Source of the DNA: Schizochytrium sp. TIO01
Lineage: Eukaryota; Protista; Bigyra: Labyrinthulomycetes
Reading direction: 5' to 3'
NCBI GenBank assembly: GCA_004764695.1
Contig: SMSO01000033.1
Span: forward strand, 2,232,001-2,296,000
DNA length: 64,000 nucleotides
Below are positions 1 to 64,000 of the stretch, piece after piece. The translations under genes were made by a program, and so were the position numbers. Position 1 is the first letter of the stretch. Each line of letters begins with the position of its first letter. The notes under the pieces were generated by a model that was not told the origin of the DNA, made no database searches, and was given only the letters and a program-made list of their open reading frames with translations.

Positions 1-3000
1 CCACATCATCACCTTTCAATCAATCAACGGATTACTCAAATGCCCAAATGCGCTTCGAATGCTCTGGCGGTTTAGCCATTTCTTTCATGATCACCTGCAG
101 AGAGAGCAAGAGAGAGAGAGAGGGGGAGAACAGAGCCCAGCCAGAACATGGGAACGGCGTGATGCCTCAGTGAGTTAGTTAGGGCGATCAAAGCCATGTC
201 TTCCTCATGGGTTCCCGGAACGGTCCGAAGTATGGGTATGATATCATGATTTCCATGTTCAAGGATCTTTTCAGATCTCTAGCGCGGCCTCAGAGGTGCC
301 GCCCGAAAGCGCAAAGAGATCGATCAGGTTGGGCACAGGTCAGCGGGCAACCTCCTCTTCTTCTCGCCAGAGACGAAGCTACGGCTTGACTTGAGCAAGA
401 ATCAGCAGGATGTAGCAGATGATGTAGCTCAAAGTACATACAAGGGTTCTATTTCCACCCGCCCACCTGTGAGCGATGGTGTGCGCAGAGGACAGCGAGG
501 CGCGCTTCGTGCAGTATGCCCCCCAAGAAGGGGTCATTTCAGCCGGGAGGGGGGTAGCCAGGGTGCCACGCGCCCAAGGGTCCAACTGTGGGCTCAATCA
601 CGCGCTGCCTCTACCCAGTCTGATGAGTAACAAGCATCCTCGTGTTTGTTTGTCAATAGAAGTACTTGCAGAATTAAGCAAAGCTCGAAGTATTGACGTC
701 CTTGGGCCTGGAGAAGAAGTCCTTGAGGAGCGGGCTTTGGCCCTCCTTCGGCGCGCGGAAGCGGTCCGCCGAGCGTCTCCGAGAGAACTGGCAGTATCCA
801 CGCACCAAGTTTGACGAAAACGCTTGCTTGCGAACGAGGCTTGACTAAGCTTGGCTGCCTGCGAAGGAAAGAAGCCTCAAGACGGGCGTGTCGTTGGCAC
901 TGCGGACTTTGGACTCGCTTCGAGGCGCTGATTGTTATATTGATGGGTTGATGTATTGATGTATTGATGTATCGATCAAGGCTGCGCTGCTTTCAACATA
1001 AACAAACGAAATGCTTTGCTTGCCAAGAAGCCGTTAGAGCTGGCGCCACTCCAGGCCTGAGAGCCTTTGCATGGAAGAATGGCCTCTTCGAAGGAGAGGA
1101 AGGAGGTCACAGCGCAAGCGATACACACACGTACACGCGCATTGAACAAGCTTGTAATTAAGTTGATTTGCACACACCTTCTGCGAACTGGAAAACGACA
1201 CGCACGCTGAGAAAAGCTCGACGGTCTTTCTTTGAAGGCTCTGCCGCAGCAGCTTTAGAGAAAAGATGCGAAGGCGATGTTGAAGGTATGCATATATATA
1301 TATATCTTGAACGTTCGAACTCGAGATGTTAGTTCATCTTTCGATTAGTTTCTCTTCTTCGATCATGATCGCACTCCCTCCATTCGACATTCGCCCTTCG
1401 AACCGGTCGTTGGATTCATTGGTTCCTTTCCTTCAGAGTTCTGATCTTCTTCTGCCTTTGCTCCTTTTGTTCCCGCCTGAGAGAAAAGGGTCACTTCAAG
1501 CAGAGCTGTAGAGTTAGTTGGAAGTACACTCTGCACACAAAGAGGGAGAAAGAAGCGTAATAACGCGGCAACAAACAGACGAAGCAAGAAACCAACGCTT
1601 TCTTTTCTCGTTGTCAGCAGACGGAGGAGCCATAATTGCGTGCAGACAGACAGATAGATGACAACAGAGCGCAGCGCGTCCAAGGGCCTTTCAGACTTCC
1701 TGAAGCGGGTTTCCAGCGCCTTGGAGCAGGAAAGATTGACATTCGGACGCCGCTCGCCGTGTACCCTATAGCGAAAGCGGAAATGCGCCGCCATTATTCC
1801 ATTTCATTTCATTTCATCAGATTTCATTTCATCTCATTTCAAGTCTTGTCATGTCATGTCATGTCATGGAGGAGGCGGCGTCACGCGCAAGCGCCGCTCA
1901 GGAAAGGATGAAAGAAAGAAAGAACGCCGCCAACGGTGCGCCCCACAGTGGCCCACAGCGCTGCCCGCTTTAGACAGCAGACGCTTATATAGAAAGCGCG
2001 CTGTGAGTAGGCGGGCGGTAGGGATGCATTAGTAGTTATTCAGAAGTTCTTCTAGTAGTACCCACTCCTTCTTCTGTCTCTCTTCCTCTCTGTCCCTTCT
2101 GTCTTTTTCTGCGCGTTTTGATCCATCCTTTCGGACGAAGAGCGCTGTAAATCTTCATCGAAAAGTCTCTGAAGAAAAAGGAGAAGAAGGTTTAGCGGTA
2201 TCCTGAGTTTCTGAGCTCTCCAACCGATTCTCACGCAGCCACGACAAAGTAGATCAACCTTCTCCAACCTTAAGTGAAGCGCTGCGGCTGCCTGGCTGAG
2301 GACTATGGCCATGTGTCCTTACGAAACCCCTTCGCCATCGAACGAAGAAAGTGTAAGTTTAATTAATTAATTAATTTGTTTAAGTAAAAAAGATAGAATA
2401 AAGTGAAAAGAATAAACACAAGCAAGCAAGTTAATTCTGATTTCCATAACTTGAATTTAAAGAAAAAATAATAACACTTGTGACTGCAGAATATAGAGCG
2501 ATAGTTTCTGTCTACAGAAAGCGAGAATCCTGAAACTCACGCAGCAGTTCAAAGGTACCTGCTTCGAAGCGCAGCACGCATATGCATATGCATATGCATA
2601 TGCATACCAAGCAAGCAAGCAAGCATGCATGACTCCAAACAGCTCGGCCGTCACGAGAACAGACTAACCGTCTGAAACAAAGATAAAGCTTTGAGGGTGC
2701 GCAAGAAAGAAAAAAGAAAGAAAGAAACAATAGAAAGAAACAATAGAAAGAGAGGTTCGTTCCGTCAAGCCGTCCGTGGCGACTCGCTGAGACTCGCAGC
2801 TTCGACGGACTGGGAAATATGGCGCCTCGAAAGCGCTTTAGAAAAGAGCGATGCGTGAAAGGAGTGAGGGTGGATTTGCTTGTTGATTGATCGGTTCATT
2901 CATGATTGGTTTCCTAACTTCTTTACTCGCCGCATAAACCTCTTCAGAAAAGGACGAGGAAGGGTCTTTCTGGGATGCTTGAGACGCAGAGAGAAAGATA

Positions 3001-5240
3001 GACAGATAGATAGATAGACAGATAGATAGATAGATAGATGCAGTACACACCTGCCTGGCCGCTTATTCCTTACGGAGAAGCCGCGTCCTGAGCGTTTTCA
3101 AAACGGTGCAGGGCACGTTTCAAAACTGACGGCGGCAAGGACCTCCTGCTCGAGGCTGTGCTCCTGAGACCCACCCACGTGTGTTTGGCGAGTGGAAAGC
3201 TGTGTCAATGTACCCGTCCTCAAGGCTGCTGCTCACGAGAACTCCAAGGCGCCGAGGAGGATCTCAGACACACTCACGCACATACACGCACGGATCAGTG
3301 CGATGTGCGTGTACATTTATTTATTTCGGAGGGTCCTTCATTTCGTGGAGCCCGAACTACGCGAACTTGATGTGCTCTTTCCCTGTGCTGATCGTTATTC
3401 CACGGAGTGAGAGAGAATCGGCACCAGAATGCTCTCGTCTGCGCGAGGTCCTTCTGGTGATACTGATTGATTGATTGATTGATTGATTCATTCATTCATT
3501 CATTCATACAGCTTGCTTGCTTGGAAGGCTTGCTTTGAACGAAGATGCTGCGGATCAACGAATAATGGAATAGATGAAGACATCCTTTGGACGAAGAAGG
3601 TGCGTACTTCGTTGGTTTGGCACAAGATGCAATGAAGGCAGTGCGTAGATTCCTGAGATGAGTTAGGCTTCTTCTTTCTTCCTCATGGCTGCCTCGCCTC
3701 GGCTCAAAAAAGAGAGAGCTCCAGCCTTTTTGGGCCCCTGGGTTCTAGTTTACTCGCCTGCTAGGCTCTAGCTATAGCATTCTGTAAGCGACAAGATATT
3801 CAAGAAGTTCAAGTTGTTATTGCTATTGTTGTTGTTGTTGTTGTTGTTGTTGTAGTTTTTACGAAAGTACATTATTCTATTTAAAGAAGTTAATTGTGGT
3901 TATTTTTAGTCGGGAAAGAAGAACGCCGTATCAACCAAAGTAGACATAGTAAAATCAGGCGAATGAAGAATGAACGCACATACAAAACTGAGGAGTCAAG
4001 GAGAAGGAATGTGCTGTGTTGCAACGAACGAAATGAACTGGGGAAGGCAGCAAGCAGGTGGAAGGCAGCTGCGGCGACGGCTTCACTCACTCAAGCACTC
4101 ACGCCAGCCAGCCACAAACAAACAAGGCACACAAGCACTGCCTAACGATTACAGCCAGAGGGCTGGGAATCTTTTGGCTTCTTTCTTCTCCTCCTCGGTT
4201 TTGTCTTCTTCTGCCTTGATGCACTGATATTCTTTGTTTCAACGAAGTCTTCGCCAAAAAGAAAGAAGAAGAAGGAGAGAAAGAAAGAAAGAAAGAAAGA
4301 CAGACTTCTGAGAAACACAGACCCTTTCAGACTTGAACAGGCAAAAGAACTCATCTTCACCCATGTTCTAACATGCAATCTCCATAAACAAACAAACAAA
4401 CAAACAAACAACCATCAAGTTAAAAGAAAAGAAAAGAAAAGAAGGGAAAAGAAAAGCAAGCCGCTAAAAGAAGGAGGGCGGACACGTGACGGATGTTCGT
4501 TCCCATAGAACGATACTTTGCATGGCGGCAGAATTCAGGCAGTTAGGAACCGCAGAGCGAGCCCGTGCATGCCTCATGCTCAAGGCCCATGATCGATGGC
4601 CATGGCTCTCTCTCTCTCTCTCTCTCTCTCAGTCTCTCTCTGCCGTGTACCTCTGACTTCTCTCTGCCTCTGCAGCCGCACTAGCCCCGGCTGCTTGGAG
4701 GATGGCCTTCGCTGGCTTGATTCCTCTCTTCTTCTCCTTCTTGTTAAGAAGAGAAGAGAAGAGAAGAAAAGAGGCCCTGCTTCGTTCCTTGTTTTCTTTC
4801 TTTCTGTCATGTTCTGGCGAAACGCGCTCTTCTTCTTCGCAGAATTATTTATTAAATTACTCAGGAAAGGTGAAAATCCGCCTGATTCTTTCTTTTTAAA
4901 AGAACTTGAAACAAAGAGAAAGGAGAGAAATAAAAGGGCAAAGGCACCGTTCGTTTGGGGCAAATGGGTGGGCGCCCAGCATTCGATTCGCAATGGCCAG
5001 CAGGACGGAAAGCAACGAGCAGAGCTGACGAAAAGGGGCGCGGCAGCAAAGACTCGGGTGGCGGCGAGGCCAGAGGCGGGTGTTGCGCCTGAGGTGCACA
5101 AGAAGGCCCGGCTTTTGCAGGATTTTTTTGAGGAGCTCCTTGACGAAGTCAACCGCTCAGATAGAAAATCGATGGAAAGATATTAAATTCTTACTAAGAA
5201 ATCCACAAATGAAAAGGATTGAATGGAGTAATCGAAAAGC

Positions 5241-5706
5241 TGTTTATTTATTTATTTATTTGTTTGTTTATTTGTTTGTTTGTTTGTTTGTTTGTTTGTT
5301 TGTTTGTTTGTTTGTTTGTTTGTTTGTTTGTTTGTTTGTTTGTTTGTTTGTTTGTTTGTTTGTTTGTTTGTTTGTTTGTTTGTTTGTTTGTTTGTTTGTT
5401 TGTTTGTTTGTTTGTTTGTTTGTTTGTTTGTTTGTTTGTTTGTTTGTTTGTTTGTTTGTTTGTTTGTTTGTTTGTTTGTTTGTTTGTTTGTTTGTTTGTT
5501 TGTTTGTTTGTTTGTTTGTTTGTTTGTTTGTTTGTTTGTTTGTTTGTTTGTTTGTTTGTTTGTTTGTTTGTTTGTTTGTTTGTTTGTTTGTTTGTTTGTT
5601 TGTTTGTTTGTTTGTTTGTTTGTTTGTTTGTTTGTTTGTTTGTTTGTTTGTTTGTTTGTTTGTTTGTTTGTTTATTTATTTGGTTGGTTGGTTGTTTATT
5701 TGTTTG
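5241..5706. repeat. Long (TTTG)n/(CAAA)n microsatellite; perfect core 5271-5670 = 100 units, with degenerate TTTA/TTGG flanks
   Basis: Directly visible tandem repeat. It generates the spurious (CLFV)n ORFs in all three + frames. Confidence 0.98.
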
Positions 5707-5940
5707 TAATCAATTGTTTGTTCTGAGAAGGCTTCGCCGCCGTCGCAAAAAGAAGCAAGCACGCATCCTCGAAGAAGCTGCGGAAATGATGGATGAAATG
5801 GGAGTCGTCGCTCGAGGCAGCTCAAGGTAGCAGGTCAATTCAGGCTGGAAGCCGCTGGCTCGCCACAGCACGAAGAGAGGAACCCGAAGCGAACGAAGCA
5901 TTCCCGACGACTATAACTTTTGATTGATCGATCGATCGAT

Positions 5941-5975
<35 letters not shown>

Positions 5976-8900
5976 GGTTCTTTCAGAAATCCTTTGCGGG
6001 CTTCTTCTCTTCCTCCGGCCGCCCATTTTATCAGTTTGGTATGCGTGAATTTTGTTCAAGTTAAAAATTAACAATTGGATGAAAAATCATTACATGCATC
6101 GGTGAGGGAGATAGAAAGATAGCGAGTGGGGTTAGTTAGTGGAAGGGCCATAGACATTGAAATCTGAAACTATGTATGTATGAACGAATAAATGAATGAC
6201 TGCCTCATTTATTTATTCATAACCTTGTTCATCGATTCTTTCATCCATACTGACTCGATAAAAGCAGCAGCAGCAGCTGTTTCATAAGGACGTCGCGAAA
6301 AAGAAAAGCATCGAAAACCTTCTTTTGTGAGCAGGAAATGAGCGAGATGCAAACAAGATGGGGAGCAGAGGCGCGTGACGGACATCCTCTTTAGCAGGAA
6401 AAAGAAAATGACGGCGTGAACCAAAAAAATCAAATGTTTTTTAATGATCTAAAAAACGACAAATGAAAATGCACGAACGAAGAGGCGCCTGTGCGATAAC
6501 AAAGTATTTATTTCCTTACTGTTAAACTTTAAAACAAATATTTATTAAAATAACTACTTATTTTAAAACATGAGAAATTCTTTATTGTGCGACATGGCAG
6601 GAAGAAAGAAAAGATGACGAAACAAGTCAAACAAACAAACAAGAGTTGAAAATGAATGAGTAAACAAATGTTGCAGTGGGGTTCTCGAGGAATGCTGAAG
6701 ACAGAGCGCAATAAGACCAGGCCGTCTCGCTCGGGCCCTTGCAAAGGCAGGCACGCGGCTGAGACGCTCACTCACGGAACCCGAAGAGGACGACGCTCTG
6801 GGGCGGCACGCACTCTTCTGCGCCTGGCCCACAAGAAGACAGCAATCAATCAATCAAGCATGCATGCATGCATGCATGTTTTATCTTCATTTTTCGCCTT
6901 TCTTTTTCTTCTTCATGGAGAAGCATGCATATGGAAAGTTTTTTTCTTTTTCTTGTTTTTTGTGGTAGCCGTGAGTAAATAAATGAAGTGAAGAAAGCAA
7001 AACCCATTGCTTGAAGAAAGAAAACGTGATTTTGCCTCCCTTTTCTTTCCTTGATCGGCGACACGAACTTCGATAGGCACTGATACTTTGATGTAGTACA
7101 ACAACAAAAAAGGTACAACGTCGAGCTCGAAGAGGAAACCATCAAACCAAACAAAAGGTTCTTTGATTAGTCAAGTGAAAATTGATTGAAAAACGGGTCC
7201 TTGGGTCAGGTGGTTTTCTGTGATATACTTGAGCCGGGAGTACATCAGTGAATGAAAAAAACAAGGCGCCATCATTAAATTTTTCTCCGCTTCAAAAATA
7301 AAGAAAGAGAAAGAAAGAAAGAAAGAAAAGAGGAATTAAAGGGAGCGATCGCTGTTTTGGCGGAGCTTCCTTACTCTCCATTTCTTCTTCTTTTCTTCCC
7401 TCCGTCCATAGGCAAGATGATGGCGCCTCAAAGCCGCCTCTAGATTCCCTGAGTCAGCCTAAGCGCCGCGTCCCCAGCGTCGGGACCGGCCGATGGGCGG
7501 GCTGCCAGCTGCTCAAAGAAGAAGAAGCAGAATGAGCAGAAGAAGGCACAAGAGAAAGAGAGAGAAAAGAGAGAGAGGGAGAGTCCAGAGGTCTGTAATC
7601 TTCTCGCAGAGTTATCTTTCGCGCCGCGCTCTCGTGCCTTCTTGCGCTCAGAGGGAAAACTGTTTTGTAATGTGATAACCTTTTATCGTCCTTGGTTCTA
7701 TGAAATATTTTTTTGAATTGGTTTTTTAAATGTATTGAAAAGAAGAAGAAGAAGAAAAAGAAGGAGAGTAGACGCGTTCTCCTAATTCAAATTTAAAATT
7801 ATCTTTCTCGACTATTGAATTGAAAAGTGGAACCATAGACGGGGAAGAGGAGAAGAGGCGGGTGAAAGAAGGAATAAAAGAAAATGTCACCGTTGCGAGG
7901 CGGCAGGTCCTTGACTGAGGAGTCAGCTAGCTTCTTTTGTCTTTTCTTTTCTCTTTCCCTGCCTTGCCTTGCCTTCCCTTTTAATTTATATTCTCTTTCT
8001 TTGCACATCTCACAGAGCGATTGAAGATAATATGGCAAAAAAGTGGTCAAATGAAAAGTCTAAAGTTGGTCTCTTTCGAGGTACCTGCTCTTGGGTTGAG
8101 GGCGTTGCTGAGGCAGATAGTGGATGGCCTGAGGGGATGGATGGATGGATGGATGGATGGATGGTTCCATGAGGCGCCGCAAGACACTAAAACTTGAAGA
8201 GAATGAGCACTGGTTTCCGATGGAGAAGCGGAAAAGCGAGGATAGAAATCTCAACATTGAAGATGAAGGGAACTTGAAGAGATAACTCTTTAGTTTCGTT
8301 TAAAAAGTAAACTTTTTTTTCTTTTTTTCCCTTTTTTTTTTTTTTTTTCTTGGCTGATGGATTTTCATTCATTCATCCCGTTCAGCTTAGCGAGTCAGCG
8401 AGAGAATAATTTGGTGACAGCCCTCTGTTCATGGCTGTTCATATGCATGCATGAGAGGGCAAATGGATAGAGAAACAGACCAGCAGTAACAAACAGACGC
8501 ACTAAGTATATTCATATTGGATGTCACGGGAAGTGGATAAAATCAATGAAATCGATCGTCCTGTGGAAAGGAGAAAAGAGAAAAAAACACTTTATCTATG
8601 CTGTTTTGAATGAAAAAAGAAGAGGAGAAGAGAAACAAAAAGAAAAAGGAGGCGTACGCCATCACATCCCGTTGAATGGTCTCTGCCCCGTTCTCACTTG
8701 CCTCGCACTGTTGACGTTCAGACGGGCTCATTGCACTGCTCTTCGTCGAAGCGTTTCGCAGAGCCGACTCACCTTCTTTGCGCATGACGATCGCTGCGTC
8801 TTTCTATCATGAACAGCCTCAGGAATAAAAATGCGACATGCTGACTTGATGGACAGGGGCTTGGAAACATTTTTTTCCCCTATTTTTTTTATTTAAATTT

Positions 8901-9665
8901 TAAATGGCGATATTGAGGATGAAGCTGTTTTCAAGCCTGTCTTTTCTTCTGATTTAGTTACTTTCAAATTAATAAAAGTGATAACAACAATTTTGATTGA
9001 GTAGTAATAAATAAGGAGAAGCAGAAGGATTGGATGGGATGAAAAATGAAAAACAAAGAAAAAGTGCTTTTCATTGAGCCTACAGGTGAGGCAAGTTCTT
9101 TGGCGAAGATAACTTTGGTTGCAGAATTCGCGAGGACTAAGCATCAGACATAGTGGAGGGTAGCGTGTGGCAGGGCGTGAGAGTCTCTTTTGGTTGATCT
9201 TCGCCAAAAAATGTTGTACTCTTTTCTTACTCCTAGTAAAATCATCAAGTTGCAAATGTTATAATATATTCAACTTTCAACATTGTTCTGTACTTTTATA
9301 AACCCGAAAAGCTAACAAACTTTATACTATATTATTTAATTTATGTTTAAAAAAAACTTAACTTAAAACTACTTTATTTCATAGTAATTAATCTTCTAAG
9401 TCTTTATTTAATAAGGAAAGCAAAGAATTAAAGGTACCTTGTAAAAGGAAAGAGATGAAAAAGAGGCGAGCGAGGAAAGCTCACGCGGCAGGATCAGCAA
9501 ACCCGAAACTCGATCTCAAACCAAAAACACAAGAACTCGCAAGAGTGCGCGGCACCTCGCGCTACTGAAGGCGACAGAGTTTAGGGACCGCAAGGTAAAC
9601 CAAACCCGAATCTCAATAAGTGGCAGCTTGGGCTTAACAAGAGCCCTGCTACTCCGTAGCCCGGA

Positions 9666-12600
9666 ATGGCTATGACCAACATGATCAAGATGTGGCGCAC
9701 CGCAGCTGTGATCGTCGCTCTTGTGGGCGCATCCTCGCAGATTGCATCCGGCCAGTCTAGCTGTGAAGCTGGCCTCTCGCAAACCCTTGTCCAGAACAAT
9801 GCTCGCTGTGACTACCAGGGCGTTCCCACGCTCCCGTCAACCCTCGACACCTGCTGTGGTCTCTCCAGCAGCAGCGATGTCACGGACTCAAGTGATGGCG
9901 TCTGCCGTGACATCCACACTGACAAGGCCTTCTGTGCTGACGATGACTGCAGTGACCTCGGTGAGGGCGATGAGCTCATCCTTTACCTCACCATGAACCA
10001 AACCACCTCTGATGAGACCTGCTGCCGTACCTGCAAGTGCATTGGTGACCCCGACTGCACTGCCTTCGACGGCTCCCACGCCTCCTGGGTCCTCTGTGAT
10101 GGCCGCAAGATCAAGAACTGCAAAATGGGCAAGAAGGTTTGCCTCAGCCAGGTCGATCACCTCGGCAACCAATGCCAGTGGCTCAAGGGCACCGACAGCT
10201 GGTCTAACTTTCTTGAGTCTGGCAGCCCCTGCCAGCCCAACTTCGAACTCTCCGGATACCCCACCATGCAGATGTACAAGCGTGGCGATTTCGAGCTTAA
10301 CCTTACCCTCGGTGAGCGCGGTATCATTCGCGAGATTGTCGTGACCAGCGGCGCTGGCGACCTCTACACCATGACTGCTGACGACTGCTTTGAGTACGAT
10401 CCTCGTACGCACACCACTGCCAACACCAAGAAGGCATGGACCACTTCTAAGAGCAACATCCCCAGCACCTGGTCCGTTTCCACCCCTAACGATGTTGAGA
10501 TCACTTGGCGCATTGCTGACAGCACTGCTGGCGTCGTGATTGATGCCACCTGCACCCATGCCACCAACGCTAGCTCCAACCGCTTTGACATCGACAGCCT
10601 CTACCTTGTTGGTGAGGAAACTGATGACGAGTCTGGATACTGCAGCACCGGTGTTATTGACCGTGGTCTTGCCAGCGTCAAGCTCAGCGGCGACGATGAC
10701 TACAAGTTCCAGCAGAAGTGCCTTGCCGTAAACCTCCCCGAGCTCCTTACCACCTGCAAGGCCGTCGTTGGACTTGAGTGCACCCCGCACAGTTTGAACA
10801 CCTACATCAAGTACTGGTGTGACAATGCTAGCCTCGATGACACTGACGTCGATGGCGACAGTGACCTTTGCTACACCAACCTCGCAACCAAGGGCTCTAC
10901 TGCCGATCGCGCCGAGCTTTGGGTCAAGTACCTCTGCCAGCTCAACCACGTTAACGATGTAGACAGCTGCATGTCCCTCGTTTCTCAGTTCGGCTGGGTT
11001 GAGTTCCTTAACAAGTACTCGAATGGTCTCTCTGACACCACCGCTACTGGAAGCTCGGCTACCACCACCTGCGTGTCTAACGTGTCTTCGTACTCTGTTC
11101 TTGAGGGAGACGATGCTACCTGCGCTCTTGGTATCTTTGTTGAGTATGAACTCACCACCGACAACTGGGTTCAGGCCTTCTTCATTCCCCAGAACCAGCC
11201 CCCTTGCAACGACGAGCTTGTCATCAACGGTGCTGAGCAGGCTAATCTCTTCCTGTACCCGATTCGCTTCCGTCAGTGCTCTCTCGCTGAGTCTTGCCTC
11301 CAGGACACTGGATGTGCGCCAACTGCTGGTTTTGATGTTCAATTGACCTTCAGTTCTACTGTCTGCCCGCTCCGTGGCGAGGGTGAGTGCTTTGACACAC
11401 AGTGCCAGCTCGACGAGACCACCTCCAGCAGCCCGCAAGAAATCTGTGGCACTGTCCCCACCTCCCCCCTCGATGTTGGTAGCTGCGAGTCTTGCTGCAC
11501 CACCGACGTTCTTCTCGGTAGCGACCTCGAGTCAGAGCGCTGCCGTACTCTTCTAACCCAGGTACCTTTCTGTGACACCGAGACCGAGAGCAGCCTCTGC
11601 AGTTCCCTTGCTACCTCTGCTGGTAACGGCACCCTCACCATTGAGGTCGAGCTCAACACCACTGACATGAACTGCTGCAAGAACTGTGCTGCTTGGGGTG
11701 ATCCTTTCATCTCTGCCTTCGACGGCACCAAGACCAAGTGGATCAACTGCGATGGCCGTAACGCCAACTGTGCTGTCAAGGAGGATGTCTGCATTACCCA
11801 GAAGGATCAGGCCGGTAACACTTGTGTCTACAACGCTGACATTGCTGCCCTCATTCAGACTGGATCCGACATCGGTGCTTACGGCTCTCCTTGCCAGTCC
11901 AACGTGACCCTCTCTGGTGACGCCACCCTTGAAATGTACAAGATTGACGGTCTCACTATCAGCATCACCAACGGCGAGCGCTCAGTGATTACCATGCTCA
12001 CTATTACCAACGCTGATGATACCTTCCACCTTGACTCTGCAAAGTGCTTCGACTCTGACCCTTACGATGCCTGGTCGGCTGATGATGGCACCGACATTGA
12101 GGGTGGCAGCAGTCTCACTACCAGCTTCGAGGACACTGACAGCAGCAACCAGAAGCGCTGGACTATTGTTGACGTTAACACTGGTGTCTTCCTCAAGGTT
12201 GTTTGCATTCGCATGACCTCCAAGAGCGGCTTCGTTGGCGGCTACCGCATGAACATTGAGAACCTCATTGATACCGAGCCTCAGCGTGAGGATGGTGAGG
12301 GCTTCTGTGTCTCTGGTGTCATTGATACCGGCCTTGCCACCATCAACGAAAACGGAAACACCTGCCAGGAAAACACCGAGAGCCTTCTGCTCTTCTGCCA
12401 GACCGTTGGCATTGGCACGTGCCAGTACAGCACCCTCGCCAAGGTCGTTGATGCATGGTGTGACGAGGCTGCTAACATCTACACCTCTTCCTCTGACTCT
12501 TCAAAGGCTTGCTACAAGTACATCAACCCGACCACCAGCCGCATCAGCAAGAACAAGGCAAGCATCCTTAACAACTGGCAGGAGCTTTACTGCACAGCCA

Positions 12601-13070
12601 TCGCTTCTAACCGTGAGGCCGGCACTTCCCTCAACAAGTGGCTTGACATGTGTGTATCCAGCATTCAGAACGAGGGCATCGAGTCCATGGTTGCTGAGTA
12701 TGGTGATGGTACTAGCTCGTCCACCGCCAACGCATACTGTGCCAGCTCTGTCTCTGCTTACGGTAAGCAAGCTGATGCTGACCCCTGCATGCCTGGTATG
12801 ACTGTCGAGTACTACGACACTGACAGCAGTGCCTGGACTGAGGCCTTCTTCATTCCTTACAACCTCCCCCCCTGCGATGGCAAGCTCGATATCAGTGCCA
12901 AGGGCAACATGAAGCTCTTCACCAGCCAGCTCCGCTTCAAGCAGTGCTTGCTGGACACCACCGACTGCCCTGTTGACATGCATGAGGACCTTTACTGCTC
13001 GGCTGCCCAGGGCTTCACCGTCTCCTACATGTACTCTTACAACACGGACATCTGCCCGACCAGCGCCTAA
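9666..13070 (+). CDS. Secreted Cys-rich protein A (1134 aa) with two tandem ~550-aa units, each containing a VWD-like domain
   Basis: Long intronless ATG ORF with strong C-ending codon bias. Signal-peptide-like N-terminus (KMWRTAAVIVALVGASSQIASG). Motifs CKCIGDPDCTAFDG (aa ~127) and CAAWGDPFISAFDG (aa ~678) match the VWD N-terminal signature C-x-x-x-GDPH-x-x-TFDG. No C-terminal TM/GPI-like segment. A paralog lies at 24760. Confidence 0.9.
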   Translation: MAMTNMIKMWRTAAVIVALVGASSQIASGQSSCEAGLSQTLVQNNARCDYQGVPTLPSTLDTCCGLSSSSDVTDSSDGVCRDIHTDKAFCADDDCSDLGEGDELILYLTMNQTTSDETCCRTCKCIGDPDCTAFDGSHASWVLCDGRKIKNCKMGKKVCLSQVDHLGNQCQWLKGTDSWSNFLESGSPCQPNFELSGYPTMQMYKRGDFELNLTLGERGIIREIVVTSGAGDLYTMTADDCFEYDPRTHTTANTKKAWTTSKSNIPSTWSVSTPNDVEITWRIADSTAGVVIDATCTHATNASSNRFDIDSLYLVGEETDDESGYCSTGVIDRGLASVKLSGDDDYKFQQKCLAVNLPELLTTCKAVVGLECTPHSLNTYIKYWCDNASLDDTDVDGDSDLCYTNLATKGSTADRAELWVKYLCQLNHVNDVDSCMSLVSQFGWVEFLNKYSNGLSDTTATGSSATTTCVSNVSSYSVLEGDDATCALGIFVEYELTTDNWVQAFFIPQNQPPCNDELVINGAEQANLFLYPIRFRQCSLAESCLQDTGCAPTAGFDVQLTFSSTVCPLRGEGECFDTQCQLDETTSSSPQEICGTVPTSPLDVGSCESCCTTDVLLGSDLESERCRTLLTQVPFCDTETESSLCSSLATSAGNGTLTIEVELNTTDMNCCKNCAAWGDPFISAFDGTKTKWINCDGRNANCAVKEDVCITQKDQAGNTCVYNADIAALIQTGSDIGAYGSPCQSNVTLSGDATLEMYKIDGLTISITNGERSVITMLTITNADDTFHLDSAKCFDSDPYDAWSADDGTDIEGGSSLTTSFEDTDSSNQKRWTIVDVNTGVFLKVVCIRMTSKSGFVGGYRMNIENLIDTEPQREDGEGFCVSGVIDTGLATINENGNTCQENTESLLLFCQTVGIGTCQYSTLAKVVDAWCDEAANIYTSSSDSSKACYKYINPTTSRISKNKASILNNWQELYCTAIASNREAGTSLNKWLDMCVSSIQNEGIESMVAEYGDGTSSSTANAYCASSVSAYGKQADADPCMPGMTVEYYDTDSSAWTEAFFIPYNLPPCDGKLDISAKGNMKLFTSQLRFKQCLLDTTDCPVDMHEDLYCSAAQGFTVSYMYSYNTDICPTSA

Positions 13071-16000
13071 GTTTTCGAATCTTGCAGAGTACGTTGATTT
13101 CATCTTCATCGCCTTTGTGATGCTGAGTTGAGGTCATCTGCTGCAGAATTTGAAATCATGACCTTGCTCAATCTCGTCAGCGGCGCGTCTTAAGCCTGGG
13201 AACTTTAGTTTTCTCCCTTGGCTCGGTGTTGTTGTGCTTTGAGTTAGGATATGCCACAGTAGTCTCGATTGGTTTCTCAACCTCGAATCCCTTTCAGTCT
13301 TTGGAGGGTAGGTGCGATGTTCTAAGAGTATGCACCTGTGCTTGTTTCAAGTGGACAGTTTCTTTTTATTACCGATTCTTTTCTCCCCAAGATGGTGTGG
13401 ATTGCTCTTTTCACAATCTTTAGCTGTATCTGGTGAAGCTAAATTGAATCTAACATCTGGCCCTCTAATGCCTATGTTTCGACCTTATCAGAAAATCCTG
13501 GATGTGAAGATGGATCTCAGCCGAAGCCACCGTGTAATAGTATCCTGACATCGATCCTGACTTCTTCTTTACATCTGTTGACTGCATACCCTGTTGTGCG
13601 TCTGACCTCCTGATATTCCTGTCGATGTGCCTGATGTGCAATTTCGCTTGCTGGAATTTTTTACCACCAGTGGTCACAGCAAAAACCTAAATACGGAGAA
13701 TCCCACCCTCTTTTTGAAATAGTTGAAAAGCGTCGCTGCCAGCCTACACGTGCAAGCCTCGACTATAACAAGCTCAACTTCCTCGCATCGCCAACCCCTA
13801 AACTCAATGAGATAATCGAGCACATGCTCAAAAGGATAACTCAATTACCATAGGATTATATGTCATATCACCAGTCTCTCTTTCCAGACCTCTTGAAAAA
13901 ATTCTTGATCTTTCTTCGGAAATGTTTTCCCTACGACTTGTAAAACCTAAACCTTAAAATCAATATAACTTTCTTCCTCTGAGGCGTTCTGTAGTGACAC
14001 GCTTGAGTCTCTTCTATACCCTACAAAATGCTCGCTAGTATAGCTTGTGAAGTTTAACCTTTGCAACCTTCGATAGCAAGTGACACAAAAAATCAACGCT
14101 GGTGCAGTTTATTGGCTCGATCCTCCCTTTCGATGTTTTTGCTGGTATGAGCACACGACCGCAACACAATTACCATCAAATATTGAAATGAAAAAACAAG
14201 ATTATCCTGTTCACTCCACCATCTGGGATCAAATCAGCAACTTTGCGCATTAGGGAGCCTCCATTCTTTTGCACACATGATCTTCTGTTCACACAACGAT
14301 ACTTGAAAAAGATCGTTTTGCAAGGTACAGCAACAACGGGACATTGATAATGAGTCCTACTGATTAATCCTTCTCAGAGCACAACTTTATATACTCCCAC
14401 AGCTACAGATGGAACTTTGATATTCGACCTCAGTGGGAGACACTCGTGCTAGGAGGTAAAAAAACACACCACACATCTCCAAATTGTTTAGTGCACGCGC
14501 ACACTGTGGTGTCAAAAGCATATATATATAAGAAAATTATCCTCCTCTTGCTCCACTGGACCATTCTTTTTCATATTCCAATCCGGTCGAGACATATTCA
14601 AGGGGTCTCAGTAATACGCACTGTCCTCTGTTCCAGCTGTTCTGTTCCAATTGTTCTGCTGCATGTCTCTGTTCTATGTTCTTCTGACCCTTCGGGAACG
14701 TGGTACAGAATCGTTCATGCGCTGTCTCAGCGAAGATGTCAGGCTTGATTAGAGCGAAGACTTTGAATGCCTTTAAGGCGGATCAATGTGAACTGGGTTC
14801 CAAGCCAAGGATACCTTCTCACTTGTGAAGCCTAGGGTTAGACTATGAATGGTCTTCGCAGCTACGAAGCCAACACCTTATCCTGGGCGTGGAGGTTCTA
14901 CGCTAACTGAGCAGTATAATATTACGTCAGGCTCTCATCATAAATTGGTGTATTGCACTACAGTCTAACCGAGCTGGACCTAGTTGCATAAGCGACGAAA
15001 GCTGATGCACAGCTAACTTCGCTTCCCTGGCCGAATGCATGCAGCCGAGAGAGCGTATTGCGATGCCAAACTTCGTTTCATAGGGCTCCATAAGCTGGGG
15101 CAATACATTTGGGCTAGTGAGTTAGACTGGCATCAAAGCAGACCGAAACAAACAAGCCAGCCAATCAACTCCTCGCCTAATCAAAGACAATCTGCCTCAG
15201 TCAATCACGATTGAAAGGCCGGTCTTCTGTTCGTGTGTCAAAGGAGTTCTCCAGGCAGATTAGCGCTGACCAAGGGCACTTTAAGGAGCTAGTCCCTCCT
15301 ATCAATCAACCAATCAATCAATCAACCAATCCACCAATCAATCAATTGATATCTCTCTCTATCGGTTTGGTCAAATCCAAGGCCAAGAAACCAAACAGCA
15401 AATAGTCTGCGCCCTCTTCCTTTGAGGATACCATATGTGCCATGGCCGCAGCAGCGTCTCTGAACCGTGGACCATTTTGTGAACTAAGAGGGATGGCAGT
15501 GCTAAGCTCTTCCGGCAGAGGTGATTTTTAATTGTGCAAAGCCAGAGGTTCGCCGCATGAAGCCGAAGGAATCGGCAGGAAACCGGCGCCTCTCTTGTCC
15601 TATTGGCAGAGGGCTCAACCAATCATGCAGAAATGGAATGCCAACAAGATTTAATTCCATAATTAGAGAGCCCCAAGAGAAGTTCTTTCTTCTTGTTAGA
15701 TGAAGGCGATACTTAGACTTTACCGTAATTGGCAATTACTGATTCCGCGAGACTTCGCTGTACGGCCATTTCTTTCTTGTGACTATTCTTTTCAAAGTGT
15801 TTTTATTCTTACTTTCATTTTGTTTAATATAAAAATTAAATTTTAAAAATGGAAATACTTGTAAGAAATAGGAAGTTGAAGGAAAAGTAAGGTTAAGAAA
15901 AGAGCGATGAGTTTCCAAGTTTCCAATGGATGAACCTTTTGAAACTTACATACGGAGTAACTCTAATGGATACGTTATGGTTCAGACGGTTTCATAAATA

Positions 16001-19000
16001 TGCAAAGTACCTGGTTATCTCAACCAGGGAAGGGTAGCTTTTGGTTCTGAAGGGAATCAGAAAGCTGAAGAAGTTGCATACTTTTGATGGTGCAAAAGAC
16101 TTAAGAATGACTTTCTGAAATCTGTATCATCTTACTTTTGTTTGGGTAATAGGAACATTCTATTAGAAGATACTCTGTGGTGCCTCAACTTTGGTTGTTT
16201 CCTTTTTAGATACTAGAATGGTTGGACCATTGCTCCATTAGTTAGCGTTGGGGAGACTGCATGTTCAGAATCGACGAATCACTTTCATTTCTTTGCTATA
16301 GTTCAATGGTCACTGATCGTTGATGATTTGGCTAAACAAGAGCTCAAAAGACAGATCATCTAAACTCATGTAGAGAAATGACCTCGATCTTCATACACAA
16401 AACCTATCAGCATAAACCAACCAAAACAAATGAAACTTAAGCAAAGAATCAGACAATGTATACATATTATTTTTCTCTAATAGCCCTACTGTTTAAAGTA
16501 TTTGTTGACTTTGCACCAAGGTCAGTTGTAGCCCTCATTTGCCTGATCAAGAGTATGCGATGTGAAATCTAAACTCAAAATTCCTCAATTTATGTGTTCT
16601 CTTTCAGTTACGAGGCGAGGGCACTGAAGAGATAGATAACCCTTCAGGAATCGAATGATTTCATTGAGCTGGCTTTGGTACCATAATAGATGTATACGGT
16701 GAGTATATTCATGGTTCAGTAGCCGAGGGCTCCAAAATCATGTTCACCTTGCCTCATAAGCTGCTGAGCAAGGAGCCCAGGGCCAATGAATCACTGCGAT
16801 TGCCAAACATTTGGTGTGACTTCCTATGAGACAGTCGTGTCGTAGCTCGTTATTCATTAGCCCTGGCAATGACTCCTTGTCCCATCTTACGTGGGTGTCG
16901 GCTTAACGGACGAGCGTGGCGTACGTTGAGATGCAACGCCATGAGAACAGAATGTTCTTTCGGTTGCAACCGCCACAAGTATCAATGAGCCTGCCGCAGT
17001 GAGCAGGAGTGATGGGTCCTTCGTGGCGTGATGGACATATTTCGCAAGGCTGGAGTCTCGGCGGGTTTCTCTGAGCGGTTCTTGTCACTGGTCTTTGTTG
17101 GATTTGCCCCTGATTCTGAGCTGACTCCACTGAGCAGTGCTGCTGGTTCGTGATAAGGAACAGATGCAAGTACCCATCCAAGTCCCCTGCGAGAAGATGC
17201 AGTCAGAATCAGTGGGCCGTACACGTGGTCAGCATAAACGCAGGCACAGACCAAGCGCACGTATTGCGAGCACGGCAACAGCCCTTATGGGACGAGAGAT
17301 GCGTCCAAAGGTATTTTGCAAAGTCCCACGAAAAAGGTCAAAAGCACAGAATGCAATAGACAGTTGTTTTTTATTTTTTTCATTTTTTTTCTTTTTAAAG
17401 GAAAATCTCAGAAGAAAAAAAGAAAGAAAGAAAGAAAGAAAAAAAAAAAAGAAGGAAAAAGCATGTGCCAGACTAAACAAACAGGTGACAGGGAAAAAAA
17501 TAAATAAAAATAAACAAAAAATATCGTTATTTCTTTACGCGAAAAGATTCTTCAAGCCCCGAAATCTTCTGCTGCAGCTCCTAATCAGGGGGAAGTGCGA
17601 TCCAGCAAGCACGTGGATGAGGCCCACGCCGCCTACGAACTTTGGAGAGTTCGGGCCTCATCGTTACAATCCCAGAACTTATCTTTAACAAGGGATGTTT
17701 TCAACGTTTGGCGGCGCCGTTTTTCGAGCGTGAACCTCATGAGCTCCATGAGCACGACGAACCCGCCGCTCTTTTGCTCGAGTCTTTCTCGAAAATGGTC
17801 GCTAGTGATTCTGACTAGCAGCGATACAGTGTGCGCTTTAAGGGATACTAGTAGTACCTCCCTAACCTGGCTGTGAGAATTTGATGAGTGGTAATACTAA
17901 CTAAAACCAATGCTTGAATAAAACTACTTTTGTAAAAACGTTTTGTTTTCTTCTTTAATTATATATATATATATAGATATTTAATCAAAAAAAGATAAAA
18001 AGATAAAATTCAATCTTTAGAAATTAAGTATTGACAGGCCATCGAGATTGCTGCCATAACGTTGAGAATGCTCTCGAAGTACATCCCCTGACAGGGACTT
18101 TCTTTGCATCCGAGTGACGATAGTTGGGACAGTCTGAAGGGCCGCTCAGTCTCTGATTTTCTTGGGGCTCGAAAATAAATCTATGAAGATTTCTCCAGCT
18201 TTTTGGAATCATCTTCAGTTCCATTCCACGGCGGCCATGGCCGTGACGTTCATCCACCAGGCCTGCTGGGAGCCCAGGCTCTCGCTCAGGGAAGTTATAC
18301 TTTAGCACACCAAGAACACAGGAAGGAATATATCTACTAATTTCTCTCAAAGGCCCAATTGAATACTAGGGTACCGTCCCTTTCGAATAGCATCCCAAAG
18401 TTTGTGGCATTCGCTTCTTCATAATCGTGAGGGTGCGAAAGACAACGAGGGGCGCAAATACGATGGCGACTTCGATTCAAAACGACGAATCGTTATGGTG
18501 AAAGTGAAGAAGAGCATTCGGACAGTCTCAAAGATTATGGAGCACGTCTAATAGCCGAATTTCGTTCGTGAAATTGGCTCGCGAACAAGATGTCCGAACC
18601 AGCCGTGGTGAACGGCACTTGGGAGTTCCTTTCTGGGCCAACTCGATGAGGAAAACCAAGACCGCTCCTGTCGTTTAGCTTGGAATCTACAATAGTCTGG
18701 TGACGCCAAATTCAAGATTAACAAACCATTCTGAGCTCTGCTCTCGCGTACATCCCCAACGAAGATTCATAGCAGCCTTACAAATTTCATACCTAGCTCT
18801 AGAGAGCGGCAGAGACAATACAATCTACCTGATCTAATCTCTGCATTCCATCTCTTCCACATTAGCTACCAACCACTCGAATTGCAAAGCCAACTTTCAA
18901 GTTGGAATCGGCGGCACTGATTGATCATTTGCAAAAACAAGGGTGCACACCCCCTTCCGCCTTCCCTCCCTAATCAATAGATAGAGGGACTGGCGAGAAT

Positions 19001-19799
19001 ATCAAAAACCTAAACAGCGACGTTTTCCCCTCTGCTAATCTGCCTCCATTGGCCTTAAGCTGGCCCCAAAAGAAGGGAAGACGGCTCGCGCTCGCTCATT
19101 TCTAACCACTGATTAAACTGGTACTTCGCAACGTCCGGAGCCAACACGATCGCTCGTGCAAGTTCGCGAACTGCGTCGTCGCGGGGACTTTGAGCCGGAG
19201 CCGCAGTCGAAGAGATGAAGGCAAACTCCTTCGTCTCTTCGCCGGGTTGACCCTGAGCTAGGATACCGGCGATTGGTACGCACCAATCAACAGGCCTGAG
19301 GCAGGATTATGGCATCGCCCTTGAAGACGGCGACGTCGAACTTCTTCATTTGCCTCTGTTTGCGTAACTAAACTAAACTAAACTAAACTAAACTATTTAA
19401 CTAAAATAAATCAACTTACTCATGTGTAGGAAAATTTTACAAAATGTTGTTATTGATTACAAAGGCTCCTGTGAGGGTGAAGAGTGGAACAAAAGTCTTT
19501 AGCGAGTTGTTGAAAAGTGAGCAGTGCTTCTGAAAAGAGACGGCCGAGGCAGCGAAGAGATGATCGACGGAGACCTCCACTCGCAGCAGGGCTGGAGCAG
19601 GTCTGGGTCGGCTCGCCACGACCAAAGGAAGTACCAGCGACTCCTCAATCAAGGCAAGCGAGAGCGCCAGACAGACAGACCCTCACGTTCTCAGCGCTTC
19701 TTTGGGACCTCATTCCGTGAGGAAAGGCTGCATGTGACCTTCAGATCTTCGCAAATCGAACTAGTAGAAAGAAAGAATGAAAGAAAAAATGAATGAATG

Positions 19800-19896
19800 A
19801 ATGAACTTTAATGAACTTCAATGAACTTCAATGAACTTCAATGAGCTTCAATGAGCTTAATGAACTTCAATGAACTTTAATGAATGAACTTCAATG
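19800..19896. repeat. Decamer minisatellite (AATGAACTTC)n, ~9 imperfect copies
   Basis: aatgaacttt aatgaacttc aatgaacttc aatgaacttc aatgagcttc... is visible directly, embedded between (GAAT)n and (GAAA)n tracts. Confidence 0.9.
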
Positions 19897-20623
19897 AAAG
19901 AAAGAAAGAAAGAAATAGTAGATAGATAAATAGAAAAATAGATAGATCCCCGTGGATGCCGCTGTCCGTAGGAGCCACGTGGGCGGCAGAGGGCGCAGAA
20001 GCAGGTCCCTGGCGCTAGATGTAGGCCTCGCCTGGGCCCCGAGGGCGGCCTCAGGGCACTAACATCAGGCCCGAACAGGCACGGGCATCGCGGCCACGGT
20101 CGATAAAACCCTGGTCCACATCGATCGTGATCAACCATCGCACTTATTCTTCGATGGAGGCACCGGAAGACCAGAAAACCACTCGGCGAGGGGCCCTCCT
20201 ATGCTTAACCATAGCACTCCCGCTCTGCGCTAGCCAGCCAGGGAAGTTGAAAGGAAACGCAGGAGAAGGAAATAGATTTATAGATTTATAGATTTATAGA
20301 TTTACTGATTGATATATTGATTGATCTGCGAAGAGAAGTCGATTCGGCGTTCTCGCTTGGGCCATAGAGGAGTCTGTGAAGCGGCCATGAATTCGAGGGC
20401 GGAGTGCATAGGCATCATGGTGAGAGCCCTTCCCTCTGGTGGCGCTGCTGTGGAGGAGGGGGCGAGAGAGAGCGAGAGGGAATGAACGCGATGGCTGGAG
20501 ACGCACGTTTGCTAATTTGGAGGGCTCACTGACTGACTGATTGGAAGGGAGGCTCGTCCTTTCCTTTGTTTTGCTTACTCGGCCTTTTCCCCCTCTAACT
20601 AACTGACGTGTCACTCACTTTTT

Positions 20624-20664
<41 letters not shown>

Positions 20665-23600
20665 GCGAGGCTTTTTCTTTAGGTTTAGGGACTTTTTCAA
20701 ATGAAGGGTTTGTTTTCTCGAGGAGATGGTTTTTTTAAAATATTTGTTTTTTAAACTCTGGATTTTTTTAAAGATTTTTTAGCTTTCAAAAATGAAGTTA
20801 GTGATGATTACTAGTTTTGTAGGAGTAAAAAGGCTTTTTACAAACCTTAGAAAAACAAAATGGCGCCACGTTTCAGTCACATCCTTACTAAAGAGACTGG
20901 TATCATGAGTCTCTTCCGACACTGCGAAATCCTAATTATTCCGTTCGCGAAAGCTTGATGCGGGATTTTGTTGTGAGGAGCCCCTACCACAGTATGGTGT
21001 AACATGGAAGATAGTTTGAGCAAAAGAAAGGGCGCTGTGGGGGGGACGCGAGGAATCTGCGCTGCGCGAATTGACACAGGTTGGAGACAGGGGCACCTAG
21101 TTATCAGCAAGCGCGGAGGACCTCTTCGCTGGTTCGGAGTATCGGTGAGGAGGCAGTAGTGCGAAAATCAAATCACAAAATTCTGCGTTCAGAGATGCCG
21201 GCCCCTCTTGTTGCTGTAAATAGCGAGCATGACTTTGCAAGGGTTAGACGGCCTGTGCAATTCGTTTCTTTTCGGCCACTGAAAGTTCACGTGCTAGACT
21301 CTTAGAGATTTCGGTACCTACAAAAAAAATGGACTCTACTCAAGAAGACAAGGCTGCTTACGAGGTGGTACTCGTCGCCCTTTTCCGAGGACAGCAACAA
21401 TTGAGGCTGCAGAAAACGTGCTGCTGCTGCAAGGCAAGGCATCGCGTACGGCTAAAGAGTTGAGATCAATTGAAGCGCGTATGACAGTCCATTGCCTCGT
21501 ACTTCGTAGGTGGAAAGCGACTTTAGCATAGATAACACAGCTGGTTTCACCGAAGCTGCTGCGAACGAGAGACTGCTCCTCGCGTTGGCACCATGGAGCT
21601 TGCTCAGCTGAGAAGGCGCATAGAACATTCTCGCACTCGAAGTCTTCAAGAGCGACACGCAGTGCTAGAAGTCGGTTTGTTCTGCGTCTTGAGAAAAGTG
21701 CGTGCATATATATGCATTGCGTTTCGTGCTGCAGAAGCGGGCAGAGCGCTTTCAAGAGTGCACATCACGTTCCGCCGAAGCACAGGGTAAATTGATGGAT
21801 AGGTCTCGAGTGAAGTGCCGCTCCTCGAGTTGAACTCGAACGCTGCCGTCGCACGGCCAAAATCCACGCGGCATACGCGCGTGATGGATGGGCAGCATGG
21901 CTACCACGAGCATTAGCCTTCAAGAAACTAGCATGCTCGGACTTGATATGATGTTGTTTTAATATAGGGACGGAGCAGGCCTGAGTTAGGAAACCTCGCA
22001 GAGTCTCGGACGGTCTCATGGACGCACGTTTGAAAGGCGGCACGGAAGTGGTTTGGTTATTCATGATGAGCCTTTTTGTTTGGCCGCCAACCTTTGCGAT
22101 GCGATGCGATGCGATGCGATGCGTAGGCTTCCGCGGCTCCGCACTGGAGTTGGTATAGCTAGCTAATTAGCTATCGCAGTATTTAAGAAACAAGATGGAG
22201 AGCCGCATCGAGAAAGTGCAAGGAGTGGGATACCTTTAGAACGAATAACTTCATTCTATTTATTCGATTCTATTCCGTTCCTGGCCTACCTATTGGTTGA
22301 CTTGGTTAGCAGTATTTACTCCTTCTTTACTTTCCTTCTCTACTTATTCATATTAAACTAAAGTAGTAATTTTAATTTTAATTTTAAAATAACAAGAATA
22401 ACAGGAAAATGAACTCATATATATTTATGATTATGATTTTAAAAAAAAGAAAAGTGAAAACGATTTTTCATAAGCCTCAGGAGAAAAACAGCGACGGGAG
22501 ACAATGGAGAATCGAAAGCGAACGGGACCTGCGGATATTCCACAGATGGCACGGTCAACACGCACGCTCTGCCACGCACGCCCGCTCGCTATCGGGGAGC
22601 AAGCGAAAGCCCTCGCAGCGGGAAATCCCAGTCGCCGGCAGCTCCAGCGGAAAAACACGTCCCGCAAAATGCCTGGCCGAGCGCCATCTAGCTAGAAACG
22701 AGACATGCACATAATGAAGCAGCGAATGAATGCGTAAATGAATGCGTAAATGAATGAGTAAATGAATGAATTGATGCATGAATCAATGAATAAATCAATG
22801 GATGAATCGATGAACCAATGAGGAGTGATTCATATGCATTCACTCACTCATGCATGCATGCATGCATGCATACGTGCTTGAAGCCAAGGCGCCGAACTCT
22901 CAGTGCGTATACATTCTTTTTAGAATCAGAGAGTTAGGAGAACAGCGGAGAAGAAAGAAAGAAAGAAAGAAAAAAAAAATCGTCGCTCTCCTCTTTGAAC
23001 AGGAAAGAAAGAGATCGCATCGAACAGACAGACATACATACAGACAGTGAAAATGAAAAAGGCGCAGAGGCGACAGACCCAGTGGAGACAGAGGGAGATG
23101 TGGACAAAGTGGACTACCTTCAAGTAACACCCCTCCTCTGGGGCTCTCCGAGCGCCCTCTCACGAGGTGCGCAGTGGAGTAGGTGGAGTGCGCGCGTAAT
23201 TGTGCAGCCGGTCTCTGTGAGGGAGACCAGAAAGAGTGGCGGCGCAGGGTATGCGAGAGTGGACAGGAGGAGGAGAACAAGAAGAAAGAAGACACGAAGA
23301 AAGAGCGAGACCCGAGACGCTGCGCGGCCTTAGCGCCCCCGATAGGGATAACTTCAGCAGACCTGCGCCAGAGGAGAAAGTGTGAAGAACAAGGAGACAG
23401 CCACGTTGACAGGAAATCTCACTCATTTCTTTGTCTTCAAGTCTGCTCAGGCTAGTTCCTCTCGCTTCTTTTTTCCCCTTTTTTACTATTTTAATTTTAA
23501 AAAAGGAAGAAGAAGAAGAAGAAAAGAAGAAGAAAAAGAAAAAAGATTAAAAAGCTCGTTTGTCTGTATATGTATATATACTTTCTGCTGATTTAGTTTT

Positions 23601-23822
23601 AAAAAAATTCATCGATTGAGTAATGAAGAGCTAGCTTACTTAATTACTGAAAGAGTGCAGAAGTGCTCAACTCAAACAAACGAAGAAAACACCTTGAACT
23701 TGAGGCGCTTCCGTCTCCGGGACTGCGCCAACGGGAGAACGAGGTACCGCTGGAGCCGTGGCGGAGCTTGGCGCCGCGCCGCCGCGGCGGCAACAGCAGA
23801 CCCGCAACTCGAGCTTCGAGCC

Positions 23823-23875
23823 CAACAACAACAGCAACAACTGCAGCAGCAGCGACAACAGCAACAACAACAGGC
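23823..23875. repeat. (CAA/CAG)n trinucleotide tract upstream of protein B
   Basis: caacaacaacagcaacaactgcagcagcagcgacaacagcaacaacaacag is visible directly. Confidence 0.8.
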
Positions 23876-24139
23876 AGCCTGTTTTCAAGAACCAACTTTA
23901 AACTAAAACTGACGCGGTGTGTGCTCCTTCGCCACTCGAAAGAGACGCACATAAAAGAGCGAACGAAGCACGCTCCGAAGACTCCCTTCGCCTAATCAGA
24001 AGAGCGCTCGCTGCCAAGCAAAAGCAGCAGCCCAAGCTCCAGCAGAAAGGGCCGGACGCATCAGAACAAGCAGCAGCAGCAGCACCAGCGAAAAGGTCGC
24101 CTGTCTTGAAAAGCGTCTTGAAGAGTTGATCTCTCGAGA

Positions 24140-24678
24140 TATATATACCCGTCCGTACTCGCTTCTTCAAAGCAGGGAGAGGCACGGGACCCCTGCGGAA
24201 ACGCACAGGATAACCCCCATCGGCGAGAACTTGATAAGGCAGGAAGGGGCATCTTAAGGAAAGTCGTGGACCTGGAGACAGCACGTGCTAGCCAGCGCAG
24301 AGTAAGCCCAAAAGAAAAAGCGCGAAGAGGAAGATTTTGATTTTTGTTTTCTTTTTTGTGAAAACCATCGATTGAAAAGAGGTAATCAGGGAGTTGGAGC
24401 TTGACAGCCCAGCCAGAAGCCCACGAACGAGAGAAGCAGAAGAAGAAGCAGAAGAAGCGGAAGGAGTCAGCCGCGCAGCTCTAGTCTTTGAGGATTGACT
24501 GAGCGAGTGAGCCTCTTTGTTTTTACTTTCCTGCTTACTTTCTTTTTCTTTTTTCTTTTTTCTTTTTCCTTTGAAAGAATCGTGATTGAAAAGAAAAACA
24601 AACCAAAAAACTTTCTTCCAAGGGTGTTGGAAGTTTGCTCATACATTCATTGATTCATTAATTTCACACATTGACTAG
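24140..24678 (+). promoter_or_regulatory. Putative TATA-like box (24140-24147) and 5'-UTR intron of protein B, with acceptor AG at 24677-24678
   Basis: TATATATA is followed by donor-like GTAAGC (~24302), GTAATC (~24382) and GTGAGC (~24507) sites, a polypyrimidine tract at ~24515-24572 and TTGACTAG just upstream of the ATG. The donor cannot be determined from sequence. Confidence 0.3.
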
Positions 24679-24759
24679 AGAAGAACTTTGCCCATTCCTG
24701 GCATAGTGTAGCTCAAGCACGCAGGCAAGCAAGCAAACCCAAAACACTCCCAAGTCAAG

Positions 24760-27700
24760 ATGACCATGAGCGCTGACAACATGAAGCGCCGGCTACAGGT
24801 TGCCGCCGCTGTCCTGGCGACTGCCGTGGCCCTCTTTGCCAACGAGGCACAGTCTGCCGCTTCCTCGTGTGGCTCAGGCGACACTCAGATTCTGTATCAA
24901 AGCAACACCAAGTGCACCACAAGCAGCAGCGGTGTCTCAAACCTGGCAACCCCTGAGGTTACCGTAGACACATGCTGTGGCATTGAGTCCACATCAAGCT
25001 GGGCAGGACTCCTTGATGATGACAGCTCTTCTGATGACTCCATTTGCAGATACGTCGAGACCTCTAGTGCATACTGTGAGGATGGCACCGACTGCGAACT
25101 CAACTCCACCGATACAATGACCATCAGTCTTAACATGTACACCACAGCTGCCAACGAGACCTGCTGCCGCTCCTGCAAGTGCGTCGGTGATCCCGACTGC
25201 GTCTCTTTCGATGGCACCCCGGCATCCTGGGTTCTCTGCGATGGCCGCAGGAAATCTAACTGCAAACAAGGTCGCAAGCCCTGCCGTCGCCAGCGTGACC
25301 ACTTGGGCAACCGCTGCAAGTGGATCAAGAAGGATCCGCTCTATGAGGGCTGGGATGAAGATGGAAGCCCTTGCCAGGTTGACTGGGAAAAGTCCGGTCA
25401 CCCAACAATGACAATGTACCAGCGTGGCCTCTTCGCAAGCAACCTGACCCTCGGCGAGCGTGGTGTCATTGTTAACCTCACCATCTCTACAGGTGACACC
25501 GGCGCCGAGTACGTCCTCAACGCAGCTAGGTGCTTCGAGTACGACCCGCGATCCAACCCTGACACATATGCAGAGGCATGGTACTCCCCGACTGGAGATG
25601 CCATCCCCTCCACATGGAGCGTCAGCATCCCGAACGAAGTCGAGATCAAGTGGCGTGTCCTCGATAACCAGACCAACACCATCGTTGAAGTTCTTTGCAC
25701 AAACCCTCCCGACACCAACCGAACACGCCTCGATGTCAAGAAGCTGTACAGCCTCGACGATGAGACTGATGACGACGAGTACGGCTTCTGCGTTACCAAC
25801 ACGATTGACCGCGGCCTTGCCACCACCAAGTACAACTCCTACAGCGATGGTGGCCAAGCTGACTACGAATTCCAGCAAAAGTGCCTCGTCAAGACTCTCC
25901 CCACGATCCTCGCTACCTGCAAGATCATTATGGGAGCACAGTGCAACCCGTACAGCCTTGACTCTTACGTAACCGAATGGTGTGAGAACGCTGACCTGAC
26001 CTACACTGACCTTCAAGGTGACGTTGATGAGTGCATTGACATGCTTGTGACCTCCGGAACTGACAGCGTCCGCGGTGCTCGCTGGACACGCTACTTGTGC
26101 CAGCTCAACCGCGTCGACGATGTTGATGAGTGCGTAGCTCTCGTGTCCCAGTTCGGTTGGGCTTCCTTCCTTGAGACCAACTCCAACGGTCTCAACGACG
26201 ACAGCACCTCCAGCAGCTGCGCTTCCAACGTGACTCTCTACTCTAAACTTGAGGGCGATGATGCCACCTGCGCTCTCGGAATCTTTGTCGACTACCAGCT
26301 CACCAACGGCACCTGGGTCCAAGCCTTCTTCATCCCTTCTGATTTGCCTCCTTGCGATGCCGAGCTTTCCGTCGATGGCTCTCAGTACCCCGAACTATTC
26401 ATGTACCCAATTCGCTTCCGCCAATGCACGCTCTCTGCGTCTTGCCTCGAGGAGACAGGATGTGCTCCGACTGTCGGCTTTGACGTTTCTCTCAACTTCG
26501 ACTCATCTGTCTGCCCTCTTGGTGAGCGAGACACCTGCTTTAGCTCCGAGTGCTCCATGGACTCTACCACTTCCACGTCTCCCCAGACTGTTTGTGAGAC
26601 CCAGCCCTCAGATCTCTTGAGTCTCGGTAGCTGTGAGTCCTGCTGTACGTCTGATAATATCCTTGATTCCGGGGCGCTCTCCGGCAGCCTCGAATCCGAC
26701 GACAGCACTGCTCTCTGCCGTCAAGTTCTCACCACGGCGCCCTTCTGTGATGCTTCTGACTCCTCTATGACCTCAATTTGTGACTCCCTCATCACCTCAA
26801 ACGGACAAGGTGTCTTGACTGTGAACCTTACACTCAACACCACGGAAATGTCTTGCTGCAAGAACTGCGCTGCCTGGGGTGATCCGCTTGTGTCCAGTTT
26901 CGATGGAGAGATTTCCAAGTGGATCAACTGTGATGGCCGCAACTCCAACTGTGCTATCAAGGAGGATGTTTGTGAGTCTCAGCTTGACCACGCCGGTAAC
27001 GCATGTGTTTACAACTCAGCCATTGCGGATCTCATCAAGGTTGGCTCTGACATTGGTGCTTACGGATCCCCGTGTCAGTCGAATGTAACTCTCTCTGGAG
27101 AGGCAATTCTTACAATGTATGAGGGCGACGGTTTCCGCGTCAACATTACAAACGGTGAGCGCAGTGTTATTACGCACATGTCTCTTGAGACCACCTACGA
27201 TAACTACACTCTTGACGCTGCCTTGTGCTTTAACGATGATCCTTACGATGCCTGGACCACCGCCAGTGGAAACGAAATCGACTCTGCCTACCTTGGTCTC
27301 GACTTCAGCGCTACCGATAATGATGACCAGTACATTTGGGCTGTGCGCGATCTTGAAAACTCTCTCTTTATGCGTATCCGCTGCATTCGTATGACCTCAA
27401 GCGCTGGCTACACTGGTGGTTACCGCATGAACATTGAATCGCTCATCGATATTGAAACTGACCGCACCGACACTGATGGCTTCTGCGAGTCTGGTGTGAT
27501 TGACACTGGCCTTGCTACCATCAACTCCAACGGCGAGATTTGCCAGGAGAACATTGAAGACATTGTTGACTTCTGCCGCGCTGTAGCTACCCCGTCATGC
27601 ATGCTTTCCGAGATCGCTACTGAGGTTCAGAACTGGTGTGACACTGCAAACGTCTTCCAGACCAGCGAAGATCATGCTCAGGAGTGCTATGACTACATCA

Positions 27701-28233
27701 AGCCTTCCCGCAAGAAGACCACCAAGATTCTTAACGCCTGGGAGGAGATTTACTGTGATGCCGTGGCCTCCCTTCGTGACTCCAGCCAGTCCGTCGATCA
27801 GTGGCGTACTCTTTGTGTCTCTCGTCTTCAGAATGAAGGCTTTGCTAGCGTCGTTGCTGAACTTGGTGATGGCCGCCTTACCTCTTCTTCTCAGAGCCTT
27901 TACTGTGCTAGTTCCGCCAGTGAGTATTCTCTCAAGTCTGAGAGTGACGGCTGCATGCCCGGAATTAGTGTCGAGTACCTGAACTCCACCGGCGACTGGG
28001 TTGAGTCCTTCTTTGTCCCGCAAAGTCTCCCCCCCTGCGGTAACCAGCTCGTCATCGATGCTGTTGACTTTCCCGAGCTCTTCTTGAACCAGATTCGCTT
28101 CAAGCAGTGCGAGTTGGACACCACCGAGTGCCCGGTCGGCACGCACACTGACTCATACTGTGCCACCGCCCAAGGATACACTATTTCGTACATGTACTCC
28201 TACAACGCTGCCATTTGCGGTAACGATAGTTAA
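24760..28233 (+). CDS. Secreted Cys-rich protein B (1157 aa), paralog of 9666..13070, with two VWD-like units
   Basis: Signal peptide (MKRRLQVAAAVLATAVALFANEAQS). Motifs CKCVGDPDCVSFDG (aa ~143) and CAAWGDPLVSSFDG (aa ~707). Long identical blocks with protein A, e.g. GSDIGAYGSPCQSNVTLSG, LEGDDATCALGIFV, GGYRMNIE. Confidence 0.9.
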   Translation: MTMSADNMKRRLQVAAAVLATAVALFANEAQSAASSCGSGDTQILYQSNTKCTTSSSGVSNLATPEVTVDTCCGIESTSSWAGLLDDDSSSDDSICRYVETSSAYCEDGTDCELNSTDTMTISLNMYTTAANETCCRSCKCVGDPDCVSFDGTPASWVLCDGRRKSNCKQGRKPCRRQRDHLGNRCKWIKKDPLYEGWDEDGSPCQVDWEKSGHPTMTMYQRGLFASNLTLGERGVIVNLTISTGDTGAEYVLNAARCFEYDPRSNPDTYAEAWYSPTGDAIPSTWSVSIPNEVEIKWRVLDNQTNTIVEVLCTNPPDTNRTRLDVKKLYSLDDETDDDEYGFCVTNTIDRGLATTKYNSYSDGGQADYEFQQKCLVKTLPTILATCKIIMGAQCNPYSLDSYVTEWCENADLTYTDLQGDVDECIDMLVTSGTDSVRGARWTRYLCQLNRVDDVDECVALVSQFGWASFLETNSNGLNDDSTSSSCASNVTLYSKLEGDDATCALGIFVDYQLTNGTWVQAFFIPSDLPPCDAELSVDGSQYPELFMYPIRFRQCTLSASCLEETGCAPTVGFDVSLNFDSSVCPLGERDTCFSSECSMDSTTSTSPQTVCETQPSDLLSLGSCESCCTSDNILDSGALSGSLESDDSTALCRQVLTTAPFCDASDSSMTSICDSLITSNGQGVLTVNLTLNTTEMSCCKNCAAWGDPLVSSFDGEISKWINCDGRNSNCAIKEDVCESQLDHAGNACVYNSAIADLIKVGSDIGAYGSPCQSNVTLSGEAILTMYEGDGFRVNITNGERSVITHMSLETTYDNYTLDAALCFNDDPYDAWTTASGNEIDSAYLGLDFSATDNDDQYIWAVRDLENSLFMRIRCIRMTSSAGYTGGYRMNIESLIDIETDRTDTDGFCESGVIDTGLATINSNGEICQENIEDIVDFCRAVATPSCMLSEIATEVQNWCDTANVFQTSEDHAQECYDYIKPSRKKTTKILNAWEEIYCDAVASLRDSSQSVDQWRTLCVSRLQNEGFASVVAELGDGRLTSSSQSLYCASSASEYSLKSESDGCMPGISVEYLNSTGDWVESFFVPQSLPPCGNQLVIDAVDFPELFLNQIRFKQCELDTTECPVGTHTDSYCATAQGYTISYMYSYNAAICGNDS

Positions 28234-28876
28234 GAAGCTCTCGGACGGCATACTTGTGGCTTTCAAACCACAGGTTGTGAACGATCAACAACACAGCCCT
28301 TATTACAGTCTTGCATCGAAAGATAACTCTTTGTGGGACATCGCTCAATTCCAGACAAATTGAACCATTTCGCAGCGAGTCAGCGAAATTCCCCGTCAGA
28401 ACATGCCTCGCAAGTCGGTCGGCCGAACATGCTCTTTTTCTTCTAGAGAGACACAGACCATAGTAAAGACCGCATCATTAAAAGTGGATATTGCAGAATT
28501 TCCACAACTCATCAACCTGTCCACAGTAGATTAGTAAAGGAGTTGCCGCTCCTCGAAATATCGATAACTCAAAATCAAATCAAACCATATTCAATATTTT
28601 AAAAACATAGACTCCTTTTTTCGTTGCCTTCTTTGCTTGTTACTCCTCGCACTTTTTCAGTCACTTCTTGAAGAAAACCTTTGGATGGTCAGTCTCAGAT
28701 TTTGTCCTTTTACAAGTATTAACATAATTTATTCCGAATAAAATAGAACTCATATTTAGTTCAACACCAAGAATACAAGGACAAATTGTTTACGAAAGCA
28801 AATTGCAACGCAACAGGCAGAAGATTGTCTCCTGTCTATATGCATTTTATACGAGCAGACACAAAAAACAAAAGTT

Positions 28877-29766
28877 CTATCCTAAACGCTTTGCAATGTA
28901 CATATCCTGCATTCGCTGCAGTTCCAGCGCTGCAAGACGCTCTTGTTCTGTCTGTTGGGCTGTTACAATTTTTCTTTCAAGAGCAGCATGTTTGTTTCGC
29001 TCTTTGCAGAGCGTTTTTTCGAGCTGCGCAGACCGCTGCGTCTCCTCCTCGAGTTTGTCTTGGCTGTTAGATGTCCACAGGCATGTTATTAGAGTAAAAA
29101 GGCCATCAGTCAGATACATCTTATTCCCATAATACCGATTTGCTATGCTAGTAGCATACAGAACTTACAGACGTGATATGGTTGCGGCGGCGTCCACTTT
29201 GTCATGCTTCAATTGCTCGTTTTCTTGCTGCAGCAGCTTCAAAACTCCTGCAAGCTCTGCAAGCTTCGACTCTACTGCCTGTAGACATCAAGAAAGTCAA
29301 AATAACCATCATGATTGAACGGGAAATCCATTTAGACGTAAAAGCATCCCAATTGTAGTTCCGAAGGCACAGTTGCCATTTTTTGCAACGTCAAGGTCGT
29401 CCATTGCTTATGCCAAAGCAAAGTGCATGAACATATTACATATCAACGTCATTATTATATCAGTATAGAAATAAATATACACCCCCATAGAGAGCCAAGA
29501 AGAAGCGCCAAAGATAATAAGCGTGAGACAGCCTCCCAAGGGTTGCATATTCGCCGTGCAGCAGCGCGCCGATTCGAAACTTACACGGAATTAGTCACTC
29601 TGATCGTTAGTTGGTTGCTCTCCCCAAACGCTGTCTTGCCAAGATCGCCTTGACTTAAACTCACCTCAACCCTTCGCACTGACGCTAGCTGGACCTGTTC
29701 TGCACGTCTATCCCTCAACGCAAGAAGCTCTTCCAGCTGGTCTACTGCCGCTCGGTGTCGACCCAT
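28877..29766 (-). CDS. Small multi-exon coiled-coil protein of unknown function (5' structure uncertain)
   Basis: Exon 29278-29169 (AVESKLAELAGVLKLLQQENEQLKHDKVDAAATISR) joins in frame through a GTAAGT...CTAACAG intron to last exon 29063-28877 (QDKLEEETQR...AKRLG*). An upstream exon ending at 29665 has a GTGAGT donor, and a probable middle exon at ~29580-29480 encodes FRIGALLHGEYATLGRLSHAYYLWRFF. Heptad-like composition. Confidence 0.6.
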
Positions 29767-30267
29767 CGCCCCGTCGAAGCTTTGGGAGGCTTTGGGAGTT
29801 TGACGAAATAATTCATCATGATTGAAATTCACACATAAGAATCAAGAGAATAACAAGTTTCTTTTCTCTTAGTACACTTTTAGAACTACTTGTTTTGAAA
29901 AGATCAATTATCATCTCTACCAATTGATAACTGAAGCTCGAACTCCTGATTCACAACAAAGACCCTTCATCAATAGAGCATATCTTCATAATTTGACTAA
30001 CTTGCTTTTAGTTGAAGTCTGTGCAAAACCGCATGCTCTCAAACGAATCCAGCCACATACTATACATTTAGTTAGGTCCCTTATAGGTAGATCAGACTGA
30101 CTAAATGCCTTTCCCATCCAACAAACACGAAATCCAAAATAATTTAATTTTCCGGTGCGTCTCTGCTGTCTCGAAAGTCTCTCAGGTTTTGACGCTAACC
30201 AGCGCAAAACTCCCCCTTCGTAAACACTCTCCTCTCACTCGCAAGGACTTCTTCGCTTCCCGACATT

Positions 30268-30768
30268 ATGGCAGACATGGATTTCTCTTCGTGGGCTCGC
30301 AACCCCTTCACACTCGGATTCGCTAGTGCCGTGGCTGTCGCTGGCGCCTTTGCCTTGGGCGTACGCTCTGGGTCCGCTCGCAAGGCTGCCTCTAGCTCCG
30401 GACTCGCTGCAGTACGTCGCTGGCGTGACTCGCCTCGTGCCTGCGCCTCTCTGGAGCACAACGGTGTTGTGTACCTCTCCGGCCAAGTGGCAGATATTGC
30501 TACTCTCGAGACCAGTGATGCCGCGGAGCAGACCCGCCAGACGCTTCGCAAGATTGATGAGCTTCTTGCTGAGGCTGGCACTGACAAGCGTAACATTTTA
30601 AGCGCCCAGATCTGGCTTAAGGATATCTCGAGGGACTTTGAGCCTATGAACGCGGTCTGGAATGCTTGGGTGGACACTCCCAACAAAGGTGTTAGAGCTT
30701 GCGTGGAAGCTCCCATGGCCAGGCCTAGCATCCTTGTGGAAATCAAGATTATCGCGGCCATGCCCTAA
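30268..30768 (+). CDS. RidA/YjgF/YER057c/UK114 family protein (YoaB/Rid2-like) with an N-terminal hydrophobic extension
   Basis: Motifs VYLSGQVA, EQTRQTLRKIDELLAEAGTDK, IWLKDISRDFEPMNAVWNAWV, RACVEA and LVEIKIIAA are typical of the YoaB-like Rid subfamily. The catalytic Arg is present in RACV. Confidence 0.9.
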   Translation: MADMDFSSWARNPFTLGFASAVAVAGAFALGVRSGSARKAASSSGLAAVRRWRDSPRACASLEHNGVVYLSGQVADIATLETSDAAEQTRQTLRKIDELLAEAGTDKRNILSAQIWLKDISRDFEPMNAVWNAWVDTPNKGVRACVEAPMARPSILVEIKIIAAMP

Positions 30769-31716
30769 ATGCCGCTGATACAAGTATGCCAAGATCCGTA
30801 TCTTATTTCCCTTGATTTCGTTGTCTAGTATTTCATCGTTGCTTCATGCGAAGATCAGGGTTCCGTCTCTTGCTTCCAAATGAGGAAGATAATTGAAGCG
30901 GGAACGTGGCTTGATATCCCTGCGCTATTCATTGCTCGCTTGGTACTCAACAAGCCTGGGTGCTAGTGCGCGGATGCTACTTGGAGATTTGACAGAGTGG
31001 TTTCAAGATGTTGCTCATTTTACAGTTATGATGTGAAACATGACATTGATAACCAGATTTTGCCACAAAAGCAGATCTAATTCTATTTCTTTTTTTCAAG
31101 TTATTGTCCATTCGACTACCTGGTGCCAGGTTTGCTGATTAAAAGTCCATGTCATGAAGAAAATTCCAATATCGGCGCTAGTGGAGGACCCCTCATGGCT
31201 ATAACTTTGCTTGACATATTGACATAAGTTGTTCAAGAAAGAATTTCAAAGATACAATTTTGCTTACAAGAAAACCTACAACTAGAAAATGATTTCCTTA
31301 ATTCTCGTAAATTGAGCAAATCTCTCAAAAAGATAAATACAAAGTGATTCGCACCGCCCCAGTTGTTGTAACCTGCTTCACTAATATGAAGTTAAAAGAA
31401 ACGGTTCGCCCTGCAAGTATTTGTTTGTTCGGACCTATTGATGAAAGGCATCTTAGGACATTTCATGTTTCTTTTGGAGTCGTATAAGTTACGAGGTTAA
31501 ACTTGTGCACAAGATAAATTCTAGAATTTCATATTGCACATAGTAAATTAATTGGATTCTTCTCCGTTCAACTGCTTATTGTCGTACCTTACTGGTATTA
31601 TGCTTGCTAGACTCAATTCAGGAAATCTGTCATATCAATATGCACAATAGGAAAACAGGATTAGAAATCGAAATATTGAATAATAGCAAGTTATGTTCCC
31701 TATTCGTTGAATATGA

Positions 31717-33768
31717 TCAATCATCAACGTGAGGCACATCGACCTCATCGTCCAAGCTTTTTCTTCGTGGGGATTTGCTTCTCTTGGTCTTTCGTGCACC
31801 TTTGCCTTTGGATTTAGGTGAACCCGAGGTAACACCTCCGTCACTGCTTGCCTCATCAGTATTCACTGACCCACTATCTACAGCACTACCAGTACCCGTC
31901 TTTTTCTTTGGACTTGATGCCTTCGATGATGCCGGTGTTTTCTTATTACCGCCACCTGTTGGTGAGTTAGCAGGAGATTTCTTTGCTTTACTAGCATCGC
32001 CACCAGGGGACTTTTTACCAGCCTTCTTAGCTGGTGAGGGACTCTTGGCACCACCTTTGCCACCTTTTTTAGTTGAACGTCCACGACCTTTATCGCCTTT
32101 GTCTCCTTTGCCTCCTTTGCCCCCTTTGCCTCCTTTGCCTCCTTTGCCTCCTTTGCCCTTTTTACCCTTTTCAAGAGCATCAGAAGCTTCAGCGGCGGCA
32201 GCCTCGGCTGCCAAGGCCTCCTCAATCTCTCGTGCCATCTGCATAGCCTCTGCTTCTCTGAATTGGTGTGACTCCTCGTCTGCTTTACGCATTTCTGCTA
32301 ACTCTCTTCCACAGTATGCCTCGTTGAGCCTAGCTAATGTGTCTTGGAGCTCAACTTCAAGCTCTTCAGTCCGTTTTATTGCTACATTTGCAGCTTGGGC
32401 ATTAGCCAACCCACGCATATCAGTCTCAATGAAACACTCTACTGTTGCAGACGAGAATTCTTCTGCACCTCTCTTGTATGCCTCAAACTCTTTACGTAAT
32501 GTGGCAATCTCTGCGTTGTGGTTATCCAGATTCATCTCTGCCTCACGTAGACGTTCAGTGCGCTCGTGAAGAAGCTCTGTGCGGTCCGTAAGAGTGCTTT
32601 CAAGATCCTCAATACGACCAAGGAGTTCACCCTCACGAAGCAGGTGATCCTGTATAAGCTTTCGCATTCGTTTTTGTAGGTTCTCAATATCGTTTTCACG
32701 CTGAGTGATCTCAACTTGAATACGAATACTCTCTAAAAGCCGTTGCTGATACATAATGTCTGCAAGACCCCGAAAGTATGAAGCTGATGTTTCGTATTTT
32801 TTCAGATCACGCATTTCGGCACGCACATTATTTGCTTCAGATACCGCATGTTTCGCACTTTCATTCACAGAATCTCGCTCCCCTAACAAGTCTTGCAACA
32901 TCTCCAGCAGATCATTGCGAAATGTTTCCTCAAGGTCGCGCACAACGTGGATCTGGGCCAAAAAATTTGTCACTGACTGGAAATCTGGACGTACTCTAAC
33001 ACCCTTCTCCAAACGTTTTAGTTCAGTCTCTACATATTCTAACTTATCCAAAAATGTGGTGACTTTCATATCCTTATCTGACGTTGGGTTGTTACGTTTC
33101 CAGACAGAATTCTTCATAAACACTGGCTTTGGAACACCGTCAAAGTTTTTGGACTCAATTACTGCAATGGTGTGCCGCTTCCAATGTTGAAGCACAGCTC
33201 CACGAATATTTTCTCTACACTTCATCAAATTTTTACCAGCAGCCCGAAGGTACTCGATCACGATACCATCCCAGACACTCTGTAGTATTTTACGCGCACA
33301 GGCATCCTCATTTTCAGGCTCCAAAAGACTCAAAATTGCTAGTAAGTTATTTCGACGGCTACTGAGCTGTTTAATCCCAACCTCTAGGCAGAGTGTTCGA
33401 AGCTCTTCCGTGTTGTGAAGCTCTAAGAGCTCTTCAAGACCTCTGCGAATATCCTCCGCGAGCTTCTCGCGGTTTTTGGCATTCTCGTGCTCTATTTCAA
33501 GCTGCTCAGGAGATAACTTTCGGACTGTCTCAGGGACACCCTGTGCAGCCTCTAATTGAGAAGAGAACGACGCCGAGGATTCTACATCTTGCTCTCCTCG
33601 GGACCCCGGTCGAATCCTCTTTCCCGCCTTGCGACTTCGCTGGGTTCTATGAGATGGGGAATGACGCCCATGAGGACTTAACGACGACCGAGATGATGGA
33701 GACCCTGACGAGGACGTATGCGACAGTCGCGGGTGGCCGCCCAGAGCTAATTTCCGCGCATTCAGCAT
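31717..33768 (-). CDS. 683-aa probable nuclear protein: SAP-like motif, long coiled coil, (GKG)n repeat and K/S/P-rich H1-like tail
   Basis: ATG ORF. LELHNTEELRTLCLEVGIKQLSSRRNNLLAIL resembles a SAP helix-loop-helix. E/K/R heptads run through aa ~240-520, and the C-tail has many SP/TP-K motifs. Confidence 0.8.
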   Translation of the reverse strand: MLNARKLALGGHPRLSHTSSSGSPSSRSSLSPHGRHSPSHRTQRSRKAGKRIRPGSRGEQDVESSASFSSQLEAAQGVPETVRKLSPEQLEIEHENAKNREKLAEDIRRGLEELLELHNTEELRTLCLEVGIKQLSSRRNNLLAILSLLEPENEDACARKILQSVWDGIVIEYLRAAGKNLMKCRENIRGAVLQHWKRHTIAVIESKNFDGVPKPVFMKNSVWKRNNPTSDKDMKVTTFLDKLEYVETELKRLEKGVRVRPDFQSVTNFLAQIHVVRDLEETFRNDLLEMLQDLLGERDSVNESAKHAVSEANNVRAEMRDLKKYETSASYFRGLADIMYQQRLLESIRIQVEITQRENDIENLQKRMRKLIQDHLLREGELLGRIEDLESTLTDRTELLHERTERLREAEMNLDNHNAEIATLRKEFEAYKRGAEEFSSATVECFIETDMRGLANAQAANVAIKRTEELEVELQDTLARLNEAYCGRELAEMRKADEESHQFREAEAMQMAREIEEALAAEAAAAEASDALEKGKKGKGGKGGKGGKGGKGGKGDKGDKGRGRSTKKGGKGGAKSPSPAKKAGKKSPGGDASKAKKSPANSPTGGGNKKTPASSKASSPKKKTGTGSAVDSGSVNTDEASSDGGVTSGSPKSKGKGARKTKRSKSPRRKSLDDEVDVPHVDD
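32087..32170 (-). repeat. Coding 9-bp tandem repeat (CCTTTGCCT)n encoding GKGGKGGKGGKGGKGGKGDKGDKG
   Basis: Visible tandem repeat inside the 31717..33768 ORF. Confidence 0.9.
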
Positions 33769-34743
33769 TCTTCAACACGAGGAAGGTTCTATTGCTCGCA
33801 TTCATGGCGTGAGCTTACTCAAGCCCAACAAGGGAAAACAGGAGGTGTCCGTTAAGTATCACATACAGAAGTCTTCTAAGACTATTTAATGACGCTAGAA
33901 CTATATATTTCTAAAATTTCAAACATTCTAGTTTGTCTAAAAATACTGAAGAGGACTTCCACGAGTAAATTTCGGCGATGGATCGGGAGTAAGAAAATGC
34001 GACTATGCTGATTAGAACACACCAAAAAATCCTAACTTCTATAACTCTTTACTTTTACTTTTTTTTTATTAAACCAACTACAGATTTACTACGGAAGACA
34101 ATAAATTTGGTGTCAACCATAGTAGTGACAACTATATGCATAAGAATTCACATTGAGAGCTCTGCTCTTTTCATCAAAATATTAAAACGTAGGAAATGAG
34201 GTCTATCCTCCTTTGCTAGCTGATCGAGATGAGAATAGTAAGACAAAAATTTGTGAGTCCTTATAAAATAAAATATTGTGAAGTCCATAAGGGTCAGTCA
34301 GAATTGAGCATCAATATATCTCTATGTTGCCTCTAAATAGTACTGCAGCATGTACAAAAATTCGAAGATTTACATCATTTGCATTGAACAAGTCTTCTTT
34401 GGATGTTATACACGGACAGGTCTACCTTGAACCAAGCTTGCAAGTCAAACGATCCGAATGCGTGTGCTGCGCTCGGTATGATGTCCTTTTATAACGTAGT
34501 ATTTCTTGTATATGAGTTTCTTGTTTTCTATATGTTTTGTTACTTGGTTTAGCTTCCTTCAATTCCTTGTAGTGTCTTTCGAAAGGCACAGCAGAAGCAA
34601 AATTACTTGGTATCTTCATAAGCTTTTTCTTGAGTACTTGAATATATACGAATGTATGGAAGTTTCTATGTTTGGGGCAAATGGAGGTTGTTGATATGCC
34701 CGAGCAAATAAATTTGACGCGGCTAGCGCCCAGTGCAATTACC

Positions 34744-37266
34744 TCAGGCTCCAGTTACGTCAGTGTTGGGATCATGGCAGTTTGCAAATGCAGCGTAATA
34801 GAAGAATCGATTCTCCTTTGAAATATTTCTTTGACCAAAGTGAGAGAGCAATCCATCAAATATGAGTGCGTCACCTCGCTTTAGAATAGGCTCCACCATA
34901 TCAATGAAGCTATCCCAGTCAGGAGGAGCAGAGTGGCGGTGAGAACGAGGCCAAACGCGAGTACCTCCAGTATCCTTTGTTTGAGTTGTGAGCGGGATGA
35001 GAATCGTCACATAATGTGTGCGAGGATTTTCATCCTTTCGGCCAGACCAGGAGCTATCCGTGTGTACTCGCTGGTCTACTGACCCAGGTGCAGAAAGCAT
35101 AATATCTTGTGTTCGTAATTTGGCGCCTTTGCATAGGAATTTAATAAAGTCATTCAACCCAGACTCTTTAAGTTGCTTTTCGACGGTGAAACAGGCCTCG
35201 CGGGGCAATGGCATGTCATACCGCCCAGGTTCACGAGTCACTAGAGGTGAAAGAACGGTCTCTCCAGCCAAGCCAAAGTTCTTGATGCAGGCCTTGATAG
35301 TGCGAATAGCCCCCATCCACTGTTGGTTGCCCTTGCGTTGGCGCATGAACATGTGGCGGTTGCGAGCTTCGAGTCCTTCTTCAGGTGGGCCGTTGAGCAT
35401 CAACTCAAGGTCTTTTTCTTGAAGAACTGAAGGGAACACAGTGTAGCCCTCTTCGAGAAACTCCTTCACATTAGAGCAGTCTTTGCGATCCTTGGCTTGG
35501 ATAATTTTAGTTTGCATCCACTTGCTGAGTTTCGGAACAACGGGAGCTGATTTCTTTGAATCAAATGTTTGGGAGTCCTCTGGCGAAGCTTGATCTGTAC
35601 AAGGTGAGGATGGTGTATCTGAGGACTTTGACGGGCTGTCAATAATGTTGCGCTTCGATTCTGAGCTTCTTTTCCTCTTCTTTTCGGATGCTTCGATGTC
35701 TGCTCCACCATTCTGAAAGAACTTGATTACCATCGGAATGGAGCGCAGGCGACGGCCGCTACTCCGCACATACACTGCACGTTGCCGCAATACCACATCG
35801 CCGTTAGGCTTTTTATCAGATTTCGTCTCAAACTCGATTGTCCACTTTTTTATGAGTTCTGGATTTAGATTGTTCTCCTCAAGTGAAGATCGAAGTTTTT
35901 GGAGAGTCTGCTCAACACGCACATGTTCAGGGTGGCGGCTCCGCACTTCAGGTACTGTATCCTTTGGTGAATCGGATTTCCTTTCTTCGTCTGTCTCATC
36001 TTCATCCTCTTCTCCTTCGTCTTCGTCATCGCTGTCTTTTTCGCTTTTGTCCTCATCATCTTCTTCCTCCTCACTTTCAGCTGATTCCTCCTGTGATTCC
36101 TCCTGTAAGCTTTCAAAGTACCTTCTCACAGCTGGAATAGATCGAAAGCGTTTTCCAGACTCAGTGACAAAGACAACACGATGGCGGATAATTTGATTCC
36201 CACTGCTGTCTCGATCTATTTTATTCTCGAAGGTGATTTCCCAGTCTTCGACAGCATCTTCTTCGACTCCAGCTGCTTCGCAAGCCTTCAAGAGTCTCTT
36301 ACGGGCTGTTGCTTTACGCTTTTCTTCTGAATGCCGACTATTCCATTCTGACTCGGGCTTTGCTTTGCATTTTTTGCCAGAACGTTTCTTTGGTCTAGGC
36401 TTTGAGGGCAGTGCATCGTCCTCTACCTCCTCCTCTTCTTCCTTCTCCATTTCTTCTTGCTCGTCCCCACTCGCAGCTTCTTTTTCTTGCTCTGCAGTAT
36501 CCTCCTCTCCCTCGCTCACTGACTCTTCATCGTCACTTTTGGAGTTCGTACTCTCTTCGTCCGAATTATCGTCATCGTCATCGTCATCATTATCATCGTC
36601 TTCATCTTCATCGATGTCGTCTTTGTTGGAGTTGTCTCCAACATTTTCCTTTTCCTCATCCTCCTCTTCGTCCTCAGACAATAGTTCTTCTTTCTTGTTA
36701 CTTTTCAGTGCCTTCGTCTTACGGGCCTTCTTCTTCACATGCTTGTCCTCCTCATCGTCGTCTTCATCTTCATCTTCATTCTCATCTTCGCCTTCGTCAT
36801 CACTCTGCGATTCAACGTCCTCATCGTCGACCTCTTCTTTGACCTTTTTATTCTTCTTCCTCGTTGTCCCAGTGGTATATCCAGATCCATTCTTAGACCT
36901 AGATTTCTTTGAGATGGTCTTCGAGTTTGGCCTTTTCTGGCCCTCGTTCTTGGCGTTCTGCTTGATTTTGTCCTCCATATACGTCCGAACCTCAGTCATG
37001 GACCTTAAGACCTTCTTTCTTTTGTATGTAAACACGAGCCTGCATTTCTGTTCCTGCTTCGAACGACTGCTCTTGCCAACTCTAGAGGATTTTACACGGA
37101 TAGGGATGAGCTTGACAGTAAGATCTTTCACGTCCGTTTCATCACCATTAAGTTCGTCCAATATCAGACATTTGATTTTGGCTTTAGCTGTATTAAGCCG
37201 CTCATTCTTCGGCACACATTTTCGGCCGGTATTTGTCCTCTTGGACCTGGCAGACCTTCGGGCCAT
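34744..37266 (-). CDS. Triple MBD-like-fold protein fused to a C-terminal PhyH-type Fe(II)/2-oxoglutarate dioxygenase (~840 aa)
   Basis: The first ATG is at 37266 (MARRSAR); the track's 37593 start is TTG. Three MBD-like motifs: VFTYKRKKVLRSMTEVRTYM, WEI...VFVTESGKRFRSIPAVRRYF and WTI...VYVRSSGRRLRSIPMVIKFF. Dioxygenase motifs: EEGYTVFPSVL, QRVHTD (HxD), GGTRVWPRSH, RGDALIFDGLLSH (distal His) and ENR (2OG-binding Arg). Confidence 0.85.
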   Translation of the reverse strand: MARRSARSKRTNTGRKCVPKNERLNTAKAKIKCLILDELNGDETDVKDLTVKLIPIRVKSSRVGKSSRSKQEQKCRLVFTYKRKKVLRSMTEVRTYMEDKIKQNAKNEGQKRPNSKTISKKSRSKNGSGYTTGTTRKKNKKVKEEVDDEDVESQSDDEGEDENEDEDEDDDEEDKHVKKKARKTKALKSNKKEELLSEDEEEDEEKENVGDNSNKDDIDEDEDDDNDDDDDDDNSDEESTNSKSDDEESVSEGEEDTAEQEKEAASGDEQEEMEKEEEEEVEDDALPSKPRPKKRSGKKCKAKPESEWNSRHSEEKRKATARKRLLKACEAAGVEEDAVEDWEITFENKIDRDSSGNQIIRHRVVFVTESGKRFRSIPAVRRYFESLQEESQEESAESEEEEDDEDKSEKDSDDEDEGEEDEDETDEERKSDSPKDTVPEVRSRHPEHVRVEQTLQKLRSSLEENNLNPELIKKWTIEFETKSDKKPNGDVVLRQRAVYVRSSGRRLRSIPMVIKFFQNGGADIEASEKKRKRSSESKRNIIDSPSKSSDTPSSPCTDQASPEDSQTFDSKKSAPVVPKLSKWMQTKIIQAKDRKDCSNVKEFLEEGYTVFPSVLQEKDLELMLNGPPEEGLEARNRHMFMRQRKGNQQWMGAIRTIKACIKNFGLAGETVLSPLVTREPGRYDMPLPREACFTVEKQLKESGLNDFIKFLCKGAKLRTQDIMLSAPGSVDQRVHTDSSWSGRKDENPRTHYVTILIPLTTQTKDTGGTRVWPRSHRHSAPPDWDSFIDMVEPILKRGDALIFDGLLSHFGQRNISKENRFFYYAAFANCHDPNTDVTGA

Positions 37267-40083
37267 ACTCGCTGCGACGTTCCTAGGCTCCACACCAAAT
37301 GCAAAGATGCCCAGTCCAGGGCGTGCAATGCAATGACACAGGTCAAGGCCGAGAAGCCAAAGTTGTCCAAACCGGGGAAGAAGACCAAAGAATGGGAAAA
37401 AAAGCAAAGAAACACTGAAGAAAATAAAAAACAAAAAGACGAGAAAGGAAATGAATGGAATCAATTCACCTCGCGAGAATGCGCAGCCAGCCAGCCACGC
37501 CTCTTGGACCGCCGCTTCTCCAAGCAAACCAATGCCAAAAGGGAAATTAACGAAAAGAGCTACGCCTCCGCGACGTGCCCGCGCAGCGAGCAACCGGACC
37601 CACTTCGGCCAACGGAGTCCTCCCCAGTGGTTGCCGCTTTGCAGTTAGTCAATCAAGTCGAAGTTTTGATCACTGGAGGCTCAATAGAACCCCGCTAGTC
37701 CAAACCATAGAACACCACCCAGAGCTTTAGTATAGGCGGTGTGCTGGCAGTTTGCTCTACTATGTACAGAAATACTCCACTGTAATCGACAATACTCTAC
37801 TATCCAAGAGGTCGTTTAACCCATTCAAAGCGGTGGCGTCAAGTGAGTTATAGGCGGAAACCAGACAGAGAAGCGTCCCGGTGGCCTCGAGCTCTCCAGC
37901 GAGCGCGAGTCATTTATAGTGGATGCAGTACATCATCAATGTAAACGCCTGTCCCAAGCTTGAGTTTCGTAGCTCCATTGGAGTGCAGAGCAATTTTCGG
38001 ATACATGCAAACGGCTTCGATTCAATTTGATCTGCTTGCGAACGATTTTCAGACGGGCCGATTCTTGGTGAGGACGCAAGCCATAACACGAACTGAGCCT
38101 GCTTCGAAAATATGGAAATGGCCTGGAATGAAACGAATGGAGAATCGAAGACTTGCGATGGTGGGTGGGTAGGGAGAGAAATACCTGCTCTCGCCTTCTC
38201 TGCTATGTGGGGATTGCAGCGATGTCTTCAAGTTGATTCCCTTTCCGTCGGTGGAGTATTTCCCACGATGCTAATGGTGTTTTGATGCTGGCTGGTGCTG
38301 ACCAAATCGATGATGACCTCAATTTCAGATGAGGAAGCATATGTATGCGGTAATAACGAAGATAGAGCAGGAATGCAATTTAGAGATAGCATAACTAGAT
38401 CTGAAATGCGCTGCTTTAAGAGAACAATACAGCGGCCTGCAAAATCCAGATTTTACATCTCGCGACAGATCTAGTGGATGTGCTTGAAAGTGAAGAGATC
38501 CAGGGCGCTGGTTTTTACCACTCTTGTTGCATGTGCCAACCTCTTGGCGAGTGCAGTTGGAGATTACAATCTCAGCGACTCTCTGACCTTCGCCCTGAAT
38601 ATAAAGAAGACTGTGATTCATGTGCGAAGCAATCAGAAATTAACTTCTGCAAGTTTGCTGCTCACAATGGTGATAAAACAGGTACACATCCCCACGCCGC
38701 GACTCAGAGACCCGTGCTGGAGCAGAATTGCCACTGTAATTGGCGTGGTAGTCCCAGCACTCTACGCCGCGCCACAGTGATCTGCATTCTTCATCTTCAA
38801 TGTCAAGTACAGCAATAATGAGCCAGGACTAAAATTAGAAGAACCAAGAGAAAGGTCAGCATCATGATTGATTTTTACACTTAAAATAAATATTAAAACA
38901 AATTTTTTCTTTTTTCTTTTTTTTCAACAAATCCCAAATGAATTTACTTAAGGTGCCCATCTCACTACTTAAACTCCAATTCACACTCGTAGACCTAAAC
39001 CCATGCCACAAGAATCACAGCAGAGCTATCAGTGGGGCTCAGTCCACCTAGCAGCCTCTTGCTCGCGGTGTTCGCGTATCTATCACTCTACCCTGCTCTC
39101 ATGTTTATTCATGAATATCCACGCTGCCACAGTCTTTGACAAATTCAGAGACAATAACTACCTCGGTAAATATCAGCGACCTTGGGCTAGTATGAACCAA
39201 AAGCAGATGAAATACGAAAATCCTTGCTCTAATTCATATTGCTTTTATTCATCTTCTTCATTTATCCAACTAAAGCTAAAGATGCTGTTATGCCCGTGCT
39301 CAAATGGCCATTATAATTCGTTAAGAATTCTGCAGATTGTACCTTATAACCTTCTGAAGTAGAGAAGTTTTTTTTTTTTCAAGTTATACGGCAAAGCCAA
39401 AGCTTGTTCATGCCAAATTGCTTCGCGCTTTGCAGTGAGTAAGGCAGTAAATGAAGTTATTATATATTTTGTGGCAAAGACGCTATGAGCAGGAAATACA
39501 GAAAATAATCATGTCGATTTCGAGTTTGCACAATAAAATAAATGATGTCCTCTTCGACTCCGAAAACTTCCCAGATGACCCAAAACTTGATATCAGTCTA
39601 AGAAGCCCCTTGGCAATAGCCTCGTTCCAAATGAATTTATTTCATAAGTTTATTCGCAAGGCAGCAGGCGTTTGGGTTTTCTCTACGGATGCAACTAAAC
39701 ATAAATCCACTGCAACGTCTGAGAAGTTTCGTTCTTCTTTTATTAGTTGTTTTCCTTATCTGAGTCATAATGTTCTATGTGTTCTCTTGCACGTTTTAAA
39801 AGGAACAAGAACAGACAGAACAGACTTTGAGAAAAAGAAGAAAAGAACGAATTTAAAAATCAATCCGACAGAAGCGCATCTCTCGCGCCTCGGCGCCTTT
39901 GAAGCGGCTCTCATTCGCTCTTCAGCTGCTAGCCATTCGGCATCGTGTTCACCGGCCCTCCTGCAGGTTCACCCGTCCTCTGGTGGCAAGAAAAGCGTTT
40001 GCTTCTTTCCCTTTTTGGTGTGGCTAAATTGAATAATCAGCTCACTCGCCCACGAGACTCAACCCTCCAGACTCAAGAGCGCC

Positions 40084-41287
40084 ATGGCCCAGAACGTGTG
40101 CCGCAAGCGTCTTCAACGAGAGCTTGTGGCGCTCAAGAAAAACCCAGTAGAGCACGTGCAAGCGGTTCCACACGAGAAGAATATCCTCGAGTGGCACTAT
40201 GTTATCGAGGGCCCTAAAGACAGCGTGTAAGTCAAACAAAACAAATAGATCACCAAATAGCCCGACGTGTTTAGTTGCATGATTTTGCGCAATCTCTATG
40301 CGGCGGAGAAGAAAAGTGAGCCTTGAACCAAATGCTGAGCTAATGTTGGCATTCCTATGCTGCTAATAAATTCCAAAGACTGCTGAAGAATTGCTCACGG
40401 TATTTACCGTTTATTGTTTTTCCTGGTGATCAATTATATTCTTTTGGAGGGTGTGGGAGGCAATAGCTTTTTAGGCTCTGTGCTCCGTTCACAATGTGGC
40501 TATGGAAAAAGAGAGGGAGAAAATATGTTAAATTGCTTAGAGCGCTAAACACGGCAAGAAATGGAAGAAACTAACGAGCTACTTGGGTTCTGCTACGTGC
40601 ATAAACTTGCAATTTACTTTTTGCCATAACGGGCGTTGCGCAATTTGGTCCTGCAGGTATGAAGGAGGAATCTATCATGGCATTTTGCGATTTCCTAAGG
40701 AGTACCCTTACAAGCCGCCTTCAATTTTGATGTTCACTAAAAACGGTCGTTTCAAGACGAATGTGCGGTTATGTCTAAGCATGTCAGATTTCCATCCAGA
40801 AACATGGAACCCGATGTGGTCTGTGAGCTCTATTCTTTCGGGTTTGTTATCTTTTATGCTTGACTCTGCACCGACCTTGGGCTCTATGGAAACCTCTGAT
40901 GCCCAGCGTCGTTCTCTCGCTGCCAAAAGTCTTGAAGAGAATGTCCGTAACAAGGACTTTTGTACGCTTTTCCCAGAATACGTCGAAATGTACAAAAAGA
41001 AGAAAAATGGCTCACGCAAGGCCACAATCGATGGCGGAGCACGAGCTCCTGGCGCCGGGGCTAGCGCAAAGGACGCAACCACCCCCCCTGCAGCACCCGG
41101 CTCTATAAACACAGCTGTTGATGCCGCAACTGATGGCACTCCAGCGAATGTGGCAGCGAATGCCCAGGCAAAACAAGCTACAAAATCCATGAGCACGTTC
41201 TCATGGTCCCTTTCTGCTGTTGTGGTGCTGGTTATTGCAGCGTCTCTATATTGGGTGTGGGGTGAAGATAACCTCAAGCTTTACTAA
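40084..41287 (+). CDS. UBC6: Ubiquitin-conjugating enzyme E2, UBC6/UBE2J type, tail-anchored; exons 40084-40226 and 40657-41287 (257 aa)
   Basis: Exon 1 MAQNVCRKRLQREL...NILEWHYVIEGPKDS, then a GTAAGT...CTGCAG intron (40227-40656), joins in frame to YEGGIYHG...PYKPPSI...GRF...RLCLSMSDFHPETWNPMWSVSSIL. A C-terminal TM helix (WSLSAVVVLVIAASLYWVW) is present. Confidence 0.95.
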
Positions 41288-41853
41288 AAAAACTTATGTG
41301 AGCGTATTTTTTTTAAAGAATATCCTGCTAGGGACAAGGCGATTGAACAAAGTCGTGCTTAATCCCTTTTTCGTTTTGACTAAACCTAAAGTTAAAAGTT
41401 TACCTCTGTCAATACCTGCATTCTAGATTTTATCAAAAGTACTTGTGATTATTCAAGTTTAGTCTCGACTGTTTTCACTTCAGCTTTGGAAATCATGTAA
41501 GTTCACTTATAAATTTAGATATAGAAAAGTGGCAAGGTACTTTAGAGTACCAACTAAGATAACTACTGTCAAGTTTTTAATACTCTTAGGGAGAAAAAGC
41601 ACCATTCGTCGTTTGAGGTTTTGGTACCTTTGATGTTACATATAAAGATTCGTTGACTTGGAGATAATCGCTAATGATTATCAAGTCACAGTGAGACCGT
41701 GAACAGAGAATGTGAAAGCGCTAGCTTCCTCCTCACCCTCTCCAACTTCTACGATCTGATTGTTTTTTTTGTTTTTTTGTTTTTTTTTAATGTTCTCACG
41801 AAGCAAGTGAGGAAAGAACATTGTAAAGATTGTGAGCATCTCCTTCGAGGTTT

Positions 41854-42879
41854 TCATTTTACTCGAGCAACAATGTTTGTTTGGCTCTCTTCAACTAGCG
41901 GGTGTTCATCCTCTTTTTCTTTTGGCTCGCTAAATGTAAACTCAGACGGTTCAACTTGTTCATGTTGACTGCTAGCAACAACCTTTGGCACAACAACTTC
42001 TTTTTTAGGTAAAAGACTGTATACACACACATCAGATTCACTATCCACACCTGTGTACGCAGCAGCAAAGGCCCGGCCTTCCGAGGTCGGCTGAGAAAAT
42101 GCAATGCTTTGGCGCGGAACTAGAAATCCGTATATACAGTGAGCACGCCCGCAATCTAGCATTCTGCGCGCAATGTTCTTGCGCCGAAAGCTCGGAGAGA
42201 CCCAGATCTGCAAGACGCCCAAAGCAGGTTTCAACGATGCGCTCGATAGGTTAATCCAACTATGTTGTTTTTGTGAGACGCGCTCCAATGTCAAAAGTCC
42301 TGCGATCTTGTTGTCTGCGATGTAAATAAGGTTCCATCGCATAGGGCTATCTACCCAGCCTTCAATGCTATCAGCAAACCCCATCTCGGGGTCAATCACA
42401 CGTTCTTTATACTCATGTACAAACTTCACTAGCGTACTTTTGAGAGCCTGGCCTCCTCGGGGCAGAAGCACCACGCATTCCTTATCATCCTGAAACCTCG
42501 TGCGGATCCACTCCGTGCGAAGTGATTTGGGAGGTAGTCCTGCTTCTGCGAGAGCACCAAGCTCATGGTTAGCTCGCCTGCAAAATGTCTTGTGGGCAGA
42601 CTCATCAGATTCCACGCCTGGAGCATACATCATGCCACATTTGAGGCACGTCTTGCGCTCAAAGTGTTTCTGTCCAAAGTCAAGAAATACCTGTTGACCA
42701 GACTTCTTGCTAGCTTGCCTTTTCACAGAGCTGGCCTCTGGAGAAAGACCGTTTAAGCGAGCTCGTTTGCCAAGCCCTTGAGAAGCAGCCCTACTCGCGG
42801 TTGGGCTTGTCCACGAGTCCCACCGCTGTCGCTTTGCTACCACGCTTTTGCGAGCCCCTTTGAGCGGGAACATTGACAT
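41854..42879 (-). CDS. ECO1: Cohesin acetyltransferase ECO1/CTF7/ESCO family
   Basis: PIP-like QQVFLDFGQK, zinc finger CLKCGMMY...DESAHKTFC, and GNAT motifs GVLQIWVSPSFRRKNIARRMLD and IAFSQPTSEGRAFA. Confidence 0.93.
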   Translation of the reverse strand: MSMFPLKGARKSVVAKRQRWDSWTSPTASRAASQGLGKRARLNGLSPEASSVKRQASKKSGQQVFLDFGQKHFERKTCLKCGMMYAPGVESDESAHKTFCRRANHELGALAEAGLPPKSLRTEWIRTRFQDDKECVVLLPRGGQALKSTLVKFVHEYKERVIDPEMGFADSIEGWVDSPMRWNLIYIADNKIAGLLTLERVSQKQHSWINLSSASLKPALGVLQIWVSPSFRRKNIARRMLDCGRAHCIYGFLVPRQSIAFSQPTSEGRAFAAAYTGVDSESDVCVYSLLPKKEVVVPKVVASSQHEQVEPSEFTFSEPKEKEDEHPLVEESQTNIVARVK

Positions 42880-43618
42880 GGCCTAACGACGAGAATCGCA
42901 GTCCACTGATCGATTACTGCCCTGCAATAGCCTTCACCAAGAAAGGGAGAGGAAAAGAGACCCTTTGCCAATCGCGAATGAGATTGGTGTGTGCAGCTCA
43001 AATGTCTGCCTGAACTCTGTTGCGTTGCTCGAGCGGCTGAGCGATCGATTGTCTTATACTTTCAGTCTCTTCTCTTTACAAGTGCTTCATAAAGGGCAAA
43101 GCATGGTAGGTAGTTAAGTTAGTATGGGGTGGGAAAAATAAAAATTTCTCATATTTTTCATATTTTTAAAAAAGTTGAAAGAATGACTGTTATAAAGCAC
43201 TGAGACAGGGTTATCATGACAGGCAAAGCTTGCGGAGAACTAAGTGTGCTATTACTTTTATAAAAATTAAAAGGGGTTAAATAAAAAGAAAACTCCTCGA
43301 TGTCCTCAGAAGCATTTTTGACCTTGAGGAGTAAAAAATCTATTTTGAACAATCTCCACTTTTGTTCACTTTGTCATGTCATGTTGTGGGAAGAAAGAAA
43401 TTTGCATGCACGATGTGATGAGAAGAACTCGAATGCAAATGATAGATTTCAGAATGATCTCGCACATTTGTTGAGGATATGTAGTAGAGCCGCGATCCAA
43501 GAGTCAAGGATGAAACCAAAAGTAGGCATATTGGGTATAAATTGAAAAAAAGAATTTGTAAATTTTACCAATTGAGAAAAACAAATAACAAACATGGGCT
43601 AATTAAGGGATGAGCAAC

Positions 43619-46600
43619 TCAATTCTTCTTCTTCTTCTTAGCACGGTTGCGCGCAGACCTCTTGAGGGCAGAAATACGGTTTGCCCGACGAGACAGCTCA
43701 GGGAATAGAATCGCTGAGTCGAGTGCGGTGACACGTACTGCCAGACTGCTTGCAGTCTTGGTGCGAAGTGCAAATCCTGCATCACCATACAAGTTGTAGT
43801 ACCAGTTTTCTAGTGGAACAGCAGTGTCCAACATGGCGCACTCAAGGTAGCAGGTGGCTTGGCGGAGATCCCGCCAGTTAGCAGCAGATGTAACCAGACG
43901 AATCCAGCCCTTGCGCATGTCGTTCATCCAAATGCTGTTGTCTTCAATCTTGTGAAGATGAATTGCAAGCTCCATGTTTAGCAGAACTACCTTCACGTCA
44001 AGCAGACACTTGTCCTCAAATGAGGAATTTTCTTTCAAAGACAGAGGCGAAGACTCGATTGCAGCTTTCATATGACGGTCACACATAGCCTTGCCAATGA
44101 CAATTGCAGCGAAACCTGCATTTCCAAAGCGCGCTGGTGTGGGCTCAGCATTGCCATCGTCAGAGACTTCACGCAAGTGTGCACCTACTAAAGTATCAGC
44201 CATATCCTTGCACACCTCAAGCTTCTTGGCGCGTTCCTTCTTTGTCTTGGCCCCAGCTAAGTCCTCCAGGGCTTCAAACTTTTTGTCCCATTCCTCGCCA
44301 CGTGTCAGTAACTTGCACCGGGATTGAATTGCACTGAGAAGTGCAGCCTCACGTTTACCCTTGCCATTGAGACTGTCAAGGAATTTGTTCATGAGGCGAC
44401 GCCCAGCAATAACACGCCAGCCGACTTCATCAGGAGAGGCAACTTTGCGTTCTACGGCCTCTTCACCGAGCATTACAAAGAGCTTCGAGTAGTCACCAGC
44501 AAAATACATGTATCGGTTGAAGTACCGGTCGAGCCCAAGGAACCGAGGACGAATCGCAACGGTTTGAAGTTTCCACTCAAGTTCTGCCTTCCAGCGCTTC
44601 GCATCGTCCTTCTGCTTCTTCTTAGACTTCTGCCGTTCAATATCACGCTCCACGCGTTCAATCGCGCGAAGAAGGCTTTTGCTAAGGGACCCTTCATGTT
44701 TTTTCTTGAATTCAGTCAGCTTGCGCCCCATTCGCTTCTGCTCCGCAACACCCTCACCAGCGAGACGATCAAGAACACCGTCATCCTCCTCATCTTCGGC
44801 TTCGTGTTTCGGGGCAGCCTCAATGACGGGAGGGCTTAAGCGCCACTTCTGCCTGGTACGAATGCTTATCCACATCCGACGATCCACCTCCTCGCGAAGC
44901 AATGCGGTATCGCTAGCAAAGTCACAGAACACACGAAGCATCTGCGTCCGCAGATCAAAGTCAATGTCCTCGTATGACTGAGTACCGAGGGCAACGACAA
45001 AGCGGCGTAGCAAAGCCACCTCACTGCCAGTAGTCCATAGCTTCGGAGCACATGCGTCGATAGCAGCATCTGTAGGCTTGCCATCCTCGTCTTCCATTGC
45101 AGACTTACGGTATCGGCGCTGTTCCTCAAGAGATTGACTATCCAAACGCTCTAATTCCCGGCGTTCATCTTCGATTCCGTTGCGATCACTGTCTACGACA
45201 AGCAGTGCAGAATCACGTTCTAGGTCCTGCAGCTCACCAAGAGTCACAAACTCTACATGATCCTCCATGTGCGCAAAGATTACCTCAAATCTCTTTGTCT
45301 TGGAATCGTACGATACAACTGAACCCTCCTTGCATCCTACATCTTCAAAAAACTTCAAGATGATTGAACCAAGGTGCGACTGAGGAGCATCAGCCTCGCT
45401 GAAAGATAACAAAAGGGAAGAATCAGCAGGCGGGGCGCTCATTTTGGGCACACCGCGCGTAGGCACTGTCGTTTGCGCACGAGACGTTGAAGAGCTTCCA
45501 TTCTGAATTTCGTCTTCTTCGTCATCCTGATCATCTACTGCATTAGGCTTGACATTACGGGGTTTGGAATTACCATTCGCCTTGACGGGGGCAGCGCGAC
45601 CCTCATCCTCGTCCTCGTCGTCGTCTTCATCATCGTCATCATCGTCATCCCCGTCATCTTCCGCACCAGTACCTAAGCGCTTGGCTTTCTTATCACGACG
45701 ACGTTCTTTGCGTTTTGCTTTCTTTTCGCGCTTCTTTGCAGCGTACTGATCATATAGTTGTTGAGCAACCTCTACCTCCCGGCTGTTCATGTTCACAGAA
45801 TCGCCATCGTCATCAAACTTGATACGCCATTTTGACTTGGCTTCATTACATGCTACCACAGTACCACGGACAAGAGCATCAGGGTCATCGGAGTTAACAC
45901 GACGCGCCACACGGGTGTCCACGTGTTTTCCCTCATTCTTAAATCCTTGTTTCTGAAGCTGCGTTGGGATGACATAGTCTTCTACTGTGGCACGAACGTG
46001 CTTACGCTTCCGACGTTTTCTTTTCTTTCCGTTCGCGGAATCTGCACCGTCGGCATTTTCGTGGCCGTCTTCCTTCTCCTCTTCTGCGTGTCCCTCTTGG
46101 TCTCCCTCGGCAGTTTCTTCAGCTGCAACAAGCCATGGCGCAGGAGGGAGACCTTTATCATAGGGATAAGGATTCATTGCCCTCATACTGTCTTCCTTAA
46201 GTACCCAGGCACGAAAGAGTGTTCGAGTCTTTGCGGTCAGAGCATGGGCAAGTTTGTAAATATATGATCCCCGAAGATTGTAAAGCTTGCAGTTAATCCA
46301 GATCTGCTCAATATCATCAAGCACCTGGCTACAATCCTCGTAATGGTTTGCTTTTTGCAATAAATCGTCAACAGTGTGCAAAGCCATCGGCTTATCCACA
46401 ATCTTTGAGTAGTCTGGATATTCGTTAGTGTCAACTTCTTCCCAGAACACACTAGCTTGCTCCTCATTGCCGATGTGACGCACTACAGCCTGGCAACGAC
46501 GACGAGCATCGGCTGTTGCGCGGACATTTGCGGCTTCTTCTGAGACGGGATTTGGTCCAAGCTTTAAGATCTTTTTCTGAGGGCCAGGGGTGGCAGCACC

Positions 46601-49600
46601 TCCACCTGCACCACCACTGCTATTTCGACCACCCTTTCGCTTACGTGATGAAGTAGTTGCTGGTGGTGGGGCTGACACCTCTTCTTCGGGGACGACCTCT
46701 TCTTCCGCGGCAGTAGCATCAGCCTTTTCTTCAACGTCAAGATCCATTTCTTGAGCATCCTCTGTTGGACCAAAGGTAAAGTTATCCATGCTTCTCAACG
46801 CCGTAAGGAGTGCCTCTAGAATCATACGCTTGCATGGGCCAGCAGCATTCGATTTGAAAACACCGGAACTAATGCTGCGTTGGAGCACTGCGCGCAGCTT
46901 AACTTGGGTTTCAGGAATTGTTGAATAGATCTCGTTAATATGAGAACGGATACGGGCGCCCCGGTTTGTAGGCATGTCACGAACAGCAACAAGAGACTGA
47001 GCCCATTCAGGAAGAGCAGCAAGCTTTTCACCGTTGAGATTGCTAATCAAAGGAGGCACTAATGCACTTGAACTTTTCAATTTACTCTTGCTTGACTTCG
47101 ACTTGCCAACCTTCGCCTTGGGACGTGCGATCGGTGCAATACGACGGACACCGCCCATTGAACTCGGACCTAGAACAGAACTACCGTCCCCACTGCGTGC
47201 TCCTGCGCCAGGTGCTGCGCTAGCTTTGGCGGCTGCTTGAATGGCACTAGAAATTGCTTCGGACATCTCAGACTTGTTTGGATAGCTAGTTAGCGACTCA
47301 GCAGCTGCACTGCCACTGTAGGGCGCATTTTGCAGCGATACTATACGCTCAATAATAGGTTTCATTGCAAGTTCACGCATTACAACTAATCGTTGCTTAG
47401 CCATCTTACGAGCTTGACGCTTGCTGTGGCCTGTGGGCTCGCCATCCTCATCAACTTCATCATCCTCTTGGTCATCATTTTCGTCATCATCTTCATCCTC
47501 TCGAGCAGCACGACTCATTACACAACTGACTGATACCTGTGTATGATGCAACACTTCCTTGAAATACTGCGTCTCTCGACCCAACTCGTGCTGACGAATC
47601 TGAAGGATGCAATAGTAACGTAATAGTTCTTGCCATGTTGCATCATTCAGTGGCGCATAGCGCCGCGCAGAAATGCTACGATCACGAGCAGCCTCACTCA
47701 TGTTGCTTTCATGAGTACTTTGCGACCCCAAAAATAGCATCTCGGCAAGTCCAACGTGCATTGGAACAAGCAAATGCATGTCGCATTGGCTCAGTGCCTG
47801 ACGAACTTCAGGGAGTAGGATAATTGGGGTGCGGCCAGTGCCTTCTTTAAAGCGGGGGCGTCCATCGCGTTTCGAAGCCATTGCATTCGCTGTAGCCACT
47901 GCTGACACTCCAGAGGCAGTGCTTTTACGGTTCTTTTTGGTTTTCTTTGCAGATTTTTTAGCTGAAGCTGACTTGGAAGACTTGCCAGACTTAGATTGTT
48001 TGGTTCCCATCGACATATTGGAAATAGACCCTCGTCGAGATGTGATCTCGTCATCATCTTCATCCTCATCTTCATCCTCCTCGTCGTCGTCCTCTTCCTC
48101 GTCTTCTTCCTCATCTTCATCCTCCTCATCTTCAATGTCATCCTCATCGATTTCATCCTCATCAACATCGTCATCATCATCATCGTTGATATCGAGATCG
48201 TCCTCATGACCACCCATAGCATAATCCTCATCATCCTCATCATCGTCGTCGTTGGTGGTGTAAAACTCACCATCAACACCAGGACGGACAAGACCTTCTT
48301 CAACCTCAGGAACTTTGCACAGATTGAAAAGTGGAGCATATTTCGAGAAAAAATCCCAAATTTCCATCAGATCACCACAAACGTGTCCAGCCTGGAGCTT
48401 TCGCATAGCTTCAATAGCAAGAGGTTTCGACTGTTCAAGTACCTCGAGGTCATCAGGGAGTTCTTTTTCTGCCTGTGTGTCAAGAACATTTTCAATCGCA
48501 AGACCTGCTTTTTCAAGTTGGTCATAAAATCCAAAAAGCTCCTTCTTCACTTGTTCAGCTCGCGCAGTTTTAAGTCCTCGCTCACGTTCCGCATTTTCTA
48601 GTTTCTCCAGACGTCCACGTGTGGCAGAGAGCTTTCGTTGCTGTTTCTCAAATTGGTCTTCGGCTCGCTTGAGATCAGTGCGAACACTAATCTGCTCCTT
48701 CTTTGGGAGTTCATCTGCGCCTTCGGCAGCCGCCTTGGCACGCTCGAGCTCCTTCTGCAGGATATCCATTGCTTCTTCTTCGAACTTCACCTGTTTTTGA
48801 AGCATAACGATTTCAGCCTCCTTTTCATCCTTGTGATCCTCACGGTTCTTCTTGATTTCTTCGCGAAGGTCCTTGAGTGCGTCAAGGTGGTCTTGACGCT
48901 CCTTAATGCGGGCATCTTTATCTTCCTTTCGTGTGCGAACAACATCGAGTTTTTCTTGACGTTTAATTTCGACACGCATCAAACGAGCATGGCGGTCTTC
49001 AATGCGCATGTGACGACGAGCGGCTGCTTCGACCCGCCGATCAACAGCGTCTTGGTGTTTCTCCATTCGTTTCAAGGCCTTTTTAATACGGCTACCGACC
49101 ATTTTAAGGCGTTTGTCGAGTTTCTTGTCTTCCTTGTCACGGTCACCACGTTGCAGTCGAAAGTGATAGTTCTGCGCAGTGTCCATAAGTGGAAGAGCCT
49201 CAAAGGTGTCAACAACACGTTTATCCTCAATGCCAAATAAGTATGTTCCGAGCTGCTCATTGAGGAGAGGGGTCAAGTCGACTTGGAACCATTGGATCTG
49301 GTGTGGTTGGGGTAGCATGTGAAGGTTAGGAGCTCCAGCTAGATAATTTTTATCGCCAATGCCAGGAAGATCATTGCTTACCGTATCTTCCAAAGCATCT
49401 AGAGAATCTACGTTGTTGCCCTTTTCATCATCTTGGTTTTTGCGTCGATCGTCAGTATTTTCCTCCGCCTGCTCACTACGAAGTTGTTCGATTTTTGTAA
49501 TATCTTCAGAGGTGAGAGCCTTTTTCAACTTGTCGAGAGTTTCGCCCTGGTACTGACAGCTCTTCCAGCCATCATCAGCCATTTTGGACGGATTTACAAT

Positions 49601-52282
49601 ACGCTTCATCGTGATGCTAAAGGCAGATGGTGTATCAAAATATTTGCCATCGCAAACGATGGTGCCATCTTCACGCAAAGAGGCCTCCCAAGTCTTGTGC
49701 TTATATTCTAGGGTAATACCCGGACCATCTGGGCCTGCTAGGACGCGTCCTAGGCGGATGAAATCTACAAGCTGAGCTGCACGACGTTTCTTGCTGAGCA
49801 CAGCTTCTTGGTTAGGTGCAGAAACAATTGAGGCTTGTTCTGCATCGTCCACAGCAGATTCGGCAGAATCAGTTTTCTCCTTCCCCTTTTTCGTACGCGC
49901 CGGAGAGGAGTTCTTGGACGTCTGCTCTTCGGCAGTCTTGCCGTTAGACTTTTCAGCAGCAGCATCAGCAGCATCATCGCTACCATTGGCTGCAACGGTA
50001 TCCGCAGCAGGGGCATTGCCTTCAACGGGTTCAGCCTTGACCATCTGCTCAGACGATGCTTCCTTATCTGCATCAGTTGCACCAGGTGTATACACGTTAG
50101 AGCCATCAGCTGCAGGTGGCGCGGGCAGAGCATCTACATCCATAAGCACCTGGGCATTTGGCAACTCGCGTTTGCGGGCAGCTTCAGTAGCCAGGTCACG
50201 CTCTACATTAGCTTCCACCCTTTTTAAAAGACGCTGCAGAATCTGTTTCACCTCTTTCGTAATGATTTTGAGTTTCTGGTCATCATCCTCAACCTTGGCG
50301 AGAGCTCGGGATGCATTGGAAGGAAGAGCATTCAGAGAGCAGACTCGTTCAGAGGCAGCCACCCCGGCTGCCATTCTCTCCCAATAATCATGAAGGCCCA
50401 AAAGAATGTCAACAATTATCAGTGTCCAGGCGGCCATAGGGCTTCGTCCCTCTTTAGAGAGACCGGTGGAAACTTCAGTAACCCTAAAAATAGGTGCTCC
50501 TTTGCCTTCCGTGGCAATAATCTCATTTCGAAATGTGGTCATCTTCAGCGGGCGCTTTGAACTAAAAAAGCGAGATTCACTGAGATAGCCTACGGGGTAA
50601 ATATGCTTGCGTGTTACAAAACGCGGATGGTCCACAACCTGACCAAGTCGTAACACAGTCACATATTCGTTGAGTTTCAATGGGGATTTGAGTTCCACCG
50701 GTGCGCCAATATTGATATCAGGAGGTAAGAGCTGTGCTAACTCTGCAATTTTCTCAGCAGCACGTTTGTCATTTGTATTTGTAAAACGTGTTACACCAAA
50801 TTCCTTGCAGGAAAGTTTGAAGGCTTCTTCACGAGTACACTCCTCATCAGCAGACAGACCAAGGTAATTTGCGACATCCTTTCGGGTGCGCAGACGCTTG
50901 AACTGAGGCGTCAGGAAGTATGAGTCTGTACTACCGGCTGTTACGCCTTGCATGCGGCGGATAATCTCAATACTCCATCCCTTTAATGAGCTCCTCGAGT
51001 CCACCCGATCAAGCCACTCTAGAATGCTCTGAAGCTTGGCAAAATGCGGTTGGAAGTCTTCATCATCTTTGGAAAAGTCTGGCTCAATGGCGTCTGTTGT
51101 AAAGATGATCTCCACACCCTTGAGATCACGGGCAGGGCGACGACTAGGGCCTTTCTTCCGTTTACGTGCAGGTTTTCCATCTTTGTCAGTGTCTGCCTTA
51201 TCACGTTTTCTATTTGCGCTCTTTGATTTTTTTCCACTAGCGGAACTAGTCTTTGACTTTGACTTTCCTGGCCGACCACTATCTGAAAACTCTGAGTCGT
51301 CGTCTTCGATAGGATCCTCATCATCGTCATCATTCTCATCCTCATCGTCATCATCATCGTCGTCATCATCGTCGTCGTCAATGTCATCATCGTCGTCGTC
51401 AATGTTGTCCATGTCATCATCCATATCGTCAATGTCATCAATATCATTGTCGTCGTCCAGGTCATCGTTATCTGAATCAGGATCCTTCTTTTTGGAAGCG
51501 GAGGCAGCCTTTTTTGTTTGTTTGGGCTTTTTCGTAGATGACGCAGCTGCTTTTTTGGCCGAGGCTTTGGCGGGTGTGGAAGCTTTTGACTTTTTAGCAG
51601 GGGACTTAGCAGGTGTATCCTTGGCAGTCGCGGCGGCTTTCTTAGCGGAGGAAGCTCCAGCCTTTGGTTTCTGAGCTTTCGTTTTCTTCTTGACGTCCGC
51701 ATTGTCATCACCATTATCTTCGTTGTCTTTATCAGCGGCATCTTCGTCTGCATCTGCATCTGCGTCGTCATTTGCATTGCTCTTCTTTTTTGAGGGAGAC
51801 TTGCCTGTAGAAGCAGCAGCCGTGCGGGCTGCTCGTTCGTAGGCTGTTGGCTTAGCGATTCTCCTCCACGGTTTTTCACCAGGCTGGGCATCCTCCATCC
51901 AAAGCTTAAAGTACTTCTCGAACTCAGAGAGCAGATTATCAGCTCTCTTACCCTTGTCTGACTCTGCTCCGTCGTAGGTCTTACAATTTTCAAAGACCCG
52001 CTTTACATCTGCATGATACTCACCGACAGTACTGTATGGCTCAGGCTTCGGTGTGTCGTCTGCAAAGAGACGCTTCGAAGGCAGGCCTAACGACTTGCCA
52101 GTGGCGTTTACTCGAGCATGCACTGTGCGCAGGTCCATAGGTTTCTCCACTTTATCTTTGTAATCGGGATACTTCTCCAGTGATACTGGCGAACAGAATG
52201 GAATGCCTTGCAGACTGTTGGCTACCTTACGGATCACAGCCTCCGCGGCTAATGCCTTATCTTTGGTGAAGGGTTCCTCCAT
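43619..52282 (-). CDS. Giant BAZ/MBD9-like chromatin reader (~2,887 aa): bromo - MBD - FYRN/FYRC (split by a RAMA-like domain) - coiled coil - DDT - bromo - 2 Tudor-like - WHIM1 - WHIM2/3
   Basis: First ATG at 52282 (the track start is TTG). Bromo motifs: YPDYKDKVEKPMDLRTV and YPDYSKIVDKPMAL...NCKLYN. MBD: GWSIEIIRR...TDSYFLTPQFKRLRTRKDVANYL. FYRN: IYPVGY. DDT: GDLMEIWDFFSKY and LNDATWQELLR. WHIM: RTQMLRVFCD, LGLDRYFNRY, LNGKGKREAAL. Confidence 0.9.
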   Translation of the reverse strand: MEEPFTKDKALAAEAVIRKVANSLQGIPFCSPVSLEKYPDYKDKVEKPMDLRTVHARVNATGKSLGLPSKRLFADDTPKPEPYSTVGEYHADVKRVFENCKTYDGAESDKGKRADNLLSEFEKYFKLWMEDAQPGEKPWRRIAKPTAYERAARTAAASTGKSPSKKKSNANDDADADADEDAADKDNEDNGDDNADVKKKTKAQKPKAGASSAKKAAATAKDTPAKSPAKKSKASTPAKASAKKAAASSTKKPKQTKKAASASKKKDPDSDNDDLDDDNDIDDIDDMDDDMDNIDDDDDDIDDDDDDDDDDDDEDENDDDDEDPIEDDDSEFSDSGRPGKSKSKTSSASGKKSKSANRKRDKADTDKDGKPARKRKKGPSRRPARDLKGVEIIFTTDAIEPDFSKDDEDFQPHFAKLQSILEWLDRVDSRSSLKGWSIEIIRRMQGVTAGSTDSYFLTPQFKRLRTRKDVANYLGLSADEECTREEAFKLSCKEFGVTRFTNTNDKRAAEKIAELAQLLPPDINIGAPVELKSPLKLNEYVTVLRLGQVVDHPRFVTRKHIYPVGYLSESRFFSSKRPLKMTTFRNEIIATEGKGAPIFRVTEVSTGLSKEGRSPMAAWTLIIVDILLGLHDYWERMAAGVAASERVCSLNALPSNASRALAKVEDDDQKLKIITKEVKQILQRLLKRVEANVERDLATEAARKRELPNAQVLMDVDALPAPPAADGSNVYTPGATDADKEASSEQMVKAEPVEGNAPAADTVAANGSDDAADAAAEKSNGKTAEEQTSKNSSPARTKKGKEKTDSAESAVDDAEQASIVSAPNQEAVLSKKRRAAQLVDFIRLGRVLAGPDGPGITLEYKHKTWEASLREDGTIVCDGKYFDTPSAFSITMKRIVNPSKMADDGWKSCQYQGETLDKLKKALTSEDITKIEQLRSEQAEENTDDRRKNQDDEKGNNVDSLDALEDTVSNDLPGIGDKNYLAGAPNLHMLPQPHQIQWFQVDLTPLLNEQLGTYLFGIEDKRVVDTFEALPLMDTAQNYHFRLQRGDRDKEDKKLDKRLKMVGSRIKKALKRMEKHQDAVDRRVEAAARRHMRIEDRHARLMRVEIKRQEKLDVVRTRKEDKDARIKERQDHLDALKDLREEIKKNREDHKDEKEAEIVMLQKQVKFEEEAMDILQKELERAKAAAEGADELPKKEQISVRTDLKRAEDQFEKQQRKLSATRGRLEKLENAERERGLKTARAEQVKKELFGFYDQLEKAGLAIENVLDTQAEKELPDDLEVLEQSKPLAIEAMRKLQAGHVCGDLMEIWDFFSKYAPLFNLCKVPEVEEGLVRPGVDGEFYTTNDDDDEDDEDYAMGGHEDDLDINDDDDDDVDEDEIDEDDIEDEEDEDEEEDEEEDDDEEDEDEDEDDDEITSRRGSISNMSMGTKQSKSGKSSKSASAKKSAKKTKKNRKSTASGVSAVATANAMASKRDGRPRFKEGTGRTPIILLPEVRQALSQCDMHLLVPMHVGLAEMLFLGSQSTHESNMSEAARDRSISARRYAPLNDATWQELLRYYCILQIRQHELGRETQYFKEVLHHTQVSVSCVMSRAAREDEDDDENDDQEDDEVDEDGEPTGHSKRQARKMAKQRLVVMRELAMKPIIERIVSLQNAPYSGSAAAESLTSYPNKSEMSEAISSAIQAAAKASAAPGAGARSGDGSSVLGPSSMGGVRRIAPIARPKAKVGKSKSSKSKLKSSSALVPPLISNLNGEKLAALPEWAQSLVAVRDMPTNRGARIRSHINEIYSTIPETQVKLRAVLQRSISSGVFKSNAAGPCKRMILEALLTALRSMDNFTFGPTEDAQEMDLDVEEKADATAAEEEVVPEEEVSAPPPATTSSRKRKGGRNSSGGAGGGAATPGPQKKILKLGPNPVSEEAANVRATADARRRCQAVVRHIGNEEQASVFWEEVDTNEYPDYSKIVDKPMALHTVDDLLQKANHYEDCSQVLDDIEQIWINCKLYNLRGSYIYKLAHALTAKTRTLFRAWVLKEDSMRAMNPYPYDKGLPPAPWLVAAEETAEGDQEGHAEEEKEDGHENADGADSANGKKRKRRKRKHVRATVEDYVIPTQLQKQGFKNEGKHVDTRVARRVNSDDPDALVRGTVVACNEAKSKWRIKFDDDGDSVNMNSREVEVAQQLYDQYAAKKREKKAKRKERRRDKKAKRLGTGAEDDGDDDDDDDEDDDEDEDEGRAAPVKANGNSKPRNVKPNAVDDQDDEEDEIQNGSSSTSRAQTTVPTRGVPKMSAPPADSSLLLSFSEADAPQSHLGSIILKFFEDVGCKEGSVVSYDSKTKRFEVIFAHMEDHVEFVTLGELQDLERDSALLVVDSDRNGIEDERRELERLDSQSLEEQRRYRKSAMEDEDGKPTDAAIDACAPKLWTTGSEVALLRRFVVALGTQSYEDIDFDLRTQMLRVFCDFASDTALLREEVDRRMWISIRTRQKWRLSPPVIEAAPKHEAEDEEDDGVLDRLAGEGVAEQKRMGRKLTEFKKKHEGSLSKSLLRAIERVERDIERQKSKKKQKDDAKRWKAELEWKLQTVAIRPRFLGLDRYFNRYMYFAGDYSKLFVMLGEEAVERKVASPDEVGWRVIAGRRLMNKFLDSLNGKGKREAALLSAIQSRCKLLTRGEEWDKKFEALEDLAGAKTKKERAKKLEVCKDMADTLVGAHLREVSDDGNAEPTPARFGNAGFAAIVIGKAMCDRHMKAAIESSPLSLKENSSFEDKCLLDVKVVLLNMELAIHLHKIEDNSIWMNDMRKGWIRLVTSAANWRDLRQATCYLECAMLDTAVPLENWYYNLYGDAGFALRTKTASSLAVRVTALDSAILFPELSRRANRISALKRSARNRAKKKKKN

Positions 52283-52837
52283 CGTGGCTTTGGTGAAGTA
52301 TGCTTTCTCTCTGTCCAACTATCTATTGAATACTTCAAATAATAGGTTTCAAGTCAAATATTTATTTGAACAAAGAGGAGACTCGGCACCAAAGTTCTTC
52401 ACACTTACAATCTTTCTTTTACAGTAAGTGCAAAGTGACGAAATCTGCGTTCGCAAAGTTCTTGTAAGATCTGCAGGTTTAGAACTCCCAAAGTCTGGAA
52501 CTCTTCTAGACCTTACCAAATGACAAGACCCCGAATATAGTTCGAGATTTAGCTAATCTGTCACCAAGGACTGTGGCGAAGCACCAAAAATGCTAAGGTA
52601 GAAGACAAAGAAGCAGGTGCAGAACTCTTCACCGTGAGGCACAGTCCGTGCAGATGCCAAGACCCACTGCGCAGATGGAGTAGTGATCAACCTCAGGAAT
52701 CGATCTCACAAAATTGGGCGCCGGGATATTAATATAGGTGCCCGAAATCTCAGTCAATTAATTAATCAACAAAATCACCAGACCGCCCAAAACTCCAGCC
52801 AGGATCCAGCTCCACAGGTGGCGCCAGGCGTCTCAAA

Positions 52838-52848
52838 TTCCCGCCAAA
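52838..52848 (-). promoter_or_regulatory. E2F/DP-like site TTTGGCGGGAA about 560 bp upstream of the chromatin-reader ATG
   Basis: The + strand reads TTCCCGCCAAA. Related GGCG motifs lie nearby at 52734 (TTGGGCGCCGGGA) and 52782 (ACCGCCCAAAA). Confidence 0.4.
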
Positions 52849-55369
52849 GCAAACTGCTCCTGCACCAAAGCTCCTGCACAGCGGTGAGCCAGTCAGGTTG
52901 CTTCAACAGGCTTTTGAATAGACGGATAGATAGATAACTAGATAGACGTGAGGATGAAGATGGCGAACAAACGAGGCGGCGCCGGCCGATCTCGCTCTCA
53001 CGCGGCGCCGGATCCCCGAGGCCACGCTGGAGGTGGCACTGGTTCGTGCGAGGAGGGTCGCAGCAGCTGCCGCGCCGAGGGTTATGGTCGGCGGCGGGCG
53101 CGGCTCCGAGCGCGGAGGGGCTCTGCCGCCGCCTTTGAACGGGCCTCGCTCGCGTTCAAAACAGCCAAGAATACAACAAAAAGCAGAAGAAACAAAGAGA
53201 AAACAATCATCTCTCTCAATCAATCCATCAAACATACAAATAAAAATACAAATAATTATTCTATCTTCTATCCTCGCCATTTCGTACTGTGCGTCAAACG
53301 GTGGCTCCAAGTAGGTTATAAAGCCCTTCTATGAGCTATACAGATATACTTCACTGTATGGGCAGGCAATAACCCACTTGCCAAGATGCGTACGCCCGGC
53401 AGAGCAGCAGGCAAATAGAGTATAGTTAAGAACCTACTTGCACGAGCCAGCTGTGGGTGTTTACTCCTCAACTCTGTATTGTACAGGATCAGAGGGATAT
53501 AATTTACCGGGGGGAGCCGCACTGTGATGATAGGAGGTAGTGGTGACAGAGGAGGGCTATGCAGGAAACGCCTAGGCTTCTTTCTGGGAGGGGTGGATCT
53601 TCGCTCACCTAGTTAGTGCGTACTCCTATGAGGGTGCTTTCACTCTTTGGAGTCAAAGAGAGCGGCAATAAAATACAGCGAAGGAATAGAATACGAGCGA
53701 AGCTTGTATTTTATTTATTCAGGCAGACCTTGGGATCGTTCGTTATGCAAGAACCCGGATCGACCATCAGGCCCGACCCACGACAGTCTGTCTGCACGCG
53801 GCCATAAACTGCCGAAACCTCCCGGTACTCATGATCGTTTCTTCTGTGCGGACCTACGCAGTGCAGCTCGTTACTTGCTTGCAGCTGTTATTCTTGTCAA
53901 CCTTGGAAGGAGGATTGGGCATAATAACTGCTTGAGGACCATACCCTCACTACTAGTACTCGCTAAGCTACCTTATCATTCAACTCAACAAACAAACCGT
54001 TGGGCCTCGGGGCTCAAACCCTCGTCATTTATTCCTCAGAGGCCGGCACCCGAGCCCATTTGTCAGCATCGCCGTGAGTTCTTTGAACACGCCGCGGTCG
54101 TTGCAAGCGAGTCCCGGGGCCACCCTTGTATCGAGTGCCGGCATTGCGATGCCAATCTTCATCAAAATCCAGTAGGCAGTTCTCAAAGTTCTTAGGCATC
54201 TGATATTATTGCCTAATATGAGCGCTAGTCGAGCACTAGCTAGCCTCACCCCACGTCGCGCCGCCTTAAGTTGGTAGTCATTGACTGCGTCTACGTTAAA
54301 CGCATTAAGGTGGTCCAGCTGAATTAGGTTGCCGCCTCTCTGGGATCATAGTAGTAGGTAGTACGTACCTAGTACTTAGGTACCTCGAGTATTCTCACTT
54401 CTATAACTCGTTCTCTTCGTCCAACTTGAAGGTAAGATCTTTGGAGCCACCCTGTTCTTGCGGGTCTTCAAGAAACCCTCGTACGAGGTTCTGAATGTGA
54501 TATCATAGACTCCAGAGGCCGAAAGACGTCGCAAGGCGCCCCGTGATTGCTCAGTTGCATTTGCTCGCAGCTAGCGAGACGCATTTGCATTTGCACTGGA
54601 GCCGACTATATGCAGCGGACTGTTCATTAAAGATACCGTCACTCAGTCCACCCAGAATAACTCCAGGACCCCCCAATTACCACCATAGTGCTACCCTTTC
54701 CTACCTTGGTACTTCAATTAATTAGTAGATGCATGGGTTCCACAAGTTCCACACAAGCTGACTCTTTTTAAAATTAATTTTGTTTTAGTTTTAAATTAAA
54801 AAAGCATCTTGAGCTTTGAAGGATTTCTTTGACTCGAGCAGTAGTGGTGAGAGCGCTTGGCCCTGCTGCCTAATAGTTAGGACAAAGCAAAGCGACAATG
54901 AGGCCAGTATGCCTCGAACCAATGCACGAAAAATCCCCCAGTACTAGTTCAGTCTTGAAAGCGGACGAAGTCATTCTCGCTTTTAATTTGGTAGACCCAT
55001 AAAGTTGTTTGTTTTATGTTGGGGTTTTATGTTTAATCAAAATTTTGGGGCTCTTTTTTTAAATTAGTTTTTTTGACGGTTGTAAGAGATAAAGTTTTGA
55101 CCAACTCTCGTAGTCATTAGTCGGGTCTCTAAGAGATCATTGGAGGTCTTAGCGACTACTTAGTAACTAATACGATATTGGTGCCCAGTTTTCAGTTAGT
55201 CAGTCTGGGATCGAATGATCTTCACAAATCACCATCTCGTCGCCAGCTGAGGACTCTCGCGTGCCTGAGGGGGCACGTTGGGAGGCGACTGCGACAAGGA
55301 AGACATTTCTGAGAAGTTTCTACGCGGTGGCCTGTTTTTGGCCTGGTCTGCGTAGCACGGAAAGCTACC

Positions 55370-58330
55370 ATGAAGCTGGATGGAGTCTCATATGCTGTTG
55401 AGGACTTGCCTACGTCAACCTTATGCGTGCTCTTCTTGCTTGCACCCTGTGCTGTAGCGTACGCTGCCATCGGAGTGCATCAAACCCGCGCTGATCCCGA
55501 GGAGGCCGACCCCACTCTCAACTCGAAGCGGATTCCTGGTTTAAAATGGACTCGACAAAGCATCATGCTGCTTCTAAGGGAGTTTACAGTTCTCGGAGGG
55601 ATCATGTTATTCACATGGGCTTGCGAAAACTACCCCTTATTTGAGCACGCGCAAAAGACTCACATTCCGGACTTTTTCTGGTTTATTTGCCTAATGGTTT
55701 TGATGTTTTCGATAGGATCTTTACACCATGATCCAAAGAGTGATGCGCTTGTAAATCGTGACCAGACTGAGGAGTGGAAGGGCTGGATGCAGACTGCGTT
55801 TCTTCTGTATCATTATTTTCACGAGGAGGAGGTTTACAACGCTATTCGTATTTTTGTGTCGTGCTACGTGTGGATGACTGGGTTTGGAAACTTCAGTTTC
55901 TTCTACATTCGCCAGGACTTTGGTTTTGTGCGGTTTGCGCAGATGATGTGGCGGCTGAACTTTCTGGTGTTTTTCCTCTCTTTGACGCTCAACAATACCT
56001 ACATTCTTTACTATATCTGCCCTCTGCATACATTTTACTTTCTACTTGTGTTTGTTACAATGTATGTTCTAAAGCAAATCAATCATACCAAGTATTCTGT
56101 GCGAGTGAAGCTCCTGGCAGTTGGTGTATTGATCTACTTCATTTGGGAGTTCAATTCAGCTTTCGAGCTCGTATTTGGTTTACTATCCAACGAACCACAC
56201 CCTGGCGCCGCTGTGGGAGCTTATGGTATTCGATACGAGTGGCACTTCCGAAGTGGCCTCGACCACTACTCAACGTATTTTGGTATGATTTTTGCCTGTA
56301 ACTTCCCACAATCGACCCAGTGGATTCAAATGGTTGAAAGCCTTCCGAAGCACCAAGAGTGGTTCATTAAGGGAAGTGTAGGCGCGACTTTATTGGGCGC
56401 CTTTTGGTGGTGGGCTACTGAGATCTTCCCACTGGACAAGCTTCAGTTCAACTCGTACAACCCATATACTTTCATGATCCCGCTCTTGACGTATCTTTTT
56501 TTCCGCAACCTAACACCATGGTTGCGCCAAGTTCATCTTGGCGTCCTTGCTGATATTGGTAAATATACTTTGGAAACTTACCTTCTACAGCACCATGTTT
56601 GGCTCACCACGAACGCAAAGACCGTTCTGGTTTTTGTACCTGATTCGCCCAAGGTTAACCTTGTGGTTGTCACCTTCGTCTACTTTGTTCTGGCACGCCG
56701 CCTTTTCCGAATCACGATGGTGTCACGTGCCTTGCTTATGCCAGACTCTCCTGCACAGACACTTGGTTTACTTGGTGCATCTGCCACAGCTCTTGCTCTC
56801 GCAGGGTTGACTGGCTGTGCTGTGCAAATGTTCTCATTAGGCTGGGGGATGGTTACTATTTTAGTTATCGCCATTGGCATCCTTTTGGCCTTTACTTCAG
56901 AATCGATGGTGACACGCCATCGAGGAAGAAGCCCGGAGTTTAATCCTGGCTCATGGAACCGTGCTGTCATTTTCTTCTTGTTTGGCTCTGTTTCAGCGTT
57001 GATCAGCATCAATGTCCTCCCGTCAATGTTCAACCTAGGTGCTCCGGTTAATGCTGGGCCTCTGCGCCATGCTACGAAGTTCTACTCGGAGGCGGCTTGT
57101 ATCGAGAAGGTGAAGTATGGTTCTTGGCTTGATTCTGGCAACAAGCTGTGCAAGTCTACATATAGCCCAATTTGCAATCTTCACTCATGGACTTGGACTG
57201 ACCATGTAGCAGAAAAATTATGCCACTACCAACACTTTACTTCTGAGGACGCCCGTGAACTTTTGAATGGCCGAACAATCCTTTTTGTTGGAGACTCCAA
57301 TACCTTGTACACTGCCTCGGCGCTTTACAGACTTGCAGAACCCAGTGCTGGCCAGTTTCTTCCTTTCGACTTAGACACAGGCGATGTGTCTTCCTCGAGC
57401 AGCGCCCTTTGGCCTATTTCTACTGCTCAAAAGGGCACAATTCAATATATGGGCGCCACCAACTATGATGGCCTAGCTGATCGTCTCAAATCTGATCCGG
57501 TTGCTACTAGCGCTGAAATCATTGTTGTAGGAGCATGGCTTGAGGACATGAGTTCAAAGTCCGTTTCTAGGGAATTTGCAGCTAAATCTTCTACGAAACA
57601 GCTTGAGGAAGTAAGTCATGCAGTGGGCAAGGACCGTTTCATGATTCTTAGCCCCCCAACAGTATTTGAGTCGAAACTGGCTGGCCCGCTTGCAACACGT
57701 TTGGCTCAAAGCAACACGGAGACCTATATCGGCCACCTGAAATTAGGGGCTGCTAGTTTCGGAGAGACGGATACTCAAACAGGTATCGAAACTCTTGCTG
57801 ACTTCGTGGTTGACCTCCATGCTATCACAGCCAATGCGTCTAGCATGTGCGAAGATGGTGTTCATTATTCTAGTGATGTTTATGATGTGGCCGTTCAGCA
57901 AATGCTTTTCGTGGTGAATAAACATCATCCAAATAAAGTAGCTGAGAGTACGACAGGGAAAAGTCAACAGACAAAGAAGGGCCAAGGGGGTGGCGTGGCC
58001 ATGTCCCCTACATGGGGTATGGCGACTCTTACACTTGCTGCGATTATGCTCTTTTCTATGGATGTATATGGTGGTGTGTCTGTGTTCCTTCTCAAAATGT
58101 TGCCACCGCACCTGTCCTTGAACTATGATACTTCTGTTGCTGAACTACATCAAAAGATTGGAGTTGTGAAACCTCACGAGACCAACGATGTGGAAGATCC
58201 AGACATTTATGATCCTGAGGAGGATGAGAAGTTCATAGATCACGAGGAAGGCAATCCGGTAGAGCATAGATCAACCCCGAACCCTAATTACGCCCCTCAC
58301 TCGGCCAACAAGCAAGTTGAACTGATGTAA
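55370..58330 (+). CDS. Cas1p/RWA-family multi-TM O-acetyltransferase with a C-terminal SGNH/PC-esterase (TBL-like) domain
   Basis: RWA/Cas1 motifs NRDQTEEWKGWMQ, RIFVSCYVWMTGFGNF, YYICPLHT, EWHFRSGLDHY and GKYTLETYLLQHHVW. These are followed by LNGRTILFVGDSNT (GDS, aa 641-643) and DGVH (DxxH, aa 829-832). Confidence 0.92.
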   Translation: MKLDGVSYAVEDLPTSTLCVLFLLAPCAVAYAAIGVHQTRADPEEADPTLNSKRIPGLKWTRQSIMLLLREFTVLGGIMLFTWACENYPLFEHAQKTHIPDFFWFICLMVLMFSIGSLHHDPKSDALVNRDQTEEWKGWMQTAFLLYHYFHEEEVYNAIRIFVSCYVWMTGFGNFSFFYIRQDFGFVRFAQMMWRLNFLVFFLSLTLNNTYILYYICPLHTFYFLLVFVTMYVLKQINHTKYSVRVKLLAVGVLIYFIWEFNSAFELVFGLLSNEPHPGAAVGAYGIRYEWHFRSGLDHYSTYFGMIFACNFPQSTQWIQMVESLPKHQEWFIKGSVGATLLGAFWWWATEIFPLDKLQFNSYNPYTFMIPLLTYLFFRNLTPWLRQVHLGVLADIGKYTLETYLLQHHVWLTTNAKTVLVFVPDSPKVNLVVVTFVYFVLARRLFRITMVSRALLMPDSPAQTLGLLGASATALALAGLTGCAVQMFSLGWGMVTILVIAIGILLAFTSESMVTRHRGRSPEFNPGSWNRAVIFFLFGSVSALISINVLPSMFNLGAPVNAGPLRHATKFYSEAACIEKVKYGSWLDSGNKLCKSTYSPICNLHSWTWTDHVAEKLCHYQHFTSEDARELLNGRTILFVGDSNTLYTASALYRLAEPSAGQFLPFDLDTGDVSSSSSALWPISTAQKGTIQYMGATNYDGLADRLKSDPVATSAEIIVVGAWLEDMSSKSVSREFAAKSSTKQLEEVSHAVGKDRFMILSPPTVFESKLAGPLATRLAQSNTETYIGHLKLGAASFGETDTQTGIETLADFVVDLHAITANASSMCEDGVHYSSDVYDVAVQQMLFVVNKHHPNKVAESTTGKSQQTKKGQGGGVAMSPTWGMATLTLAAIMLFSMDVYGGVSVFLLKMLPPHLSLNYDTSVAELHQKIGVVKPHETNDVEDPDIYDPEEDEKFIDHEEGNPVEHRSTPNPNYAPHSANKQVELM

Positions 58331-59205
58331 ATTTACCAACTGCTTCACCCTTTAAAGCATTCAAATGTGTTCATCAAAAGGGCAATGAGCTTACGAACGG
58401 AGAGAGGAGGGTGTTCATCAAAATAGCAAGGTGCATAGAGAGGCAACGATCACGCTTGAAATAGACCATTCGCCGGTTGAATATTAAGGCTACGATTGCC
58501 ATTTGCGCACGGACTAACCTACTACTCTTTCTTCCTCTTCTTCCTGAAATTAACGAACAAGTTTCCTGCATGTGCGCCATGCCAGTCATGCATTTATACT
58601 TTGTTTCACTCAATATTGACAAGCATTCTGTTCTAGGAACCAGTTTGATAAACTTGCAAATATTGTATTAGGGAAAATTTGGCAAGAGTAACTAGAAATC
58701 AAGCATAATTTTCCTTTTCTTTCATTTATCATTTAATATAGAAAGCAAAGAAACAAAATAAATTGATTTGAAGTGGTTGTGGAAGGTTAATTGACATATA
58801 GTTGTGTTCCTGTTTCACTACTAAATGGAGACGGAGGACTAAATCAAGAAATGACAAGAAGTGGTTTGGTTGATTAAATACCACAATGAATAAACAAAGC
58901 TCGCCCTACATCTACTGACCGTAATCTTAAATGACCAAAGGTGGGCTTACATTACATTTAATTTATTGCAGAGTATCGCTGGGAATGTCAGGAATAAAAG
59001 AATATTAAAAGAAATAAGGCATCAGTTTCTATCATTGTGTGCATAAAATAGAGTAAGTAAGTAGTGCATGGCTCTACGAAAGTAAAGCCATACGCAAACA
59101 GTCATTCGCATTTTCAATACTCGGTGTGCGTCTATTTGCAGATTGTATGTACTGTCTGTGTTTATCTGTCCGTTTGCAAAGTTGAATCTAAAAGCAGAGC
59201 ACGAA

Positions 59206-62200
59206 TTAGCAATTACCGAAAGAAGCCTCTTCGAGGGCAAGATTGAACTTGCGCATCAGCTGAGCCTTGCTAGAATATTTTGGAAGCCACAAATGAAAAG
59301 AGCACGTTGCGACACTTGGCAATCGCTCCTCCTCAGACGGTGTTTCAACCGACGTGACTTCAATAGTAAATGGGCGATGGGCGAAGCCCGTCTGACCGAT
59401 GGCCCGCCATCCGGTCGCCCACAAAAGTAGCTTTTGGCGATGCTCCTTCGATAAGGAAGTCGCGTATTCCCAAAACCACTTGAGTTGGGGGGTGTCTTCT
59501 TCGCTGCCACCCTTGTACACCGTGTTGGCACGCCAACGTTCTACACAAATATCCCGGTCGCCTTCAATCAGCGAACGGAGTTCCGAAGGGTTTATGAGCA
59601 TGAGCGCGAGCTTGCGGGGTACAATTTCATGAAAGCCCCTCTTGACAAAAGCAAGCTGTTGCGCTACATTCTCCACCAATAGTTTGTATGTGAGCATTTC
59701 CAGATAACGATCAAAGTTTTCAGGCGTAATCTCCTGCATTTCGCCGCCTTCGTACAAATTACTCATCATGCGTTTCATGCGCTGCTCGTCGTCCTCGTCC
59801 AGTCCGCCATACTTTACATCACCACTTTCAGAGGCATCACCATGGCTCGCATCATCGTCCTCATCTTCATCATCATCGCCAATCGTTGACTGGACCAAAG
59901 GTGGCCACTGCCTCCGCAGGCGTTTGTTCGCAGGCACGTCTTCATCGGATTCGCTATCACTCGAAAACGCTGACCCTGACGAAGAGTTTCGTTGAAGTCG
60001 AACACGTTTTGTCACGGGAATCTGGCTGTTTGCCCGGCTGAGACGTTGTGGTGCACTTGGTAACGGTTCAGAAGAATTTGGCGTCAAGGCACCCGATGAT
60101 GTGGTAGAAGTCGGTCCGGATGATGATGATGAAGAAGAAGTGACACGCTGTGCCACATTGTCTTCAATTTCGTCGTCATCTTTCGGAGGGATTACAGTTG
60201 CCCGTGAAGAAGCGAACTTGGGTGATATTGCTGAAGCAGAAGAGGAGGTCGAACCTGACTGGGCCTGTTGTGCAAGGAGATGATTCTGAAGGTTGAGCAG
60301 CTTGCGAAGCATATCACGATCCTGGCTTGCACGAGCAACCTTGAGCGCCTCGTGAAGATCTACCATGGAGGTGATTTGTTCGAGGTTCTTGGCCTGCTTG
60401 CGTTGCTGCGCTGCCCGGGCTCTGCGAGCCGATGAAGGACTCATAGGAGGGGTGCCAGCATCCCTCTCGAATGCTTCCTTCATCATAAGCTCACGGCTGT
60501 TCACCGTGAAGGTTAGATCCCTGAGCGAGGCACGAAAAGCGTCTTGGTCCTTATCGCGGAGCTGGCGAAGGCTTGAGAACGTCGAGTAGTACTGTTTGGA
60601 GACATAGCGGATGTCCTCGAAGCTTGGTTCTTGCTCGAGCAGCAGCTTGCACCACGATGGTACAAGAGCGACACCAAGAGGGTCTCCGTACAACACTGAT
60701 AAACCAAGAATTCGGCCCATGAGGAGGTACCAGCGCTGCTGATCCTCAAAGGTCATTCCCGCAAAGCATGGGTCTGGAGAGAGCTGCACACTATCATTTG
60801 GGTGAAAACCCGAGATGACTAGACCGAATTTGGGGTTAAAAAGCTGTCGGCTTAGTCTGCTTAGCCAATCTCTCCGTACACCACCGGCATCAATACCAAC
60901 CTGCTCTACCTCACCTGAGACGTACTGAATCTTGAGAGCATTTGAGCGAAGCTGGTCACCGTCAACGTCCTTGAACTTGCACATGGTTGACTCGAGAATA
61001 TTGCTGGGGTCTACGGCAACTTCGATAGCACTGAAGTCCATCTCAGCAGCTGCTGACAGAGGCCGGGACCTTGCCGCACAGGCAAGCACCTTGAGACGCA
61101 CTTCGAGAGTCATCTTTTCTATAGCGCCCTTGGGGAACTGCTGGACGACCTCAAAGAGGGCTTTGGCAGCACTGCAAACAAGTGGCTGGTTCTTGTTGTT
61201 GCTAGCAATGATGGAGGCCAGCAGACTAATAGCGCCTGCGCTGTGCACGGCATCAATGCACGCTGTTGCGCAAGGTCCATTCATCATGTAAATCAAGGTC
61301 CACAGACTATTCCACATGAGCGAGTCACCAGCGGAACCATTCCGCAAAAGGTCCACAAGTGCACGGCTAGCGTCAATTTGACGACGGCGCACCGAAGCAT
61401 CAGCAGGTTTTGCTGGAGAAGGGCAATCAGCGCCAATAAGAGAGCTTTGACGTTTGTTAAGGTAACCAAGACCGCCTACGGTGTTCAAGAGTACCTCATA
61501 GCTAACTTTGCGCTTATTGCGGTCTACAAGGACCTTGACCAGGACATCGTCGCAGGCACTTGTAAGAGCCAAGTCTGTAATACGAAGTCCCTGAGGCGTG
61601 CCGTGTTCTACGAAGCAAGCGAGGGCCCGTGTGGCGTTACAAAGTTCTTGTACAGTAGCAGCACGCTCGATTGCAATCTTGAGCTGCTCTAACGCACCCG
61701 AGAGCGCCATGTGCAGGCCAAGTCGAGGCGAGTGTTCGACTAGGAGACCGATTTCCTGGAGTAAGTCTGCGCGAAGGAACTCTGGGAACATCATGCTCCG
61801 TGAAAGAAGGTCTATAATACCCTTGAACACGCCACCGTTCAACAATGCATCAAATGCAGCTCCACCGAGTTTGGAGATACGGCGAATAACACGCAGTGCG
61901 TTGCCAGTAGTTTGCTGGGCAGACATAATCATAGGCTCTGGGATTCTGTGAGGTTCGTTACGGTACATGGCACTAACAACAGCATGAGTTGTCGTGACCT
62001 CGTCGATCATCATAAGGCAGCTAAAGATATTTTCCACAAAGGAGTTACATACGATAGGATTGGAAGTGGCAAGGGCGCCAATCACACTAGAGAGCAAGCT
62101 CGAATAAGCATGGACCACGCCATCCTCAAGACGGTGATCACAACGAAGAATGCACACAAGATCAACTGCGCGGGGTGCACAGCCAAGCAGGCTAGCGCGT

Positions 62201-63129
62201 TCAATGCTGCCGGCAATAGCGTAGGTAATGGTCCATGTTGCGGTTTCTAAAAGATGAGGAGAAATAACGTGGTATAGCAATAAAAGTCGTACAAAAATAT
62301 CTGCAAAGCCTGCTCGAAACACCTGCATAGCAGCACTCTCTGACTGGTTGTCAAGGAGGTAGCCGAGTCCTTGGCACAGGGTGACACACCGGTTGTCAAG
62401 CTGTGTCATCCTGGCGATCTGGCTGTTGCTGCCCTCACGCCTGGCCCTTAAGCTTGTATGTTCAATGACCTTTACTGTTGTGAGAATAGAGCGCAGCAAC
62501 TTACTATAAGTGCGGCCTGCCTTTTCGGGTTTAATCTCGCACATGCGCGCGAGCATATTTGCGACTCTTGCATTGAGCAGCGAACTTCGGACGCATCCTC
62601 GTTCCAACACGAGAATCAGTGCATCTTCGACTTTGCAAGCCAAGAACTGCTGGACGTCGACTTTTGCCTCAACTAGGAAGACCAAGACCTGCACGGCCAA
62701 CAGAAGCACGCCTTCTGAGGAGCTCGGCCTCCTAAGCCGCTCCACGATTGCTGCAATAGCGCCAGCCTCAAGTGCTTCCTGGATCCTTCGCGGGGACTTT
62801 TGCACCATGTACCCTAGTGCCGCCATCATTTGCAAGACAAACACCTGGTGCCCATCTCCACACCTGCCAATCCGAGTCACAAGCACGCCAACAATACCCG
62901 CATCCCCAAGCGCCTCTACGTTGCGCGGGTCCTGCTGAATAAGCGCCCTCAGCTCTTTGAGTCGTTCGAGGTCATGTGCGCCTGCGCTTTCTGAGTCGTC
63001 CCCGGGACCGCTACTGCTGCTGACCCTGGACCCTGCGCAAAGTTTATGTGCCGCTGCTGCTGCTTCGCACGCACCTCCGCCGCCTCCTCGCAGTGCCGCC
63101 ACCACGGCGGACGCTGCCTCTGCGTCCAT
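59206..63129 (-). CDS. ARM-repeat HECT E3 ubiquitin ligase (~1,307 aa)
   Basis: First ATG at 63129 (the track start is TTG). ARM-like helical repeats (ALGDAGIVGVLV, LEAGAIAAIV, AGAISLLA). HECT motifs GIDAGGVRRDW, WFWEY, LLLWATG, RLPSVATCSFHLWLPKYSS (catalytic Cys) and the terminal -4 Phe (FGNC). Confidence 0.93.
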   Translation of the reverse strand: MDAEAASAVVAALRGGGGGACEAAAAAHKLCAGSRVSSSSGPGDDSESAGAHDLERLKELRALIQQDPRNVEALGDAGIVGVLVTRIGRCGDGHQVFVLQMMAALGYMVQKSPRRIQEALEAGAIAAIVERLRRPSSSEGVLLLAVQVLVFLVEAKVDVQQFLACKVEDALILVLERGCVRSSLLNARVANMLARMCEIKPEKAGRTYSKLLRSILTTVKVIEHTSLRARREGSNSQIARMTQLDNRCVTLCQGLGYLLDNQSESAAMQVFRAGFADIFVRLLLLYHVISPHLLETATWTITYAIAGSIERASLLGCAPRAVDLVCILRCDHRLEDGVVHAYSSLLSSVIGALATSNPIVCNSFVENIFSCLMMIDEVTTTHAVVSAMYRNEPHRIPEPMIMSAQQTTGNALRVIRRISKLGGAAFDALLNGGVFKGIIDLLSRSMMFPEFLRADLLQEIGLLVEHSPRLGLHMALSGALEQLKIAIERAATVQELCNATRALACFVEHGTPQGLRITDLALTSACDDVLVKVLVDRNKRKVSYEVLLNTVGGLGYLNKRQSSLIGADCPSPAKPADASVRRRQIDASRALVDLLRNGSAGDSLMWNSLWTLIYMMNGPCATACIDAVHSAGAISLLASIIASNNKNQPLVCSAAKALFEVVQQFPKGAIEKMTLEVRLKVLACAARSRPLSAAAEMDFSAIEVAVDPSNILESTMCKFKDVDGDQLRSNALKIQYVSGEVEQVGIDAGGVRRDWLSRLSRQLFNPKFGLVISGFHPNDSVQLSPDPCFAGMTFEDQQRWYLLMGRILGLSVLYGDPLGVALVPSWCKLLLEQEPSFEDIRYVSKQYYSTFSSLRQLRDKDQDAFRASLRDLTFTVNSRELMMKEAFERDAGTPPMSPSSARRARAAQQRKQAKNLEQITSMVDLHEALKVARASQDRDMLRKLLNLQNHLLAQQAQSGSTSSSASAISPKFASSRATVIPPKDDDEIEDNVAQRVTSSSSSSSGPTSTTSSGALTPNSSEPLPSAPQRLSRANSQIPVTKRVRLQRNSSSGSAFSSDSESDEDVPANKRLRRQWPPLVQSTIGDDDEDEDDDASHGDASESGDVKYGGLDEDDEQRMKRMMSNLYEGGEMQEITPENFDRYLEMLTYKLLVENVAQQLAFVKRGFHEIVPRKLALMLINPSELRSLIEGDRDICVERWRANTVYKGGSEEDTPQLKWFWEYATSLSKEHRQKLLLWATGWRAIGQTGFAHRPFTIEVTSVETPSEEERLPSVATCSFHLWLPKYSSKAQLMRKFNLALEEASFGNC

Positions 63130-63168
63130 CGCCTCTGTCCTTCGTTCAAGGTCCTTGGCCGCAGTTCG

Positions 63169-63169
<1 letters not shown>

Positions 63170-63202
<33 letters not shown>

Positions 63203-63285
63203 CCAATTCGCTTGCAGTGATCGCTTGTGATTGATCGATTGTGATTGTTTGTTTGTTTGTTTGATTGATTGTTTGTTTGTTTGTT
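63170..63285. repeat. (CAAT)n and (GTTT)n microsatellites immediately 5' of the HECT gene
   Basis: Visible tandem repeats. Confidence 0.85.
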
Positions 63286-64000
63286 GCACTCACTCCTCAG
63301 AAATCGAACGAAGTTTTTGTTCTGTCGCTCTTTTCCTATTCTATATGCTCGCACTTTTTATTTTCTTTTGCAATAATCCAAAAAGGAGCCCCGCGCAACG
63401 ACACACGGACAACAAAAGGGCAAAGACCAAGACGCGAGGTGCTCGCGGGGTGCTTCACTGACGATGCGTCCTCTGCACAGACCTGGCTGCTGAGCCAAGA
63501 ATCCGCTTCTTCGCTCCCTGCGTCAAGTTTGCCGAGCACGTCTCCGCGCTGATCGTTCTGCCTAGCACCCGAGCTACAGCAGGCGATTGATTGATTTGAT
63601 TGATTCACTTGTTTGAATTAGCTTTTGCGAGCGAGCTGTTATACTAAAATGAGCTAGCTAGCTAGCTACGCCCGAGCCTCGCTCCTGCCGGTCTGCGCCG
63701 AGGCGGGTCTGCACCAGGCCCACGCCGTAGACTCCGGCCGGCTCTGCCCTGCGTCGATTTCCGGGCGCTCGAGTGATACTTCGGTTGGCCGATGACGAGG
63801 ATCACAACGAGCGAATCAAAGCTCAGTTAGCAGAATGACTGACTGACTAAAGAGAGCCACGGTGCCTCCGAACTAGGTCTCGGCCGCGCCACGGGTCAAG
63901 TCTGCGGCCGAGGCCGTAATAAGGTCGGCGGGCGGCTTTCCGCTGCCTGCCTGCCTGCCTGCCTGCTCGTTCGTCGCAAGCGGCGCAGCGCCGAAGATGG

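Follow-up and report, generated by a model that had tools for sequence, protein, structure and literature searches.

The locus described here raises the question of whether a dioxygenase of the PhyH class could have been recruited to chromatin by fusion to DNA-reader-type modules; to our knowledge, this class is known so far only for small-molecule chemistry. The gene lies on the minus strand of a 64,000-nucleotide stretch of contig SMSO01000033.1 (the window) from Schizochytrium sp. TIO01. The source organism is a marine protist, an Aurantiochytrium-type thraustochytrid. An open frame at 34744..37593 has its first ATG at 37266, giving a complete coding sequence without introns (34744..37266; 840 amino acids plus stop), as delimited by the open reading frame and the collinear peptide P0001. 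This transcriptome peptide (MMETSP0958, "Auranti...") is 842 amino acids long, 99% identical to the window protein and collinear with it from Met1 to the stop; start and stop are common to both, and the 2-amino-acid difference in length falls within the first acidic tract described below. The sequence-only reading had treated the repeats and the dioxygenase as parts of one transcript, and this transcript-derived peptide covers both. Because P0001 spans the reading frame end to end at 99% identity, the MBD-like modules and the dioxygenase are one product; the 840-amino-acid MBD-PhyH protein is a single transcript-supported polypeptide, with the MMETSP peptide as its sole basis. A search with the full-length protein returned the self-match only, with low-complexity words dominating.

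The C-terminal 266 amino acids (aa 575-840; 34747..35544, minus strand) comprise a leader helix specific to the family, L..W[QM]..KI, and a PhyH-type Fe(II)/2OG dioxygenase domain, identified by Pfam, AF2, Foldseek and VIA. The Pfam PhyH profile (PF05721) scored 36.1 bits on the protein and 39.2 bits in a six-frame scan of the genome, so that this region passes the gathering threshold of 22 bits. The proximal iron ligands (HxD) are H735-T-D737 (35056..35064, minus strand), as placed by the family and SptF alignments, and the segment from the distal iron ligand H809 to R820, the arginine for the 2-oxoglutarate C5-carboxylate, reads HFGQRNISKENR (34807..34842, minus strand). As in PhyH proteins generally, the HxD...H triad is followed by an arginine 11 residues beyond the distal histidine. 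The HxD...H...R set had been described as intact, and indeed H735, D737, H809 and R820 align with the corresponding residues of SptF and are invariant in 15 of 15 aligned family sequences, where 56 columns in total are invariant.

The predicted structure leads to the same assignment. The AF2 model of the dioxygenase (pLDDT 85.8; Foldseek E value, 5e-13; VIA Z, 21.7) has the double-stranded beta-helix fold of the PhyH (phytanoyl-CoA dioxygenase) family, whose members include PAHX, PHYHD1, KanJ and the fungal oxygenases of meroterpenoids and alkaloids TlxI/J, SptF, AndA, AsqJ and EasH (Z 16-22). In VIA comparisons, Z was 17-22 to TlxI, AsqJ, KanJ, AndA and EasH (about 21-22 for the first three), 16.9 to PHYHD1 and 16.4 to PAHX, versus 13-15 to prolyl hydroxylases and 11.6 to ALKBH6; TET/JBP proteins were absent among the best 50 structural matches. 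Profiles for Tet_JBP, 2OG-FeII_Oxy_2 and JmjC found nothing on the protein at an E value of 1 or below. The proposed PhyH membership thus stands on both the Pfam score and the fold, which resembles PhyH proteins more closely than those of other 2OG clades; among dioxygenases, the enzyme falls in the PhyH clade and not with the TET/JBP, AlkB or JmjC proteins. Unlike the known PhyH enzymes, however, it is fused to DNA-reader-type modules, a combination that we did not find reported for this family, and carries no peroxisomal signal (PTS1 is absent, and the C terminus is an invariant HDPNTDVTG), and its identity to the solved members is just 13-22%.

Upstream of this domain lie three related modules, all on the minus strand. 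M1 (aa 19-102; 36961..37212) is a degenerate helix-extended MBD-like repeat detected by BLASTP and a non-self family profile, M2 (aa 312-389; 36100..36333) is the best-preserved helix-extended MBD-like domain, found by Pfam, HMM, AF2, VIA and the ESM Atlas, and M3 (aa 445-521; 35704..35934) is a further helix-extended MBD-like domain, found by BLASTP to M2 and by MBD HMMs. The three repeats lie where they had been claimed to lie, and their similarity was confirmed by BLASTP (M2 versus M3, 35% identity, E = 5e-19; M1 versus M2, 29% identity, E = 8e-5) and by a profile trained on other species' modules alone, which gave independent E values of 2e-4 for M1, 1.9e-13 for M2 and 2.9e-5 for M3.

The assignment of the modules to the MBD fold stood only in part. 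Pfam MBD (PF01429) scored 18.7 bits on the window protein (E = 0.0013; aa 354-388 only), just under its gathering threshold of 21 bits, and found nothing at an E value of 1 or below on ten relatives (P0002-P0010 and P0015). An MBD-only HMM gave 23.7 bits for M2 and just 3.2 bits for M1, and MBD HMMs gave 7.4-11.6 bits for M3; in M1, the Trp is replaced by Leu and strand 1 carries a 6-residue insertion. On this sequence evidence, M1 is a degenerate copy, and M2 and M3 are well preserved. Comparison of modules with MBDs by hhalign gave 95.8% probability (E = 6.7e-9), with reversed or shuffled controls reaching at most 2.3%. The module profile had eight matches among 1.84 billion proteins, and three of these, P0018 (plant MBD7), P0019 and P0021, reach 90-132 bits with Pfam MBD; P0029, a protein with five MBDs from outside the training set, scored 36-44 bits per repeat on the module profile. 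Homology between the modules and bona fide MBDs was thus found by profile methods in both directions, and five lines of evidence besides Pfam agree on MBD. We conclude that M1 to M3 are members of the MBD superfamily with an additional helix at the N terminus; superfamily membership was upheld, but the Pfam threshold was missed and M1 proved degenerate. Three proteins from the representative search, P0017, P0020 and P0022, lack an MBD and were rejected as relatives, their matches being repeat artefacts.

The AF2 model of M2 (pLDDT 92) runs helix, hairpin, short strand, helix. VIA aligned it with AtMBD5/6 at Z 4.5-4.7 and with MeCP2 at Z 4.0 (19-22% identity); 49 of 50 residues were superposed on AtMBD5 at 2.6 Å (Z 4.5), and the MBD structures were nearly fully covered by the alignment, though Z remained below 5. 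Foldseek with M2 returned nothing at an E value of 0.001 or below, MBD structures appearing at 0.1 or above, and the top ESM Atlas cluster was MBD (score 0.91). With the whole M2 model, two unrelated alpha/beta proteins, a ribosome hibernation factor and Med17, scored above MBD (Z 5.8); at 5-13% identity they were rejected as relatives and taken to share a common alpha/beta arrangement. The modules have the same order of elements as the MBDs of MeCP2, MBD2/4, plant MBD5/6/7 and the BAZ2 TAM domain, namely a Trp-led strand, a beta-hairpin, a short G-K-K/R-x-R-S strand and a helix V..Y[LF]. Unlike the usual MBD, they carry an N-terminal helix and a "GG" turn packed on the domain (pLDDT 96), M1 lacks the Trp, and the Pfam score is subthreshold. 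Among the MBD proteins recovered (P0018, P0019/P0029, P0021 and a neighbour gene), only the environmental P0019/P0029 share this helix extension.

What the modules might bind is constrained by the residues that they have lost. In the MeCP2-DNA structures, the mCpG contacts are R111, D121, Y123 and R133. In the hhalign register, the equivalent of D121 is Arg and that of Y123 is Val in M1 to M3, and the equivalent of R133, the "RS" arginine, is the only MeCP2 contact kept; this is the combination of a retained "RS" arginine and a lost D-x-Y that the earlier reading had described. The "RS" arginine is present in M1, M2 and M3 as well as in most modules of the family. In the R111 region Lys/Arg is present, within a stretch where the alignment is unreliable. 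The genome search found two C5-methyltransferase open reading frames, both DNMT2-like. Because Asp and Tyr are replaced and only DNMT2-like C5-methyltransferases were found, reading of 5mC by M1 to M3 is unlikely on the sequence evidence, and the earlier warning that they may recognize something other than mCpG gains weight. Since both C5-methyltransferase frames are DNMT2-like, TET-like oxidation of 5mC was rejected as the leading idea. The same search found an MT-A70 match, at least four AlkB-type dioxygenases and no match to Tet_JBP; this last negative is weak because a control was also silent in that search. In Aurantiochytrium limacinum, symmetric ApT 6mA has been mapped near transcription start sites (PMC12695648).

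The Asp/Glu tracts and Lys-rich stretches noted between the modules could be located precisely. Acidic tract 1 (aa 144-285; 36412..36837) is a disordered Asp/Glu-rich region broken by a Lys cluster, KHVKKKARKTKALKSNKK; it is followed by a basic NLS-like stretch (aa 286-303; 36358..36411; LPSKPRPKKRSGKKCKAKP), acidic tract 2 (aa 388-429; 35980..36105) and a basic NLS-like cluster (aa 528-539; 35650..35685; EKKRKRSSESKR), all on the minus strand and all assigned from sequence. The Lys/Arg clusters include KKRKR, KKARK and PRPKKRSGKK. The acidic tracts are specific to Aurantiochytrium, with no counterpart in Hondaea or other members. Low-complexity PDB matches to nucleoplasmin and Mpp10 reflect the acidic and Lys composition.

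By sequence comparison, the protein family is sharply delimited: every named member is from the Labyrinthulomycetes, and the MBD-like/PhyH fusion is conserved across this family. The dioxygenase is preceded by zero to three modules, by an AT-hook (KKRGRPP at the N terminus of P0003) or by Lys-rich tails. Modules occur in 10 of 16 distinct members (6 have none), orthologs have the same order of parts as the window protein, and the N-terminal Lys/Arg content is 17-33% in the 13 members in which the leader motif could be located. Unlike their PhyH relatives, the family dioxygenases share an invariant RKGNQxW, TTRxxGRYD, RTQDIMLS and GGTRVWP and the terminal HDPNTDVTG, and they form a clade apart from the genome's 10 other PhyH paralogs (SH-aLRT 95; stem length, 2.9); because those paralogs lie on saturated branches, the tree shows the separateness of the family only and not its sister group. 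In a search of the same genome, neither the module nor the dioxygenase subfamily turned up a second time. The nearest solved and nearest bacterial relatives are all small-molecule enzymes, and the nearest bacterial homolog, from Novosphingobium, adjoins an AHL-synthase gene.

Taken at a likelihood somewhat better than even, the best explanation of this architecture is an Fe(II)/2-oxoglutarate oxygenase of the PhyH class, predicted to be catalytically competent, whose N-terminal half would tether it to chromatin or nucleic acid. The Lys/Arg clusters, on sequence grounds alone, would direct nuclear import, and the MBD-like modules may provide multivalent DNA binding; specificity for mCpG is improbable, given the loss of the Asp/Tyr contacts and a genome in which DNMT2-type enzymes are the only C5-methyltransferases found. 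The oxygenase would then, as the domain architecture suggests, hydroxylate a substrate held on chromatin. As that substrate, we tentatively favour a side chain of a chromatin protein rather than a base in DNA, because we know of no PhyH-clade enzyme that flips and oxidizes a nucleobase. Several observations weigh against tethering: the MBD fold matches lie at Z below 5 and the Pfam MBD score is subthreshold; the nearest solved and bacterial relatives act on small molecules, six family members have no module, and Hondaea lacks the acidic tracts. Against DNA in particular, some MBD/TAM domains bind protein or RNA instead.

If the modules were such protein- or RNA-binding adaptors (compare MBD3, MBD5/6 and the BAZ2A TAM domain) rather than DNA readers, the protein could be a nucleolar or RNP-associated hydroxylase with ribosomal or RNP proteins, or RNA, as its targets. 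We regard this as unlikely, although several MBD/TAM domains do take protein or RNA as their ligand, the modules have lost the canonical contacts to methylated DNA, and the RESC RNA-editing complex of trypanosomes includes a PhyH-fold subunit (Z 16.6). In addition, nucleolar proteins and histone chaperones typically alternate long acidic tracts with Lys clusters, a composition mirrored by the nucleoplasmin and Mpp10 matches. The restriction of the acidic tracts to Aurantiochytrium, the retained "RS" arginine, the AT-hook in P0003, which suggests DNA, and a domain scan that detected no RNA-binding domain in the window protein all count against it. Slightly less likely still is a DNA-base oxygenase, whose modules would dock on DNA while the PhyH domain oxidizes a base, converting 6mA via 6hmA to A or thymine to 5hmU, or acting on residual 5mC. 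Such an enzyme would be a functional counterpart of CXXC-TET or SRA-AlkB drawn from a third clade. No PhyH-clade enzyme known to us acts on a nucleobase, the ALKBH6 score is far below those of the small-molecule PhyH enzymes, TET/JBP lies outside the best 50 matches, the AlkB-type dioxygenases of the genome could already serve as demethylases, and 5mC is improbable as a substrate, since the only C5-methyltransferases found are DNMT2-like. On the other side, the joining of a reader to a dioxygenase has an established precedent in CXXC-TET and a proposed one in SRA-AlkB (PMC4738411), A. limacinum carries symmetric ApT 6mA close to its transcription start sites (PMC12695648), an MT-A70 match and no Tet_JBP match were found in the genome (the latter result weak, the control being silent), and the loss of 5mC contacts leaves room for another specificity.

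That the modules have been repurposed for a non-mCpG mark, such as symmetric 6mApT, and that the PhyH-clade oxygenase oxidizes a DNA base, by 6mA demethylation or thymine hydroxylation, is an improbable reading. In A. limacinum, symmetric 6mApT is a mark of the linker DNA that follows transcription start sites (PMC12695648), and this reading, if true, would add a fourth independently recruited DNA-base oxygenase family beside TET/JBP and AlkB. The chances are equally poor that the protein is an ordinary small-molecule PhyH enzyme of lipid, amino-acid or secondary metabolism with a regulatory, scaffolding or incidental N terminus. All characterized close structural relatives (TlxI/J, AsqJ, KanJ, AndA, EasH, PHYHD1 and PAHX) are small-molecule oxygenases, and the AHL-synthase neighbour of the bacterial homolog points the same way; however, nucleic-acid-type N termini are conserved as a class, the catalytic domain is its own long-stem clade with an invariant C terminus and no PTS1, and three copies of a DNA-reader fold are hard to explain in a metabolic enzyme. 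An inactive pseudoenzyme or an annotation artefact (a pair of genes misread as a single one, or a gene in decay) could draw only on the low-complexity linkers and the degenerate M1, and is effectively refuted by the full-length transcript-derived peptide and by the family alignment, with its invariant metal and 2OG ligands and 56 invariant columns across 15 homologs; the orthologs also keep the same order of parts.

On the tethered-oxygenase reading, the gene is, from its sequence, a credible candidate for an oxygenase of a new, chromatin-targeted kind, and it would offer a way into the chromatin chemistry of stramenopile protists. The helix-extended, Asp-less MBD subtype also bears on the role of MBDs where there is probably little genomic 5mC. 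Axenic culture of A. limacinum is possible. The setting is testable, since this species can be cultured and transformed, its 6mA has been mapped (PMC12695648) and H3K4me3 maps are also published; in the genome studied here, only DNMT2-type C5-methyltransferases and no TET match were found.

An enzyme of the PhyH clade that is built into one chain with DNA-reader modules would lengthen the list of TET/JBP, AlkB and JmjC enzymes, to which all 2OG oxygenases known to us to act on chromatin or nucleic acids belong. A literature search, whose coverage excluded most subscription-journal papers, did not find the MBD-PhyH architecture. Like CXXC-TET, the SAD/SRA-AlkB proteins of fungi and TAM/MBD-JMJD2/KDM4, the window protein has a putative DNA reader and a 2OG oxygenase on one chain (PMC4738411, PMC2938197). 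Unlike CXXC-TET, SRA-AlkB and TAM/MBD-KDM4, its catalytic domain is PhyH and not TET/JBP, AlkB or JmjC, and as judged from its domain sequences it is a new form of the reader-plus-dioxygenase theme.

The MBD-like and dioxygenase halves of the gene at window 34744-37266 (minus strand) are a single expressed product. The ORF runs from an ATG at 37266 to a stop at 34744 (840 aa), and it is 99% identical, from Met1 to the final residue, to an 842-aa transcriptome peptide, P0001, from MMETSP0958 ("Auranti...", Aurantiochytrium); because this peptide is collinear end to end, the halves are not the separate transcripts that the sequence-only reading had named as a possible refutation. The two proteins differ by six substitutions and by 2 aa in length within an Asp/Glu run (window 36750-36800, minus strand; acidic tract at aa ~144-170), which represents either allelic or strain variation. 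Mechanically, the ORF opens upstream at a TTG and passes through a Phe/Leu-rich stretch (LFFIFFSVSLLFFPFF) at 37267-37593 (minus strand); the MMETSP0958 peptide begins at ATG 37266 without this extension, which is probably a noncoding, pyrimidine-rich 5' leader. The gene is single-copy in the 64-Mb, 37-contig assembly, and the window is eukaryotic in character, with long intron-free ORFs.

The C-terminal domain scored 36.1 bits against Pfam PhyH (PF05721; cutoff, 22), and its closest solved sequences were the fungal PhyH-type oxygenases SptF, TlxJ, AndA, and EasH (E about 1e-5 with the single sequence and 8e-10 with the family profile). With 15 homologs as input, AF2 modeled aa 575-840 at pLDDT 85.8. 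The model matched TlxJ, SptF, and AndA in Foldseek at E 5e-13; VIA-align gave Z scores of 21.7 for TlxI and AsqJ (about 200 residues superposed at 2.4-2.7 A rmsd), 20.9 for KanJ, 16.9 for PHYHD1, 16.4 for PAHX, 13-15 for prolyl hydroxylases, and 11.6 for ALKBH6. Residues H735, D737, H809, and R820, whose codons were confirmed on the window DNA, are unchanged in all 15 aligned sequences. Taken together, these matches and invariant residues place the domain among PhyH-clade enzymes and show its cofactor site to be complete, bearing out the intact HxD...H...R set read earlier from the DNA. A TET/JBP, AlkB, or JmjC identity was rejected in favor of the PhyH matches on Pfam, Foldseek, and VIA-align. 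Separately, the model matched chain 14 of PDB 8fnc at Z 16.6; this PhyH-like chain belongs to the RESC RNA-editing complex of trypanosomes, so such a fold can occur within a nucleic-acid-handling complex.

The claim of three repeated modules (M1, aa 19-102; M2, aa 312-389; M3, aa 445-521) was upheld: M2 shares 35% identity with M3 (E 5e-19) and 29% with M1 (E 8e-5), and a profile made solely from other species' modules detected all three. In each, a helix of ~18 residues is followed by a turn rich in Gly, a beta-hairpin that opens with Trp, G-[KR]-[KR]-x-R-S, and a helix with V..[YF][FL]; M1 has Leu for Trp and a 6-residue insertion. The evidence that these modules are MBD folds, as proposed, was divided. 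Pfam MBD (PF01429) reached 18.7 bits on M2, under its 21-bit cutoff, with no match at E <= 1 on ten scanned relatives, whereas an MBD-only HMM gave 23.7 bits for M2, 7.4 for M3, and 3.2 for M1. A HMMER search of 1.84 billion representative proteins with the three-module profile returned eight matches at E <= 0.001: P0001, the Hondaea ortholog P0002, three true multi-MBD proteins (Pfam MBD 118, 132, and 90 bits), one of which is plant MBD7, and three (P0017, P0020, and P0022) that were discarded as repeat-driven artefacts. In hhalign, a 12-module alignment matched an MBD alignment lacking P0019 with 95.8% probability (E 6.7e-9), compared with at most 2.3% for one reversed and eight column-shuffled controls. 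An AF2 model of M2 (pLDDT 92) had the topology expected for an MBD, and an MBD cluster ranked top (0.91) in an ESM Atlas feature search. Foldseek on M2 returned nothing at E <= 0.001, and its weaker list was mostly MeCP2, MBD2/3/4, and TAM at 24-30% identity. All VIA Z scores for MBD structures were below 5: 4.7 for AtMBD6, 4.5 for AtMBD5 (49/50 residues at 2.6 A), and 4.0 for each of MeCP2 and MBD4; unrelated alpha/beta proteins reached 5.8 at 5-13% identity, aided by the module's extra helix. On balance, M2 and M3 very probably belong to the MBD superfamily; for M1, membership is less probable.

P0019 (504 aa) and P0029 (550 aa), environmental ENA proteins, each carry five tandem bona fide MBDs, every one of which follows the N-terminal helix and "CGGAASMVxxW" lead-in that also mark the window's modules, and the P0029 repeats scored 36-44 bits each on a module profile built without P0029. 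The shared lead-in suggests that the helix-extended MBD is a distinct subtype present beyond the PhyH family. In the hhalign register, the modules retain the "RS" Arg but lack the D-x-Y of MeCP2-type readers, as had been noted before, with Arg for Asp and Val for Tyr in all three; we take these positions to be R133, D121, and Y123 of MeCP2.

Domain-level searches recovered 16 relatives with 41-70% catalytic-domain identity; those named (Hondaea fermentalgiana, Mucochytrium quahogii, and Aplanochytrium) are all Labyrinthulomycetes. One to three modules occur in 10 of the 16 distinct members, P0003 has an AT-hook (KKRGRPP) in their place, and the remaining module-less members have Lys-rich tails; within the family, long acidic tracts are restricted to the window's protein. 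When a tree was built to include the genome's ten other PhyH paralogs, the family formed one clade (SH-aLRT 95; stem length, 2.9) in which members without modules nest among module-bearing ones; because the outside branches were saturated, the sister group cannot be named.

An ESCO1/2-type cohesin acetyltransferase gene (41857-42879, minus strand; zf-C2H2_3 and Acetyltransf_13) lies between the two MBD-bearing genes, so that the three form a same-strand run of chromatin genes. The second MBD-bearing gene, 6 kb from the dioxygenase gene (43622-52318, minus strand), encodes a 2899-aa protein with Pfam MBD (25.7 bits), FYRN, RAMA (58 bits), FYRC, bromodomain (two stretches), and WSD matches. RAMA is predicted to read 6mA (PMC4738411). 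No Pfam MBD candidate other than the one in this protein passed the threshold when the whole genome was scanned in six frames. A 2811-aa ORC5 ORF (G000:C5:1385716-1394148; L018 417-8849) went undetected by module or MBD profiles. Directly downstream of the dioxygenase gene is a 683-aa coiled-coil ORF (31717-33768, minus strand) that contains a (GKG)n run, ends in a tail rich in Lys, Ser, and Pro, and matches no Pfam family. The window also encodes a HECT ligase, a Cas1-type acyltransferase, and two plus-strand ORFs of about 1140 aa each (9666-13070 and 24760-28233) with no Pfam match at E <= 0.01.

Both C5-methyltransferase ORFs detected in the genome are DNMT2-like (tRNA C38 methyltransferase-type) and separate (L015, G000:C13:2183328-2184464; L016, G000:C6:55828-57102; 442 and 494 aa); a first-look genome scan brought up no candidate resembling DNMT1, DNMT3, or DNMT5, and Tet_JBP gave no match in a search whose control was equally silent. 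From this context, 5mC reading by the modules and TET-like 5mC oxidation by the enzyme are both unlikely. In Aurantiochytrium limacinum, symmetric ApT 6mA occurs in a few peaks that lie downstream of transcription start sites (PMC12695648), and the genome has one MT-A70 match. 6mA is present, yet the genome already encodes at least four AlkB-type dioxygenases as candidates for removing it; that the protein is a DNA-base oxygenase is doubtful. A role of the modules in an RNP or the nucleolus, or as protein adaptors, beside which the RESC subunit and the divergent contact residues may be set, is only slightly less doubtful.

The closest prokaryotic sequences (Novosphingobium and Kordiimonas) match the core alone at 25-35% identity, and one of them adjoins an AHL-synthase gene, a small-molecule context; a plain metabolic enzyme, to be set against the modules and AT-hook of the family, is nevertheless improbable. 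An artefact or pseudo-enzyme is very improbable beside the collinear peptide and invariant ligands. We modestly favor a PhyH oxygenase, predicted to be catalytically active, that would be tethered to chromatin or nucleic acid, with a slight lean toward a protein as its substrate. In the literature searched, no description of an MBD fused to PhyH was found. Fusions of a reader to a dioxygenase are already known in CXXC-TET, SRA-AlkB, and TAM/MBD-JMJD2; the protein described here would likewise join a reader to a dioxygenase, but differs from them in its pairing of MBD with PhyH.
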